A stretch of DNA of 63,185 bases, counting the filler, from Sphacelaria rigidula (Eukaryota): the NCBI GenBank assembly GCA_964200075.2. It is 9 parts of 9 records of this genome, joined end to end, with 100 filler letters (N's around TTAATTAATTAA, not from the genome) between each part and the next. Parts side by side here need not be neighbours in the genome. Positions count along the whole stretch, not along the records: positions 7,033 to 13,964 come from CAXNAA020017347.1; 8 more parts are not named here. One strand, written 5' to 3'. Both the position numbers and the translations under genes were made by a program. Below the pieces are notes generated by a model, which made no database searches, was not told the origin of the DNA, and was given only the letters and a program-made list of their open reading frames with translations. This document shows, piece by piece, positions 1 through 63,185 of the stretch; the stretch's first letter is position 1, and each line of letters opens with the position of its first letter.

Positions 1-2379
1 AGCTCGACTACCATCATGGTTACCGCAAAAAAAACGCAAGCGCGCAAAAAGAAATCGGTAACCTGATTGCCTAGCTTGCGCAGTGAGTGGCGTGTTTTAC
101 AGTGTCATCGCCAACCGACTCCAACCCCATCGGGGATCCGCCCCTACAACGCCGGAACGGAGCACGCCGGGTTCTCATGGCGGGGGGGGGAGATTTCGTC
201 AGTACGCAGGAATCAACATATTCACTCTATGCCAGGAATAAGGAGGACTAAAATCATCGGTTAGCATATGCATACATCGTATTTTTCCCTCGTGCTAGCG
301 CCGACTCAGAACTGGCGATGGGGAATTACGAAGACAAAGGCCACAACAAAAGAGCATCCTGCTGTACGTAGATTCCAGCCGAATCTCCCTTTCGTGGAGA
401 CCCTTATCCCTTCCGGAGCCGTTGATGCAAAAGTGACGATTTACAATGGAAATTTCCTCGGGCAAGATACGGTTGCTTTTCTGCAAGTGTTGATGATGCA
501 GCCCATCAAAGCGGTGCACCACTCGGAGTTCAAGTACTCTAATAATGTGACAGATTCGTGCACCGAACATTCGCAGTGACGTTTTTCCGGTGACGAAAGC
601 TCGCATATGGGACTTTGTAAATCGTCCATACGTGGGAAAGCTCATGAGCTCCCCAACGTAAACTCATCAAACAGGACGCTTATTATCAGACCTCCTGTCC
701 AAAATACAATATGTGACAGCAGGGTCCGAGAAGTCAAAGCGTTACATTCGCGCTACTCGCATACTCATCGCCCAGCACTGTGAGGAGCAACTGTGAAAAA
801 GGGGGGGCAAACAAGCTTGGTCATGATCCAGATCAGTACACTGTTGAGAAGTAATATTCAGGTAGCCCATGAGCTGTCCGATGTGTGGAAGGCTAGCACA
901 TGGCTCCCACACATGACGTGTAAGAAGTGATCAAAAATATACATCTCTTGGAAATATGGCATACCTGGTGAAGCAGAGATACTCATAGCTCTGCTAAGAT
1001 GTTCATTTTTAATTAGTGCACATTTTGGGATTTCAGAGCACTTGTGCAGCAGCTCCATGCCTCTAGTTTTAACGCCTCCGCGGATTCATCGGTGTGTACG
1101 GACCTGTTTCTGTTTTGTTGTTCATTTTGTTATTTGTCTTTGTTTTTTTGTTTTTCTTTTCTTTTATCTTAGTCTACTCTGTTTGTCTGTTTCATCTTTC
1201 TGTTTCATCTCGAGTACGCCTACCATGTGACCACAGCTGGACCCCCTAGGGGAAACGTTAAGGTGTGACAATTAACCAAGCAATCAGTCAATCGATGATA
1301 GCATACGAAGAACGTACAATACGAAGTACAGCTTCGGAACGTCAAGATAGTTGTTTATTTGTCGGGATTTGACTGAATGAGACCACGAGTAAGTTATATT
1401 TTCCAAGGTATCATTGGGAGCCTCGTTCAATCCAGGATGGCAGTCCTTTCGAGCTCGAGGGTGGCGACGGGGAAGACGACAGTGGCAGCAAGTTTCTTCT
1501 CCTTTTTAGCGTTTACAAAAAAGACCCGTTCTTTGTCAGAAGGCCATCACTGGATATTTACCGTGTCAGTAATTTCAACGTTTAGGTATTCTACTGCTGT
1601 ATGCGCGATGAAGATCCCATTTTATGTCATGATGACAGCCTTGGGAGGAGCGGTGGTGTCGATGATAGCGGCGGTCCAAGCTCAATAAGATCGATCCCCT
1701 GTCAATAAAATAAAACGGTCGAACTAGGTAGGGTGGTAGTTATCTTGACGATACACCGATGTTGGTTCGGAGACGTTCGAAGGAAATGAATAATTAAGGG
1801 AACAAAATATCCGAAAAATACTTCCGACACTTTCTACGATAGCCCCCTTCCCAAAAGTGCCTGGTTTGGGGAGGCAAAATTTTCACGTAAATCGAAACGG
1901 AAGAAGCCGAGCACAACGAGCAGCTGGAAATGTCCACGCTTGGGTTCGTTCTCGCAAATGCCGCCCACATGAGGCGCTTCATGCAGTTTGAACCCAAACA
2001 TCAGGTGCTGTATGACCATTTTTTGGTGACACTTTTGGGCTGGGTTTTTTTTGGGTGGGGGCTATCGTAGAAAGTGTCTTTTTTTCGCGAACGGGCAATG
2101 AACCTGTTGTGAATTGTGACTTCGACTACCCAGGGCACCCCTAACCCATTTTTAAGAGGAGAGTTTTCGTCGACCACGATGGCGATAGTGCAGAAGACCG
2201 AACCCGTGACAAACTGGTCATTGTCTGTGGACACCAATATGCCGATATGAATTGATGTTTCCCCCAGACGTGGCATTACTTTTCGTTCGCCATTGAGTTT
2301 GTGTTGCGCCGCTAAATTTTGTTTCGTACACCATAGTGTTCGTGAATATGTATACATGAACATCATCTCTCCATCTCAG

Positions 2380-5300
2380 GATGGCAGTCTTGACGATGAT
2401 GATGACGACAGTGAGGACGATCGAGCTCGAGATGCCCGGCGACATAGGGAGTTGCTGCGTGAGTCGTCGGAGTCGGGCACGGGGGGGGGCGGCGAGGCAC
2501 TGACGTTGGGAGCAACTGGAGCGGACGTGAGAAAGAGAGAGATCGAGACAATCACGGCGTCACGCCTAGCGCAGGTGAGGGATAGTTAAGAATAGGCTCA
2601 ATTGATAATTATTTACGGTTTACTCGTTCCGCCCGCAAGCTACTTGCGTTTTGCTTCCAGAATTCTGCTTCGCTTTTCACCAGTGTCTCGAAGGAAACAG
2701 TTGGTGATTACAGATATGAATCATCCTACAATATGGGGGAGGGGTACTTGATTGCACGTAAAAAGAGGCTCATTGGTGTGTTGGACGACCTGCCACACTC
2801 GCTGTGCGCTTGTATTCGGTTAAAAACGGTGTCGAGCAGTATGAATGAGCGCTTTTTATCGATGATAAGCTCGTTCGAACAACCGTTGCTGCTTTCAACG
2901 ACGATTCGACTTCGAATTCCGTGCAAGAAGTGGCCCAACATCATCCCCCCCTTTATCATAGGATGATTCATACACATTGCCTAATGGCGGACAACCTCTG
3001 GATTTTGGTGGTTTATAGAACTTCTGGACGCTTAGTGACGGGTGTGGTGCACATCTACGAGGATATTTGACCACGATTGCGGTGAACACCTTAGTATGAA
3101 GGTCGCGGGTGCTGCAAGCCACGGGTAATACTCGTTGTTGATACAGAGCAATTCCACCCTACAAATTGTTATGTTCACCCTCGCATGCATCATTCCATTC
3201 AGATACGTTCACTTGTTCATGATTTTTTCGGCGGGGAGGAGAAGTTACCCACGTTCGATTCATGAGCCTGATGATAGTACGCTCCCGTTTAATGTCGACG
3301 AGATTGTGGTGATCTGTTCTCATGGAATCAAGCTGAATCTTCAGGATTTTAGGGCAGGTGTAGTGGGTATCATGGCCGTACTGTTGAAAATATCAGAACG
3401 CCCGTTTTCAAGTACACACTTTAGCGGTAGCTACTAGATGAGGACAAACATCATCGTAAAACCGGACAAACTGCACTTAACACTTGTAGATGACCTCGCG
3501 GTTTCGTTGCCGCAGCATCATCAGGCGGTTGCCGAATGGTAACGTTTCGATCCCTACGGCTGTCACGAGACCACAAAAGGTTCCAAGCTCATAGCGCGAC
3601 TGTAGATACTCATTCTAGATAGCACCTCAGAAGTAAACACGCAACGGCACCGCTCATTTGCCTAAAATATATGACGGAAATGGAGGTCTGACAGAACAAG
3701 CACCCGTCTAGGCAGAGTACGTGTTCCCACCAAGAAGGCGGTGCGACTTGTTGAGTTCCTGCATCTTATCGTTCGAGTCACCTCATTGTTTAAAAGGTGG
3801 AGGCTGCCCTCAAGTCGCTTGCGGACAAGCAAGAAGATCTTGAACGGCGAGAAAAAGAGCTGGAAAAGACGCAAAAGGGTTTGACCGCAGCGCCACACTC
3901 TACAATGACCGTAGGGACAGCAGGAGTCGCCATGGGAGCAGCTGCCGCCGCCACACTGACAGCGGCCGCGGGGGGAGAAGCAGCGGCAGTTGTCGATACA
4001 ACAGCAGCACCGGCCAACCTCGCAGCCTCTGCCCACACGGCGCAAGACATTGTATCGCACGATGAAGGTGTTGTCCCGCAAGCATTGCAATTAGGACTCG
4101 ACGATGTCTACGCGTCAAGCCGTCGCTCGATCGGTTTCGACGCATTGAGTGACTTGCAACAGATCAACCGGGAAGGAACCAGTGTGGCTTTCATTTGATC
4201 CTGGTCAGGTCACATGTGGCGTCGAAACTCACCCATGTCACATGCATGCTATTATTGTTATTTTTTCGAGCACGGGAAAAGTTGAGTCCAACCTAGAGTG
4301 CCACAATCTGTATGCATTTCCTCGGAGATACAGGTGGTATCAACGCGGAGAGCGGGGCGGTGGTGACCACCGCCGCGGGAAAAGATCCCGGAACCACATC
4401 GGAATGGGTTGAGTACTGGGATGAAAGCGCTGGGGCTAGTTACTATTTCAACACCATTACGCAGGTGTGTCGAAGGGTAATCTAACAACTCGTCCAAACT
4501 GTATGGAATAGTTGGAAGGGCCTGAGTGTGAGGCCGACGGTGCTCTCGATCATGTGTAGGCGCGGCATAGGAGTGATGCCCACGGGGTTTCGGAGAGGTG
4601 GAAATAAAACTGTGCTGACAAGCCGATAACGCTTTCAATCGAGGAACTGCGCGTTCCCACCCCCCTCGTGTTGGACTACTGTAATGTGTGAGAGGACCGC
4701 GTGCTTAGAGGACCGCATCTAAATTTGAACATCCCTATGGTTAGGGTTAGGGTGAGGCTTAGGGTCAGTGTTGGGGTTAGGGTCAGGGGTGTGGTTTCTG
4801 CAGGGAATGGCCCGATTGCTTTCGAAAAACGTCGATCCTAGGGTGTTTTGGACTACGGCACGGTCCTCTAGGCACGCGGTCCTCTCACGCATTACACTAC
4901 TCTGACGACAACGTCATATAGGTGGCAAGCTGGACAAAACCTCAAGAGGGGGTCGAGTCTATCGAATCCACCCGAGCACTTTCGAAAGCAGCCGGAGATG
5001 ATGGAAGCACGAAACGTGATGCAGGAGCAGAGACTTTGTCGCAGCCGACGGACGCGCGGACGCAGTGGACGGAGAGCATAGATGAAGCGAGCGGCCAGCC
5101 TTACTACTACAACGTTATGACGGTACGATCAGATGAATATGATTGTAGCGTCGTTGAACACCTGAGCATCACGCCATGTAATTTCATACTCCAGCCAGCT
5201 TCCATGATCAAGCATGCCGTGCTTGCTTGACTAATGATATCATCATCCTCCGGCATCATACAGTACATCCCGGGTGAGTCGTTGACACATTGCGTGTAAA

Positions 5301-5656
5301 CGCCGAGTTCTCGCTCACATAAAAACTCCCGAATACTGTACGCTTCAAAAAACGATTGATCGCTGTAAGAGACGGCACTTCATATTTCACGGTAGCCTGC
5401 GAATGAATTTTCATTTTCACCGCTGAGCTAGGGAACGATATACGGCGTACTTCTCTAACACGAACCCCCGCAGGGTGAAGCTGTGTGGGAGAAGCCACCA
5501 GAGTTGACTCCAAACACGGCTGGGGTGAGGAGTGGGACGGGTGGCATTCCGCACTTCGACAACCCGGACGAGTGGGTGTGCTTCCTGGACGAAACATCGG
5601 GGGAAGAGTATTGGTTCAATCTCACTACTGGGGAAACGCACTGGGAAAACACATAG
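2380..5656 (+). CDS. Multi-WW-domain protein, 3' part; exons 2380-2574, 3797-4067, 4334-4464, 4922-5122, 5474-5656
   Basis: AG/GT-bounded exons join in consistent phase. They give three WW domains (EWVEYWDESAGASYYFNTITQ|VASWTKP; QWTESIDEASGQPYYYNVMT|GEAVWEKP; EWVCFLDETSGEEYWFNLTTGETHWENT*), preceded by an acidic and a coiled-coil segment. Stop TAG at 5654-5656. 5' exons not resolved. Confidence 0.8.
4680..4896. mobile_element. 217-bp MITE with ~36-bp TIRs (TGT...ACA ends) and 4-bp TSD CTAC, inside an intron; Ginger-like
   Basis: TGTAATGTGTGAGAGGACCGCGTGCTTAGAGGACCG at 4680 mirrors CGGTCCTCTAGGCACGCGGTCCTCTCACGCATTACA ending at 4896. CTAC lies at 4676-4679 and 4897-4900. TTAGGG-like repeats inside. 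Confidence 0.8.
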
Positions 5657-6932
5657 GTGTCAGTGGAGCACTTCGTGTACTGAACAACCCATACCGAGGG
5701 GCGAGACGGGGTCGCTGTTGCTGCTTTCACTCTGAGATGGTTCATTTTTCATGGCACCTTGTTGCCCACACGATTATCGCATGCGAACGCTCCGGCACGC
5801 AGTAAATACCCCCGCCGGCTTCGTAGTCGAAGGCATACACTCGCCACAGCCAGGGGAGAGTAATGTCGAGATAAGTATGTATAATAGACGGGGCGGGGCC
5901 AAGTACGGTACGGCAGGTTTAAAGTACGGCAGAATGGTTCCAACAGGCAATTACTGGTGTACAGGACCGGACCGCTATACGTATGTACTCTGTAGTCGAC
6001 ACCACATCATCAGCAAAAACCTCAATCAGGCTGAACATGTTCGGGTTACAGGAGAGGCGGAGCCCAAGAAATTTGGCCCATCTGGTGGCCCCTGTTCAAA
6101 TTCCTCAATGTTATCAATGAGAGAAATGGTGTCCAAACATATGCCCACATGGCATTGGAACATAAAGGGTCAGCAGTGTAGTCCTTTTATGTCCTCTGTT
6201 TTCTTCTTTTTCTAGTATTTTTATTATATTTGTTTGTATTGTTTTTCTATCGCGTCTGTGCGAATAGTTTGCGGGTCCGGTTTATTTTATGAATTTTCTT
6301 TTACCCTAGCTTGCGGTTAGTTAGCCTGTGACCACGGAAGGTGTCCGCATCAGAGATGCCAAGTGCAGGGTAGTGCGCAGATATCGGAACGGTTTTTAAT
6401 GTGAAGACAACAACAACAACAAACGACAACAAACTTATGGTATGACCAAGAAATAACGATTGCGTTTGGATCTAAAACAGTGTTCTTCATTGGCGGACGG
6501 CTTCTATATTCGTTTTGTGATAGTCATCATATTTTGAGTCATGCTACGGTATGGGTTGTACATTTGACTCCAGATCATCATCATCATCATTGAGGGGTTC
6601 CGAAAGTCAGAATCTCCACCAAACATATGGGGAAAGATATTCTTGTGTTCAAAATTCAATCGAGATATGAGCCATGCTACGGTAGGGGTTGCACATTTGG
6701 GCCAAGATCTTTCTCATTCAGGGGCTCCCAAAAGTTGGGAGCTACACGAGAATATGGATCAGGACATTCTCGTTTTCAAACCCATTCGGGATATCCCACG
6801 CCGAGTGGAATGCTACTCGTTGCGTGCTCTCACGTATTTCATGGGTTATTTTTTTGGTGAAGTAGAGGGCTGCTAATAACAGCCGATTTTCGAAAATGGG
6901 GTTGAAAACAAAATGAGGTTCAACTCAAAAGC

Positions 6933-7032
6933 NNNNNNNNNNNNNNNNNNNNNNNNNNNNNNNNNNNNNNNNNNNNTTAATTAATTAANNNNNNNNNNNN
7001 NNNNNNNNNNNNNNNNNNNNNNNNNNNNNNNN
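6933..7032. other. Artificial contig linker (N44-TTAATTAATTAA-N44); also 13965-14064, 20997-21096, 28029-28128, 35061-35160, 42093-42192, 49124-49223, 56155-56254
   Basis: Identical 100-nt spacers with stops in all six frames. The contigs between them are 6932 bp (x6) then 6931 bp (x3). Confidence 0.97.
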
Positions 7033-7539
7033 CCGTAGTCGCGAAGTGTTCACCCCACCTCCCTGCGGCTACACGCATGTAATATTGTTGTCGTCGGGGG
7101 TCGGTTCAACACTACTCCAGCACCGCGTCAACCCTCGACCGATATTTTTTCTTCGCCACTCACGCGGGAGGCATTTTTGTCGCAAGATCTGAGGCACCGA
7201 TTTGCAAGCTTCTGAGGCACCGATTTGAGATCTATTGAAGCCAAACTCTGCCTTGGGGACACTTTCACCCCCTTGCCCAAGGGTTATCGGTATGCCTTGG
7301 TTTGGGGTTGGGGTTAGAGTTGGCGTTAGTCCGAGATAACATTTCTGAGAAATTTCTTTTAGGAGTCGATCGACCAAGTGGTGATTTGACGTGAAAGACA
7401 AAGCATTTCTTAGATTCGAACTCTCAATCTCCGGCCCCTACAGAGTGTGTAGGCTTTGCCGCTGGGGCTCTATGTGTGTGTTCTTCAATTTTTTCACGAC
7501 GCATGTTATTTCCCTTGCTTGATGGAACGGTACCCGCAG

Positions 7540-10500
7540 GTGGTGGCTGTTGGTGCAGAGGATATGACTACCGAAGCTTTGCTCATTTTACTGGCCCCCT
7601 GGCTCAGAGCTGTCGTTTCACCGGAGACCAATGCTGTTGTGTTCAAACGGACGATGGACGGGGTGTTGGAAGCCTTACTGAGGCATTTTCCCGAGGATGA
7701 CGCGGGGGGCGAAGAAGATGATGCAATGGGGCTGTCGGGGGAAGTCGAAGATGAAGTACAGATGTTTAAGCGAGCAGAGTTGGTGAAGGTCCAGGCGTGC
7801 ATATTCGAGGCGGCGGCGGCTGAGCAGGTGATGGATGCTATTGTGGACGGTCGTACTTGGGGGTCGTACTTGGAGGGGATGCTCCAAATATCGATATCCA
7901 GAAAGTCCAGGGTCATACTTTATTTTTCTTGGGAGAAAAAAGAAGAAACGTATTTTGGTGGAGAACTTGTTGTGGGAAACTTGAGAGCAATACGGTTCCC
8001 CAAGGGTTTCTCGGCTGAATCGAATACCTAGCAGCGAAGGAGTTGTTCATGTCAAGCAGGGATGTTATTTCAACAAGCATACGTACGTTTCATCGCCTCA
8101 CTGCTGATTTTTTCGACACCCACGCCTAGGTTCATTCGATATGATGTCATCTGACTGTCGCCCCATATAGCAAAACGCTGCTGGCCGCGGTTTATGAACG
8201 AACATTCATTACTGTTGCGCGGTGCAAGCCGTAGCAATGACCTTGTGTCATGTAGGCCTTGTCTCCCATCCCAACAACCTTTCTGGAAATCTTTTCTCGG
8301 GTGAACTCCACCGTCAAGCCCACAACCAGGGGTGCGATGAAGCTTTTTCTGTTCGTTAGCCACGCCCCCCTGACCCTGCGCGCTTGCTATACCGCCACCG
8401 TTTCTATTTTTTGTTGTTGCATGTGCTGACCGATATCCTGCGCACATGTACCATCACATCCACCAAACGACCAGACGTTGGAAAAACGTCGAAAGGAGCT
8501 CTACCAACTTCACCGAAAATACCAAAAAAGGACGAATGTCGCTCCCGATCTGAACGCCAAGCCAAGGGGTATCATTTCTCCACCGCCTAAGGATGCGACA
8601 GACTCTGAAGCGGTGTCCTCCGATGAGGAAGACCAGACCAGGGATGACTTATCCCCTGAGTTTGGTGGGCCTATCCCGAGGGCGGTGCGTCGGCCTGGCG
8701 AGTCGTCTGTGGTGGGCTGGGCCGCTGCGGGTGTTGCGGCGGGGGCGATTAATGCTGGTGATGCTGATGGGGTGAGTACATTTGATTTTCATTTTTTTAC
8801 GGATTGGTTGTTGGGAAATTGCTTCGGTTTGGTTGTGTCCCTCGGCGTCTTCCTTTGTTTGTGCTGTGGTAGTTGTGAACCAACCACCACCTTGTCGGAT
8901 ATCGTCGTGGGGTGCCGACGAGGAACTTGCGGTGCACAAGGATGTTCACTGCTGGAAGTATGTCGCTGCACCGTCACCGTCTTCACACACAGTGCGTCGT
9001 TAGTATCTGTGCTCACTCTCGTCCAAAGAGTCTTTGGTTCCAAAATTTTATGAACTCGCGCTCACCGCCACGGCCCCGCATACGATCGTGAAATCAACCA
9101 ATTTTCCTTGTGTTTTCCTGCATGTACCTGCTGCAGGACGACGAAGAGAAAGGAAGAGCATCGCGGCCGACGACAACAGGTGACCGAAACAGCGATGGAG
9201 TCAAAAGGAACAAAAAAAGAAGCAAGCGCGAAGACGAGTCATCAGACGTGGAGGATGCCGACAGTGCTGCTACTCCTGCTGTGGATCCGCGTTCTGGCAA
9301 GAAAGTCGGCAAAGCTTCCCGGGAAAAGGAGAACGATACGGCAACACGGCGTGATGATGATGACAGTGGCGACTCAAGTGCTTCCAAGAAACCCAAGAAA
9401 AAGAAGCGAAATCGGGAACCCGCTGGGGGCGTGACAAATGATTCTGATTCTGGTTCTGGTCCCGTTGCGGAACAACAATGTAGTGAAGATGCGGAGCAAT
9501 GCGGGGAGGGTGGCGCCGGAGAGAGCACTGCTCAAAAGACTCGAAAGAAGCGGGACTCGGGTTCGGTTGAAATTGCCGTAAACGGTTCCGATTCTGCCTC
9601 GAAATCTGTCCCCGTTGCGGAAGAACAGCGCGTTGAGAACCCGGAGCAAGGCGGGGAGACTGGTGGCGGGAAGACTACCTCGAACAAGAAGGCTAGGAAG
9701 AAGAGTCGGCGGGATTCAGGTGCGGTGGAGCCTGGTGCAGTCACAGAAAGTCCCGAGAAGAAAAAGATGAGGAAGGACGGAGATATAGTCATGTGTGCTG
9801 ACGCCGTGTTGGACGGTGCGGTGCTCGGTACCCCTCAAGATGGAAGCGAGGCTGGCAATGCAAATGTCAAGCCAGCGGAAGGAGCCACGCCCCCTGGAGT
9901 GGGTTCTGGTAAGAAAAAAAAGAGGAAGAAGAAGGGTAAGAAGGGGGCGGCAGATGATGGAGGGGATCGTGCCGTGGTGAGCGAGGCGGTGTCAGATAAC
10001 ACGGAAAGCATGGGAAATGGTGTAGGAAGTGCGGCTGTCGGGCCAAGTGAAGGGGTGACCTCAGCCGGAGCACCTGAAGTAGCTTCTGACAATAAAAGCA
10101 AAAAAGGGAGGGACAAGAAGGCGAAGCCGGATAGCTTGGATGAGACCGCAGGAAAAGGTGCTGCGGGGAGCGAAACTATAGCTAGTAATGCTCCGAAGAA
10201 TGATGGTACGGATGGGAGTGTGGCGGGCTTCGTACCAGGCGAAGAGACCGCTCCACCCGGCGTGGCTTCTGGGAAAAAGAAGAGGAAGAAGGGGGACAAG
10301 AAGGGGACGACAGAAAATGGGGATGGTGTCGTCGTCGGCGATGCGGTACCGGGGACACCGCAGAGCAAATGCGAGGAGACGGGCAAGGTGGCGGTTGAAG
10401 CGGGTGGGGTAGTAACGCCACCTGGCACGGGTTCCAGCAAAAACAAGAGTAAGAAGAGTAAAGAAAAAAAAGCGGGTGGCACGGAGGACGACGGGGTATT

Positions 10501-11250
10501 GTCATCGCCGTTGGTTCCTGTCAAGGATGTCGGGAACGTGATGGCGGGAAATCAGGGAGTGAGTGTGTGTGTTGTACTGTGTTTTTGTACACATGGTCGA
10601 ATTTTGTTTTGACTCGTGTAGCGGCTTATCGGGCTCAGGCCTACCCTGGGTCGTAAGTGCCCTCTTTTCTAAGCCAAAGACGTGATGTGACTTTGAATTC
10701 GTGTTCGAGTCAGAGTATTTGTGTTCGTGGCTTTCACAGTGTTCTGCACGTGATTCATGTTCCTAGGTGAAACCCTTGTTTCATGAAGATCTCGAGTAGA
10801 TCATGGTTGTGTGCACTTTGGTTCTCACGCAACTATGAACCAAAAAAACGTGATGATGAATACGAGTATATGAGTTCTTTCTTCTTTTCTCTCAGATTTC
10901 GGAACCAAAGCTTTCGCATTGACCAAGCGTTACTCGGTACCAGTTTGTGTATTTAACTATCCCCCCTCTGCCTCTCCTTGTGTTATCCCCTCAGCCAACT
11001 GCAACTCCCGGCACCTCTAGCGGAAAGAAGAAGAAGAAGAAGAGGAAGTCGGTGTCACCTGTGTCTGAAAAAGTATCTGCAATGGCACCGCCCCCGCCGC
11101 CCGCGGAGGTCACCGACGGAAATGAGGCTGATTCGGGAGAGTTCTTGACACCGACCAAGAAGACCGGCTCGGGGAAGAAAAAAAGATTGGATCCTGGTCC
11201 TTGCAGCAGCTCCAAGAAGACTGTTACATTCGGAAGAAATATCTCGAAAG
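7540..11250 (+). CDS. RRP1: RRP1/Nop52-family nucleolar protein, internal exons 7540-7827, 8475-8771, 9137-10558, 10995-11250 (partial at both ends)
   Basis: Phase-consistent exons. The Nop52 C-terminal signature (LLILLAPW...IFEAAAAEQ|TLEKRRKELYQLHRKYQ) is followed by a long Lys-rich disordered tail. KKTVTFGRN resembles the RRP1B KKVTFG RVxF motif. Confidence 0.65.
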
Positions 11251-12276
11251 GTGACCTCGAGTAGTTCGGTGGTGCTGTATTCGTCTGATTCGTTGGTTTT
11301 CGAACTGCTGGCGTGCCCGCGGACGACATCACGTTGTGCCCTTGCTGATTTTGTTGTTGAAAAGTCTTCATTCCCGGAAGGAACAACAGCACGTCAATCT
11401 TTTGGAAGGTGCATGTTGTGGTCCCCCAGCCATGTTCGCCATGTGGAAGGACAGGCCTACATAATACGTTACTTGATGGTGGGTTCATTTACTGACTGCC
11501 ATGGGAGGCGGGGAGGGTAGACTGACTCGTCGAGGTTTGGAAATTCGTAGGGAATGCGACGAAATTCATTAAAATTCATTAACTATACCCTTCTGAGACC
11601 GGCAAGGACTAACCAGGGGTGAGTGCAGTACATCCAAAGCTTTGGTCCTATAGCTACGGTCGACAATATAAGTCCTTGATTCAAGATTTGAGAAATTTCT
11701 CAGGAAATTTACCGTTTGGAGAAGTTGAGCAGTGGTCCCAGCTCGTCCAGACACTGTTTTTGTCGAAATCAGCGCCTGCCGCAACTACTCGAAGTTTGCC
11801 AACGCACACTTTGTATAGAGGAACCTATAGATCCCCCTTGCCCGAGGATCTCGTACCCCTTGGGTCGGGGTCAGGGTTGGCGTTATTGTTGGTTTGTTTA
11901 AAAAGAATCGACCATGGATATACGACCAAAACTTAAGGTCGCCTCTGTGATTGTCCATACCGATTTACAAATGGACCCCCCGTGCAGACCGGCTCCTCAC
12001 CCTCGGTTAGTGAAGGCACAGTCCCAAACGGGTTGAGTACGTGCTGAGCTTTTATTCTATTGGCGAGGTATTTCGTCCCACGAAGGGAGTTTCTCGTACA
12101 ACCTTCGACAAGGTAAAATATTTACAGTCAACCGTTATGCCTTTTTTTGCTGTCGGGAGGTGAACAGAGTTGAGAGCGTTCAGATTACTACATCGTTTTT
12201 GACGGTTGGCTCCGATCCGTTTCGAATGTGCTCACCTCTATGATACGTGACAAGAAAGAACAGAAGCTTCTTTCCT

Positions 12277-13951
12277 CTACTGAGATGACGAGAACAACGC
12301 TGTAGATGCCGCCCCAGTCATATGCCTCCTTCGAACTGGAGAGGGCCGTGGTGACAAATACACGCTCAATATCGTACCGATCAGTAGTGATTGTGTCGAA
12401 ACGAGCCGTTCGCCTGTACAGGTGAAGGAGAAAACATGGTGCATCTTTACTATCCCCAATCGGTCCGACCAAGCTCTAGATGCCCCAGCCTCATGCCGTT
12501 CTCGGAAATTGAGGAAGCTTTGGTGACGGATACACGCTCAATATCGTACCGTTTTTGCCGATTGGCTCCGATCCGTTTCGAACGTGCTCACCCTCATGCT
12601 ACGTGACAAGAAAAGCAGAAGCTCCTTTCCTCTACTGAGATGACGAGAACAACGCTGTAGATGCAGCCCCAGTCATATGCCTCCTCCAGACTGGAGAGGG
12701 CCGTGGTGACAAATACACGCTCAATATCGTACTGATCAGTAGTGACTGTGCCGAAAAAATCTATTCGCCTGTCGAAACATTCCACACCCTGGACAGTACA
12801 TGGTGAATGGATGCATCAGATGAAATTTGTACTGGATAAAGTATAGACCTATTGCAACTATTGACGGCCGACATCAGTTTCAGTAAGTCTTCACCTCACC
12901 GAGTACACTTCTTGTTTATGCATCTGTTGACCATATATCATACGTTGTTCAGGGTGTGAAACGTTCTGAATAGAAGTGCTGTTTGCTTTTGCTCACTGTG
13001 TTGCGACTTGCCGCTGAGATGACGAGAACAATGCTGTAGATGCCGCCCCAGTCATGCGCTCTCTCAAAAAATGGAGGGGCCGTGGTGACACATACCCGTC
13101 CAATATCGTACCGATCGGGAGTGTATGTGCCGAAGAAAACCGTGTCTGCTAAAACATACCGAAAAATAGTGATGGCTTTCGCTCATTCTGTTTGGAGTTT
13201 CTCCCGAAATGAGTTTCTCCTGAAATGACGAGAACAACGCTGTAGATGCCGCCCCAGTCATATGCCTTTTACGGGGCCGTGGTGACAAATACACGCTCAA
13301 TATCGTACCGATCAGGAGTGACTCGTGTGAACAGAAACTGTTTGCCTGTTGATAAATCTCGAAAATAAGTATTGTTCGTCTTCTCTCCACGTCTATCCCT
13401 CGTTCTGAGGGGACAAAAAGAACGCTGTAGATTCTGCAGCAGCCATCTGCCTCCTCTAAATTGAAGGGGATCATGGTGATGAAAACACTCTTAATATCGC
13501 CACCAACCAGGAGTGACTGCGTCGAAGGATATCGCTTGCTTGTCGAATGTTTTTGAAGCGAGCTATCGTAGGTTTCCGCCTTTCCCGTGGACTAATTTCG
13601 AGAAAAGGTGTTCTGTGTCTTCGCTATCTCCATTCTGTCCTTCTCCTGAGATGACGAGAACAACGCTGTAGATGCCGCCCCAGTCATATGCCTCCTCCGG
13701 ACTGGAGAGGGCCGTGGTGACAAATACACGCTCAATATCGCACCGATCACGGAGTGTAGGTGTCGAGAAAAACCCGTTTGTCTGACCACGAAATATCAGA
13801 GGTGTTACGTGTTCCCTCTTCCCCGTTTTTGCCCCCACTCCTGAGATGACGAGAACAACGCTGTAGATGCCGCCCCAGTCATATGCCTCCTCCGGACTGG
13901 AGAGGGCCGTGGTGACAAATACACGCTCAATATCGTACCGATCACGGAGTG
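12277..13951 (+). ncRNA. Tandem cluster of about 8 box C/D snoRNA-like units (U31/snR67-like, LSU P-loop guide): 12277-12387, ~12477-12550 (partial), 12632-12742, 13014-13121, 13217-13318, ~13405-13513 (degenerate), 13643-13754, 13836-13951
   Basis: Unit layout: terminal stem, box C ATGACGA, guide TGCCGCCCCAGT, degenerate D' CATA, internal hairpin, C'-like GTGACAA/GTGATGA, second guide, box D CCGA/CTGA, terminal stem. Stems covary (CTACTGA/TCAGTAG versus CTCCTGA/TCAGGAG). The guide complements LSU rRNA GCUGGGGCGGCA. Confidence 0.62.
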
Positions 13952-15448
13952 TAGGTGTCGAGAANNNNNNNNNNNNNNNNNNNNNNNNNNNNNNNNNNNN
14001 NNNNNNNNTTAATTAATTAANNNNNNNNNNNNNNNNNNNNNNNNNNNNNNNNNNNNNNNNNNNNACTGATTATCTTGCATTTGGATGGCAGCCTACAATG
14101 AGTTGCTTTATTTTCTGGTATCGTCGCTTCCCGAGGGGGGGGGTATTTGAATGCACGAAAAAAGAGGATCAAAAGTCTGTCAGACGACCTGCCACACTGG
14201 AGGTGCGTTTGTATTTGGTTCATAACGGTGTCAATCGGAATGAATGAGCGTTAGTCACCTACAGCAAGCTCGTTCGAACGTTTCTGCTTTCAACGACGAT
14301 TTGACTTGGAATTTTTTGCAAGAAGTGGCCCAAAATAACCCCCCCCCCTAACGTTTGATGACTCAGTTATGGAAATTGAGCTAAAAAAATATATAAGGCC
14401 GAAGAGCAGTGTTCATTTCTCCTCAAGACTGCCCTGAATACCCGAAAAAAAATGAAAAAGCTATTTTTTTAAGCTTCATCATGCACGAGCGGTTTTCCAT
14501 ACGAAATTTCATGGGATGAATCCCAAAAACTGGGACGCGGTACTGTATCCAGATTTAGTTCATCTAGTGCCTCTGCTCGTAATATATTGATGTTCGTATA
14601 GAAAACCGTGTGCACCATATTTTGATATAGATAACGAATTAGGTGAAGGTGAGCGTACCTATCGTCTACCCGTATTTCAGGGAATGTCCACACCAAAAAT
14701 CGTCGCCATACGCTGAATGCATCGATCGGGGTGTCGTATAGAATTTCGTATGGACGCCATCTCCGTAAGGTATAGCAATTACATTGCATGGGGTTCAATC
14801 AACGAGAAAACATTGCTCAAAACTTTTGAGCTGCTGGGCACCTTCCCCTTGATTAGACGGTCTGTGTCGATGAGATATTGCTTTGAGAGCTCAAATCCGG
14901 TTCTAGGCTGGCCCAGCTCGTTGTGGAGTAGGATCCACAGCACAACCGAGCTGGGAGGTGACGCTGTCACCAGGCGCTCCCCTTCTTCATTGCACATGCC
15001 CACACCCACTGCCCCGCATGATACATGCCGTGTCACCTATAACACGTCACCGTGCAGGCGGGGCTAACTCACGTAGGGTAATCATGGAGGTCACGGCGAG
15101 GCATTTTGCCCTACCCGCGACGTCAGAACTCCATGACAATACAGTAGGTATCCTCATGCAGACCACACCGAAAACAAAAGTACCTCTAGCGGTCGGCGAA
15201 AGGGTTACATGTATTCAAAGGCGGCGAATGCCATATCGTCACTGCACTTTTCCATCTTCCTGAAAGATCGCACAATTTTCCGTAATATTGAACATATACA
15301 ATATATATCAAGAGGCAGCCGAGAGGTTCGACTTAGTAGGCCATATCCGGTCGGATCACGTATCAACTGCCACAGGCCATCTATCAATAATTTCCCTCAC
15401 CCTGTCAATACAGTGGATCCCTCGAAACCACCCCCGAACATTTCTCAC

Positions 15449-18400
15449 CGATGAATGCGGGTACTGCGGGGGAGGCCCACCTCGCGGCATACGCCCGCGA
15501 TCGTCGTATGGTGGCTCCTCATTGTAGCCGCCACGCGGGGGCGGGAATGGCTCATCCTTCACAACGAAAAGTATCAAAAGAGACCCCGATGTATGGATTC
15601 AAGACCAACGGAAGGAGGGAAATATCATTCATTTCATCAGACAAAATGGGGCAAATCACCAAATATATGCCAGACAAACTACGGCACGAAAGTGATTCGA
15701 CACGAGACAACTCTGTTATTCAACAGGATTCGGCGCCCGCGAGGATCCGGCCAAGCTGAGACTTGCATCGTATTCTCCCACATGTAGCACGACACGACGG
15801 TGCACCATCAACAAATCGAGGCACAGAGGAAGAAGAGCAAAGCTCTCGGATAGGCGCTCGCAAATACACCTCATCTTCGAGCGTCGAGTCAAACAGAAGG
15901 GGGAAAAGGCGTTTGCCCCACTACCCCATACTAACGCCACGAAATCTCGATAGCACCCAACCCGACTGCGGTTGACCCTGATACTCGTAGCCCAACGTGG
16001 TCATGGGCCCCCCTTTTAGTTCGGCAAATGTGGAAAATTCTATCAACTCTAGCCCGCACTTAACGATCACACTCACCAGTCTCTCGGGCGGCAGGGGGCG
16101 ACGCCTTGGCCCTTGCTCGTCGAAGTGGTCGTCGAAATAAGGATCCTCTGGATGGCCTCGTCCCTACGTGTTGAGGGATCAAGGAACAAGGAGGTCCGAC
16201 AGACGAGCACGGATATGTAGTGAATGAAGCAAGCAGGAAGCGGTATGCTGTGTCAACCATCCTGGGATGCGCCATCACCTAATCGAAGCACTCTATTCCG
16301 CCCGTGACGATGTATGTTGCCACAAACTTCATCGGGAAACGCATTGACAACGCTCCTGGTATGTTTCGGTTCTACTCCCTCCTCCAGGTGATCCTACACG
16401 TACCACCGCCCACAACCTCCCTCGACCAACAACAGATACATCAATTCGACATTTGTAAATCCCGACGCGTCGCTTCAACACCTGTGCTCCATATTACTCT
16501 CGTATCCCCCTCCAATAACTATGCTTTCAATTACCACAACAACTTAAGTCTCTCCTCTAGAGCTTAGGGACAACACTTGCACACATAGCAAAACACACAA
16601 CATACCTGCAGCCTCCTTGGCCTAACCGGAGGACCCATGAAATCCCTCTCCCCGGGTCGACCACCGACGTGACCAGGCGGCACGTGCCTCTCCAGGAGGT
16701 CCATCCCCAACACTACAGGACCACCATCCTCGGGGCTTCTCCTGCTCGGCATTCTCCCAGGCGGCAGCCTACCGGGGGGCGCCCCCGTCGCCCCCGGCGG
16801 CGGCCCCCCGTGCGCCGGATGCAATGCATCGGGTCTCGGTGGCGAGTCATCAAACGCAGACCACTCACGAAACCCGCTGCTGCCGTCACCAGCTCCCCTC
16901 GTGCTCCAACCGGCACCAGCGTCGTCAGCTCTCTCCGGACTCCACTCGTCGGGCCTGGTCGCCGGCGGAAAGTGTTCACCACCTCGACCGCCGCGGCCGC
17001 CACCTCGCCCACCCCACATGTCGCGGCTGCCACCGCGGCCGCGGCCGCCGGGACCTGGGCCCCTACCACCTCGGTCGAACCGTTCGCGCGGCTCTTCCCA
17101 CTCTGGATCGAACAGGTCGTCGTGCAATCTGCCGCTGGGGCGCTCCCATTCGCCGCGCGCAGGCGGTCTCCCACCCACCACCGGAGGTCCTCCGCCCCGA
17201 CGTGGCCCTTGCTCCTCCTCCCAGTAAGGGTCGTCGTAGTGGCGACCAGGCGGTTCGTCTCGCGGTCGCCTCTCTCCTCTGCCACCGCCGCCGCGCCCAC
17301 CGTCGTCATACCCCCCGCGAGCCATTCTCTCCCTCTCGCCACGACCCCGGCCGCCTCGACCGCCGCGTCCGCCGCGCCCCCCGCGTCCGCCATCGTCGAA
17401 ATAGTCGTCCCAAACGTCGTCAAATTCCGCACCAGATACACCGCGCCCACCCCGGGGATTGTGCCCTAGGGGCGCATGATCTCCCCCTCTGCCGGCGGGC
17501 CCGCTGCGTGAGTAGGCTGGCAGATCGTTCTTCCGGCCGCGCCCACCGCCACCGCCTCGAGCCCTCTCTAGCGGAGGTTCAAACTCGTGATCGTTCAGCT
17601 CGTGTCTATGCATCGGGCCCCTAGCGGCGATAACCCGGCCTCTTCCTCCTCCAACGCCGCGCTCGCTGCCGCCCTCCCCCCGAATCGCCTTGGAGAATGC
17701 GGGGTGTCCTTCGCGTAGAGGCGCTCCCATGAATCGCGACATGCCTTCCTCATCCCCATCCTCTCTCTGCCGTTTGGACGCGTAACGCAATTCGTCCCGT
17801 CCGGACCTGCCGAAACGCCCGCTGGCTTCGCCGCCACGCGATCGTTCCGGTTCTGCCTCGCGGCTTACTTTGTCGCCGCCTCGTCCATACCGAGACGATT
17901 CATCCCTCCCGGCCCCACGTGATGAAGGCGGGTCACTGCTACCGTAGTATTCATCGCCGCCCCTTGAACCTTCTTTCACCTTCTGCCTGTTTGCTTTATC
18001 GCTTCTGGAACCCCTGGGATTACCGTCCGGAGAACGGCTGGAATCGCGGCGTTGGTGACGCGTGTGTTGCTCACCGGATCCGTACCGCGATGATGATCTG
18101 TCCTCTCCACCGTCAACGACGCCCTATTCAAGAGTGCGAGTAATCGGGGCGTTTGGGGGGTGGGCAAGAGCGACGAGTGATATGCCGACAGAGCATGGTT
18201 CATCGCATAGGATGACGACAAACCTTGAACGGTGATAATCTTACAGAAACCCAGAAGGAAGGCGGGATCTTGTGCCGCATCGTGTGTCGTAACATAAAAC
18301 AACTACAACCACAAGAAAAATTCTACACGTTCGCGCATCTGGATCTGGGGTGAACCCTCCAGCCTCCCATTTCAACGATTCCAACACGGTACAGAATCCC

Positions 18401-20456
18401 AGCGTAGAGTGCAACGAACGTGAAAAAAACACGCAACACACACCCACTTGTATGTATAAGCAGTAGTGTTAGATATTGCATCGCAAGTTTTGATAGACCA
18501 AATGAAAATATCGTGATCGTTATCGTATCGGAAACAGTTCGATAAGACAAAAACAATAACGATACGACACGATCAATGTTTTCTTCTTCTCTTGAGTAAT
18601 GAATAATTATTCAACACAGAGCTGGTGAGATGCGGTCTCATTCTGCTTTTCGCTCTGACATTTTCTGCTCCTGATTCGACCAAGCATAAGCTTCAACGAG
18701 GCATTTCTGCTCGTTGCTCATTCTACCTTGAGTTGAATATTCTCACACCTCTGCTCGTTAATACGTGCCAAATACGCTCATTTTATTCTCCCCTTCGACG
18801 TTTCGTTTTCATGTGTGTTCTCTTACTTGAAATTAATTTGCGATATTCTGGGCACAATAATCGCTTCTTCAATTCAATACAGAGGTGCCCGGCGTGCCTT
18901 CATGCCCCCTCATTGACCTGTTCTGTAGACCTGCTCAGAATGCAAGTACATGTAATGGCATGTGCTCGTTTATCCTCATTATAACACGGGATTTTACGGC
19001 TTTCGCATGGATAATTTTTTTAATGAACCTTCCGGACGATCATGAGCGACGATCGATCTACTTTCGGGAGGAAATACAAATTCATTCTCCGGCCGTGATG
19101 TGTGGCCTCGCTCGCCTAAAAACCATAGCAATTTGTAAACTTTCGTGGCTGTTTTGAACAATTTCGACCTCCGTTCATTTTCGTACAAAGATGGGCTTTT
19201 AAACTTTAGAATTCCCTGTTAGCACAGGATATTACAAATTGTGGACGGATTTTAGACAGTACATGTAATTTTTTTCATTTGTTCATTTATTTTTTATGGG
19301 GGAGTGGGGGTGGGCGAGACCACAAATTACGGCTGGAGAGTGCGTTCGCAGTTTCCTCAATAGTATTTCGATTCTTATGAACATTTTCAAGACATCCTCG
19401 AATACAAAATCCATTCGCAATCCATGAAATCCGTGTTTTTATGCCCCGGACTCTGCTGGAAATGTTACTGTTTTCGGACGTACTTTTGGTTATGCTCGTT
19501 CTTCTTTGAGGCAGAATTACCCTTGTTCCTGTGGGCAGGATGGGCAAAGCCGTAGTAGCTGTTGGGTTCTGTCAACCCCGGACATTTTTACTTCTCCTGG
19601 ACTGGGAGGCCTTGATTACAGTGGGCCAATTTTGATGGGAAATGAAGCCGAACAGCTGAATTTTCCTTGCCTCCTGCGGCGCCTCCCGCGGGGACCCCTC
19701 GCCAGCCAGGGGAGGGGGGCGTTTGGGGCTCGCACAGTGAGCAGGCAAGCGTAGCCGAGTCCGCTCACTGTGCAAGCCCGTTCGTTGCGCTCGCACTTCG
19801 GCTTCGCCGAAATTCATCGCATATATCGACATCGAATGCTCAAAAATTCGATATCGTATCGAAGTGATGAGTGGTTCCAAACCCAACACTAGTAAGCAGA
19901 CACACACGCACAAGAAGATGTGAAAGATCACCGACCATGATAATATCGACCCCGGATAGCTTACATCTCGATCCCGATACCCATCACGCCCAGAGCGCCC
20001 TCCGCCGCCCTTCTCCCTCCCCCCATCGTTCCCCCCGCCGTCGTCCCCCATGACGCCGCGCCGGTCCCGCTTGCGCATTGCCGCCGCAAACTCCCGAAAC
20101 TCATCGCGCGTTCGGGAGGACTCCCCACTCCGCCCCCCCGCAGAACGGTCACCAGGTTTTTTGCGAACAGGGGAAGCAGCGGCGGCGGCGTATCCTCCTC
20201 TATCCTTGTCCATAGCCCGCTTTCCACGGCTAACTGGGGATGCCGCACGAGCCGCGTAGCCTTCCTTTTCGTCCAAGTTTACGTCGCCCCGGCCGGCCGC
20301 GCGGGATCCTCGAGCGGACGCCTTGCCGCTGCTTCCGCGGTCGCCTCGACCGGCGGGGCCTACTCGATCCATTGCCAGCTTGCGGCTGGTGCCTACCCTG
20401 TCCATAGCGAGCAGGCCGTAGCCTGAGAGCTCCGAGCGCTCCCGGGAGGAATCGCC
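15449..20456 (-). CDS. RGG/RG-rich low-complexity protein (probably RNA-binding), partial; exons ~20456-19965, ~17986-16606, 16163-16077, 15556-15449
   Basis: 471-aa open frame rich in RGG/RGGR, D/E and aromatic residues. Downstream small exons have clean CAG/TAG/AAG acceptors and GT donors and continue the same composition (GRGHPEDPYFDDHFDEQGPRR; DEPFPPPRGGYNEEPPYDDRGR). The phase between the first two exons implies an unresolved intermediate exon. Confidence 0.65.
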
Positions 20457-21135
20457 CTGTTTCATGTCGGTAGGAACGTGAGATAAATAACAAGAGACAA
20501 CAGCAAAAAGAGGTGAGTAAGTTGGTATGAAAAGGAAAAACAGAGCGAAGTGTGTGCACAAATGAGAATGTGAAGGTCGATGATCGGAGATGGAAGGAAA
20601 CAAACGCTCGCCAGTCGCCGTGAGTGGGTTGGTTAGTGCAACAAATAATACAATGACGACTCACTCACAGAATCCCAAGAGGAAATCGATCATTTGCTGC
20701 GGGGATTCATCGGACGATTAAGGTCTACCAAATACAACTGACAAAGGAGGATAGCATGACAGCCGAACAACTACGGCTCCCGTAGAGTCGAGGGAAGACA
20801 CCGAGCCCCCAAACGGTGATATTGGGTGCGTTGGGTAGTTTGCAGCGAATTTTGTGCGCCACCCAAGCGCGTAGAGCTTTTCCTCGAGTCTCATCTTATA
20901 CAATCCGCTGGAAACCACCCCCTGCCGAGTATCAACCACACCCCCCCCCCCCCAACCCCACCCCACAATCAACAAGAAAGAAACAACACAAAAACANNNN
21001 NNNNNNNNNNNNNNNNNNNNNNNNNNNNNNNNNNNNNNNNTTAATTAATTAANNNNNNNNNNNNNNNNNNNNNNNNNNNNNNNNNNNNNNNNNNNNTTTT
21101 GTGCTGCTGTGGTCGGTTCGGGGGTTGGGGTCGTG

Positions 21136-21730
21136 GCGTACTCATTTGTTGCTTGCCTTAGTCATTTGACCATTGACCACGCATCCCTTTCGAGACGGAG
21201 CGGGCGTCGGGGGAGGGATATACTCAAGGATGTACTCATGACTTTGCATGCCTTAGCCGCAAGATCATTGACCTCGCATCCCTACAAAAGCCGGGACGGA
21301 GCACGCCGGGTTTCGGCCGGACAAGGCTGGCAAACAGTCATTAAGCGCGAAGCGCCGTGATGTGTCAAGCGAGTTGCATGAAAGGTGAGCTGCATTCTAC
21401 TAGGATTGTTCGGCCCGAGGTGTACTGATTATCTTGCATATGGATGACAGCCTCGAATGAGTTACTTTATTTTCTAGTACCGCCACTTCCAGCGACACCC
21501 GCGGTCACACACTGCCTCATGGGTGTCTCACCATTTGAACACCACGTATTACGATCATCCTCTTTGCGGGGAGTTGAGGGTTCTCCGGCCCCGCACAAGA
21601 TGATCTAGCTCGACCATCATCATGGTTACCGCAAAAAAAAACGCCGAGCGAAAAGTAAAAACGGTAACCTCGTTGCCTGGCTTACGCAGTGAGTTGCGTG
21701 TTTTACAGCGTCATTGCAAACCGACGCCGA
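21136..21730 (+). repeat. Dispersed SINE/non-autonomous repeat family; related segments at 1-175, 14065-14130, 57925-58190, 58437-58490, 62905-62970
   Basis: Shared core CATCCCTACAAAGCCGGGACGGAGCACGCCGGGTTT and GCGTACTCATTTGTTGCTTGCCT...GACCATTGACCACGCATCCCT in several independent contigs. Confidence 0.75.
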
Positions 21731-21989
21731 CCTTGAAAGGGTGAGGGGGGCGGGGGAGGGGTGATAACGCCGAGCCGCAGCTTTTCCCGCGACACGTCAC
21801 GGTTCGAGGCGACATTGAGAGAAGTCAGATCTCCTCCTCACTTTTCAATTTCTCCCCCTGTTCTCGACAGGAAAACAGAGATGAAAAAAGTGATATGTTG
21901 AGACACGTCAGCGTCAGCATACACGCCCCTGTCACCCAGGGGCTATGTCGCTCACGTGATTGCGGGGGGTTACTTTCTCGTCTGAGCGT

Positions 21990-22240
21990 GGTCCAGGTCC
22001 TTCCTGCGGTTTCCTGTCCGTCGTACCGCGGCCCCAAGGAGAGTTGAAGGGCAGGCACAAGGACTGGATCCGCTGCCAAGCGGAACAGGTGAAGGCGTTC
22101 GGTATCGAATGGCAGGGATGGACTACCACAGGCTTAAGCGCAGTGGAGTGGCACAGCTGTGTTACACAGGGAGCAGAAAGGTTTATGGCGGACTGGTGCC
22201 AAAAGGACGGCGCAGAGGCAGCGATACGGAACGCGAAAGC
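21990..22240 (+). mobile_element. Non-LTR retrotransposon (RTE-like) ORF2 C-terminal remnant
   Basis: RPQGELKGRHKDWIRCQAEQVKAFGIEWQGWTTTGLSAVEWHSCVTQGAERFMADW resembles the RTE-clade C-terminus (R..G...K.W......L..FGI...W.......W...V..GA). Confidence 0.6.
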
Positions 22241-23056
22241 TGCAGGCCAAGATGCACCGACAGCACCTGGGACCGACAGTACCAACAGCAACTCATCATA
22301 GCCTACACCAGATACGTAGAGCATTGTGTTTGGTTTTTTTCTCTGATTTGTTCATCTCTCGTTCGCGGTGGTTTGTTGTCTGTCTGTGCATCTCCCACAC
22401 CCTCACCACCCCTCCCGGAAACGAGCCTGACTCTGTCTTGCTGTCTTTTGTATTCCTTTCTCTACGTTATATTATTTTATTTTTTCGTTTCGTTAATTTT
22501 TCCCCTTCTTCTGTTTTTTCTCATCACGAGCTGCAGTGTTGCAATGAGCTACATAATGCGAGATGATCTCTCATCAGAGAGTTTCGGAAAACGCTTCTTT
22601 GTCATTTCAGAGTGCAAATATCTCAGGATCAGATTGCAAAATAAAATAAAATAAACTCATGGAAAAACAATTAGGGGGATACCACATTTGACGGAGGGGG
22701 GAACAGTTTTTCGTTACTTTTGATCCAGAGATATCTGCACTTTGAAATGACAAAAAAGGGTATTCCGAAACTCTCTATTGTGTTGTTTATGTTTGTGTGC
22801 GTGTGCGTGTTTTTTTTGTTGCCATCGCCGTTGTTGTCGCTGCTTCCTTTCTTCTTTCCCTTCTGTGGGTGTTTCTTTCTGTTTCTTTCCTTCTTCCTTT
22901 CTCATTTTTTTTTTTTTTCTTCTCCTGACCACGGGCCGGATGGTTGCAATCATCTAATGTGAGATAATCATTCAATCAACAAACATCACGCCTATCGACC
23001 CGGGCCTGGCGCGGCCCCCTTCATGTCTCGACGACATTTTTACCCTCTTCTCGCAG

Positions 23057-23618
23057 GCAGGAGACGACAATATCGCGCTGTGGCGCCTCGAGCGCTTCCT
23101 TATGGAGCCCGGTCCTCGCGTGATCACTTCCATCCACTTTGAGGTTTTGTTCGGTTCGTTTGCCTTGCTTCTCACTTCCGGCGACGCCCCCAACCCTCTC
23201 AAGCTATTCGCCCTGACTCAAGGCGCTCATGGCGAAGGCGGTTTTGCCGCTGTGGTCGCGCTTCGGCAGAAACGGGCGCTGTGTCAGGCAGTGGTAGAAT
23301 ATATTGGCGCTGCCACCAGCATAGACATTGTGGATTGCGGGGGACTTTCTGGTTCTCCTGGCGGACGTTCCACCGCCGTTCCTCGCCGCTCCGAGCGCGG
23401 GGAGACGCGCCGTGCCACCAGGGAATTCTGCGGAGCACCAGAGCGTCGCTACCGGCGGATCGGTTTCTGGCCAAAAACTGGCGCTGGACGATCTTCACGC
23501 AGCGATCGAGTCCTTCGACGAGGGGCGGAGTTCGGCAGAGGACCTCGGCAGATCTCAAGACACCCTCAGCGAGCCGACGTCGAGGTGGCCTCTTACCATC
23601 GTCTCGAGCCTGGCCAAG
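23057..23618 (+). pseudogene. Isolated exon-like segment with an apparent frameshift near 23340
   Basis: Polypyrimidine-CGCAG acceptor at 23056 and AAG|GTGAGT donor at 23618. Protein-like reading switches frame at a G5 run. No family recognised. Confidence 0.35.
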
Positions 23619-25089
23619 GTGAGTCCCGCTTGTCCTTGACGCATCCATAGGGGTGTCCCACTAGCGTTTATTTCTTTTCTCCCCATCGTGCTGGCACCCT
23701 GTGTGGCACACCCTCTCTCTTGCTCTCGACCTGGTCGCTGAAGATTTTGTTCTTTGTTGATAGGGGCGACGATTCTCGGCTCCACCAGGTTGTTGGTTTT
23801 TCGAGGCAGAGGCGTCTCCTTGCATGGGAGTTGTTCCTGTATCGTGGGAAAATCGCTCATTACTTTCACGCTTTTCCTCACAGATGTAGCTCATGTGATG
23901 CCCCATGTTTCGCGCATGAACTTGACCGCTCTTTTCTACGTTCTCTGCATGGGGGTGTCTGCTCATTTGTTTTTGGGTGGGTTGCCGGGGCGACCTAAAG
24001 TTTTTGGTGGTATATCTATGCTTGAGCTATTCGAACAACCTATTATAACAGTAGCGCTAGCCCTAACCCTCACCTTGACCCAAGGCGTACGAGACCCTCG
24101 GGCAAGGGGGGTGCACAGGTTCCCCTGGGCAAAGTGTGAGTTGGCAGACCTCAAATCGACGTGACAGGCGCCGATTTCGACAAAAGCACGTTTTGGACGA
24201 GCTGGGTCCACTGCTCACCTTCCCCGATCCATAAATTTCCTGAGAGCTTTCTCAATTCTAAAATCAAGTATTCATGTTGTCAACCATAGATATACGCCAA
24301 AAGCTCAAGGTCTACTGGGGTTGCCCCGTCGTGCCGGTTTGTGTGTGTATAACATTCTTCATGTTTTTTGGTTTTTTGTATTCTCCCCTGATTGATGCCC
24401 TCGCCTGCTGTGTCAGGTACCGGTCTGGCTGGCTATCGGCTACTGTCAAATGTGTTGGGTTTCGTACCACCTCATCCCTGTGTTATACGCTACTACGTCT
24501 CTCGCCGGGCTCCTTTTCCTTTCCTCTCCGCTCATGTCTCCGGTCTCGAGCGGCCTACTTGTACAACACATTTGGAACACAAACCCACACCTGTCCTATA
24601 TCCCTTTGTAATCAACTACTGTACGTTATTTTCGTAAGTGAGAATTCTATACTTGGCCGTGAAACCACCGAGATTTTATATGCCCGTTCGTTGCGTGGTC
24701 CCTCCGGCAGGGGTATGCATGTGCGTAGGTTCTCCCGGGATCATTTTATTTATCGTTCGGGGCGTGGTCCTGTCGGCAGACGTTCAGCAGGGGTACGCCT
24801 GCGCGCAGTTTCCCATGGAACCATTCTATCAATCTGTTCGGTGCGTGGCCCTGTTGGCACAGGTTCGTCTGTAAGCCGCTTCCCGCAGCTTGAGCCCTGT
24901 CCTAAATAGAGCCGCGATTCTTTATCGGACGATTCCTACAGTAGTTTCTTTGCCGAATACGGGCGTTTCGGCGACTGCTTTCCTCTGTTTGTGTTCCGTC
25001 ACGTTCCTGCCTCGCGCGAGTATTTACAGACTAGTGTACGTTCCGCCGGGCTTGCACAAGTCTATGCTCAGTATATTTCCCATTCGTTC

Positions 25090-25435
25090 CGATTCGCTCA
25101 TGACCGCGGTTGTTCTCCGTCAAGTTCCGGGCTTGTTCACATAGTTTCTGGCTTGCGCACGTTCAGACTAGCGCACGGCATTGGCTGCTCCCCGCCATGT
25201 TTAGGCCATGTTCAAATATATCTCGCTCGCGCACGTTCACACTAGCACATGGCATTGGCTGCTCTCCGCATCGTTAATACCATGTTTTCGGATATTTTCT
25301 GGCTCGTGCACCGCTCAAATGAGAGCACGGCCTTGGTTGCTGCACCACGCTCACGTCTAGTTCAACTATTTTCTTGCTCGAGCCCGTTCGGCTTCGCACA
25401 CGACATTGGCGGCTCTCCGCCACGTTCAGGCCCTT
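25090..25435 (+). repeat. Degenerate ~75-bp tandem repeat (about 5 copies)
   Basis: Recurrent core (C)TAGCRCAYGRCATTGGCTGCTCTCCGC. Confidence 0.55.
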
Positions 25436-26195
25436 TTGACGCGATTCAGCCCGCTCACGTTTCGTAAGGTTCAAAATTCTATTTCAGTTCGCAGTTCAGG
25501 CGGGCTAATCGTCCTGTCAGCTTTGCCCGCATGATGTTCAAAGGCCTGTTTTCCGCTCAGGGTCCGCCTCACTATATTGCCCGCGGCCCGCCATGATTCA
25601 CGCCGGGCGAAAAGTTCCAGCCCCGCAGGGGATGGTCTACGTCTGTTCCTGTTCTTTAAGCATCTCTGTTCTCATTTTCTTCCTTCCTTCCATCACTTGG
25701 CGCCAGGTCTAGGTGGGGATTTCTAGCGAAATTGTTTCAAGTCATTGAGTTGGCTCCTGTGGCACCTGCTCAACCGCTCCGCTCTCTCCTGCTTTCAGCG
25801 GCATTTCGTTTTCCTTCTCTCTGTTCTTAGTTCAAGAGCATGTTCTCCACTTCGTTGACGGAGGCCAATGCGTGTAAGATGGTGGGGCAGATGGATGAGG
25901 GGCCACAACAAGTATCTTTGTACCGACATCTATAACACGGTCCGGGAGCTGTTGCGGCTTGCCCAGATGAACTCCGGATTACAGGAAGAGAGGTCGTTCA
26001 TGGCCACCTTCGAAGCTTAAGCTGGATTCGGCCGCCGTCTGGACGCACCATAAGTTGACGAGTTCTTCCGAGCAAGGGCAGCAGGTTGACAGAGCTCGTG
26101 GGGGTCGCCAATATCTTGGCGGTCTCCGGAACGGAAGCGGTGACGCCGCCCAGCCCGCGGCGCCTCACGCACAGTGGCCTTGGTCAACTGAGTGG

Positions 26196-26196
<1 letters not shown>

Positions 26197-26226
<30 letters not shown>

Positions 26227-26232
26227 TGTATG
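26197..26232. repeat. (TATG)n microsatellite
   Basis: Direct reading. Confidence 0.95.
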
Positions 26233-26679
26233 TTTTGTGCACCATGCATTCGAAAAATCTTGGCGGCACACTGCTGAACAAAATAAGTGTCACAAGATTG
26301 AGACCGATTCTAAAGGAAGCCGTTCAAAAATTTACATGAGTACTTCAAAAATTTGACACCGCTTTTTGCCTGCCGCGATTTTGAACTGGGCCAAACAAAA
26401 ACTCTGTCGTAGCACAAACTTTTTTGTGGTACATGAAATTGGCGTGGCCCAGGAGTTGTGCACCTGTACAACAGCGCCCAAAAAAGACATAACAGCCGCA
26501 CAGCCATCACGTGACTTTTCCAACTTTGTGTCAACAGTATTTCGTTCCCATCCCAATTTTGTACAGGCCGGACTAGCGGAATAACAGCAACTCAGTCAAA
26601 ATCTCCGGCGTAGATCAAACCGTGTTCGTAGGGTTCAAACACATTGCAATCAGTACAACAGCGACTACAGCATTGAAAT

Positions 26680-27260
26680 GATTTGTGTGGGCACTGATCG
26701 CACTATTGGTTTTACAGATGACACAACTTATCCAAAACACCATGATGGTGAAGTTTTCGGCGGCATCTAGACTCGTGTGCCGACCGGGATATAGCCACAG
26801 CACAGCCGTTCGCGTAATCCACAGCGCAGATCGAGCAGTCTTTGCAGATTCCAACGCAGCACACTACCGTATCAGCTACAATACAGCACAGGAATGCCGC
26901 GTCTGCGCACCACGGGCCTTTTTTATTGACGAAGACACAACATCCAACAAACACATAGAGCATTTTCAACCGTGACAGGACAGCACTTCGTCCCGACTAC
27001 AGTTGTTCGGAACACAACAGCAGTACAGCACCTCAGGCAATTCAAGCAGAGACCAGACAATTTTGGCAAGGTCTGAACACACCACAGTGCAGTGACAGGC
27101 GCAGCACACGAGAGAGTCCTGAGTGTGTGCTGTAGTACAGTAAAACATGACATGGCCCATATTTAAGTTCTTCGCCAAATTCTCGACGAGTCCTCAAGCA
27201 TTCAAAATCGTCTCCCAATTTTGAACGCCCGCCTAAAATTTCGGGCCCATTCAAAAAGTC
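26680..27260 (-). repeat. Dispersed repeat, inverted homolog of ~61715-62095
   Basis: Shared GGCGAAGAA...GGGSCATGTCAYGTTTTACTGTAC...CTGTCACTGCACTGTGGT and GCTCGATCTGCG...CTAGAYRCYGCCGAAA blocks. Confidence 0.75.
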
Positions 27261-28696
27261 TGGGGGTCATTTTTGTTTAAATCGTCACGATGTTGTTCCA
27301 TATATAAGCTTTTTGTCACCACCCGTTGAAATTTTTCGTTTTTTTTTCAACGGCTCTTTCATAAGAATTATTCGAGACGCGCAGAAACTATTTTCACCCG
27401 TTTTCACTCTACACCATGCCTTCTCCACTTCACGTCTGAGGTGTTCACTTTTTCCCCTGGTTCGTTTCTGCAAACAATGCGATGCATATCACGAGCTGTG
27501 CGATCGTAGGGGCGCACAAAATTCTTCTGGGCAGGCGTACTGAAGTTAGATACGGAATCTCGCGCACTTGCACTGGTGCAGTTACGACGAAGTTGCGTCT
27601 GAACGTGAGGCGATACTCTCGCAGCCAAGCATCACAGATTGTGAAGAACGATAGTCTTGTTTCTCAACGCGAAAATACGTGAGGCGATGCACTCCCACCG
27701 TGGTACAATTCTCACACTTCCTGACAATCAAGATCCTAAGTTGACAAGCATTTTCAGCAAATGCTGGCACCAATGATGAGTGCCCCATAGCACTGCATCG
27801 GTGTACGCAGCGTATCACCCCCTAAAATTCGTGTCTGTATCGTGTTGTTCTCGTTGTTTTTGGTCCTAGTTTCTCAGATCTACTCCGTTTGTTCGTATGC
27901 TCGTATGTTCTCGTTTCATCCACTTTTTTCCCCTTTTTTTTCCAGCGATCGTTTCCGTTTTGTACACCGCTGACTGATGCCGAGATAGCCCCCCCACAAA
28001 AAGTGCACCGGAGACCGTCCGACAAACCNNNNNNNNNNNNNNNNNNNNNNNNNNNNNNNNNNNNNNNNNNNNTTAATTAATTAANNNNNNNNNNNNNNNN
28101 NNNNNNNNNNNNNNNNNNNNNNNNNNNNTGGTCCATATGAAAGTCATTTGTCATGAATCTAGTTCAGGGAAAGCACGGCTTTTGAGCTGAACCTCATTTT
28201 TTCTTTCAACCCCATTTTCGAAAATCGGCTGTTATTTGCGAATGAATTCGGGCACAACCTGGCTATATCGTATCTTTAACTCGAACCGCACGGCTCACAC
28301 TACTTTGGAGCCATCTTGAACGGTGCATTTTTCCACAAATGCGACCTGTGGGCCAGCGCGCAACATTTAAAAACATTATTCTGCCATTCCATTCAGGCAG
28401 CGGGTGGCAGGGATGTTCCAACATGCTACACATGTAAACGTTTCGTCTCATTATCGGAACCGGCGCAGCGAGACATGTTATGAATAAAACCTCACTCTCA
28501 ATCGTACTTTCAACGCTCGATTTCACGGAAACATTGTTGGGTTTGCCGGCAGGATTTTGCACCAATGTGCGAGATAAGCGTTTTGTCCATTAATGGTGCA
28601 GACACACCCTGCCGCTGAAAGCCATGAAACGCCTGCTCTCAATCGTATCGTAGACTCTCAATCTCACGAAAACATTGTTAATTGTAAGATGAGAGC

Positions 28697-30583
28697 AAAT
28701 CTCTCCGCAGCTCGATGTTTCGGCACACGGCAAATTGGGCACATGCTGGTAACATCGATGATGTTACTCTCTCGAGAGTATGGTGATCGCCGAGTGAGGA
28801 CACACAAAGGACACGGGCGAGGAGCTTCCTCTCTGTCATTGCTTCTTTCTCTGGTGATATCGTCATCGACACGCGTGTACACCGCATTCGTTCGGTGCAT
28901 TTAGCCATAGCTGCTTAAGTGCTGCGGACATTTGGCGGGGAAGATGGCTTCGCTCGGTCCTAAGTGTTTCGCGTCTTCCCTGCAAAAGAGAAATGCCATT
29001 TCAAACTCATTTTTGAGATTGACCTCATTTTCCAGGATCCACTGTTACCAGCCATTGGTCGGAACCTGTGCCACACCGGCATTTGTATTGATGACTCCAC
29101 CAAACGCACCTGCTTCGAGATTATACTTACATTTGGGGTGAAGTGCAGACGTGCAAACAGCAGTAACATTTTGACCAATAACGACAATGACGTGTATCAT
29201 AAGAACGTCAATGTTCCTTTTTCATGATTGCTGGCGCCCCAAGGGTGATCCCTTCGACCTTCAGGGCATATCACAGGTCAGGCGGGTACTATGATACAAT
29301 GCTCCTCCGGCCGACTACAACTGTAGCAAATCAAAACAAAAAAAACTGTAGCAAATCAAAACATCGAAACTTCAGGCGCAAGGGACAAGAACACTGAAAA
29401 CTCGAATCACCTGGCACCGAGTTGCAATACTCCGACACCCCAAGAAAATGAATTTCACGCCACCCGCTAACTACCTCCCGCCCCCTATACGCGTTACGAG
29501 AAGCACGTGTCGATCCTGATCCGATAATTTCTACCGTTATTGCGCTCATTCTTTTGCAATAACACTGCCGGGGATAAAGGTGCCTGGGCGTCGCTCAATG
29601 CGTCAGTACTTCACCTCAGCGAAAAAAGTCTGACAGACCTCGTGTTCCCTTTGTGTGGGCAATAGGCAGGCGTCGAAGATAGCGCGCACTGACTGTATGG
29701 CATGTTGTTTTCCCTTTGTTCAAAACATAAAAATCAGTTCCCATCCCAACAAACATTCCCATTCCATGCTCAAACAGCCCCTTGTTAATAAAACAATAAT
29801 CCAAACCCCAACCCAACCTTAATATTTATGTAATTAGTTATTTAATTACTTAATTATTTTAATTATTTAATGATTTTATTATATTTTCTATTACTTCTTA
29901 TATATAACTTCATTTCATTTTATTCTCATTTGTTTAAATGAATATTGCACCGATATAAGCCGATATCCTACATGCATCACGTAATGCAGCCATATATCCC
30001 GCTATAAATCACCTGATAAGGGCAACAAACTGTTCAATATCACCTGATATAGGCATATATATATATATATATATATATCACCTGATCTAGGCCTACATAT
30101 CACGCGATGCAGGTATATATATATATATATATCATATATACCACATATCACATACCCCTCTAGTCATATTTTACTGAAAAAGCTCCATATAACCGTGAAT
30201 CCTGGAAAATGAGGTCGATCTCAAAAATGAGGTTTAGGTGGCGTGTCTTTTTTGCAGAGGTGACGCGAAACAGTGACACAAAGCAAAACCATCTTTCCCC
30301 CCGAAGCTCTGCAGCAGTAAATCAGTTGTGGCTAAATGCATCGAACGAATGCGGTGTACACGTGTGTCGATGACGATATCACCAGAGAGAGAAGCAACGG
30401 CAGAGAGGAAGCTCCTCGCCCGTGTCCTTTGTGTGTCCTCGCTCGGCGATTACCAATCGTTCGAGAGACTGGCATCATGCATAATATGTTACCAGCACGT
30501 ACCGAATTTCTCATGTGCCGGTAGGTATGCCATTATATTGCTGCGCACAACCCCCCATAGAACATCGAGCTGCGGAGAGATTT
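28697..30583. repeat. Long inverted repeat (arms ~28697-29045 and ~30192-30583) around a ~1.15-kb partly AT-rich spacer; foldback/MITE-like
   Basis: The arms encode near-identical spurious peptides on opposite strands (HRTNAVYT.VDDDITRERSN.REEAPRPCPLCVL). The spacer holds an AT-rich tract (29817-29945) and (TA)n. Confidence 0.8.
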
Positions 30584-30835
30584 CGTCTCTTCTTGTCTCT
30601 GGAGCTCACCAATGCGAATATCGATTTCTCTCTGCCTCTCTTTTTGGACAGGACGCGCCTCTGTGCGCTGGAAAACATATCGTTGAAAAACAAGGCAATG
30701 TTGACGTCAGCGCTACTACTGTTTTGTGTTACACACATGTCAGCAAGGACGGTGCGCTACGGCAAAAATAACCGATCCAATTTGAACTTGCGGGGAGGGG
30801 TGTTATTCATCGTTGATTATACCCGACATGACATA

Positions 30836-31160
30836 TGTGACGATCCAGGTACCCGACCACAAGAGCCTGCCACAGGCCAGTTGGGGTGTGTTTGAGAGAG
30901 AGATCAAACAACTGTGGAGACTGTGACGTTAGCCAGTGGAAACACTGTTGGATCACTGCTGTTGAGGGACTCCCCAGTCTTACTGGCCTCAGTTTCAGTT
31001 GTCATCCTTTACAACATTCTCATTCTTCAGGAGTGCCCTGGAAGGGCACCAGCTTTCTAGACCTGCATATACCATCCCCGGGTCCCCGATCATTATTCAG
31101 AACCCTAGTCATTATCCATGTCATCACTACCAACTCCACGTACGACGTATTTTCGTCACA
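30836..31160 (-). mobile_element. 3' LTR (325 bp) of the Ty3/gypsy element
   Basis: TGTGACGA...TCGTCACA 8-bp inverted termini, about 75 nt after the integrase stop codon. Confidence 0.75.
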
Positions 31161-31234
31161 GCACCCCGGATGCGCGTTGGACGAAAATCGATCAACAAGC
31201 TTGAAAAATAGAAAACGCCAAAACGATGAGTAAG

Positions 31235-34200
31235 TCACAATTGAATATCGAACTCACTCGCCATGCGAGCAGCAACGGCATGAGTCACGCGCAATTTACG
31301 CAACTCCTTCGTAAGAAATTCCGGAGCGGCCTTAAAAATGTCCTTGAAAGGCTCCCACTTACGCTTCTCAATTTCGAAACCAACCCAGTCGACCAACACG
31401 ACCAACGAACGATCATCTAGTTCTGCCACTCGGACAATACCAGCCATCTGAAATTGCCCCTGATCGAAAGCATGCTGGAACACGTCCTTAACTTCAGCCG
31501 TAACATTAAGCTGCGAGTCTGCGTAAAAACGCAAACGAGCTACATGGGCAGTATGAACACGACCCGAAACAATGTTTTGAATCTCAAACACGTGCGGGTG
31601 GTGAGCACCAACCTCTTTCCATGGACCAGTCCACATCGCCATCAACTTGGGCGTAACACCCGGACGACGCACGCGTGCATACAAGACATAGTCACCTACC
31701 TCAAAATTCGGCAATTCCAGCCCCGACGTGGACCCCTCACGTCTACGCGCATGTTCAGGGGCAACACGTTCCTGCACTTGAACGTGGAAACGTTTTTGCA
31801 CGTCCAAGACTCCTTGCAATGCACTTTTAAGTTGAACATCGTCCAGAACATCAAACTTCCATTTCCCCGCCGATGAAGACGCCAGCACCGAGAAAGTCGT
31901 CTGAGGGACACGACCAAACATCACGTGGTACGGCGTACTGTCGTAACGACGACGATACGCTGTATTGAGCGCCCATTGCACCGCTGGCAACACGTCCACC
32001 CATTCGGAAGCCTCTATACGATGCTCGAGAAGAATAGAGCGAAGAGCACGAACTACTTCCTTGACCATGCGTTCGCACGTACCGTTAGACCACGGAGAAT
32101 ACGCTACCGCAAACCGGTGATCAACGCGCAAAGCCTCTCGCAAGCGGGCCAAGATCGCATTCTTGAAATGCGTGGAGGTATCACTCACCCACACACGCGG
32201 CACCCCTACAGTTTTGCACCAATTCCGCAGAGATGCAGCGGTAGATTAAGCAGTACACAATGCTACTGGTTCCAGAGTCACAAAGTTGCTCAAATCATCT
32301 ATGGTTACCAAAATGTATCGAGACCCAGCATCCTCCGACAAACCTTGAGAAGTTATCGGGCCACTCTCGCCCACGTACAAGAAGTCAAAATGAACGACTT
32401 CATTCGGCGTGGTCCCATGGACAGTTTCGCCGAGCGGGCGGTGAACAACACCGCCCGCCCTCGAGTCAGCACAGTGAAGACACTGGCGGACAAATTCGCG
32501 CACGTGAGTTTCTATCCTCCGCCAGACACAAATATCTTGCAAGCGCACGAGCGTCGCAGCCACATCACGATGCCCGGCGTCGCGCATGTGCGCGAGAATC
32601 ATCAGACGTACCTGCAACTGCTTGTCAGAACTCGGAATCCACAAAACGTTTCGGCCACGCACATGCACACGAAACAGACCTTCATTGTCCAAGACAGCAG
32701 TACCAACGTCCGACTCGAAATATTGCACACCCGCACCTTCGGCCCCAAGGTCTTTTAGTCGCGCTTGGCGGACAACAGATCTGGACGGCATCGACTCATC
32801 ACGTTCACACGGACCATACACAGCCAAAGCACGCACAGGCATTTCAATTCCAACTGTAGGCACCTGCATAACCACACTACCCCATTGGCACTCAGATGCA
32901 TCTGGAAACAAAAACACCTGACAATCAGGGCGAGGATGGAACAGCGTCACGGCATGAGCCACCAGATTCCTTCGCTGCCGTTCACGCCTATAGCCTGCCC
33001 TCCGTCCACGATGCAGCCTTCTTCGGAAACGCCATATCTGGACTGGACCACCCCACCTGCAAACTCTGTAACACCAACTCGAGCGCCAAAAGAGCCGCCA
33101 TGCACAACGCCAACCAACTCGACTTCACTGGATCGCACCGCCGCGACTTCATCTTCACCGCAGACGCCCCAGGTTTTGGCTGAACACGCATCGGCTCCAC
33201 GCGCGTAGGGGGATCACCCCGCAGCGCACGACGAAACGCGTTGACGCGGTCATGCAATATGCCGCGCAGGCGCTCCGCTTTTGAGACGCTGAGGCCTGTC
33301 GCCCCAGCATCCGTTACGTTCTCCTCCAGCGCGACCTTCCGAGCGGACTCCTCTTCCGCCGGAATCATTAACATCTTCGGGCCGCGCTCTGCTAAGCGTT
33401 CCATTGCCGCATCCCGCTCCTCGGTCACCTGCCCTCCAGCCTCCTGAAAAGCATCCACTGACAAACTCACGCGACGACTGCCCAAAAGGACGGGCGTCTC
33501 CACATGCAGACCAGGCGGAGTCATCCGCGTCTTGATGGAGTCCTTCAACCGCTCACACGGGTCGACTCCTAGATCCTGTAGCGTCGGCAACTCCAGACGA
33601 ATAACGCCATCCGACCCTGGCATAATCGCAAACGAGATCGGAGGCAACGGCGCCAGCCCCCGAGCAGGCTTAAAGGCTAGCTGAAACGGAACAGTACGCT
33701 CCGTGACTGAAACATGCTGACCCGACGCGGTGACTGCCTGCCGCGCCCCGAGCGAAAACGGGATACGCAGCGGCATACCCGGGAGTTGACGCTCCAGCCT
33801 CTCAACCATCTGCACCGGCAGACAAGTGAAATGGGCGCCAATTCCAATACAGACCGAATCACAATGGCTCCACGCTGCCGTTGATTCGGAAGACATAACT
33901 CCGCCGGAATGTATCTGTCGGCAAGCTCCACGGGAACTTCTTCCGCTGACATGCGTCGCTAATCCCACTTGACGCCACGGCTGCGCAAGCTGCGCAGACG
34001 AAGACTTCCCGGCAGGTTCAAACGGCACCGCCGGCGGGTACGCCCCCCAGCCAGCAAACCAAGAATTTGGCGACCCTCCGACCAGCGCGTCGACAGGCGT
34101 CGCACCTTGCGCTGCTGCCGGTGTCGCCGGCGCAGTGTTCGACTCTGTAGAAGTCGGGCCCACCTGCACCGCCCGCTGCGGAGCAACAGCACCTACGGCG

Positions 34201-35060
34201 GCGCCGGATCCGGAGCCAGGCTCACGCTGACGCCGCTGCCCCTGCTGCCGCTGCGGCTGCTGCTGAGGGCTTGCCTGCGACCCTCCATCGCCGGAGGATC
34301 CGCCGCCGCCACCACGATTACCTCGTCTTTTCCCCTTGTGCTGACGATGCTGATGGCGCGCGGCACTTGACTGCCCAGACTATCCACCGGAAGACGTTGG
34401 GCAATCGCGCGCGTAATGACCGACCTGGCCACAGCGGTGGCAAGTAATACTCGCGGCGTGACCGGCCGATTTCGAGCCATCTTCGCGCAAAGATTTCGGC
34501 GAAGGGGAGGACGGCTGGCCGAACACCTCTATTCTTCGCCATTCCTTGGCCTCGGCTACGACGGTGCTCATCACCAGGTACGGGTCGGCCTTCCAGTCTG
34601 TTTGGTGCTGCAGCGTGACAAGCACGGCTTGCTTGATTTTTTCCGGTGCCAACCCCTCCACCAAAGCCTTCGTGACCACTGCAGCCGGACCGGGAATGAA
34701 CTCACCATGGCAGGAACGATGTACTAGTTCACGTTCGGATTTTCCGTGAAGCACTTCTTCAAATCGGACAGGATGGGCCCCACCCGCTCCAACATCGTTT
34801 CCCCCCGATAATCTATTGCGACAGCTTTCGCCACGGCCGCGGACTTTTGGGTGAGATCTACCTCGGCGCCCGCCGCATGCCCAACATGCTTTTTGATCGC
34901 CGCAACCAATTGCGGCGAGGTGATAGTACTCTCATTATGTTCAAAACGAGAGAACACTCTCTGTACATGAGTTGGCACTTGTTGAGCCATTGTCACCACC
35001 TGATGCCGCACGGCACCCCCTGCATTAGCGTGCTCCACACGCTTCTTGTATTCCAAATAC
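31235..35060 (-). mobile_element. Ty3/gypsy chromodomain LTR retrotransposon, degenerate, RT core deleted, truncated by contig end
   Basis: Gag zinc knuckle CHRCGQVGHYARDC (~34395-34440), degenerate protease, RT start WSSP...PKK directly followed by RNase H (LFHP...FPDASECQWG), integrase HHCC (HMRDAGH...CLHC), core VVHFDFLY/VSDTSTHF/SNGTCERMV and a C-terminal chromodomain (VLVDWVGF...WEP). Several frameshifts and stops. Confidence 0.92.
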
Positions 35061-35160
35061 NNNNNNNNNNNNNNNNNNNNNNNNNNNNNNNNNNNNNNNN
35101 NNNNTTAATTAATTAANNNNNNNNNNNNNNNNNNNNNNNNNNNNNNNNNNNNNNNNNNNN

Positions 35161-37270
35161 AGGGGAGGGCCTCCGACGGCTTCATGTTTGCTGGTGTGGT
35201 CCGGGAGGCGGCAGCCGCACCCCCGTGGGCATGTGAGGCCCTGCCAAGCTCGTAAGCAGACGCCCGCCGGCGGGGCCCATGACGCCAGCTTCGTGTTGAA
35301 ATCGGTGTTCGGTGGCGTGAGGTGTTGCCACTGGGGCGGGTACGGCGGGGGTCGGGGAGCGACGCGTTTGACCGCGTTGCTCGTGCTCCCGTCGGGGAGT
35401 GCCTTTCGCTTGACGGTTGTCTCGGGGGCGGGCTGCGCGGATGAGCCTGCTACCGCGAGCCCGGGGTTTTGGCGACCGATGAGGCTGCTGGGGTGGCCGT
35501 CGGCGGTTAGCGTTTTCACACGGGTGAAATATGGCACCGGCGCCGCGGGGCCCTGCCCGTTGGCGGGTGGGGCGGCGGAAGACTCCATGCGTAAGTTCAA
35601 TCCCGCGTCCCTGCATTCTGTGAGCCACCCGTTGATGTCGTGGTTATAGTCAGTGATTATGCGGGTTTTGACGGCCGCCTCGTCTCTGTGTAGAGCGGCG
35701 TAATTTTTTCTCGTATACGCGTCCAGCGCCGACGCCATCCTCGTCAGCTCTCCTGTGATGAAGGCTCGCCTATCCCGCCCGCCGTCGTTGTCGGTGGTGC
35801 CGAAGTTGATGATGATGGTCAGAGCCTTGGTAAATGTTGTGACATGGACCTCAGCGCGAAAGTAGTTCTTTTTTATGCCAGGCGGCACCAGGGAGTGGAA
35901 GTTGGTGACGTAAACGTCGTTCAGCGTCTGGAGATTACTCAGCATGCCCCGGTTGGTGTCGGCCACATCGCCGAGTTTTAGTTTCAAGTTTGCGTCAGAC
36001 ATGGAAATGGAAATGGAGACCCCGCCCCTGAGGATGTGGAAGAGTGCCTTGTTTTCGTCTGAGAGTCAGCTGTTAATCTCCCGCTTCTTCTGCATTTCTT
36101 CGGCCTTCTTCGTACTGGCGGGGGCGGCGTTGTCCGCTCCCATTGCATGCATGAGTTGTTGGATCTGACCCCCTTCCCCGCCACTAAGAAGTTGAAGGAG
36201 TTGGTGGACCGGGGATTGCGGCTGTGCTTGGTGGTGTTGCTGTGGTTGCTGTTGATGGAGTTGTTGTACGTGGTGCTGGTCCGGCCGCGGTTGCCGTTGT
36301 TGCTGCGGCGGCTGCGGTTGTCCGTGCTGCTCGTGCTGCTGAGGTTGATGCTGTTGCTGCTGCTGTTGCGGTTGATGATGGTGATGTGGCTGCCTGTGAC
36401 TGTTGGAGTTGGTGATGCGGTGGTGGCCCTCCGATGGGTGGCGGCAGTGGGACGCTGGGTGCAAGCAGGGAGGCCCCGTTTACTCTTCCCCCCGCCATAT
36501 GCTGTTGCCGTGCGGCGCTCGCCGGCTGCCGGCCGACCCCGCCTTGGACGGCCCCGCCTTGCTGTTGTGGTTGTCCGTACTGGAGAAGATGTACCTGCTG
36601 TTGAAGGTTCGAGATTGCCTGGCTCTTTTGCTGCTGTCGGTGAAGGTTTTGCTGGTGTTGCTGATCCATGTTGATGTTCGTTTTCGCCTGTGCCTGCAGG
36701 ATTTGAGCTAGAATTTCTGATGGCGCGCTTGGGCCCGGTGGGGGTCCGAGTGGCGGTGGGGGGGGGTGCAGGTGCGTCAGTGTTGAACTGGCCTGCACTA
36801 CCTTGCGGGCGGGCATGCTGGTTGACGGAGATCGGGTTGCTGTGCGTGCCTCCGGCTTGTGGTGCCGAGGCTCGGCGTGGTTCCCGTCCTGCGGCCCTTC
36901 CCTCTTTTCTCCTGCCGTTGCTCGAGCTCCTGATGTGCTGTGGGGGTGTTGGCCTTGGCTTTGCGAAGCCGCTCCTCCCGCTGCTGCTGCTGCTCCCGAT
37001 GTTGATGTGTTGTCCATGATAAAAACCGATCAAGTGCCAGGGACTACTGTACTACTGAGACTGCTGGCGTGTCGCTGACTGGTCAACTGGTCTCGAGTGA
37101 TACTGTCTGCTTCTTTGGTACTCTTGCACAAGACCAGTATCGCCCGCTTGAACCAACTCTGCGGCGTTGCGCCTTGGACACGCGATCCCTCACATCTTAT
37201 TTCAACTTCGGCATACGCCAGAGTACATCCCTTATAATTCGTCATCCGCCAACACAAACCTCGTATTCAT
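35161..37270 (-). mobile_element. Retroelement 5' region with gag-like ORF (Q-rich N-terminus, helical domain, CCCH finger), copy 1; putative DIRS/Ngaro type, degenerate
   Basis: Homologous to 50100-52708, including a ~250-nt non-coding leader. C-x8-C-x5-C-x4-H finger CLRAWQGLTCPRGCGCRLPDH. In-frame TGA at 36066 where copy 2 has TGG. Confidence 0.6.
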
Positions 37271-37435
37271 ACTGAATACACCCAGATCAGCCCCGTCGCG
37301 TTGTTTTGTTTTTCCCTTGAAAATTGAACATGAGCCCGCTCTTGTTCGGGAACCTGAGCTTGCGTTGGGGTAGTGTTGAGTCAACTCTGTTTCCCTCCCA
37401 ACGGCCACCGTGAAGAAAAAATGCGATATCGCGAG

Positions 37436-38135
37436 CTAGTTATACTCTGTTGCGGATGAAGTGGTTTGTAGTCGCATTCTTGTCGGTCCGAGTATGACTG
37501 CTAAATGGTTACGTAACATTATTGACGGGGCTTCTTTTTGTTCCGCCGTGGTGAACACACCTTTTTGTTTTTGTTTCGCCTTGGTAAACGTCATATTCTG
37601 AGCTACGAGCTGTCGCCATACGGGGTTGACGATCTGCAAAGTACTACTCCACGGTGTAACTATCCCCAGCTCCCTTTCAAACGCCATGGCCAACTCCGAT
37701 ACGTGATTCGTTCTCGGAGAACCGTAAGCGTATCGGAGATCACACTCTCCCACCGTTGTTGAGCAGGCCGAAAGAGCTGTGGTGCTTAATGCGGTACAGC
37801 GTTCAACTTGTACAACCATCCTCCCTTTCCCACCAACAGAAGAAATGCGATGTTTTGAGGATGAGCGTTTTCGATACCCGTGTTCGTGCGATTAGATCGC
37901 GACTTCAGGGAACTACTAAACAATGCCCATGTTGCCGATCTACTTCTAGTGGACGCTGCCCAAGCGGTTGTGAACTACTATACATATCTTCTGTGGACTG
38001 CGTGTTCATCTATCTGTAACCCCCTGTCTCCTTGTTGGCAATGGTCATCGGAGACCGTGTCGCCACATGATTGGCAAAAACGATATCCCTCGCCATTCTC
38101 ACTGTGACAAGTAGGACAGAACACGCGTGCGCTTG
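37436..38135 (-). pseudogene. Zinc-ribbon plus ALOG-like (tyrosine recombinase N-terminal) remnant of a DIRS1-like element
   Basis: CPTCHSENGEGYRFCQSCG followed, after stops and frameshift, by GRMVVQVERC...C......C.LRYAYGS.R..HVSELAMAF...LG...W...L...NPV...LV......KQ..G....EAP. This follows the ALOG-domain motif order. Confidence 0.55.
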
Positions 38136-41100
38136 AAGCAGACGCCCGGAGAAGCGGGCGAGCGCGGTCTTGCTCGGCGCTTGGTTGGTGTCCAGAACGA
38201 AATAGGTTTCCCAGAAACTCAGAGCGAAAGTGAGCACCGTGTACACAGTTCGCAAAGCCTGGGCATAGTTTCGCGATACAGTCAGTGTAAGCTGAGGAAT
38301 TGGCCTCAGGATTTCTTGTGAGATCACTTCTTTTTAGAACGATACTGCCGACTGGAGATGAGCTGGAACAAATCATTTGACATCCATATCGTAGCCTGTT
38401 GTGGTGTACGCTGTTCTTGCAATAGGACTTCATTATTGGTGAGGTCGATGGTTGAGCTCTGGTCTTGCGACTCGCTTGGAATCGTACGGTTCAGACTCTG
38501 TGTACCAACGTTTGCAGTACGCTGTACTCGCTCGGCTCAAAAATGATCCGCCCCAATCCAACCTGCGTATTTATTACGGTGTTGGGCACAATAGACGTTA
38601 TCAACTGGTCGGAAAAAATGGTTGAAATTAAAACATACTCGTTTTGGTGCTAGTCGGGGCGATGGATGAAGCCACCAACAGATACAGGTGAGCAGTGGTG
38701 AGCAGTAGACCCAGCTTGTCCAGAACGTGTTTTGTTCCAAAATCGGCTTAAAGGCATCTATTTGAGCTCTGGAAACCGCACACTGTGCCTATGGAGCACT
38801 TTGCACCTCCCTCGTCCGAGGGTTCTCGGTATGTCTTCGTCGTGGTCAGGGTTGGGGTTAGCGTTCGAGGTATGTAGGAGACACCTCATTATTCGCATCA
38901 ACCATTCTTTCCGACCAGTTGGTAAAGGGGCCTCGTGAAGCACGTGGAAATATTTTTTTATGGCAACATGGAAAGGGGAATATGTTTCTTGTGAAAGACA
39001 CCGTTGCGAGCATCCTACGGGAAATTGTACCTGTGTACATGTAAAAAGTATGAAATCGTATCTGTATGAATATATACGTCGGAAGCACATTATGTTGTCA
39101 TACTCGGCAACAGGAAGAAATGAAACAAAGGTGTGAGAACACTAAGCGAGTCCTCGCGCTCAACCATCGACCAAAGTCCGAGCCAAGAAAAGGGCAAGGT
39201 GCAGAGGTGTTTGGAGAGGGTCTGGAGTCGGGTGAGACATTTCATCATGTGAAGTCGATGTATGAAAAATTTATTCGGATAGGTAATTTGTCCTTGCGGT
39301 CGCTGAAAGGGAAAACAGGATCGAATCATTATACCATGATTCGATAGTGACCAGCCACTACACTTTTTGATATGAGCTCGAATGCAGGACAGTGTTATTC
39401 CTTTTCAATAATATGGAGGCGGAATTTCGGAAAATAGGCGCCCCAACACCGCACACCTTGCGTCTGATGGAGCTGAAAGTTGATGTGTGTGTGGGTTGAA
39501 GCCGAAGCTGTGTGTCGACGCGGCAGTTGCGGCGATCCAATGCGTTTTAAGCGCGGCGTGACCTGAAACGAAGATTGTGGACGATGCTGAACCTGTCCCG
39601 AAAAGTAGAACACTTTCTAATGACAGTTCTAGAGGGTAATGGTATCAAATCCGTGCGGAGCCAGGGGCATATCCTGCCAGCCTTGTTGTCTACATCGGCC
39701 CCCTGTCGGTCGAGCCTGGCACCAAGACGAGAATTTCTCGACAGTGAAGGTTCTCTATATGTTGGAGGTAGATGCCGTCGGGGTTTAGGCGCCGTGTCGA
39801 GCAAAGCGGGGCCGCGCAGAGTAGCCAAAGAGGAGAGTATGTTCAGCCGAGGAGCACTACGAACCTGCTCCGGCAGCAGGCAACGTTTCTCCTCCTTCAG
39901 TGCCAGATTTACCGTTTACCTCATCACGGCGGCCTGAAAATGATAGGGGGGGGTTCTTGTAGTTTTCTTCTATCGCAATCAACCGGATATTCTGCGTCTT
40001 GCTGATCCCACGTGAAGATATTGACATTTCCCTGACAGGCACGCCGTCGGCGTTTCGCGGGCTTGACGTCATTTTTATTCGATCCTAGTATACAATATCC
40101 ACCACCCCAGCAGCCATCTGTCGCAACAAGTGTACTGCATACAGTATAGTACTTTGTTTGTATCGCGATCGCATTTTTCGTACTGTACGCAGTACACTTA
40201 TCGACAGCAAATGCCAGGGGTGCACTGCGGAATACCGCGGGTATAAACAGGAAGCGTGGACAGAGAAACATATCTGGCAGCAGTAATGTCTATCGGCACT
40301 CCTCGTGCAGTCACTGCAACACACCGTCATCGCGGATCTTCCGCGGTGACGGTATTTGTGATGGACATCTATCGCTTCGAGTTTGGATAAGACATCGAAG
40401 CCTGTCGCGTGAGATGATGCACGGTGACAGCACCGTGCAGCGCGATCGACTGTCACAGGTAATTTGAAGCAAACACGGCGCACGAGTCTTTTCACCGCAC
40501 ATTCCGACGGTGCTGGGATACGGAGACCTTTAATATCCTTGGCGTCATGTGATAGAATAAGTTACAGCCCAGGTACGCGCGGGATTTTCGTGGCCAGTTC
40601 GGGATCGCTTCTCATTACAGCTCAAGTGCACGTACGCGAGGCACCAGCTGCGAAGGCCTGGGGTGATATTACAGTAGGGGCGTACTTTCTTTGTCTGGGT
40701 CAAAATTTGTTTTTTTGCATTTATCTAATCCAAACACGACTGATGAAATATGTGAGATTGCGCCAGGTTGGTAATTTCAAAGTACGAAGAATATCCCGAA
40801 TGAACTTGCATACGAGGATGTCCTCACTCACACTATTATTGTGCATCTAAAGTCGTTCGGAGCCCCTGAACCAGACAAGATTTTGCGTCAAAAGTGCACT
40901 CCTGCCGTAGCATTGCTCCCGGGGGGAACCTTGCCCTCTCGCGTTATCATGATGACCCCCCAATATTTGTGGCGATCAGCATTTCGATGGGTTTTTGTGC
41001 ACCCATTGGGATATGGATTGTCTGTAAAGCACCGTCCGTGCGCCCAACTTGTCGTCGTAGTCGTTGTAGTTGTTGTCTACAGGGTTAAAACCGTTCCTAC

Positions 41101-44100
41101 ATCACCGCATCGCTTTGTACCTGGCATATTACGCGGACGCTTCCCATGGTACTAGGCAAACATTCCAAACATAGGGCTTAAGAGATTAAAAAACCCCAAT
41201 CGTGGTACGAACAAAACACACAGATGCGATACAAAAACAGAATAAAACGAATGAAAGTGGTATCAAAACAACTGTAACGCAAAGAAGAAGACAAAAATAG
41301 GGGGTCGTCGGCGCGCGCGATCGCTTCGCGGTAGCAAGTCGTGCACACCGCACGAGCATACATATCGCAAATCTCGATAGGTTTTGCGTGCCTCCCCGTC
41401 CTTCGCGATGATATCCAGCCGCCGTGTGCCGCGAAAACGCACCTAAATAATTTCACGCTTCGCACCGCTCGGTGACTAATACAACCTGAAATGAGTGTTA
41501 CCGTGCAGCACCGCCAGAACAATCAAATGACGCCCCTGCACGGCACCGCGCCACATGAACACTCTCGCCTCTACCCGCCCCGGTCCCGGCATAAATGCCG
41601 TCGCACCGCACGGCCCGCAACTTGGGACGCTTCCACACTTCCACACAAATTGTCTTTCTCGTCGCAATTGCCACCACCTTATCACCCAACAATTATCTTG
41701 GCATCACACATGACGGGCGGGCCGTGGCGCATTCACCACGGCCGCCAAGTACACCCGCCGCCGGGTCCGGGCGTTGGGATTTGCGGGGCAGAATCACGGG
41801 GTGACCGGCGTTACTACAGCATAACTTCATCTGCCCCGTCCCTGCGGCCGCACTTCCTCCCGTCAAATGTCATGCCTTGCCATCCTGCGGCGCCTATCGT
41901 CCCATGGACATCGGGTAAATCTTTAGACCTGTCCGACGTGAATACCTGCGCCACTCCCTGTAACAAGCGCGCACGACGGTGGTGTGGCGTGTTTAATTCC
42001 GGTGATATTCCAGCATGAAGTTGCTCTATTTGGATCATTGATTGATTGTCGCACTTTGACTGCCCCCCCAGGGATCTAGCCGTGGTCTCATGNNNNNNNN
42101 NNNNNNNNNNNNNNNNNNNNNNNNNNNNNNNNNNNNTTAATTAATTAANNNNNNNNNNNNNNNNNNNNNNNNNNNNNNNNNNNNNNNNNNNNAAAGATGG
42201 ACACAATCCCGGGGAGCGGTGGATTCTCATTTCAAAATACGTTCTCATTTTTCTGGCAACCCTGTTAGGTGAGGAAGATGTGACCGATGTGACTAGAACA
42301 ACAGCAAACACAAGTGTCGCACAGCGACGCATGGACAAGATCAAACGTTTCCAGATACGAGATACATTATTCAATGTGTCCACAACTCATGAGCACCGCA
42401 GCACCAGACGGGAGAAAACGGGGGGAAAGGAGAGTGCCCGGCATGGCACATCACAACCAAAACACAATTCGAATATTTTCACCTGTACGCAGGTGCTAAC
42501 ACCTGCACAGCCACGATATATCTCACTAACTGTACCCTGTCGAATATCTCGGTATCTTATGATATCTTAGTGCTGAATAAGGTGAAGCAACTCACTTCAT
42601 CACGCACCCTTGGTTCCTCTCAGCATCATCGAACTGACGAACTGCAGGCAACACTACACAAGCAAGAGCTGAAGGAGAACACCCGGACCCTCCGGTGACC
42701 CTCCGGGAAGCATCTATTTCAGCCGTTCACAACACCACAATCTCATCTACTCAGCCATCAAAGCTCACACCCGGAATCTGTCCTCAATATGCCACATGCT
42801 GCATTACTATTTTGCATGGATGGCGTGTTGCGACATTCCGTACTCTCAAAGAAAGGTCACTGAACTATGAATGACAACCTTATCTCGCAGTTGTAATAAT
42901 CACTTATCAATTATTGTCGACTGCGATTCAGAGCAAATGCAAGCTTCGGCATCATCTCTGACTTGCTAAACATCACGTGACGTCATCACGTTACTCACTC
43001 GAACATAAATGTTTGAGAGGCCACTGACTCAAAGCCCTCTAGCTAAAATAAAGAGCACATGAACAAAGGCACAACGGAAATTCCACTTAGCCTACTTGAT
43101 GTTTATTTTGACACTCCTATGGTGCTCTAAACTTGTAACGTCCGAAACCATTCGAATCGACCTTTAGAGGACTATCAGTCTGGACAGAATGACGTTGAGA
43201 ACACAGTGCTGTCTAACTATGCAAAGTTGAAGAAGTGACGTGATGGCAATGCGGCTGGTGTGTCTTTTTTTGGTGCGGCTTTCCAGACGCAAAGCTCCCT
43301 ATTTCTAATCTTGCGCCGCAGGATATGTTTGATGAACCCGAAGGGCTACCAGGCGTGTAGCTAGTGTCTGGCGCCCCTAAATTTTGTAAACGACTGCAAG
43401 AGCCGTAGGTGGCGGTTAGGCGATCCGTGACGGCGTTGTGTTTACGTAAGGGTGCACGGCAGATAGGCTCGAAACCGGGACTGCGGTTCGCAAAGTGGAA
43501 CATCCCACCCCTCCTAGGGCTGTTTATCGTTCAGCATGCACGGTAGATTCTGTCTGAGAACGCGAAGTTGATTCCCTCCAGCAGGAGGCGATAGCTGCCA
43601 AAAAGGCATGGGAGAGCTCAAACATGATCTTGCCTACTGTACACAAAGTTGCATCAAGTCGTGTAGGTTTGTATTGTGGGCTGAGATCACCTCCTGGGAA
43701 TCGATTTATCAACGGGTGACCCATATCGGTGTAAAATTGATCATAATATAATCATTGTGATTAAGGGTTTTCAGCATTTCTCCTGTTGTCTGAAGACTCA
43801 ACATCGCTTTTCACATGCCGCAAGAGACGAACGCTGCCCAAAATACATGGAAGAGCTCAAGTAAATCATCCGGCATATACGGAGATGCATCGAGTGGCGC
43901 GAGATTCGTACCGTGAAACCAGATGGGATTTTGAAAGCCAGTCGATCATCAAGTCATCACCCATGCAGGTGGCACGACACGCCACTTTTGTTTCTCACTC
44001 TAGCTAACTGAGATTCAATACCCCATCGGAATTTAGGAACTTTTAACTCTCGCCCCTCCCTCCTCGGAACTAGTATGTCGTCTTCAGGGATCAACCCTTG

Positions 44101-44653
44101 CTCCCCCCCACTACGTGCCCGACATGTTGCTATCGCGAGGTAAGTCAGTACTCCCAAACCGGGTCGACTCGGGTTCAAATCCCTTGCCGGTTCGCGTCTT
44201 GACGTGTTCAACTGCGGAAACCATACTCTGAAAGACAAACCCGTTAACGTCGGGATTTGAACATGAACTCTCCCGCCTACACAGACTATGGGTGTACTAG
44301 TCACACCATCGGGGAGTGGCGGCTTCCTAGGGGGATACTACGGGAGACAGCTTGCCCTAACTTGAAGAGCCCACCCCTCTTCACAGCTACTACTCTTGAA
44401 GTATGGCTTCTATTGCTGCTAAATCACTATGCAACTCACGCCATTCGTGACCCGTACAACCTTAATTGTGGATTGAAGATCGGAGCGGTAATGTCTCAAG
44501 AACACGCTTCGTGTGCACTTTAAAAAAACATAAACCGTACTCCTCGTCACGCCTTGCCCCCACTTTGCTGCCCACCCCGCTGCTTTTCACTAAATAAGGA
44601 ACAGTGAACGAGCTATCTTGACGGCTTCAAGCATCCTGGAACGTCACACTAAC

Positions 44654-47600
44654 ATGTTTGGCGGGGAGGCCAAGACTACGGACGAATTCGTGTTGGACAG
44701 AGGTGAGAACAAGACATCCGACAGGGCTCCATCACATCTCGAAGTGCCCACTTCTGTCATCACCGGATCCTCGCGGGGGGCTTTCGCCGAGGGCGGGACA
44801 GCTGTATCGCGGCGTACGTTAAACGAAAAGGATGACGCTTACCACCAAGCAACACGCATATCGTTCGGGGCGCACGTAGCTACGCATGACGTGAACGAGC
44901 ACACGAAAGCTGGGAAAAAACCCTGGAACCCTCGCGTCATTTCTGGAGTGCTGCTGTGGGTTCTTTTCGTCACCCTCGCAGTAGGATGTGTGATGGTGTA
45001 TATCAAGGGGACGTTTGCCTCGGTGTACGGCATCTTTTATCTCACAGGTACGATAATATCACGGCTAGAAACGTCGCATTGAAGTCTAGGTTGGTGGAAG
45101 TGTATGCGTAGGCAACAACAGAAATAAGCCGCTCAGCCAATTGATGTGAGAAAGAGATATAGCAAAAGGGTACGGTTTCATGGGCGCGACAAATACTTGG
45201 GGTCCTTCTCGGCAAGTTTGGTGCTATTTCGTAGCCCTGTGCGGCCAGCCCTGAGCGAAATCGTTTTTTTCGCTCGACCCTGAGCAAAATTGCCAACACC
45301 GCAATATACGATACCCATTTTTCTAGCTGCCAGGGAGGGTACCAAACCGTGAGCGCTTTCAATATTCTCTGCTTGAGTCTTCTCTCGGATCCAAGCATCG
45401 CTGCGGTCAAGTTACCCCGGAACCCGGATAGGATTGACTTCGGTGTACCTCCCTCCTTCCGGTGCATCATCTACGCCGCCACCTGAACCGCCTGGACGAT
45501 GGGAAAGAGCCACATAAGAGACTCCCACAAAGGCTAGCTTGGATTTCAAAATTCCAACATGTGTTTTTTATGCAAAACACCTCAGAACGTGTCACGATGC
45601 GGACAATTCTGAGCCACTGAACCAGCCAGTGCTCACTGATTCGAAGGCTCACCGGTCGAATGTCTGCTTCACGAACAACATTTGGGTGACTGGAGTCGAT
45701 TTTTAGTCTGATGCTGCAGGATACATGATTTGATCAGTAACCCATGCTACTGGACGATCGTTGCCTGCATCGTACCTCTTTATGTGTTGCGCGTCTATCC
45801 GCAGGCTACGGCTGTCTCTCAATCGGGTATTACTTTCTGACCATGTGCTTCGCCCTTCTCAATCGTCGGCACGTCGAACGTCTTAGGAAGGCTGACTTCG
45901 ATGACGTCGAAAATGTATGGAACCCCCCCGTCGTCGTAAATGTAGTGGGGTACCGTGAAGACCCCGACTACTTCAGGAGGTGTCTCTCCTCTGCGAATCG
46001 TCTCACGTACTCGAACCTCCGCGTGATCGTTGTTTCCATCGATGGGAACGATAAGGATGATGAAGAAATGGCCGAGATTGCAATGAGCATCTTCCCGGAC
46101 GCTATTAGGATCAACATGCTATCCGATCCGTTTGCGGACAGGTACACCAGCTTTCTGCGTCTGGTTCCTGAGGTGGATTTTACCTGCTCTCAGGCCAGGA
46201 CGGTATTCGTCGTATCTCAGCCCCACATGGGAAAAAGGGAAGCCCTTTACTCGTCGTTCAAGGTAGCCGAGAAAGTTGGTGCTGAGTATATCTTCAACAC
46301 AGATTCGGATACCATCTTGGATCCTATGGCTGTGACGGAGATGATTCGTATGACGAAGGGTAGACCTGACGTAGGCGCGGTAGCCGGAGAGTTGACCATC
46401 TTCAACGACACAAACTGGCTTGGAAAGCTCACCGCGTCCCGGTACTTGATCGCCTTCAACGTTGAGAGGGCATCTCTGGGATACCATGGAGTTGTCAATT
46501 GCATCTCAGGCCCCATGGGGATGTACCAGGCAGCAGCCGTCGTACAAGTCATGGATGGGTGGGTGCATCAACACTTCCTGGGGGTGAAGTGCTCCTTTGG
46601 AGATGACAGAAACCTCACCAACAGGATCCTCGCACTAGGGAAGAAGGTGGTCTACACTCACAGAGCAACAGGTAGAGTACGTAACGTAAATACCGGTGAA
46701 AGTCGTTTTGATTTTGCCCGGCACTGTTGCCCTGCACTTCAAGGCCGTCGCTACTTCTCATGGCTCACGGGTAATATTTCGCTGTATTGCCCGTGGTGTT
46801 GCGCTCTCTCCATCTGTTTGGCAGGCGCAACCGAGACTCCGCTGTCCTACCCGCGCTTTGTAGCACAGCAAACGAGGTGCGACTCGTTCTTGTGCGAATC
46901 GTTCTTGTTACTGCTGTGCTCTCACCCGGAACTCACCGAGTTTCTCTGTGTATGGACGCGCTACGCACAGTCACGAATACGTTCAGTCACCGTTCGTCAC
47001 TTGGTTGCTTCTCATTAGTCGAGGGCTTCTCTCTCAGATTTGCGAAGTCAGATGGAAACACACGAATTCAACATTATGGCAGTTGTATGGGAGTATCGTC
47101 GAGAGCGTTCATGAGTTGCTGCTCTCACTGCGTACCGGATTACCCGAGTATCTCAGCACAGCCACTATTGCCACCAGGGTTTTGTTGCCGCGACGGTGGC
47201 TCACCGATGTGTGCCCACCCCTTCTCTCCCGTCGTGGTATCGTATCTTGACGCCATCGGTCGATGAACGTCACACAGGTGGTCCAAAAGCTTCTGGCGCG
47301 AGATGTACCTCCAGCTCAAGTGGTCAAGGTTCAGCCGGCGCGCCATGTACAGCCTGTTGGACAATTTGTACGGGCTTTTGTTCCCGATCCTGGTAGTCAT
47401 GACTATTCTCACGGTTGTGTTCTCTCGCACGTGGACATCTCTGTTCGCGATCGGGATCATGACTCTTCTGACTCCAGTGTGTCGCGCTTTGTTTGTTTAT
47501 GTGATGATCAAGCGCGACCGTACGCTGTTCTACAACGTACTGTACCCGTTCATGTATTTTTCAACCCTTCTCGCTGTAAAAGTAGTGGCTTTATTCACCA

Positions 47601-47734
47601 TAAGGAACAATACTTGGGGTACTTCGTCGAGGAAGAGAGTCGTGAAAACCTGGGCTCCTGTAATACCCGTGTTTTTTTGGTGGGGCATTCTCGGTTTTGG
47701 CTTCACCAACCTCGCCTTCGGAGGAGGTTTCTAA
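44654..47734 (+). CDS. HAS: Class I hyaluronan synthase-like processive GT2 glycosyltransferase, 589 aa; exons 44654-45047, 45805-46671, 46825-46876, 47278-47734
   Basis: The exons sum to 1770 nt in frame (intron phases 1,1,2; all GT-CAG). Motifs: GYREDPDYF..CL, SIDGN, QPHMGKREALY, TDSDT, RYLIAFNVER, CISGPMGMY, QHFLGVKCSFGDDRNLTNRIL, TETP..Y.RF..QQTR|WSKSFWRE (formed only by splicing), WGTSSRK. Two N-terminal and about four C-terminal hydrophobic segments. Confidence 0.9.
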
Positions 47735-48384
47735 AGTTCAACCATTAGATAATTTGCAGCTACATCCACAGTGGAATTAACACTCAAAAAGTATTCAGAG
47801 GCTGTCAGCGGTTTCCTTGGTGCTCGGAAGAGTCGTCATGTCACATCCGTGTTTTTGTCGTGTGCGTCCCTCGTTGTTCCTGTGCGATATTGGATGGTGT
47901 TGTGAGTGCGAGAATGTGCTGTGTTGTTCCACCCGAAACCTCACTTGTACATACCCTCGAGAAGTCTGCGTTCGGTTTGTGTTTATTGTGTCAGAGCCGC
48001 GCCGACACCTTTATCAGAGATAGGCTTAAGTTCCGCGCGCGATTTGTTTTCTTGAAATTAAGCTCGAAATTCAGCTCGTCATATTTGTTTCATGAGCTTA
48101 ATTTTATTTTCAAGCCTCGCTTGAAGCATTTTTAGCGCAAATTAGGCGCGCTTTATGTGCTTTATCCCCGTCCTTGTTTCGGTGTTCTGGCAGTATCCTC
48201 TCACGAGGCGCGCCTCCTAACATGAGAACAACACAACGAGTTGAGCATTCGATTTTTTTATGCTTGTTTTGTTTCCAAAATTAGGCTTTTCATCAGTCAT
48301 TGGGTTTGAAGGACACAACCTGCACATCTACACTCTCACCCACGTACGAAAACAATTACAGGTGGCCACTGGGGGCAGGCTCCA

Positions 48385-48590
48385 GGACCTGGCAGGCACC
48401 TTGCGCAACCTGACTAGGCCAGTTAGGCTATCCACCTTTGGTAAGGTGTCAGGTTGCGCAAGGTACCTTATGCAAGGTCCTGTAAGGTACGTTGCACAAG
48501 GTTCTGCAAGATACCTTGCACAAAGTCCTGTGAGGTGGTCTTGCAAGGTATTCCACAAGGTCCCGTGTGCAACCTTGCACAGGGTCCCGC
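48385..48590. repeat. Degenerate ~22-bp minisatellite built on CCTTGC(AC)AAGG palindromic units
   Basis: Recurrent GGTACCTT/ CCTTGCACAAGGTCC motifs. Confidence 0.65.
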
Positions 48591-49007
48591 ATTTGGAAAG
48601 ATGCCAACGTCTCCCACAAGCTAGAGCCAACAATATGAAGATTTCTTCGCAGTTGATTATGTCGTGTATGCTTTTCCTCTTTGAATCACATGATCCTGCC
48701 GCCTCACATGAACAAATATACACCCCAAAACAAACGAAAGTGGCAGATATCGGCCCAAGAACAATCCTATGAGTAATACTGCCAACAAGTCGCAACCCGT
48801 ACGAATTCCATCCCGTAGACCCATTTAAACCATTGAGAACCGTGGTGTATGACGCGTCTATCATATATCTCTCTATATATGTAGCAATTATCGAGGCCAT
48901 CAACCATAAGTCTCACATCCTCACCCTATCTTGATCTTCGGCAGAAAAAAACAGACAAGAAGCGTTATAACCCCTCCCGTCCCTCTTGATATCCAAGAGG
49001 AAAACAC

Positions 49008-49045
<38 letters not shown>

Positions 49046-49375
49046 ACACGACGAAAGAGAGGAAAAGAGCAGAGACATAGAGCAGGAAAGGAAGACTTCA
49101 CATAGGTTCCCCTGGCTCACTCCNNNNNNNNNNNNNNNNNNNNNNNNNNNNNNNNNNNNNNNNNNNNTTAATTAATTAANNNNNNNNNNNNNNNNNNNNN
49201 NNNNNNNNNNNNNNNNNNNNNNNCTGACACACTTATAGAGCCTCTTTTTTCGTGCAACCGAATACCCCTCCCCTATCGTAGGATGACTCTTCTCATGTAT
49301 GTATAGCAGTAAACACGTCCTCCGGTGTAGTGCCAAGTGTGTATTATGTATATCTACATGTATGGATGCATGTGT

Positions 49376-49757
49376 TGATCTACCGACGTTCGGGGTTACC
49401 TGTGCGTAACTGCCGAGCGCCGGGCCTTCATCTGTGCGATGATGGTCGGTTCGGACTCTTGCATGTTTTGCGCTCGTCAACATGGACGTGCCGCTGTCCA
49501 GGATTGCCTCGGAACTGCCCGACAACGGGTCTTCTTCTGCACCTCTATGTTCTTTCGCTCCCCTTATGTTACTGGTTATCGAGTTTGCACGCTTTGCGCT
49601 CGTCAATATGGACATGCCGTTGTTCGGGGCTCCCTTGGGACTGCCGAACGCCGGGTCTTCTTCTGCACTGGGTGTGATTCGAATTTCACGGGGGGGCATG
49701 GGTTTTGTTATTGTCTGATCTACCGACGTTCAGGATTACCTGTGCGTAACTGCCGAC
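49376..49757. repeat. Nested direct repeats: ~41-bp at 49376 and 49716 enclosing two ~75-bp copies (49467, 49593)
   Basis: TGATCTACCGACGTTCRGRTTACCTGTGCGTAACTGCCGA twice, and TTTGCGCTCGTCAAYATGGACRTGCCG...GGGTCTTCTTCTGCAC twice. Confidence 0.8.
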
Positions 49758-50099
49758 CGTCAGATCTTCTTCCACAAGTCTCCTGTCTGTGGGGATGTCC
49801 GGAGTGGTTTGGGCGTTGTGTCTGCGTGTACTACTGTTGTGTCTTCGTTAGTCATGGGCCAGTAAATTACCTTGTCTTGTTGCTGACGTACCTTTGCACG
49901 TTCGTGCAACCCGTTGTACCTCAGAGTCGACGGGGTACTGTGATCCTTTCGGGCAGTTATTCGCCTGTTTGTTGTTTATCATGTCATTGCGCGGGGCGGT
50001 TATCTCATCGAATCCTTCATACGTGTGAGCTCTACTCTCCCATCTACTGTACTGTGCCGACATTTACTTTTTATGGCACGTCTAGGTGGGGTTGATCAT

Positions 50100-52708
50100 C
50101 GACTTCGTTGTCGGGCGTGGGCGATGCGGAATGGAACTACGCGATCTACCGCTATGACGTACTTGTTGCTAAATGCATCGGTATTTCTGCTCTCACCGTG
50201 GAAGAAGCTTGCCGCCACCGATCCCGGTTGGGGGGCCTAGGCGATACCCACCGACCTCGCTGAGTCCGTAACCGATGCTCCTCCTCCCCCCAGACTGGTA
50301 GGCCCCGCCGACTGGCGGAGCCCGCATCCTCAGGTGCCCCGCCCGGCTCCGCCATTGCCGCCGTAGTTGTGGGGAAAACGCGCCACTGTACCCGCTGCAG
50401 CCGCCGGTGACGCTGGTGCTGGTGGGTTTGCCGCCGCCGTCGCCGGGACTGATGGTGACTTCTTGACCGCCGCTGGCGGCTGGACGGGCAGGCCTCCGAC
50501 GGCTTCGTGCTTGCTGGTGTGGTCCCGGAGGCGGCAGCCGCGCCCCCGTGGGCATGTGGGGCCCTGCCATGCTCGCAACCAGACGCCCGCCGGCGGAACC
50601 CATGACGCCAGCCCCGTGTTGGAATCCGTGTTTGGCGGGGTGAGGTGCGACCATTAGAGTGGGTACGACGAGGAGTGGGGGGCGACGCCTTTCACCGCGT
50701 TGTTCACGCCTCCGTCGGGGAGCGCCTTCCGCTTTGTGGCAGTCTTGGGGGCGGGCTGCGCGGGTGAGCCTGCTACGGACGAGGCCGGGGTTCTGCCGAC
50801 CGCTGAGGCTGCTGGGGTGGCCGTCGGCGGTGAGCGTCTTGACGCGGGTGAACGCTGGTACCGGCGCTGCAGATCCCTGCCAATTAGCGGGTGGGGCGGT
50901 GGGTAAATCCGTGCGCAGATTAAGCATGGCGTCCCTGCAGTCTGTCAGCCACCCGTTGACGTCGTGGTTGAACTCGGTAATTATCCGAGCTCTGACGGCA
51001 GCGTCGTCTTTGTACTGTTCGGCGTAAGTCTTCCCGGTGTAGGCGTCGAGCGCCAACGCCATTCTTGAGAGCCCCCCCGTGATGAAAGCCCTCCTATCCC
51101 GCCCGCCGTCATTGTCGTTGGTGCTGAAGTTGATGAGGATGGCCAGCGCCTTGATGAAAGTGGTAACGTGAACCTCGGCGCGAAAGCATGTTTTTTTTCG
51201 TGACGGGGGACACCGGGGAGTGGAAAGTGGCGACGTCCACATCGGTTAGCGTCTGGAGGTTGGTGAGCATGTCGCGGTTGCTGTCTGCCACATTGCGGAG
51301 TTGAAGCTCGAGGTTTGCGTCCGACATGGGGATGGAAATGGAGACCGCAACCCTCAGAAGGAGAGATAAGTGCTTTGTTGTCGTCCGAGAGCCAGTTGTT
51401 GATTTCCCGCTTCTCCTGCATTTCGTCTGCCTTCTTTCTACTGACGGGGGCGGTGTTGGCCGCTCCCATTGCTTGAACAACCTGTTGAATCTGCCCCCCT
51501 CCCCTATCGTTGAGGAGCTGGAGGAGTTATCGCACCCGGGGCTGGGGCTGTGCTTGCTGGTATTGCTGGAGTTGAAGTTGCGGTTGTTGCTGGTGTTCCC
51601 CACCGATGGCTTGGGCCCTCCGCGTGTTGATATTGATGTGAGTTGTGTTGCTGTACGTGGTGCTGGCCCGGCTGCGGCTCTTGATGGTGCTGGTACGGCT
51701 ACGGCTGCGGCTGTCGATGTTGCTGATGCGGCTGCGGCTGCGGTTGCCGATATTGCTAATGCCGTTAGGGCTGTTGGTGTTGTTGATGTGGCTGCGGTTG
51801 TTGTTGTTGCTGATGCGGCTGCGGCTCTCGCTGCTGCTGATGTGATTGCGGCTCTCTGATGGATGGCGGAGGTGAACCGCTGGAGGTGGGCGGGAACAGC
51901 CCGCCTGCTCCTCCTCCGGCCAGCTGTTGTTGCTGTGCGGTGCTCGCCGGTTGACGATTGGCCCCGCCATGTTGTTGTGGATGCCCAAACTGGAGAAGGT
52001 GTACCTGCTGTTGAACGGTCGTGATCGCTTGGCTCTGTTACTGGTGTTGCCGTGTCATGTGGTGGATGTTGTTGTTGGTCTGTGCTTGTGCCTGTAGGAT
52101 TTGGGCCAGCACGTCTGACGGCTGGGTTGTGCCAGGCGGGAGTCCCATCGGGAGTGGTGGGGGCTCTTGTGCGACAGCGTTGCGCTGCGCTGCGCTGCGC
52201 TGCGCTGCCCCGCGGGCCAGCGTGTTGGTTGGCGGAGGTCGTGCCGCTGTGCGCGCCTCCGTGTTGTGGTGCCGCGACTAGACCTGGCTTTCCTCTTGCC
52301 GTTGCTGCCATCCCTCCTTTCGCTCCCGCTGTCCTCAATGCGTCCATTGCCCGAGCTCCTGGTGTGCTTCTATGCTGATGTTGGTCTTGGTCTTGTAGGG
52401 CTGCTGCTGTTGCTGCTGCTGCTGCTGTTCTCGATGCTGGTGTGTCGGTCATTGTAAAAATCGATCAAGTGCCAGAGACTACTGTACTACCGAGACTGCT
52501 GGCGTGTCGCTGTCTGGTCGTTTGGTCTCGAGGGATGCTGTCTGCTTCTTTGATGCTCTTGCACTATACCAGTCTCTCTCGCTTGGACAACACTCTGTGA
52601 CAGTGGCGCCTTGACTACCCGAACCCCTTATATTTGATTTCGAGCTCGACATACGCCAGAATACATCCCTTATAACTCGTCATCCGCCGACACAAACCTC
52701 GTATTTAT
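50100..52708 (-). mobile_element. Retroelement 5' region with gag-like CCCH ORF, copy 2, frameshifted
   Basis: MSDANLELQL.NVADSNRDMLTNLQTLTDV...FRAEVHVTTFIKAL...AWQGPTCPRGRGCRLRDH. Shares its leader with 37020-37270, and homology stops at the same point (CACAAACCTCGTATT). Confidence 0.6.
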
Positions 52709-55700
52709 TCTTGCAGAATACAGCCATTCCATGCAGGGTGGATGTGTACCTCTGGAGTTTGACCGTACTTGTGACCCCAGCAATCTTGTACTTGTATATT
52801 ATAGTATAGACCATGAGATAAACAGATCAATCGAAGACTGCGGCCGAGGTAGCCCCCCCCCCGAACCGGCAAAAAACGTGCACGGGGGCGATCATCATAA
52901 ATGCCGTTAAAGCCAGCTTCGTGCTGCACGACGCGACTTATTTGGGCGTTATAGCTGATTTTGGACTGCTACTCGCCTCTCATGGGGCGAAATTGCTGCA
53001 AACGAGCCCAATAGTGGGATTGCAGCCGGTTTGTCGGCCGGTCTCCGGTACACTTTTTGTGGGGGGGTTATCTCGGCATTAACCCGAACCATATGCGCAA
53101 CCCCTCTAGGGGGAGGGGTTATCCCCCAAACTCTACGGTGCGTCTATAGAATGACCTCATTGATTCACCTTTCAGGACGGTGCCGTATCGACGATGTTGC
53201 CATTCGCAGTAGGTTGCAAGGCGAGGGTGTCGCCATAATATCATAAAAGAATGAGCAGTGTGGGACTGATTTACCTAAGCAGCAACCTTCTCCAACAAGT
53301 CGTCTGGGAAGCAGGTGCTGTTGGTGAACGCCACGTCGCCATCTGACCAATCAAATTCCAGGAAAGATCCAAGATATACCGCAGCATGCTATCGGCAGAG
53401 TTACGCGCGAACATGAAAAACAAACGTGGCACGAAATAAGAGTGGGGTAGGGGGATTGGGGGGGGGGGGGGGGTCCTATACGTCAAACAATCATAGCGAC
53501 GAGTGTAGTCATGGATATAATGAAATAGTTTCGAAATCTTGACACGCACGAGCAGCACACCACGCCAGATGATTACTTGAGCGAATTTTGACAACAGTAA
53601 CGAAAACTTACTTGCAAAAACGACTGGGTCACGACGGGGCAGGGAGGTTTTATTTTCTTGCCTTGCATTCGAATACTACAGTACTACTGTGACGGTACCA
53701 TTTGTTGGAACACTTGACATTAACGCATTAATGAACGCGTGTAGCGCGTGGCCGCAGAAGGTTTCTCGATACACGTTGGTGCTCAAAAGAAGACATTGCG
53801 CGAGAGCAATCCGTTCCGGATGTTACGACATAAGTAACTCCTTGGAAGCACAAAGCACATGCAAACCGAAGCCTTTTGGGGGGGGGCGGGGGTGATGATC
53901 TTGTGTGCCGTGCGCATTTGTGTACGTACGCGTGTGAATAACTACAGTCATTCCTGACGATATATAACACCCCCATATATCGCAATGAGCTGCAGCATAC
54001 ATACCCACATTGCGCATAGCCATACATAGCGCATATGCTGCGCTCACTCTACAGTATATAGCACCTAACGTATGAGGACGGTATGACAGTCCTGCATGGT
54101 ATGGTATGCATACGTCCAGTATACAGTTTATTGTTGTGATTATATAGGCCACGGCTGGACCCCTGCTGGGGCGGGGTCAGTTAAAGTATGACAGTCAAAC
54201 AATCAATCAATGATGCCCATCAAAGTACATATATACCGCGATGATATTTTTTCCGCGTTTTTGATGTAAAAAATCATTCGGTTCGTCGTGGTAGACATTG
54301 GGCGACTGGGTTTTAATGAGCTATGTGGGTAGATGCGCGAGGTTTACACCGACATTCCAGCAACTTCACGCCTGCAGCTGAAGCGTCACTTCGGAGCACA
54401 GGCGTGTGGACATACAGTCGTAAGCAGTTTGTGGGATTTGTGTTCAGCGAAAGCTGTTCGAGAATTATGTCCTTGAGCCCAATTGATATATGAACTGGGG
54501 AGCAAGGGGATGAAATCTTTCCAACAATGTTTGCTGCATCTCGGATCCCATCCGCTGATTACCGTGCAGTATGTGGGACTTGCACAGCTAAGGCTGTTCA
54601 CAATAAGTTCATCTTTGCCCGAATTCTGGATGAATTGGCGGGCAAAGTGAGGATTTATTTGGAGCAGCTTCTCCTGTTCGAATTTCGAATCTGTGTCATA
54701 ATGATGTGGTAGCTGATGCACTGGCTGGGGTCTCTCAATATGAGTGCCAGGAGATACCATGGTGCCAACCCACCAAGCTCCCACGTGGGCAACATCACAC
54801 AGACCTAGCTATTCATCATGAACAATCATAGAGTAGGTTGACTCATGTATACTGCCGATCGGGAAATCACGTGAGCAGAGCGTAGTAATGACCCAGAGTA
54901 GACCACGGCACAGGCAGTAACTGATTGAGGTGGATCGACACTACCTCTGGCGGCGGCCAAACAATCCTAGCTAATGACAGTAGCAGACGCAGTAACAACG
55001 CGTCACGGAATGCAGAGTCTACGAGCAGACCCGCACATCGTGATATCTTACTGCCACCAAGCTTCATCACATCTGCCAGTGTGTGGGGGGTTTGTACAGC
55101 AGAAGAAGCTGTTCGAAATAAAAAATTTCACCAATTTTGGAAAAAAACAGTTTGGAATTTTCAACTTGTGAGAGCCTCTCCGTAGGGTTGCTCACAGGGT
55201 GTCGAGAAAAATGCTATAAACAATTATGGTAGAGGTACTAGGGTTTGCAAATGCCGTACAAGGGTACGTGCTACAGGGTGCCATCTGTCCGCGTGTGAGG
55301 GTTTGTGTCGATAATATCGAAATCCTCTGGATTTTTGGAAGCCACTCGCGCTGTGGAAATCCTTTACTACTGTACAAGGTTCCTCTTCGGGAGGTTAGTA
55401 AGGGCCTCCCGGGGGTGACGCAAGTCGAAAATATATGCTTAAGATAGGCTATTGTATCTCAATGTATAGTAGTGATCGTGGCTGTACAAAACATCGCATG
55501 TATTATTCAATGTCCTTCGGAAAAAGGGTCGACATCGGAACTGCCGACGTAGGACATGTGTGGTATTTCCGAGGTGCCAGAGCGCGAAGTAGCTCTCGTG
55601 CCACAAAAAAATGACAGCGGGAGACACTTCCCGAAAAATTGGAATGCGTGGAACATTCTTGGCATGTTTTTTGTACACCACTGTGGCTTCCACATCACCG

Positions 55701-57318
55701 GGCCTTTTTTCAAAAGGAGGTGGTTGTTTTTTGCGGCAAAACAGTATTCCTGTACTGCCGTGCTGCTGTGCCTCGTTCAACTCGCCACCGGCTCATCGCA
55801 CGGTCTTGTGTTTGCTGCTGACAGAGGCCAAGGCAATGTTCGATTGTTCTCAACGTCTTTGCTCTCATGTTCTCGTGACATTAACGGCATAATCGGTGTG
55901 TTCGTGCTCCCAATTGAAGGAGAACGCGACAAAGAGAAGCACGGGGAAAAAATGCCCCGCCAAACGCAATCCTGTTTGTAGTTTTCCATGATCTTCGGCA
56001 GGCTTTTGTGGTTCGGGATCGACACCCCGCGAAAAAGGGCCAGTTTGAGCGACTTTCGGTGACCAGAACACGTGGCACAGGTATCCGATTAAGCCTGAAA
56101 CAACAAATTGTGCGGATTGAGGTTTAACTTCGAGATGAGGTTCAAGCCTAAAACNNNNNNNNNNNNNNNNNNNNNNNNNNNNNNNNNNNNNNNNNNNNTT
56201 AATTAATTAANNNNNNNNNNNNNNNNNNNNNNNNNNNNNNNNNNNNNNNNNNNNGAAAGCACGGCTTTGGAGTTGAACCTCATTTTTTTTCAACCCCATT
56301 TTCGAAAATCGGCTGTTACCAGCCCTTCAACTCACCCCATTGGTTGCCATGAAAAATGGTCTAATGCTGCGAGATGGCATCACGCTCGTCAGCAGCTCCA
56401 TCATGGGAGAGAACCTCCGAGCCGAATGTCATATACGACGTTAACAGACAGGAGTATCCAAGAGTGATTCTACGATACGAGGGTGGTGTTTGACTGCACG
56501 AAAAATAGGGGCTCACAGGTGTAAGAGACGACTCGAACAATCGCGGCGCGTTATGTTTGAGTGGAAACGGTTTCAAGGGATCGAACAGGTGTCTTATTGG
56601 CAACAAGCGGAACAAACGGTGCTGATTTTAGCAACGATCCGAGAAGAAAATTGGTGGAAGAATAAGAATAAACGGCTCGAAATTTCTCCCACCACCACCA
56701 TCCTAGCATCATTCCCAACTCGGACTGGGCTGGAAAGCTTGTTCTCGATCCAACAATGTCCAATGATGGTGATTGTTTTTTTTCCACAGTTGAAAAAAAA
56801 GTGGTGACGGTGATTGTCTGTAGCTGGGCGTCTACGGAAGCGGAAAAGTGTTCCAGACTTTTGGAGAAAAGCCCAACCCACATTGAGGCGAGAAGGGCCA
56901 GTGTCGCGCATTTGAGGGGCAGGAGCTCGTGCGAAAGAACCGAGATCACCTTTGAACTGAGACAAGAATACTCTGTATGAAGATTCACCTTGAAGACGAA
57001 AATCGCAGAGTGGGCAAAAATGTCTCATGTCGGGGTTTGAACTATAGTAACCTACGTAACTGGGGTCTCCTGTATCAGTTGCTGCAGACCATCGGGACGC
57101 AGTGGTGTCACACAAAACGTTCCACGCGCGGCCCGATTTTAGGTGTTAGTAGTCCAACCTTTACCAGGACCTTTTGCGCGCAGACAATGAAAATCGTCGT
57201 TTGAGTTACCGCTGTTTTTTTTGTTTTTTTCATGGAGTACATTACGCCGCTGCCTTCCCCGCCGACTCCACAGCTCCAGTCGCACGCAAACTAGCCAAAT
57301 GCAGAGCAGCATGGGTAG

Positions 57319-57320
<2 letters not shown>

Positions 57321-57355
<35 letters not shown>

Positions 57356-57385
57356 TGTTGCTGATGTTGATGTTGTCGTTGTTAC
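57321..57385. repeat. (GTC)n/(GTT)n microsatellite
   Basis: Direct reading. Confidence 0.9.
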
Positions 57386-58579
57386 CGTCATCACCGCTAT
57401 TGACCTTATTATAGTAAAGCTCCGCCGTTCAATAATGAAACGTTTCTCTGTTTTGTTCTTGCGCCCGCGCAGATTGCGACGCTCCTTGACTAACACGTTT
57501 GCTTCTTCAGCGGTAGCTTCTGCGAGAAATATTCAGTCGAACAGAAGAGTCTCGCTGTCTAGGTTTCAGGTATGTGTTCCGTACATGCAGTCAGCTGTTT
57601 CGACAGAGAGAGAGAGACAGTCCCTTGGGCTCGGAGCTCGTACCCACGAGCTATCGACCGAGACTTTTTGGGGAGGCTTTGAGTGGTGTGGTACATATGT
57701 CGAGTCATGGACTATTTTTATCGACAGGAGATTCTGAAAATGGGGACGAAAGGTTTTCTGAACCTCCAGTTTCCTGGGAAGTGCCTTAGACGGGGCATCA
57801 ATGTCCACAAATGCGAACACCATAAACAATTAAGCTCTTGAAGGTGCCCTCGTGGGGGTGAAAGGGGAGGGTGCGTGAGGGGGGTTACTCATGTTCTTGC
57901 ATGCCCTGGTCACAAGTCGGTTGACCTCGCACCCCTACAAAGCCGGGATGGAGCATGCCGGGTTTTGGCCGGACCAGGCTCAATCGCCAAGCGCGAAGCG
58001 CCGTTATGACTTCGGCGAATCGCATGAAGGGTGAGATGCATCCTGCTAAGCTTGTTCGGCCCGAAGCGTACTAATAATCTTGCATATGGATGACAGCCTC
58101 GAATGAGTCGCATGGGGTAAAAGAGGGACGTACTCATTTATTGCTTGCCTTGGTCGTTTGACCATTTTGCACGCACCCCTTCCGAGACGGAGCATCGTTC
58201 CTACTCCTAATGGAGACATCTCAGACATTTCGGTGCTCATCACTTTTTTTCCATACGTTACACAAACATTTACACATCTTGTCCCCGTCCTGTTTCGCCG
58301 TCTGTGGCCACCATCCATCCCCTAGTATAGCCATCGTTTGTTTCGTGCTGCCTACTGTATGAAACGATTTCATGCCACCTTCGTTCACGTCTCGCATTTC
58401 CCCCCCTAGCACGTCCCGTTCCTCCTTTGCGGAGGGGGCGTACTCATTTGTTGCTTGCCTCAGTCGTTTGACCATTGACCACGCATCCCTCAGCGGGAAA
58501 ATATAACAAAAGCGGCCTACTGGCGCATAGGCGCTAGATGGGGTAGGGAGCTAGCTCTCTTGCGGATGTAGCTTAGAAT

Positions 58580-59310
58580 CCTATGATATCCTCAGATACA
58601 ACAAGACCGCGACCATGTTGTATCCAAGCTACTTGAGAAATGTATCGGAATTAGTGTTCAGCAAGGACAACGATGACCATCACCACCATCACAGCAGCAT
58701 TGGTCAATAAGGATTTATCGAAACTGTCGCTAAGAAAGGACTGCGACGGCTGTCAACATAACAGCAGGATTACTCAGTCGGGATGTATCGAAATCACTGT
58801 TCCAAAATGAGTACGACGGCTATCAACATCATATTGTAACAAAACTGACCGATGCTACGGTAGGGGTACACACATATTTTCTGAGGTTAGAATTGGTAGA
58901 AACCCTTCATCTCATCCAAAACATGACTTATGAAAATATGTGAGAATACGCCAGGATTGCTATTCCAATGTGCTGGGGATATCCCGAATAAATCTGTAAA
59001 CGGGGATGCCCTGACTCATATTCTTGTGCGATAGCAGCCCCTGGACCAGACAAAGTTACGCGAAAAAAGTGCACCCCTACCGTGGCATTGCTCAACTGTT
59101 TGAGAATAATGCATCAAAATTGCTGTTCCGAAAGGAGTACGGTGGCTGCCACCATCAAACTGTGGTAGAATTATTCGAGATGTATGTTTCAAAACCACTG
59201 TTGCGACGTAAACACGACGGCTACCACCACCATACAGTAGCAAAAGTACCTCAGAAGGATGTATCGGAATTATTGCTCCAAAAGGACTACGGCGACCATC
59301 ATTATACCGC
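58580..59310 (+). repeat. Degenerate ~70-75-bp tandem repeat (6-7 copies, interrupted at ~58850-59050)
   Basis: Core GATGTATCGRAATTAYTGYTCCAAAAGGAcTACGRCGRCYATCAyCAT recurs at ~58639, 58712, 58782, 59108, 59183, 59258. Confidence 0.65.
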
Positions 59311-59665
59311 CATGACTTTGAGAAGGGCGACTGTCGAACTGGCTATTGCCCTTCTGTGGGCACCAAAGAGGGTTCCGATCTACACACGCGCTGATATACC
59401 CAACAGGTGCATCTTGCGAACGAGCGAACTTTCAACACGGCGTTGTTCGGCGTGGAACTGGAGGAGCCACGACCTGACGTTGCGCGAATTGAGCGATCAG
59501 AGGAGATATCTGGGTGAGGTCCTTGCTTTCCCCTTATTAACCGCTCGGGGCATAGATGCCGTAGTTCTATTCTAGGTGAATCGCTGGTAAAAAATATGAA
59601 AACATTTATTTTGTCGGGAGGGGGGGGGGGGGGGGGGGGGGTTTCTTTTTTTCGGGTAAAAAGCA

Positions 59666-59698
<33 letters not shown>

Positions 59699-61205
59699 CG
59701 GTTCGCTCTTCTCGCGTGAAGTCATACGGTGGAGAGGCCTGTCGGACCAGGCTCGTTCGCACGTGCGCTTGTTTGTCGTTGTCCAGTGTGTCTTGCTCTG
59801 TTTGCTTGGTCTTGCTCTTTTTCGTTCATGTGTCTTCTTCTCCGAGTTTCCCACATATTTGTGCCCACTGTTTATACCTCCTCGGGTACATACGTCTGTC
59901 GTTTGACAACGGCTGGTTGGATTCGTCGCACATCACTTAATGTGCGACAATCAAATCGATGAAGAAGACACCAAAACAGCTTCATTTGAACCCTATACAT
60001 GAGCGAGGGGCTTACGGACCATGGAATACGACTGTACACGGTATGTCGTCATCGAGGGTGGTGCTGGCGAACAAAGCGACGTTGTCCAGCTATAGGGTCG
60101 GGAATCCCGGGGCCAAAGGCCAGCGAGCGATGTTGTTCCCAAATGAGGTCAGCCTCCTTGAGCACGAGTGCTGATAGTTTGGGGTGTCGACACTCAGGGT
60201 ACTCCGGAATACCTAGTCACTCGGGGAAGTGGGTGCTGCAGGTGTTCAGAGTGCTGAGTATATTACTGAGTAGGCCGAGCACGGTATCGGGTATTCGGGG
60301 TGGTGGGTACTCCATGTACTCTCGTATACTGAGTGCTACGAACCCTGAGTTCCATGGGTTTGTATTGAACCTGCATGCAACGAGGTCAATGTTCAACACC
60401 CAAATACTGCTCGCGGCATTATTATTATTTTTTTTCATTCGGCGGAGGAGGGAGGGAGGGAGGGGGAGGGGGAGGCCCCACTTGAAAAACACCTCCCCTT
60501 CCTCTGGACGACTCTGTGGTCTCAAGGGATATATAAAACCCATCTATAATCTCTCTCCCGGTGCATGCCTTATATTTTGGTACATTGTTGTATCGCGGAA
60601 GATATCAGCATTCACTTTCGCACCGCGTCGATTCGACCTTCGTCAAATGAACTCGGTCTAACAAACTCTTGGTGCTACTCACATGCTCACGATTTTACCG
60701 GCGGGAACTGGTGGGAATCGAACCTCCCAATCTTTCACGGTTAGGACAAATCATCACGACTCATAATCACCAAATTCACGATTTCTTCGGCCTGATTTCC
60801 CAAAAGGGGGGGGAAAAGTTGACCGCTGGTCCAAGGGTTATCCACGCAACTTTTGAGCCATTCCATGTGTCTGGGCTGCGTGTACCTGGGTTGCAACGCT
60901 GAGAGATAAAGCCTAGGGGTTGGTGCGTCACGAGTCGACTCATCATACTAAAACCACGTGATTTTCAGACGAATCATTATTTGTCCGACCCTTGCAATTT
61001 TTCTAAATCCAATGGTGTCAATAGTACCGTCAGACCCCGGCGCGGGGCGATTTTGATGGGTGAGTATAGGAATAAGGGCGCAAGTCCCTTAGACAACTCT
61101 TGTGGGAGCCGCTCATTTTTCGATTTCGAACATTTTGAACGGGTGGTGATAAAAACCACTCTCATGGAAACGAAAATCACTCTTAGGCCACTCCTTGTAA
61201 TGGAA

Positions 61206-61644
61206 AAAAATAAAAATCCGGAAAAGTGCTTTTTTGGAGCTTTTACGTCGTTTTACGCTCCAAAAGAGAGCTCGGCGGAGTTCGACACCTTGGAATGACT
61301 TGCTCTACCAGTTGAGGCGGTTCGAGGACATCTGCCCGTTTTCCGGTGGCCGCAGTTTTCGTTTTGGCCAAACAAGAATTTTTGGCCAAGAACGGTAAAA
61401 AACAATCAGGTCCAGAGAAAAATGGCGTTTTTTTCTAGACTTGACTGTTTTTTACCGTCCTTTGACAAAAATTCTTGTTTGGCCAAAACGAAACCTGCGG
61501 CCACCGGGAAACGGGCAGATGTCCTCGAACCGCCTCAACTGGTAGATCAAGTCATTGCAAGGTGTCAAATTCCGCCGAGCTCTCTTTTGCGGCGTAAAAC
61601 GACGTAAAAGCCCCCCAAAAGCACTTTTCCAGATTTCTATTTTT
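61206..61644. repeat. Near-perfect 440-bp palindrome/hairpin with a ~5-nt loop
   Basis: ~217-nt arms are reverse complements with scattered mismatches. Loop TGGCG at 61423-61427. Confidence 0.92.
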
Positions 61645-63185
61645 GTCTGTTTCAAGGGGCGGTCCTGTGGGGGAAAAAACCGTGATGATTTGGAACAAAA
61701 CTGACCGCCCAAAATATTGAACGGGTCTCAAAATTTGCCCGGGCGTTGCATATCGGGAGGGGATTTTGAACGCTTCAGGACCCACCCGTCAGACTCGGGC
61801 GAAGAAGTACAAAATGGGGCATGTCACGTTTTACTGTACAGCAGCAAAAAATCACGCCTTTCTCATGTGTTGCAGCTGTCACTGCACTGTGGTTTGTTTA
61901 GGCATTGCGCTGTACTGTGGAGTGTGGTGCGTTTGAGCCCTGCGAAAACGGCTCGATCTGCGATTGGGACTGCTGTACTGTTGTTGTGTTCCGATCGGTC
62001 CACAAGCCTAGACACTGCCGAAAGCGTCTCCGCCATGGTGTATTCGATGCATTGCGTCGTCTGTAAAACTATCAACGCGCGTCTCACACAAATCACCGTA
62101 TTTTTACTAAATGCTGAACAGATTTGAGCAAGGTCGCGCACAATATGCTCAGCTGTGTGTTTTGGTCTACGGGGGCGATGCGATCCTCAGGTTCACGTTC
62201 CATTATGTTGAGTTGTCTGTCAAGCCTTTGTTTATGCCTCTGTAAACGGGATATGTCATGTTCCTTTTCGAGGTGCCGCAAGATCACTTTTGTCAAAGTG
62301 ACTTTTTTGCACTATTTTTTTTTTCGCGGGGGACGGGAAGGAGGGGGGAGGGTCGCGGCGATCAATTATCGGTCGTTCTTCCAAAAGCGAATTTTTGAAA
62401 ACTGATAATCACTGCCGATAAAAACCCGCGTAAGAATGTTTGTTTTGTCTGCGTTCAAAATCGCGGCAGGCTCAAAACGGCGTCAAAACGTTTCAAAAAT
62501 ATAATGTTGAGCGGCTCCCACAAGAGTTGGTCTTAGGTCCGTTCGTGACGACGTCTCTTTGATCCTCCTTCGCCCATTCTTCGCATGTTTTTCTGTGAAC
62601 ATTTCCAATCTTCGTCAGAACATCTAGTGGAAAATGTGCACGACTCGTAATTTTTTTCATAGCGCCCCTTGTTTCATTTCCAAACTTGGCGCATGAACAC
62701 CCCGGAGAATCAGCGTTGCGCATTATTTCATGGTGTTTGGGGCATGCGCAGCACACCCCCCCCCCCCCGGATCTTGATCCTTTTTGCACAAAAATTCCTG
62801 GTCAGTCCCAAGAATGCACATACAATGACTACACTCATGTAAATATGAATTATATGTTGTTTGGAGGAAGGGGGGTATTATGGTCTTGCATGCCGTGATC
62901 ATATGGCCCTTGACCTTGCATCCCTACAAAGCCGGAACGGAGCACGCCGGGTTTCGCCGGACCAGGCTATTTTTGCTGTTCTTGGGGGGTAATGATGATT
63001 ATATCGGGCGATCGCGCTGCGTGCATAACATGGTGTGGTGATATGTGGGCTGTAGGACGCGGGCGTTTCTCCACTTGTACAGCTGGAAAATGAAAACGTG
63101 GATGGCAAATTCCCAAAATCACCCCTTCCCCCCCCCCCCCCCCCCCCACAAAATTTTGCAAGGAGGGGGAAAAGAAGAGGGAAGG

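Follow-up and report, generated by a model that had tools for sequence, protein, structure and literature searches.

A tandem array of putative U31-type box C/D guide RNA units in an RRP1/Nop52 intron of Sphacelaria rigidula

What kind of element is repeated at the end of contig G000:C17347 of Sphacelaria rigidula, and why is it present in so many copies? The array was analysed within a window of 63,185 nucleotides, a join of contigs in which G000:C17347 occupies positions 7033–13964. The initial annotation had described about eight copies of a ~110-nt unit running into the contig end, and this description held: seven full units of 102–116 nt, with pairwise identities of 65–99%, and one 5′-truncated unit were counted at 12277–13951, and the last unit stops 13 nt short of the contig end, the array being cut by the contig break. 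The reading favoured here, with a probability of roughly 80%, is that the units are U31-type box C/D guides of about 100–110 nt, which lie in an intron of the RRP1 gene, serve methylation of the P-loop of the large-subunit (LSU) rRNA and were multiplied by unequal crossing-over.

The host gene was delimited with RNA contigs from runs X1, X3 and X8, which contain GT..AG joints; run X5 is contiguous and behaves as DNA. Exons of an RRP1/Nop52 gene were found upstream of the array on the + strand at 7540–7824 (further upstream exons lie off the contig), 8472–8770, 9136–10558 (a long, lysine-rich exon with an open reading frame) and 10995–11250, connected by the joints 7824/8472, 8770/9136 and 10558/10995. 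The last exon on the contig ends with KKTVTFGRNISK and is followed by a donor GT at 11251. In 3/3 RNA runs (X1 and X8 appear to be the same data set) the mRNA contig departs from the genome sequence at 11250; its continuation, EHQKSIKDL, agrees with the C-terminal motif of the best full-length homolog, P0003 (E 7e-38). Because the mRNA exits at this point and continues as an RRP1 motif, the array is placed within an intron of RRP1, in sense orientation, and the RRP1-like splice donor claimed upstream on the same strand is real. The intron covers 11251–13964 (+); its acceptor and 3′ end lie outside the assembly, and a search of the assembly for the next RRP1 exon found nothing. Searching Pfam and Atlas directly with the exons of the window likewise gave no match, and the RRP1 identity therefore derives from the homologs, with Pfam Nop52 present in 10/10 of those scanned (of 29). 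No splice joint was observed within the array in the RNA runs, which argues against the units being spliced as coding exons, an outcome that the initial annotation had named as contrary to its own interpretation. RNA contigs covered parts of the intron at a depth of 3–7, compared with 180–260 for the exons and similar to the preceding retained intron; being assembled from long RNA, they are uninformative about the presence, strand or abundance of a mature small RNA. A candidate H/ACA RNA or hairpin at 12148–12262 was unsupported (z −0.4). High-copy repeats with telomere-like words were observed at 7268–7320 and 11743–11917 and were linked by joints in X3 and X5. On another contig of the window, an open frame of 519 aa with abundant RGG and proline is located at 16564–18123 on the minus strand. 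A viral_contigs scan gave 0 matches.

All units are oriented on the + strand, and the full ones share one order of elements: terminal stem, C box, guide, D′ box, a variable hairpin, C′ box and D box. In unit 1 (12277–12387) these are the stem 12277–12283/12381–12387, C 12285–12291, guide 12307–12318, D′ 12319–12322, C′ 12348–12354 and D 12377–12380. The truncated unit follows at 12469–12553 and has neither a C box nor an unbroken guide. Unit 2 (12632–12742) has CTGA as its D box and one mismatch in the guide, and unit 3 (13011–13121) has an intact guide, CATG as D′ and a terminal stem that is broken in part. The inner hairpin is shortened in unit 4 (13217–13318); guide, C box and D box are broken in unit 5 (13402–13513), a putative pseudogene. 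Units 6 (13643–13754) and 7 (13836–13951) complete the array. Judged by sequence, units 1, 4, 6 and 7 seem intact, 2 and 3 are doubtful, and unit 5 and the truncated unit appear dead. The guide word occurred in the array with five exact matches and one with a single mismatch; allowing up to two mismatches, the window contained 19 occurrences, whereas shuffles averaged 5.8 and reached 19 in 0/100 cases. One spacer contains, at 12770–12970, a long fold-back repeat (no strand assigned; z −5.7, 0/200 shuffles equally stable), where run X5 shows loose ends and a very high depth of DNA reads; the repeat is probably a dispersed palindromic MITE-like element and no component of the snoRNA.

The boxes of the seven full units were in agreement with the non-canonical forms given in the initial annotation. 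The C box was ATGACGA in six units and GGGACAA in one, the D box CCGA in five, CTGA in one and CCAA in one, and the D′ box CATA in five, CATG in one and CATC in one, while C′ was RTGGTGA in all seven. The canonical consensus (RUGAUGA/CUGA, with U.U at 3b.3n) was thus not found, since C was AUGACGA in 6/7 and D was CUGA in 1/7, and the units were filed as variant-box guides like Ot-CDsno121 of Ostreococcus tauri. In unit 1, C box AUGACGA opposite D box CCGA gives the pairs G.A, A.G, C.C and G-C, and units 1, 4, 6 and 7 share a 7-bp stem, a 3-nt bulge (GAU/AAU) and this series of pairs; the third pair is C.U in unit 2. The k-turn layout of a box C/D snoRNA is therefore present, with 85.7% of terminal stem cells paired, as are internal D′ and C′ boxes (CAUA and GUGGUGA) enclosing a helix that is 93.3% paired. 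Apart from the C.C third pair, the units follow the standard k-turn layout set out in the accessible part of PMC4382518. According to the accessible part of PMC5689011, U.U is strongly conserved at this position in the C/D k-turns of humans and archaea, and the change to C.C counts against the main reading.

Support from folding was mixed. The inner hairpin has a mean identity of 0.74 among the six best copies, compared with 0.92–1.0 for boxes and guides, which bears out the earlier statement that the hairpin varies while boxes and guides persist. Over nine copies, 87.6% of 177 cells were paired, a value as high being reached by 1/500 shuffles. The compensatory stem changes described earlier stood only in part: the stems do pair, yet both sides change in only 4/20 pairs (6 cells, nine copies). 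The A-U/C-G switch represents one event, since both of its carriers are copies of a single duplicated block. Stem covariation is accordingly suggestive, not strong, and is inflated by the kinship of the copies. In folding, single units surpassed shuffles only weakly (z −1.5 to −1.7), which also counts against the main reading, and no pairs (0) of a shared structure were predicted in the conserved 3′ flank. Pairing of the segment kept between C box and guide with the helix after the P-loop was rejected, as 1456/2000 shuffles did equally well. At the 5′ end of the unit (12281–12320), about 20 nt resemble the 5′ end of the Rfam snR40 consensus (E 3–8); this segment is well kept among copies, and the pairing role tested for it was not found.

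The target of the guide was sought in LSU sequences of other eukaryotes, since the host's nuclear rDNA is nearly absent from the assembly and its own P-loop is unassembled; the eukaryotic LSU fragments came from public prokaryote records. The antisense element directly upstream of D′ pairs with the P-loop over 14 bp including one G.U, and this was the best site in 3/3 LSU sequences scanned; on the full LSU, the match was equalled by 3/300 shuffled guides. The P-loop was identical in 11/14 LSU fragments, and the other three do not reach it. Counted from D′, the fifth base lies opposite the second G in the P-loop G run, which we take to be E. coli G2251, and human SNORD31 presumably targets the same G2619/G2251-equivalent. 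The register is that of U31-type guides, as in snoU31b and plant U31. The yeast position Gm2619, guided by snR67, corresponds to E. coli Gm2251 (PMC11121408, accessible part). These pairings support a U31-type guide for the P-loop G, as first proposed, and by analogy with the family the guide would direct 2′-O-methylation of this G in the alga, the pairing having been computed on the rRNA of other eukaryotes. The label snR67 proved half right: the units share with it the register on G2619 (PMC8053091, PMC11121408), while the second guide that yeast snR67 carries for Um2724 (PMC8053091; accessible parts of both sources) was not found in them. The Rfam check suggested earlier had a divided outcome. 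The window gave 0 hits at gathering level and no SNORD31 or snR67 match at E ≤ 10, and the missing gathering-level match counts against the main reading; the best weak match, snoU31b (RF01285; 19.9 bits against a cut-off of 37, E 1.1), had the identical register.

Among other rRNA sequences of the assembly, mutated and interrupted nuclear LSU fragments (L019, G000:C18285:5694–6046) were the only nuclear LSU pieces scored. A plastid contig of 131.8 kb is present. Contigs G000:C13 and G000:C5 (L044, L045) gave similar non-plastid SSU scores of 522 and 518 bits, which may reflect a pair of mitochondrial genomes or the presence of another organism among the contigs.

For the element upstream of the D box, which is 92% identical among the six best copies, no target comparable to the P-loop emerged. 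In nuclear LSU no site was above chance (139/300 shuffles as good), and the 16 further eukaryotic rDNA fragments yielded none either, the best pairing there being 10 bp with two G.U. Pairing with LSU sequences covering the Um2724-equivalent site was not above chance, a guessed domain-IV variant of the LSU target was not found, and a candidate host match obtained in the target search was discarded as not rRNA. The best match was to the alga's plastid 23S rRNA (13 bp, two G.U), a score reached by 13/300 shuffles over five rRNAs, and it is probably due to chance. Of 16 substitution types in the element, eight were C>T or A>G, which keep wobble pairing, against two reverse transitions.

Whether the odd boxes reflect a code of the whole lineage, one of two explanations offered initially, was answered by other snoRNA genes of the genome. 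All four strong U14-like genes have CUGA as D box, with C as AUGAUGA in one and GGGAUGA in three, so that a lineage-wide divergent k-turn code is ruled out. Three of them (C GGGAUGA) lie together with two weak U15-like copies at G000:C773:5320–6613 and ~7490–7970 (L091, L092), and the fourth, with canonical boxes, at G000:C187:14642–14759 (L094); all U14-like and U15-like matches were below their Rfam cut-offs. These clusters on C773 indicate that local snoRNA duplication is usual in this genome. A further C/D-looking stretch was observed near C773:5237–5276.

Comparison with known guides suggests instead that the odd boxes characterise U31-type guides of algae and are not special to the RRP1 locus, because Ot-CDsno121 shares the odd C and C′ boxes, and plant U31 has D′ CUUA and C′ AUGGUGA. 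In the accessible part of PMC7671301, Ot-CDsno121 is an uncapped RNA of 101 nt, expressed at ~970 TPM, cut from a cluster, with 25S G2451 as its only predicted target. It resembles the units in guide, register, C box (RUGACGA), the C′ context CCGUGGUGA and a length of about 100 nt. Its boxes are C GUGACGA, C′ GUGGUGA and D′ CAGA, the latter differing from CAUA in the units although both are non-canonical, and we read its D box as CGGA, giving C-G in the k-turn where CCGA of the units gives C.C. Its D-side sequence is unrelated, and it occurs once, in an intergenic cluster whose snoRNAs differ from one another, whereas the units are one amplified family. Plant U31 (RF01285; PMC5122169, accessible part) likewise has the P-loop guide with a G.U, D′ CUUA in register, a hairpin and C′ AUGGUGA, and occurs as paralogs; unlike the units, it has canonical C and D boxes (RUGAUGA/CUGA). 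Across 25 plant species it has 0–7 copies per genome, while other snoRNA families reach dozens in wheat, and the same part of that source gives no convincing D-side target for it. Metagenome scanning returned 15 loci, 13 of which look like chance; the remaining two, L056 and L058, have the same sequence and contain a similar unit with D′ CAUA, which in L056 adjoins look-alikes of CDsno122 and CDsno123. The L056 unit was detected with the unit models by nhmmer only (E 0.004), and the covariance model missed it at E ≤ 1, so that the link rests on motif order and synteny; this weak detection and the many chance loci count against the main reading. The boxes of this unit (L056:1480–1580) read C AUGAAGA, D′ CAUA and D CGGA, and its k-turn pair represents a third variant.

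The arrangement of the array has partial counterparts. Clusters in plants, Chlamydomonas and Euglena (PMC7671301, PMC5122169; accessible parts) contain several snoRNAs per precursor, ribosome-biogenesis hosts and duplicated isoforms; the array, unlike these polycistronic clusters, repeats a single family. SNORD115/116 resemble it in their tandem C/D copies and birth-and-death turnover, as far as the accessible part of bioRxiv 10.64898/2026.07.28.739784 describes them, but are confined to placental mammals, number dozens to hundreds of copies and have proposed mRNA targets, whereas the array has a conserved rRNA guide and occupies one intron of a coding gene. The open-access literature searched yielded no study of the RRP1-intron locus, of an amplified U31 or of brown-algal snoRNAs. 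An Ectocarpus annotation reportedly lists snoRNA loci.

The spacers have the sizes of 78–268 nt described earlier, but they are partly homologous and not mostly unrelated. Directly behind the units, they resemble one another by 62% over 40 nt compared with 49% in shuffles, whereas the 40 nt before each unit are not alike (49% against 48%), and 11/28 spacer pairs beat all but at most two of 200 shuffles. The shared first 40 nt indicate a duplication unit of about 200 nt, larger than the snoRNA alone; in addition, one block of 355 nt is duplicated at ~90%. An X5 contig over the core of unit 7 had a depth of 788 compared with 64.6 for the host gene, about 12-fold, of which assembled copies explain 2.9-fold; four control stretches in X5 gave 0.86–1.38 and the spacer between units 6 and 7 was single-copy (0.93). 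Unassembled copies thus share the core and not this spacer. The depth, a rough measure and not a true copy count, suggests about nine near-identical cores outside the assembly, and with about eight assembled there are perhaps 16–17 copies in all; the missing cores would continue the RRP1 intron. Seven decayed units were found elsewhere, four on C2524 (one split by an insert) and three on C3318, and a search for host genes of these two arrays found none; pieces of a cytochrome c heme lyase (PF01265) were observed on C3318 (L069:3653–4864) on the strand opposite to the decayed array. At least three of 27,214 contigs carry the family, together with one 22-nt scrap, these counts being lower bounds in which decayed copies may be underrepresented; the units are thus not part of a genome-wide transposon or satellite, the other contrary outcome named in the initial annotation. 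Intact and decaying units stand side by side, as expected from the birth-and-death of copies that it had proposed. The exact guide followed by D′ occurred in a whole, uninterrupted unit four times, always in the RRP1 intron (4/4); two further occurrences belong to a split and a half unit.

Why the copies were kept, if they were kept, can be answered in more than one way. Selection for the amplification itself, with copies maintained for dose or for a second, non-rRNA target guided by the D-side element, is unlikely. It would account for a core amplified beside a single-copy spacer, for the identity of the D-side element and for the excess of wobble-keeping substitutions in it; copies of the SNORD115/116 arrays are proposed to be kept for a non-rRNA target (bioRxiv 10.64898/2026.07.28.739784), yeast snR67 can be limiting (PMC8053091), and plant U31 stays at few copies (PMC5122169; accessible parts of all three). 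At least two of the eight assembled units and most of the seven elsewhere are broken, however, the D-side element lacks a target in the rDNA fragments just as plant U31 lacks a convincing one, and tens of copies are reached by other plant snoRNA families. The high identity of the cores could also stem from recent duplication and not from selection. A broader proposal, that the intron is a maintained single-family amplifier of at least 16 copies with a homogenised core and an undescribed brown-algal processing, in which a C.C k-turn folds without protein and the D-side element guides a non-rRNA target, appears doubtful as a whole; folding without protein would be allowed for C.C by the 3b=C rule in the accessible part of PMC4382518.

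It is decidedly unlikely that a single snoRNA gene seeded a local satellite whose intron yields little or no RNA, any working copy being elsewhere. Such a dead repeat would fit the homologous spacers, with their ~200-nt repeat unit, the decayed arrays on C2524 and C3318, and C.C in place of the usual U.U. Against it stand the confinement of exact guides in whole units to the RRP1 intron, hairpins that alter their sequence yet remain paired, a family limited to three contigs and a scrap, and an expressed Ostreococcus ortholog with the same odd C box (PMC7671301, accessible part). An organellar origin or aim of both antisense elements, in plastid 23S rRNA, is very improbable. Pairing of the D′ guide with the P-loop of the plastid does extend over 13 bp, and the D-side match lies ~150 nt further on the same rRNA, one base from the D box, its score being matched by 1/300 shuffles on plastid LSU; over five rRNAs chance reaches that score far more easily, as given above, and the test was made after the match had been seen. 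Moreover, the P-loop is universal and the nuclear match longer, the best plastid match outside both elements is 9 nt, and we know of no box C/D snoRNPs in plastids.

Under the preferred reading of U31-type guides multiplied by unequal crossing-over, the units would be transcribed with the RRP1/Nop52 pre-mRNA, splicing around them having been observed. By analogy with polycistronic snoRNAs, they would then be freed from the intron, separated by cleavage within the spacers and shortened as far as the terminal stem. The stem, the 3-nt bulge and the pairs G.A, A.G, C.C and G-C have the geometry of a k-turn, which would bind an L7Ae-family protein and recruit Nop56/58 and fibrillarin. The D′ guide would then pair with the P-loop, and fibrillarin would 2′-O-methylate the equivalent of yeast G2619/E. 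coli G2251, as expected from the family. Unequal crossing-over would have multiplied a ~200-nt unit, of which four to five assembled copies look intact and others are decaying. The guide belongs to a known kind, what is out of the ordinary is confined to its many copies and a single exchanged base pair, and the array does not point to a new mechanism.

The array would supply, for a brown alga, the guide of a P-loop methylation that is conserved universally, and the features of its units show why Rfam misses such a U31-type guide there. The k-turn pair that is U.U in textbooks is C.C in these units, and we read it as C-G for O. tauri and as A.G for L056, so that algal U31-type guides may offer a natural series for studying the rules of snoRNP assembly. 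The locus as a whole may serve as a compact case of the birth and death of a snoRNA.

Follow-up and report, generated by a model that had tools for sequence, protein, structure and literature searches.

Does the gene at positions 44654-47734 of the Sphacelaria rigidula sequence (GCA_964200075.2), within a stretch of 63,185 nucleotides analysed here as a whole (the window), encode a hyaluronan synthase (HAS)-type enzyme, which polymer might such an enzyme make, and how did the gene arrive there? Brown-algal walls are usually described as alginate, fucose-containing sulphated polysaccharides and cellulose, and a HAS-type synthase that is expressed and confined to one lineage would suggest that Sphacelaria, which is a classical model of apical growth, makes a further polymer of the wall or surface. 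The original prediction held the polysaccharide system to be undescribed, and the literature search returned no paper on a HAS-like gene of Sphacelaria. Hyaluronan goes unmentioned in the available parts of two large preprints on brown-algal genomes, one of which (10.1101/2024.04.23.590721) leaves some of the family-2 glycosyltransferases (GT2) without an assignment. The overall reading of the locus, to which we give an even chance, is that of a nuclear, intron-bearing, transcribed gene, filed as S. rigidula, which would encode a membrane-embedded, processive HAS-type GT2.

Gene structure

The window is made up of nine pieces, each 6931-6932 nt long, with spacers of the form N44-TTAATTAATTAA-N44 between them, and the genomic context of the gene is therefore limited to the piece at 42193-49123. 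The following features were placed on this piece.

44598-44653, plus strand: 5' untranslated part of the window's first exon, with RNA-like contigs starting at 44598 (X6) and 44603 (X7)
44654-45047, plus strand: coding exon 1, with the ATG, some 90 aa of N-terminal extension and TMH1 (VISGVLLWVLFVTLAVGCVMVYI)
45048-45804, plus strand: intron 1, 757 nt, GT..AG, removed in one X6 contig and one X7 contig
45805-46671, plus strand: coding exon 2, with TMH2 and the entire GT-A catalytic domain, partially covered by X6 and X7 contigs
46672-46824, plus strand: intron 2, 153 nt, GT..AG, placed by homology and the NCBI model, its junction being without an RNA contig
46825-46876, plus strand: coding exon 3, 52 nt (ATETPLSYPRFVAQQTR), required for the frame and for QxxRW
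46877-47277, plus strand: intron 3, 401 nt, GT..AG, dividing the Arg codon of QQTRW
47278-47734, plus strand: coding exon 4, with the W of QxxRW, interface and transmembrane helices, the gating loop WGTSSRK and one last helix
47735-47810, plus strand: 3' untranslated region, minimum extent; X6 record 21 ends at 47810

Joining the four coding exons by their coordinates gave 1770 nt, comprising 589 codons and the stop codon TAA (47732-47734, the end of exon 4), with no internal stops, and all three introns are bounded by GT..AG. Exon 3 ends in CAG CAA ACG AG and exon 4 begins with G TGG, so that intron 3 splits a codon of the motif and QQTRW is present in the spliced product only. All motifs listed in the original prediction are present in the spliced translation, which carries GYREDP, DGND, GKRE, DSDT, RYLIAFNVER, CISGPMGMY, FLGVKCSFGDDRNLTN, QQTRWSKSFWRE, WGTSSRK, AVAGE and LGKKVV; exon 2 holds GYREDP, QPHMGKRE, DSDT, RY..AFNVER, CISGP and GDDR. 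No Pfam match was obtained for the N-terminal extension of about 90 aa encoded by exon 1.

An NCBI protein, CAM9871912.1 (P0264; Sphacelaria rigidula, unnamed protein product, 476 aa), encoded on a contig of 6931 nt that equals this piece in length, reproduces our model exactly from residue 114 onwards. Because the two are letter-identical, the annotators must have used the same three introns; the NCBI model starts at M114 (44993), within TMH1, and includes exon 3. The paralogue P0001, which has the same TMH1 and a longer N-terminus, and a group of relatives at about 50% identity are collinear with the model over all three junctions. The joining by coordinates confirmed the claim of a complete four-exon ORF of 589 aa whose QQTRW is formed by splicing, and the NCBI model, identical from M114 onwards, supports it.

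Enzyme class

By its sequence matches and its predicted fold, the protein is a class-I HAS-type GT2, and probably not a chitin, cellulose or NodC synthase. A phmmer search of the PDB with P0264 returned five distinct sequences at E <= 1e-5, all of which were HASs, among them Chlorella virus HAS (CvHAS; 1.2e-70) and Xenopus HAS1 (1.1e-68); no chitin synthase chain was returned at E 1e-5 or better. The AlphaFold2 model of P0264 (pLDDT 91.9, pTM 0.91) was compared with known structures by Foldseek, and ranks 1-13 were all occupied by HASs (13/13; TM 0.78-0.84, E 1e-29 to 1e-34), followed, at E-values weaker by some 20 orders of magnitude, by chitin and cellulose synthases (TM 0.44-0.56, E about 1e-13). 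CHS structures reached TM 0.48-0.56 against the model, and the motif here is QQTRW. The sequence and fold matches to the PDB thus favour HAS, as had been claimed, over chitin or cellulose synthase.

Among prokaryote families, the sole strong match was to the NCBIfam model for NodC (TIGR04242; 156 bits, E 1.3e-45); identity with NodC was rejected on the family cut-off of 550 bits. In Pfam, Chitin_synth_2 matched with 38.7 bits versus a cut-off of 27, and Chitin_synth_1 did not match. The Chitin_synth_2 model also matches HASs, according to the available part of PMC5122149.

Functional residues and helix architecture

Published functional positions of CvHAS were taken from PMC12987647 and from the available part of PMC11750622, and 24 of the 27 are identical in the window protein. 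The three changes are Y299F and R457S, both of which are the vertebrate state, and G458S. The GT-A motifs are identical at E183, D298, D300, G397-R400 and Q435...R438-W439 (in CvHAS, E93, D201, D203, GDDR with the base D302, and QxxRW), and the residues of the uracil pocket and the GlcA-carboxylate pair are present as Y181, H272, K275 and R438 (CvHAS Y91, H174, K177 and R341). In CvHAS, K177 and R341 hold the GlcA carboxylate, while Y91, H174 (or W) and K177 contact uracil (PMC12987647). The GlcNAc acceptor collar is identical at CvHAS R256, C267, G270, S345 and W342, and the gating loop reads WGTSSRK, one Ser replacing Gly; the roles of the collar and of the loop, WGT(S/R)G(R/K), are described in the available part of PMC11750622. 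The same conservation was found equally in uncharacterised fungal and environmental relatives, and the mapped residues are therefore no proof of hyaluronan.

Proven HASs have two transmembrane helices at the N-terminus, a further four at the C-terminus and three interface helices, as described in the same part of PMC11750622. The AlphaFold2 model and the C-terminal lengths indicate an arrangement of 2+3 for the window protein, with TMH6 missing: the WGT motif is followed by 38 residues, in which the model places a single helix (451-471 of P0264). The corresponding stretch measures 83-107 residues in the six chlorovirus, giant-virus and vertebrate sequences in which the motif was found, 63 and 75 residues in two Mucoromycota, and 36-49 residues in every one of the eight sequences of the S. 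rigidula group and of the mid, 50% and env groups. The clade would thus represent natural enzymes that keep all known catalytic residues without TMH6, which bears on the function of the last helix and of the lateral portal.

Proposed mechanism and product

In the mechanism that we propose, the cytosolic GT-A domain would take UDP-sugars, with residues of DSDT and GYRE holding metals, the Tyr, His and Lys holding uracil, and the second Asp of GDDR acting as the base. UDP-sugars would be added to the non-reducing end of the chain, whose terminal GlcNAc would be stacked on the Trp of QQTRW, and the polymer would be pushed out via the enzyme's own transmembrane channel. Judged from the sequence, the most likely product is hyaluronan or an acidic polymer that contains GlcNAc and is closely related to it, to which we tentatively assign slightly less than an even chance; the alternative is a chitin-type GlcNAc chain, which is rather unlikely, or some other polymer.

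An enzyme that makes GlcNAc-only chains, chitin or chito-oligosaccharides, either in the manner of NodC or as a side activity of a HAS, would agree with the NodC and Chitin_synth_2 matches given above and with a helix count one lower and hence closer to that of smaller synthases. It would also agree with the use of GlcNAc as a primer by HASs and with their ability to produce chitin oligomers (PMC12987647, and the available part of PMC10939387). However, the NodC score is far under its cut-off, chitin synthases fall well below HASs in the fold comparison and gave no sequence match at E 1e-5, and the GlcA-carboxylate pair (K177 and R341), which is not known to be peculiar to HASs, is kept. We consider this explanation unlikely, and hyaluronan or a related acidic polymer is retained as the preferred product.

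Transcription and splicing

Runs X6 and X7 were treated as RNA-like on the basis of an automatic guess and of exon-only cover, and runs X1 and X5 as genomic-like; none of the runs that contain the stretch is recorded as RNA. The intron 1 join, 45047 to 45805, was found in one contig in X6 and one in X7, no such contig was present in the genomic-like runs X1 and X5, and the introns are uncovered by X6 and X7 contigs. The gene is spliced at intron 1 and transcribed. An X6 contig also carries 27 unaligned letters ahead of 44598, beside an AG at 44597-44598, and these letters are absent from the whole window, which suggests an additional 5' exon outside the contig at 42193-49123.

An RNA check of the three junctions had been proposed with the original prediction. 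Splicing of intron 1 was borne out in both X6 and X7; inclusion of exon 3 was not, as exon 3 and introns 2 and 3 had zero cover in X6 or X7 and one X7 contig skips exon 3. In this contig (record 24), exon 4 is preceded immediately by the final 16 letters of exon 2 and the acceptor of intron 3 (47277/47278) is used; its 12 unaligned letters have a single occurrence in the window, at 46656. The exon-3-skipping isoform is frameshifted, reaches a stop after 459 aa and is without QxxRW.

Both the skipping contig and the lack of cover of exon 3 in the two RNA-like runs would be expected if the gene were decaying or silenced at the RNA level, with the skipped transcript as the main form and this copy inactive, and other copies could then carry the function. 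This explanation appears improbable, because the frame is open over 589 codons, the catalytic residues are intact both here and in the paralogue of 69% identity, and the NCBI model contains exon 3. Moreover, the RNA depth is only about 3-6, with further gaps within exon 2, and contigs drop rarer variants, so that an uncovered exon of 52 nt says little.

Relatives and tree position

Sequence comparison places the gene in a small family of related copies. Two other records are filed under S. rigidula: the paralogue P0001 (69% identity) and P0100, a collinear single-ORF form that lies on a contig of 15.7 kb and is a member of the group at about 50% identity. A further relative, P0092, is a 93% copy with similar read-through sequence at the positions of introns 1 and 2. 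The 50% and mid groups (P0002, P0003, P0093-P0101, P0120, P0100; P0280, P0106, P0121) belong to the same clade as the window protein (SH-aLRT 100, 14 rows) and share with it 49-52% identity, RFVAQQTRWSKS, WGTSSRK and the short C-terminus, but they are complete single ORFs of about 490-515 aa in which most of the N-terminal extension is missing. They were obtained from metagenome and run assemblies, on contigs of up to 121 kb; P0093, P0267 and P0002 lie on metagenome contigs of 121, 67 and 26 kb, respectively. Beyond the S. rigidula records, the only name borne by the relatives looked up is the automatic JGI label 'hyaluronan synthase'.

Full-length identity was 28.6-28.8% to two chlorovirus HASs, 33.7% to fish HAS3, 32.6% to a Bifiguratus protein and 33.2% to a protein from a giant-virus MAG (L013). 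The suggestion that the protein is especially chlorovirus-like could not be upheld at 29% identity, since the chlorovirus HASs lie in another clade, and a sister position to them was rejected, in AU tests on groups that were defined with the tree already in view, both for the 14-row clade (p = 6e-5) and for the three S. rigidula-type rows (p = 1e-51). In addition, WGTSSRK and the Phe at 299 are the vertebrate state, and the QPH motif is widely shared and not specific to chloroviruses. A sister position to vertebrate HASs was rejected as well (p = 0.014). The window protein falls within the same large ingroup as the proven HASs, in a separate, uncharacterised clade that is sister to neither proven group, the deep branches forming a polytomy; among named sequences, giant-virus MAG genes come next (SH-aLRT 91), and the sister clade is rich in them. 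One of these giant-virus loci carries a family-B DNA polymerase.

S. rigidula was the only brown alga named among the homologue matches (1/90 and 1/29 in two lists), and no other brown alga, Ectocarpus included, was named among these 90 and 29 matches. This distribution bears on the possibility that the enzyme makes a polymer of another acidic sugar, such as glucuronan or the brown-algal mannuronan that is the precursor of alginate and whose synthase has long been sought. To our knowledge, alginate is made by all brown algae, whereas a single one is named here; furthermore, alginate synthesis uses GDP-mannuronate as its substrate, and the uracil-contacting Tyr, His and Lys that are kept in the window protein point instead to UDP-sugars. 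The intact GlcNAc acceptor collar also argues against such a product. On the other side, the carboxylate-binding Lys and Arg are kept, and the remaining brown-algal GT2 genes cannot be related to a known activity, so that mannuronan synthases may be among them, as stated in the available part of 10.1101/2024.04.23.590721. Altogether, another acidic polymer is quite improbable, and a GlcNAc-containing polymer of the hyaluronan type remains the preferred reading.

Origin of the gene

When exon 2 alone was used as the query, viral contigs gave three pattern matches, none of which was confirmed. With an alignment as the query, 31 of 53 stretches in IMG/VR viral contigs were confirmed (28-40% identity to exon 2), and a second alignment query confirmed 17 of 52 (30-36% identity to P0097). 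In metagenome contigs 49 of 236 stretches were confirmed, with full-length matches of at most 36%, and in prokaryote genomes 39 of 53, at 38 loci, with a best full-length match of 35%. The 50% group was absent from the IMG/VR viral contigs, metagenome contigs and prokaryote genomes scanned. P0097 bears a JGI source label, and its own contig was not among the metagenome contigs retrieved. A tblastn search of phage records returned two records at 26% identity. For P0093, the nearest Protein Atlas cluster is 79% viral (Nucleocytoviricota), a lead without an alignment.

In the flanks of seven giant-virus loci, 47 of the 69 ORFs of at least 150 aa were scanned. None of the 47 matched the UDP-glucose dehydrogenase or GFAT families, and the flanks therefore offer no support from linkage for the product. 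They did contain one NAD-dependent epimerase/dehydratase and, in L004, two ORFs for a family-B DNA polymerase.

The gene was most probably acquired by horizontal transfer into the Sphacelaria lineage, followed by intron gain and duplication. A giant virus is a plausible donor, which we put at a little under an even chance. In brown algae, virus-derived host genes (10.1101/2024.02.19.579948) and the gain of introns by viral genes after endogenisation (PMC11890097) are described in the available parts of these two reports. For the Ectocarpus virus EsV-1 a single glycosyltransferase has been reported, and the available parts of PMC5122149 and PMC9614988 place it among the chitin synthases and not among the HASs. 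The locus is a candidate case of a multicellular alga that gained a gene, possibly from a virus, which later acquired introns and was duplicated.

Origin from another eukaryote living with the alga, such as a culture associate or an epiphyte, would fit the short contig (6931 nt) with no recognisable host gene alongside, the small size of the contigs that carry the three S. rigidula copies (6.9, 7.7 and 15.7 kb), the environmental source of the closest relatives, and the poly-C run as the only sequence common to this and the other eight pieces. It is nevertheless very improbable, because three genes of this kind are listed for S. rigidula at NCBI, and the stretch was found in runs of three studies (two with the same coded species label, the third labelled 'algae metagenome'). 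In addition, the GC content of 0.50 is unremarkable, as are the tetranucleotide correlations with four of the other eight pieces (0.61-0.71), and the long GT..AG introns agree with those of brown-algal genes. Over all eight pieces the tetranucleotide correlations with the gene's piece range from 0.41 to 0.71 and do not discriminate the host, and the 12 long ORFs of these eight pieces gave no Pfam match.

A fuller scenario, in which the Sphacelaria wall would contain hyaluronan or a new GlcA/GlcNAc polymer made by a five-helix synthase, and in which the gene would derive from an undescribed marine giant-virus lineage (the single-ORF copy P0100 being filed under the same species) and would then have been intronised and duplicated, is unlikely to be correct in its entirety. 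If true, it would describe the first hyaluronan system encoded by an algal genome and a natural minimal HAS without the last transmembrane helix.

Comparison with known systems

The window protein shares with CvHAS, a class I-NR HAS (7SP6-7SPA, 8SNC-8SNE, 9YQ2-9YQ5), a GT-A domain with its own transmembrane channel, the fold (TM 0.79-0.83) and the His at 174 (QPH). It differs from CvHAS in its loop (WGTRG in CvHAS, WGTSSRK here), in the Phe in place of Tyr299, and in the 38 residues (one helix) after WGT, compared with 104-107 residues (two helices) in CvHAS; the window gene also adds the N-terminal extension of about 90 aa and three spliceosomal introns.

The best fold match was to the vertebrate HAS1-3 enzymes, represented by Xenopus HAS1 (8SMM/8SMN/8SMP; TM 0.84), which likewise have Phe at CvHAS position 299 and a loop of the WGTS.RK type, and whose acceptor-collar arginines and Cys are kept. 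In contrast, identity to HAS3 is 32-34%, vertebrate HASs have Trp at CvHAS position 174 where His is found here, and TMH6 is missing from the window protein. NodC (TIGR04242) is a related GT2 with the same core motifs, but it is a bacterial family with a profile of 395 positions, compared with 589 aa here.

With respect to its history, the gene resembles the phaeovirus insertions of brown algae, in which introns were gained, and the virus-derived histidine kinases, to the extent that these are covered by the available parts of the sources: the distribution is patchy, the route of gene gain is a known one, and the single-ORF form P0100 is found beside intron-bearing copies filed under one species.

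Gene structure and genomic context

The gene encoding the hyaluronan synthase (HAS)-like protein is composed of four coding exons.

Coding exons (spliced frame)
44654-45047, exon 1
45805-46671, exon 2
46825-46876, exon 3
47278-47734, exon 4

The spliced exons total 1770 nt (589 codons plus TAA), with three GT..AG introns of 757, 153 and 401 nt and an exon 3 of only 52 nt. All motifs named in the original prediction were found in the translated spliced model, and QQTRW is, as had been proposed, formed only by splicing, its Arg codon being split AG/G by intron 3.

The gene is already annotated in NCBI, though unnamed. Its record, CAM9871912.1 ('unnamed protein product [Sphacelaria rigidula]'; 476 aa, from a 6931-nt contig), matches the model letter for letter from residue 114 through to the C-terminal end. 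The window therefore consists of small contigs filed under this brown alga, and the NCBI annotators picked the same three introns. ATG 44654 is a better start than the NCBI start M114, because M114 sits within the first transmembrane helix, because this helix is complete in the paralogue P0001, which has a longer N-terminus, and because RNA-like contigs extend to 44598, 5' of the ATG. One contig of run assembly X6 carries 27 unaligned letters before the first transcribed base, beside an AG at 44597-44598. No copy of them exists in the window, the 2.4 kb upstream included, so that a possible additional 5' exon is likely to lie beyond the contig end.

The genomic context of the gene is limited to piece 7 (42193-49123). 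The nine window pieces, each of 6931-6932 nt, are separated by N44-TTAATTAATTAA-N44 spacers (6933-7032, 13965-14064, 20997-21096, 28029-28128, 35061-35160, 42093-42192, 49124-49223 and 56155-56254), and adjacent pieces are not genomic neighbours. Stop-to-stop frames 5' of the gene (42193-44590) are all short, none exceeding 141 aa, and the 3' side contains a high-copy element, a tandem repeat and a poly-C run.

Features 3' of the gene
48064-48200, high-copy element just downstream, where summed contig depth in X1 rises from 73.7 to 2192; several alternative short inserts at 48064-48130 (X1 contigs)
48451-48530, tandem repeat, 24-nt unit, 3.3 copies, 75% matches
49010-49045, poly-C run of 36 nt at the end of piece 7

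Piece 9 has a similar poly-C run (59666-59703), the only sequence that it shares with piece 7. Elsewhere, the stretches 16560-18125, 31235-37050 and 50150-52465 are GC-rich (as high as 0.63), and both strands carry long open frames that overlap; no Pfam match was obtained for any of 12 long ORFs tested, including frames from these stretches.

Transcription and splicing

The gene stretch occurs in seven sequencing runs from three studies, four of which (X1, X5, X6 and X7) were compared. X1 and X5 behave as genomic DNA: a single X1 contig spans the whole stretch at depth 73.7, and the patchy cover of X5 includes intron sequence. In X6 and X7, classified as RNA by tool guess, exon sequence alone was covered. 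One contig in each of X6 and X7 joins 45047 to 45805, skipping 757 nt bounded by GT..AG (shorter sides, 55 and 255 letters), and no contig in the genomic-like X1 or X5 makes this join, indicating that intron 1 is spliced out of transcripts. Of the three predicted junctions, that of intron 1 is supported by these RNA-like contigs, and introns 2 and 3 rest on homology and the NCBI model.

Exon 3 was without cover in both X6 and X7, in which depth was only 3-6 and further gaps fell within exon 2. In record 24 of X7, exon 4 is preceded by ACAG and, before that, by 12 unaligned letters at the start of the contig; together these 16 letters match the 3' end of exon 2, and the window contains the 12-mer only once, at 46656. 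Without exon 3, this isoform is out of frame and ends after 459 aa, lacking QxxRW.

Assignment to the HAS type

Pfam returned only generic GT2 models and Chitin_synth_2, and the NCBIfam NodC model scored 156 bits versus a cut-off of 550. When P0264, the NCBI protein, was compared with PDB, all five distinct sequences at E <= 1e-5 were hyaluronan synthases, including those of Chlorella virus (1.2e-70) and Xenopus HAS1 (1.1e-68); exon 2 alone gave E 1.7e-49. An AlphaFold2 model built from a 60-row alignment (pLDDT 91.9, pTM 0.91) retrieved HAS structures at Foldseek ranks 1-13 (TM 0.78-0.84), followed by chitin and cellulose synthases (TM 0.44-0.56, E about 1e-13). The PDB matches and Foldseek ranks both bear out the assignment to the HAS type rather than to chitin or cellulose synthases.

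Functional positions of Chlorella virus HAS (CvHAS), with roles taken from the portions consulted of PMC12987647 and PMC11750622 and numbering calibrated on the chlorovirus ORF at locus L096, were mapped on the protein. Among 27 positions, 24 were identical; the others were G458S and two changes to the vertebrate state, Y299F and R457S.

Functional sites (CvHAS numbering)
Uracil pocket: Y91, H174, K177, kept
Both metal sites: E93, D201, D203, kept
Base: D302 in GDDR, kept
QxxRW: R341, W342, kept
GlcNAc acceptor collar, R348 and gating-loop Trp, kept

Beyond the WGT motif the protein has 38 residues, with one helix there in the AlphaFold2 model.

Residues after WGT
S. rigidula copies, 'mid', '~50%' and 'env' groups of relatives (n=8): 36-49
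Chlorovirus, giant-virus MAG and vertebrate sequences in which the motif was found (n=6): 83-107
Mucoromycota (n=2): 63 and 75

Two further giant-virus MAG sequences (L018 and L004), in which the motif was not located, fall outside this count. The 36-49 residues and the single modelled helix argue that the clade is a 2+3-helix variant without TMH6, against 2+4 helices in proven HASs.

Relatives and phylogeny

Scanning 1.84 billion cluster representatives in full with HMMER gave 1714 matches at E <= 1e-3, of which 128 reached E <= 1e-30, indicating that HAS-like proteins are common in public data. Apart from the window's own ORF (P0091), the closest relatives are a 93% copy (P0092) that reads through into similar sequence where introns 1 and 2 lie, the paralogue P0001, filed under S. 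rigidula (621 aa; 82% identity over exon 2, 69% overall), and two groups termed 'mid' and '~50%'. The 'mid' group comprises P0280 (52% full-length identity), P0106 and P0121. The '~50%' group consists of single ORFs, all complete and about 490-510 aa long, that come from metagenome and run assemblies; their contigs reach 121 kb. P0100, on a contig of 15.7 kb, is the member filed under S. rigidula. This group was absent from IMG/VR and from the metagenome contigs and prokaryote genomes scanned. Its best 'prokaryotic' match (35% over nearly full length) was L097, on a 292-kb contig filed as a Gammaproteobacteria MAG that may be a mis-binned giant virus. S. rigidula was the sole brown alga named among matches (1/90 and 1/29 in two homology searches).

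A FastTree phylogeny of 146 rows (P0123-P0199 only if >= 380 aa; P0200-P0263 omitted) and a quick IQ-TREE phylogeny of 71 hand-picked rows (LG+G4, SH-aLRT only) agreed in topology. Three S. rigidula-type rows formed a clade (support 100) that nested, together with the 'mid' and '~50%' groups, in one of 14 rows (support 100), itself within a 24-row clade of unnamed proteins (support 95) whose sister is rich in giant-virus MAG genes (support 91). Chlorovirus HAS fell beside other giant-virus MAGs in a different, well-supported clade, and vertebrate HAS stood apart. In both trees an MMETSP protist transcript (P0072) and the unnamed P0174 grouped with amphioxus and vertebrate HAS, in a six-row clade with SH-aLRT 100.

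AU tests of constrained groupings (groups named only after tree inspection)
Three S. rigidula-type rows with chloroviruses: p-AU 1e-51, rejected
14-row clade with chloroviruses: p-AU 6e-5, rejected
14-row clade with vertebrate clade: p-AU 0.014, rejected

The chlorovirus affinity originally proposed for the gene is therefore refuted by its separate clade and by the first two tests.

Predicted product, origin and comparison with known systems

Fold, motifs and transcription of the gene are established. By analogy, the protein would be a synthase of the plasma membrane: it would bind UDP-sugars, extend a chain at the non-reducing end, with the GlcNAc acceptor stacked against Trp439, and export the chain through a channel of its own. 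The most likely product, tentatively, is hyaluronan or a close relative, since the dual-substrate site of proven HASs is conserved in full and the same ingroup includes both groups of proven HAS. A product of chitin type is a clearly less probable alternative, and it is unlikely that the gene copy is non-functional. Slightly less likely still is another acidic polymer; GDP-mannuronate as substrate is disfavoured by the kept uracil contacts, and a general role as alginate polymerase by the apparently restricted distribution.

The pattern agrees with a horizontal gain, after which the gene would have acquired introns and been duplicated: only one brown alga is named among the matches, a single-ORF copy is on record for the species beside copies with introns, and the named neighbours are viral; a giant virus is a plausible donor. 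Such a route has been documented in brown algae and their integrated giant viruses, in the parts consulted of PMC11890097 and 10.1101/2024.02.19.579948, and passages of PMC5122149 and PMC9614988 class the known Ectocarpus virus glycosyltransferase as a chitin synthase.

No paper on a brown-algal HAS was found in literature searches on hyaluronan synthase in brown algae, Ectocarpus, Phaeophyceae, Sphacelaria, phaeoviruses or stramenopiles. The text of a brown-algal genome preprint and of a matrix preprint lacked any word starting with 'hyaluron', and their supplementary tables may list such genes as unassigned GT2. The cases given in the sections consulted of a 2023 HAS review come only from vertebrates, streptococci, Pasteurella, chlorovirus, Cryptococcus and Bacillus. 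The S. rigidula gene adds to the HAS-type synthase family a new member that has a shortened membrane domain and comes from an unexpected host.
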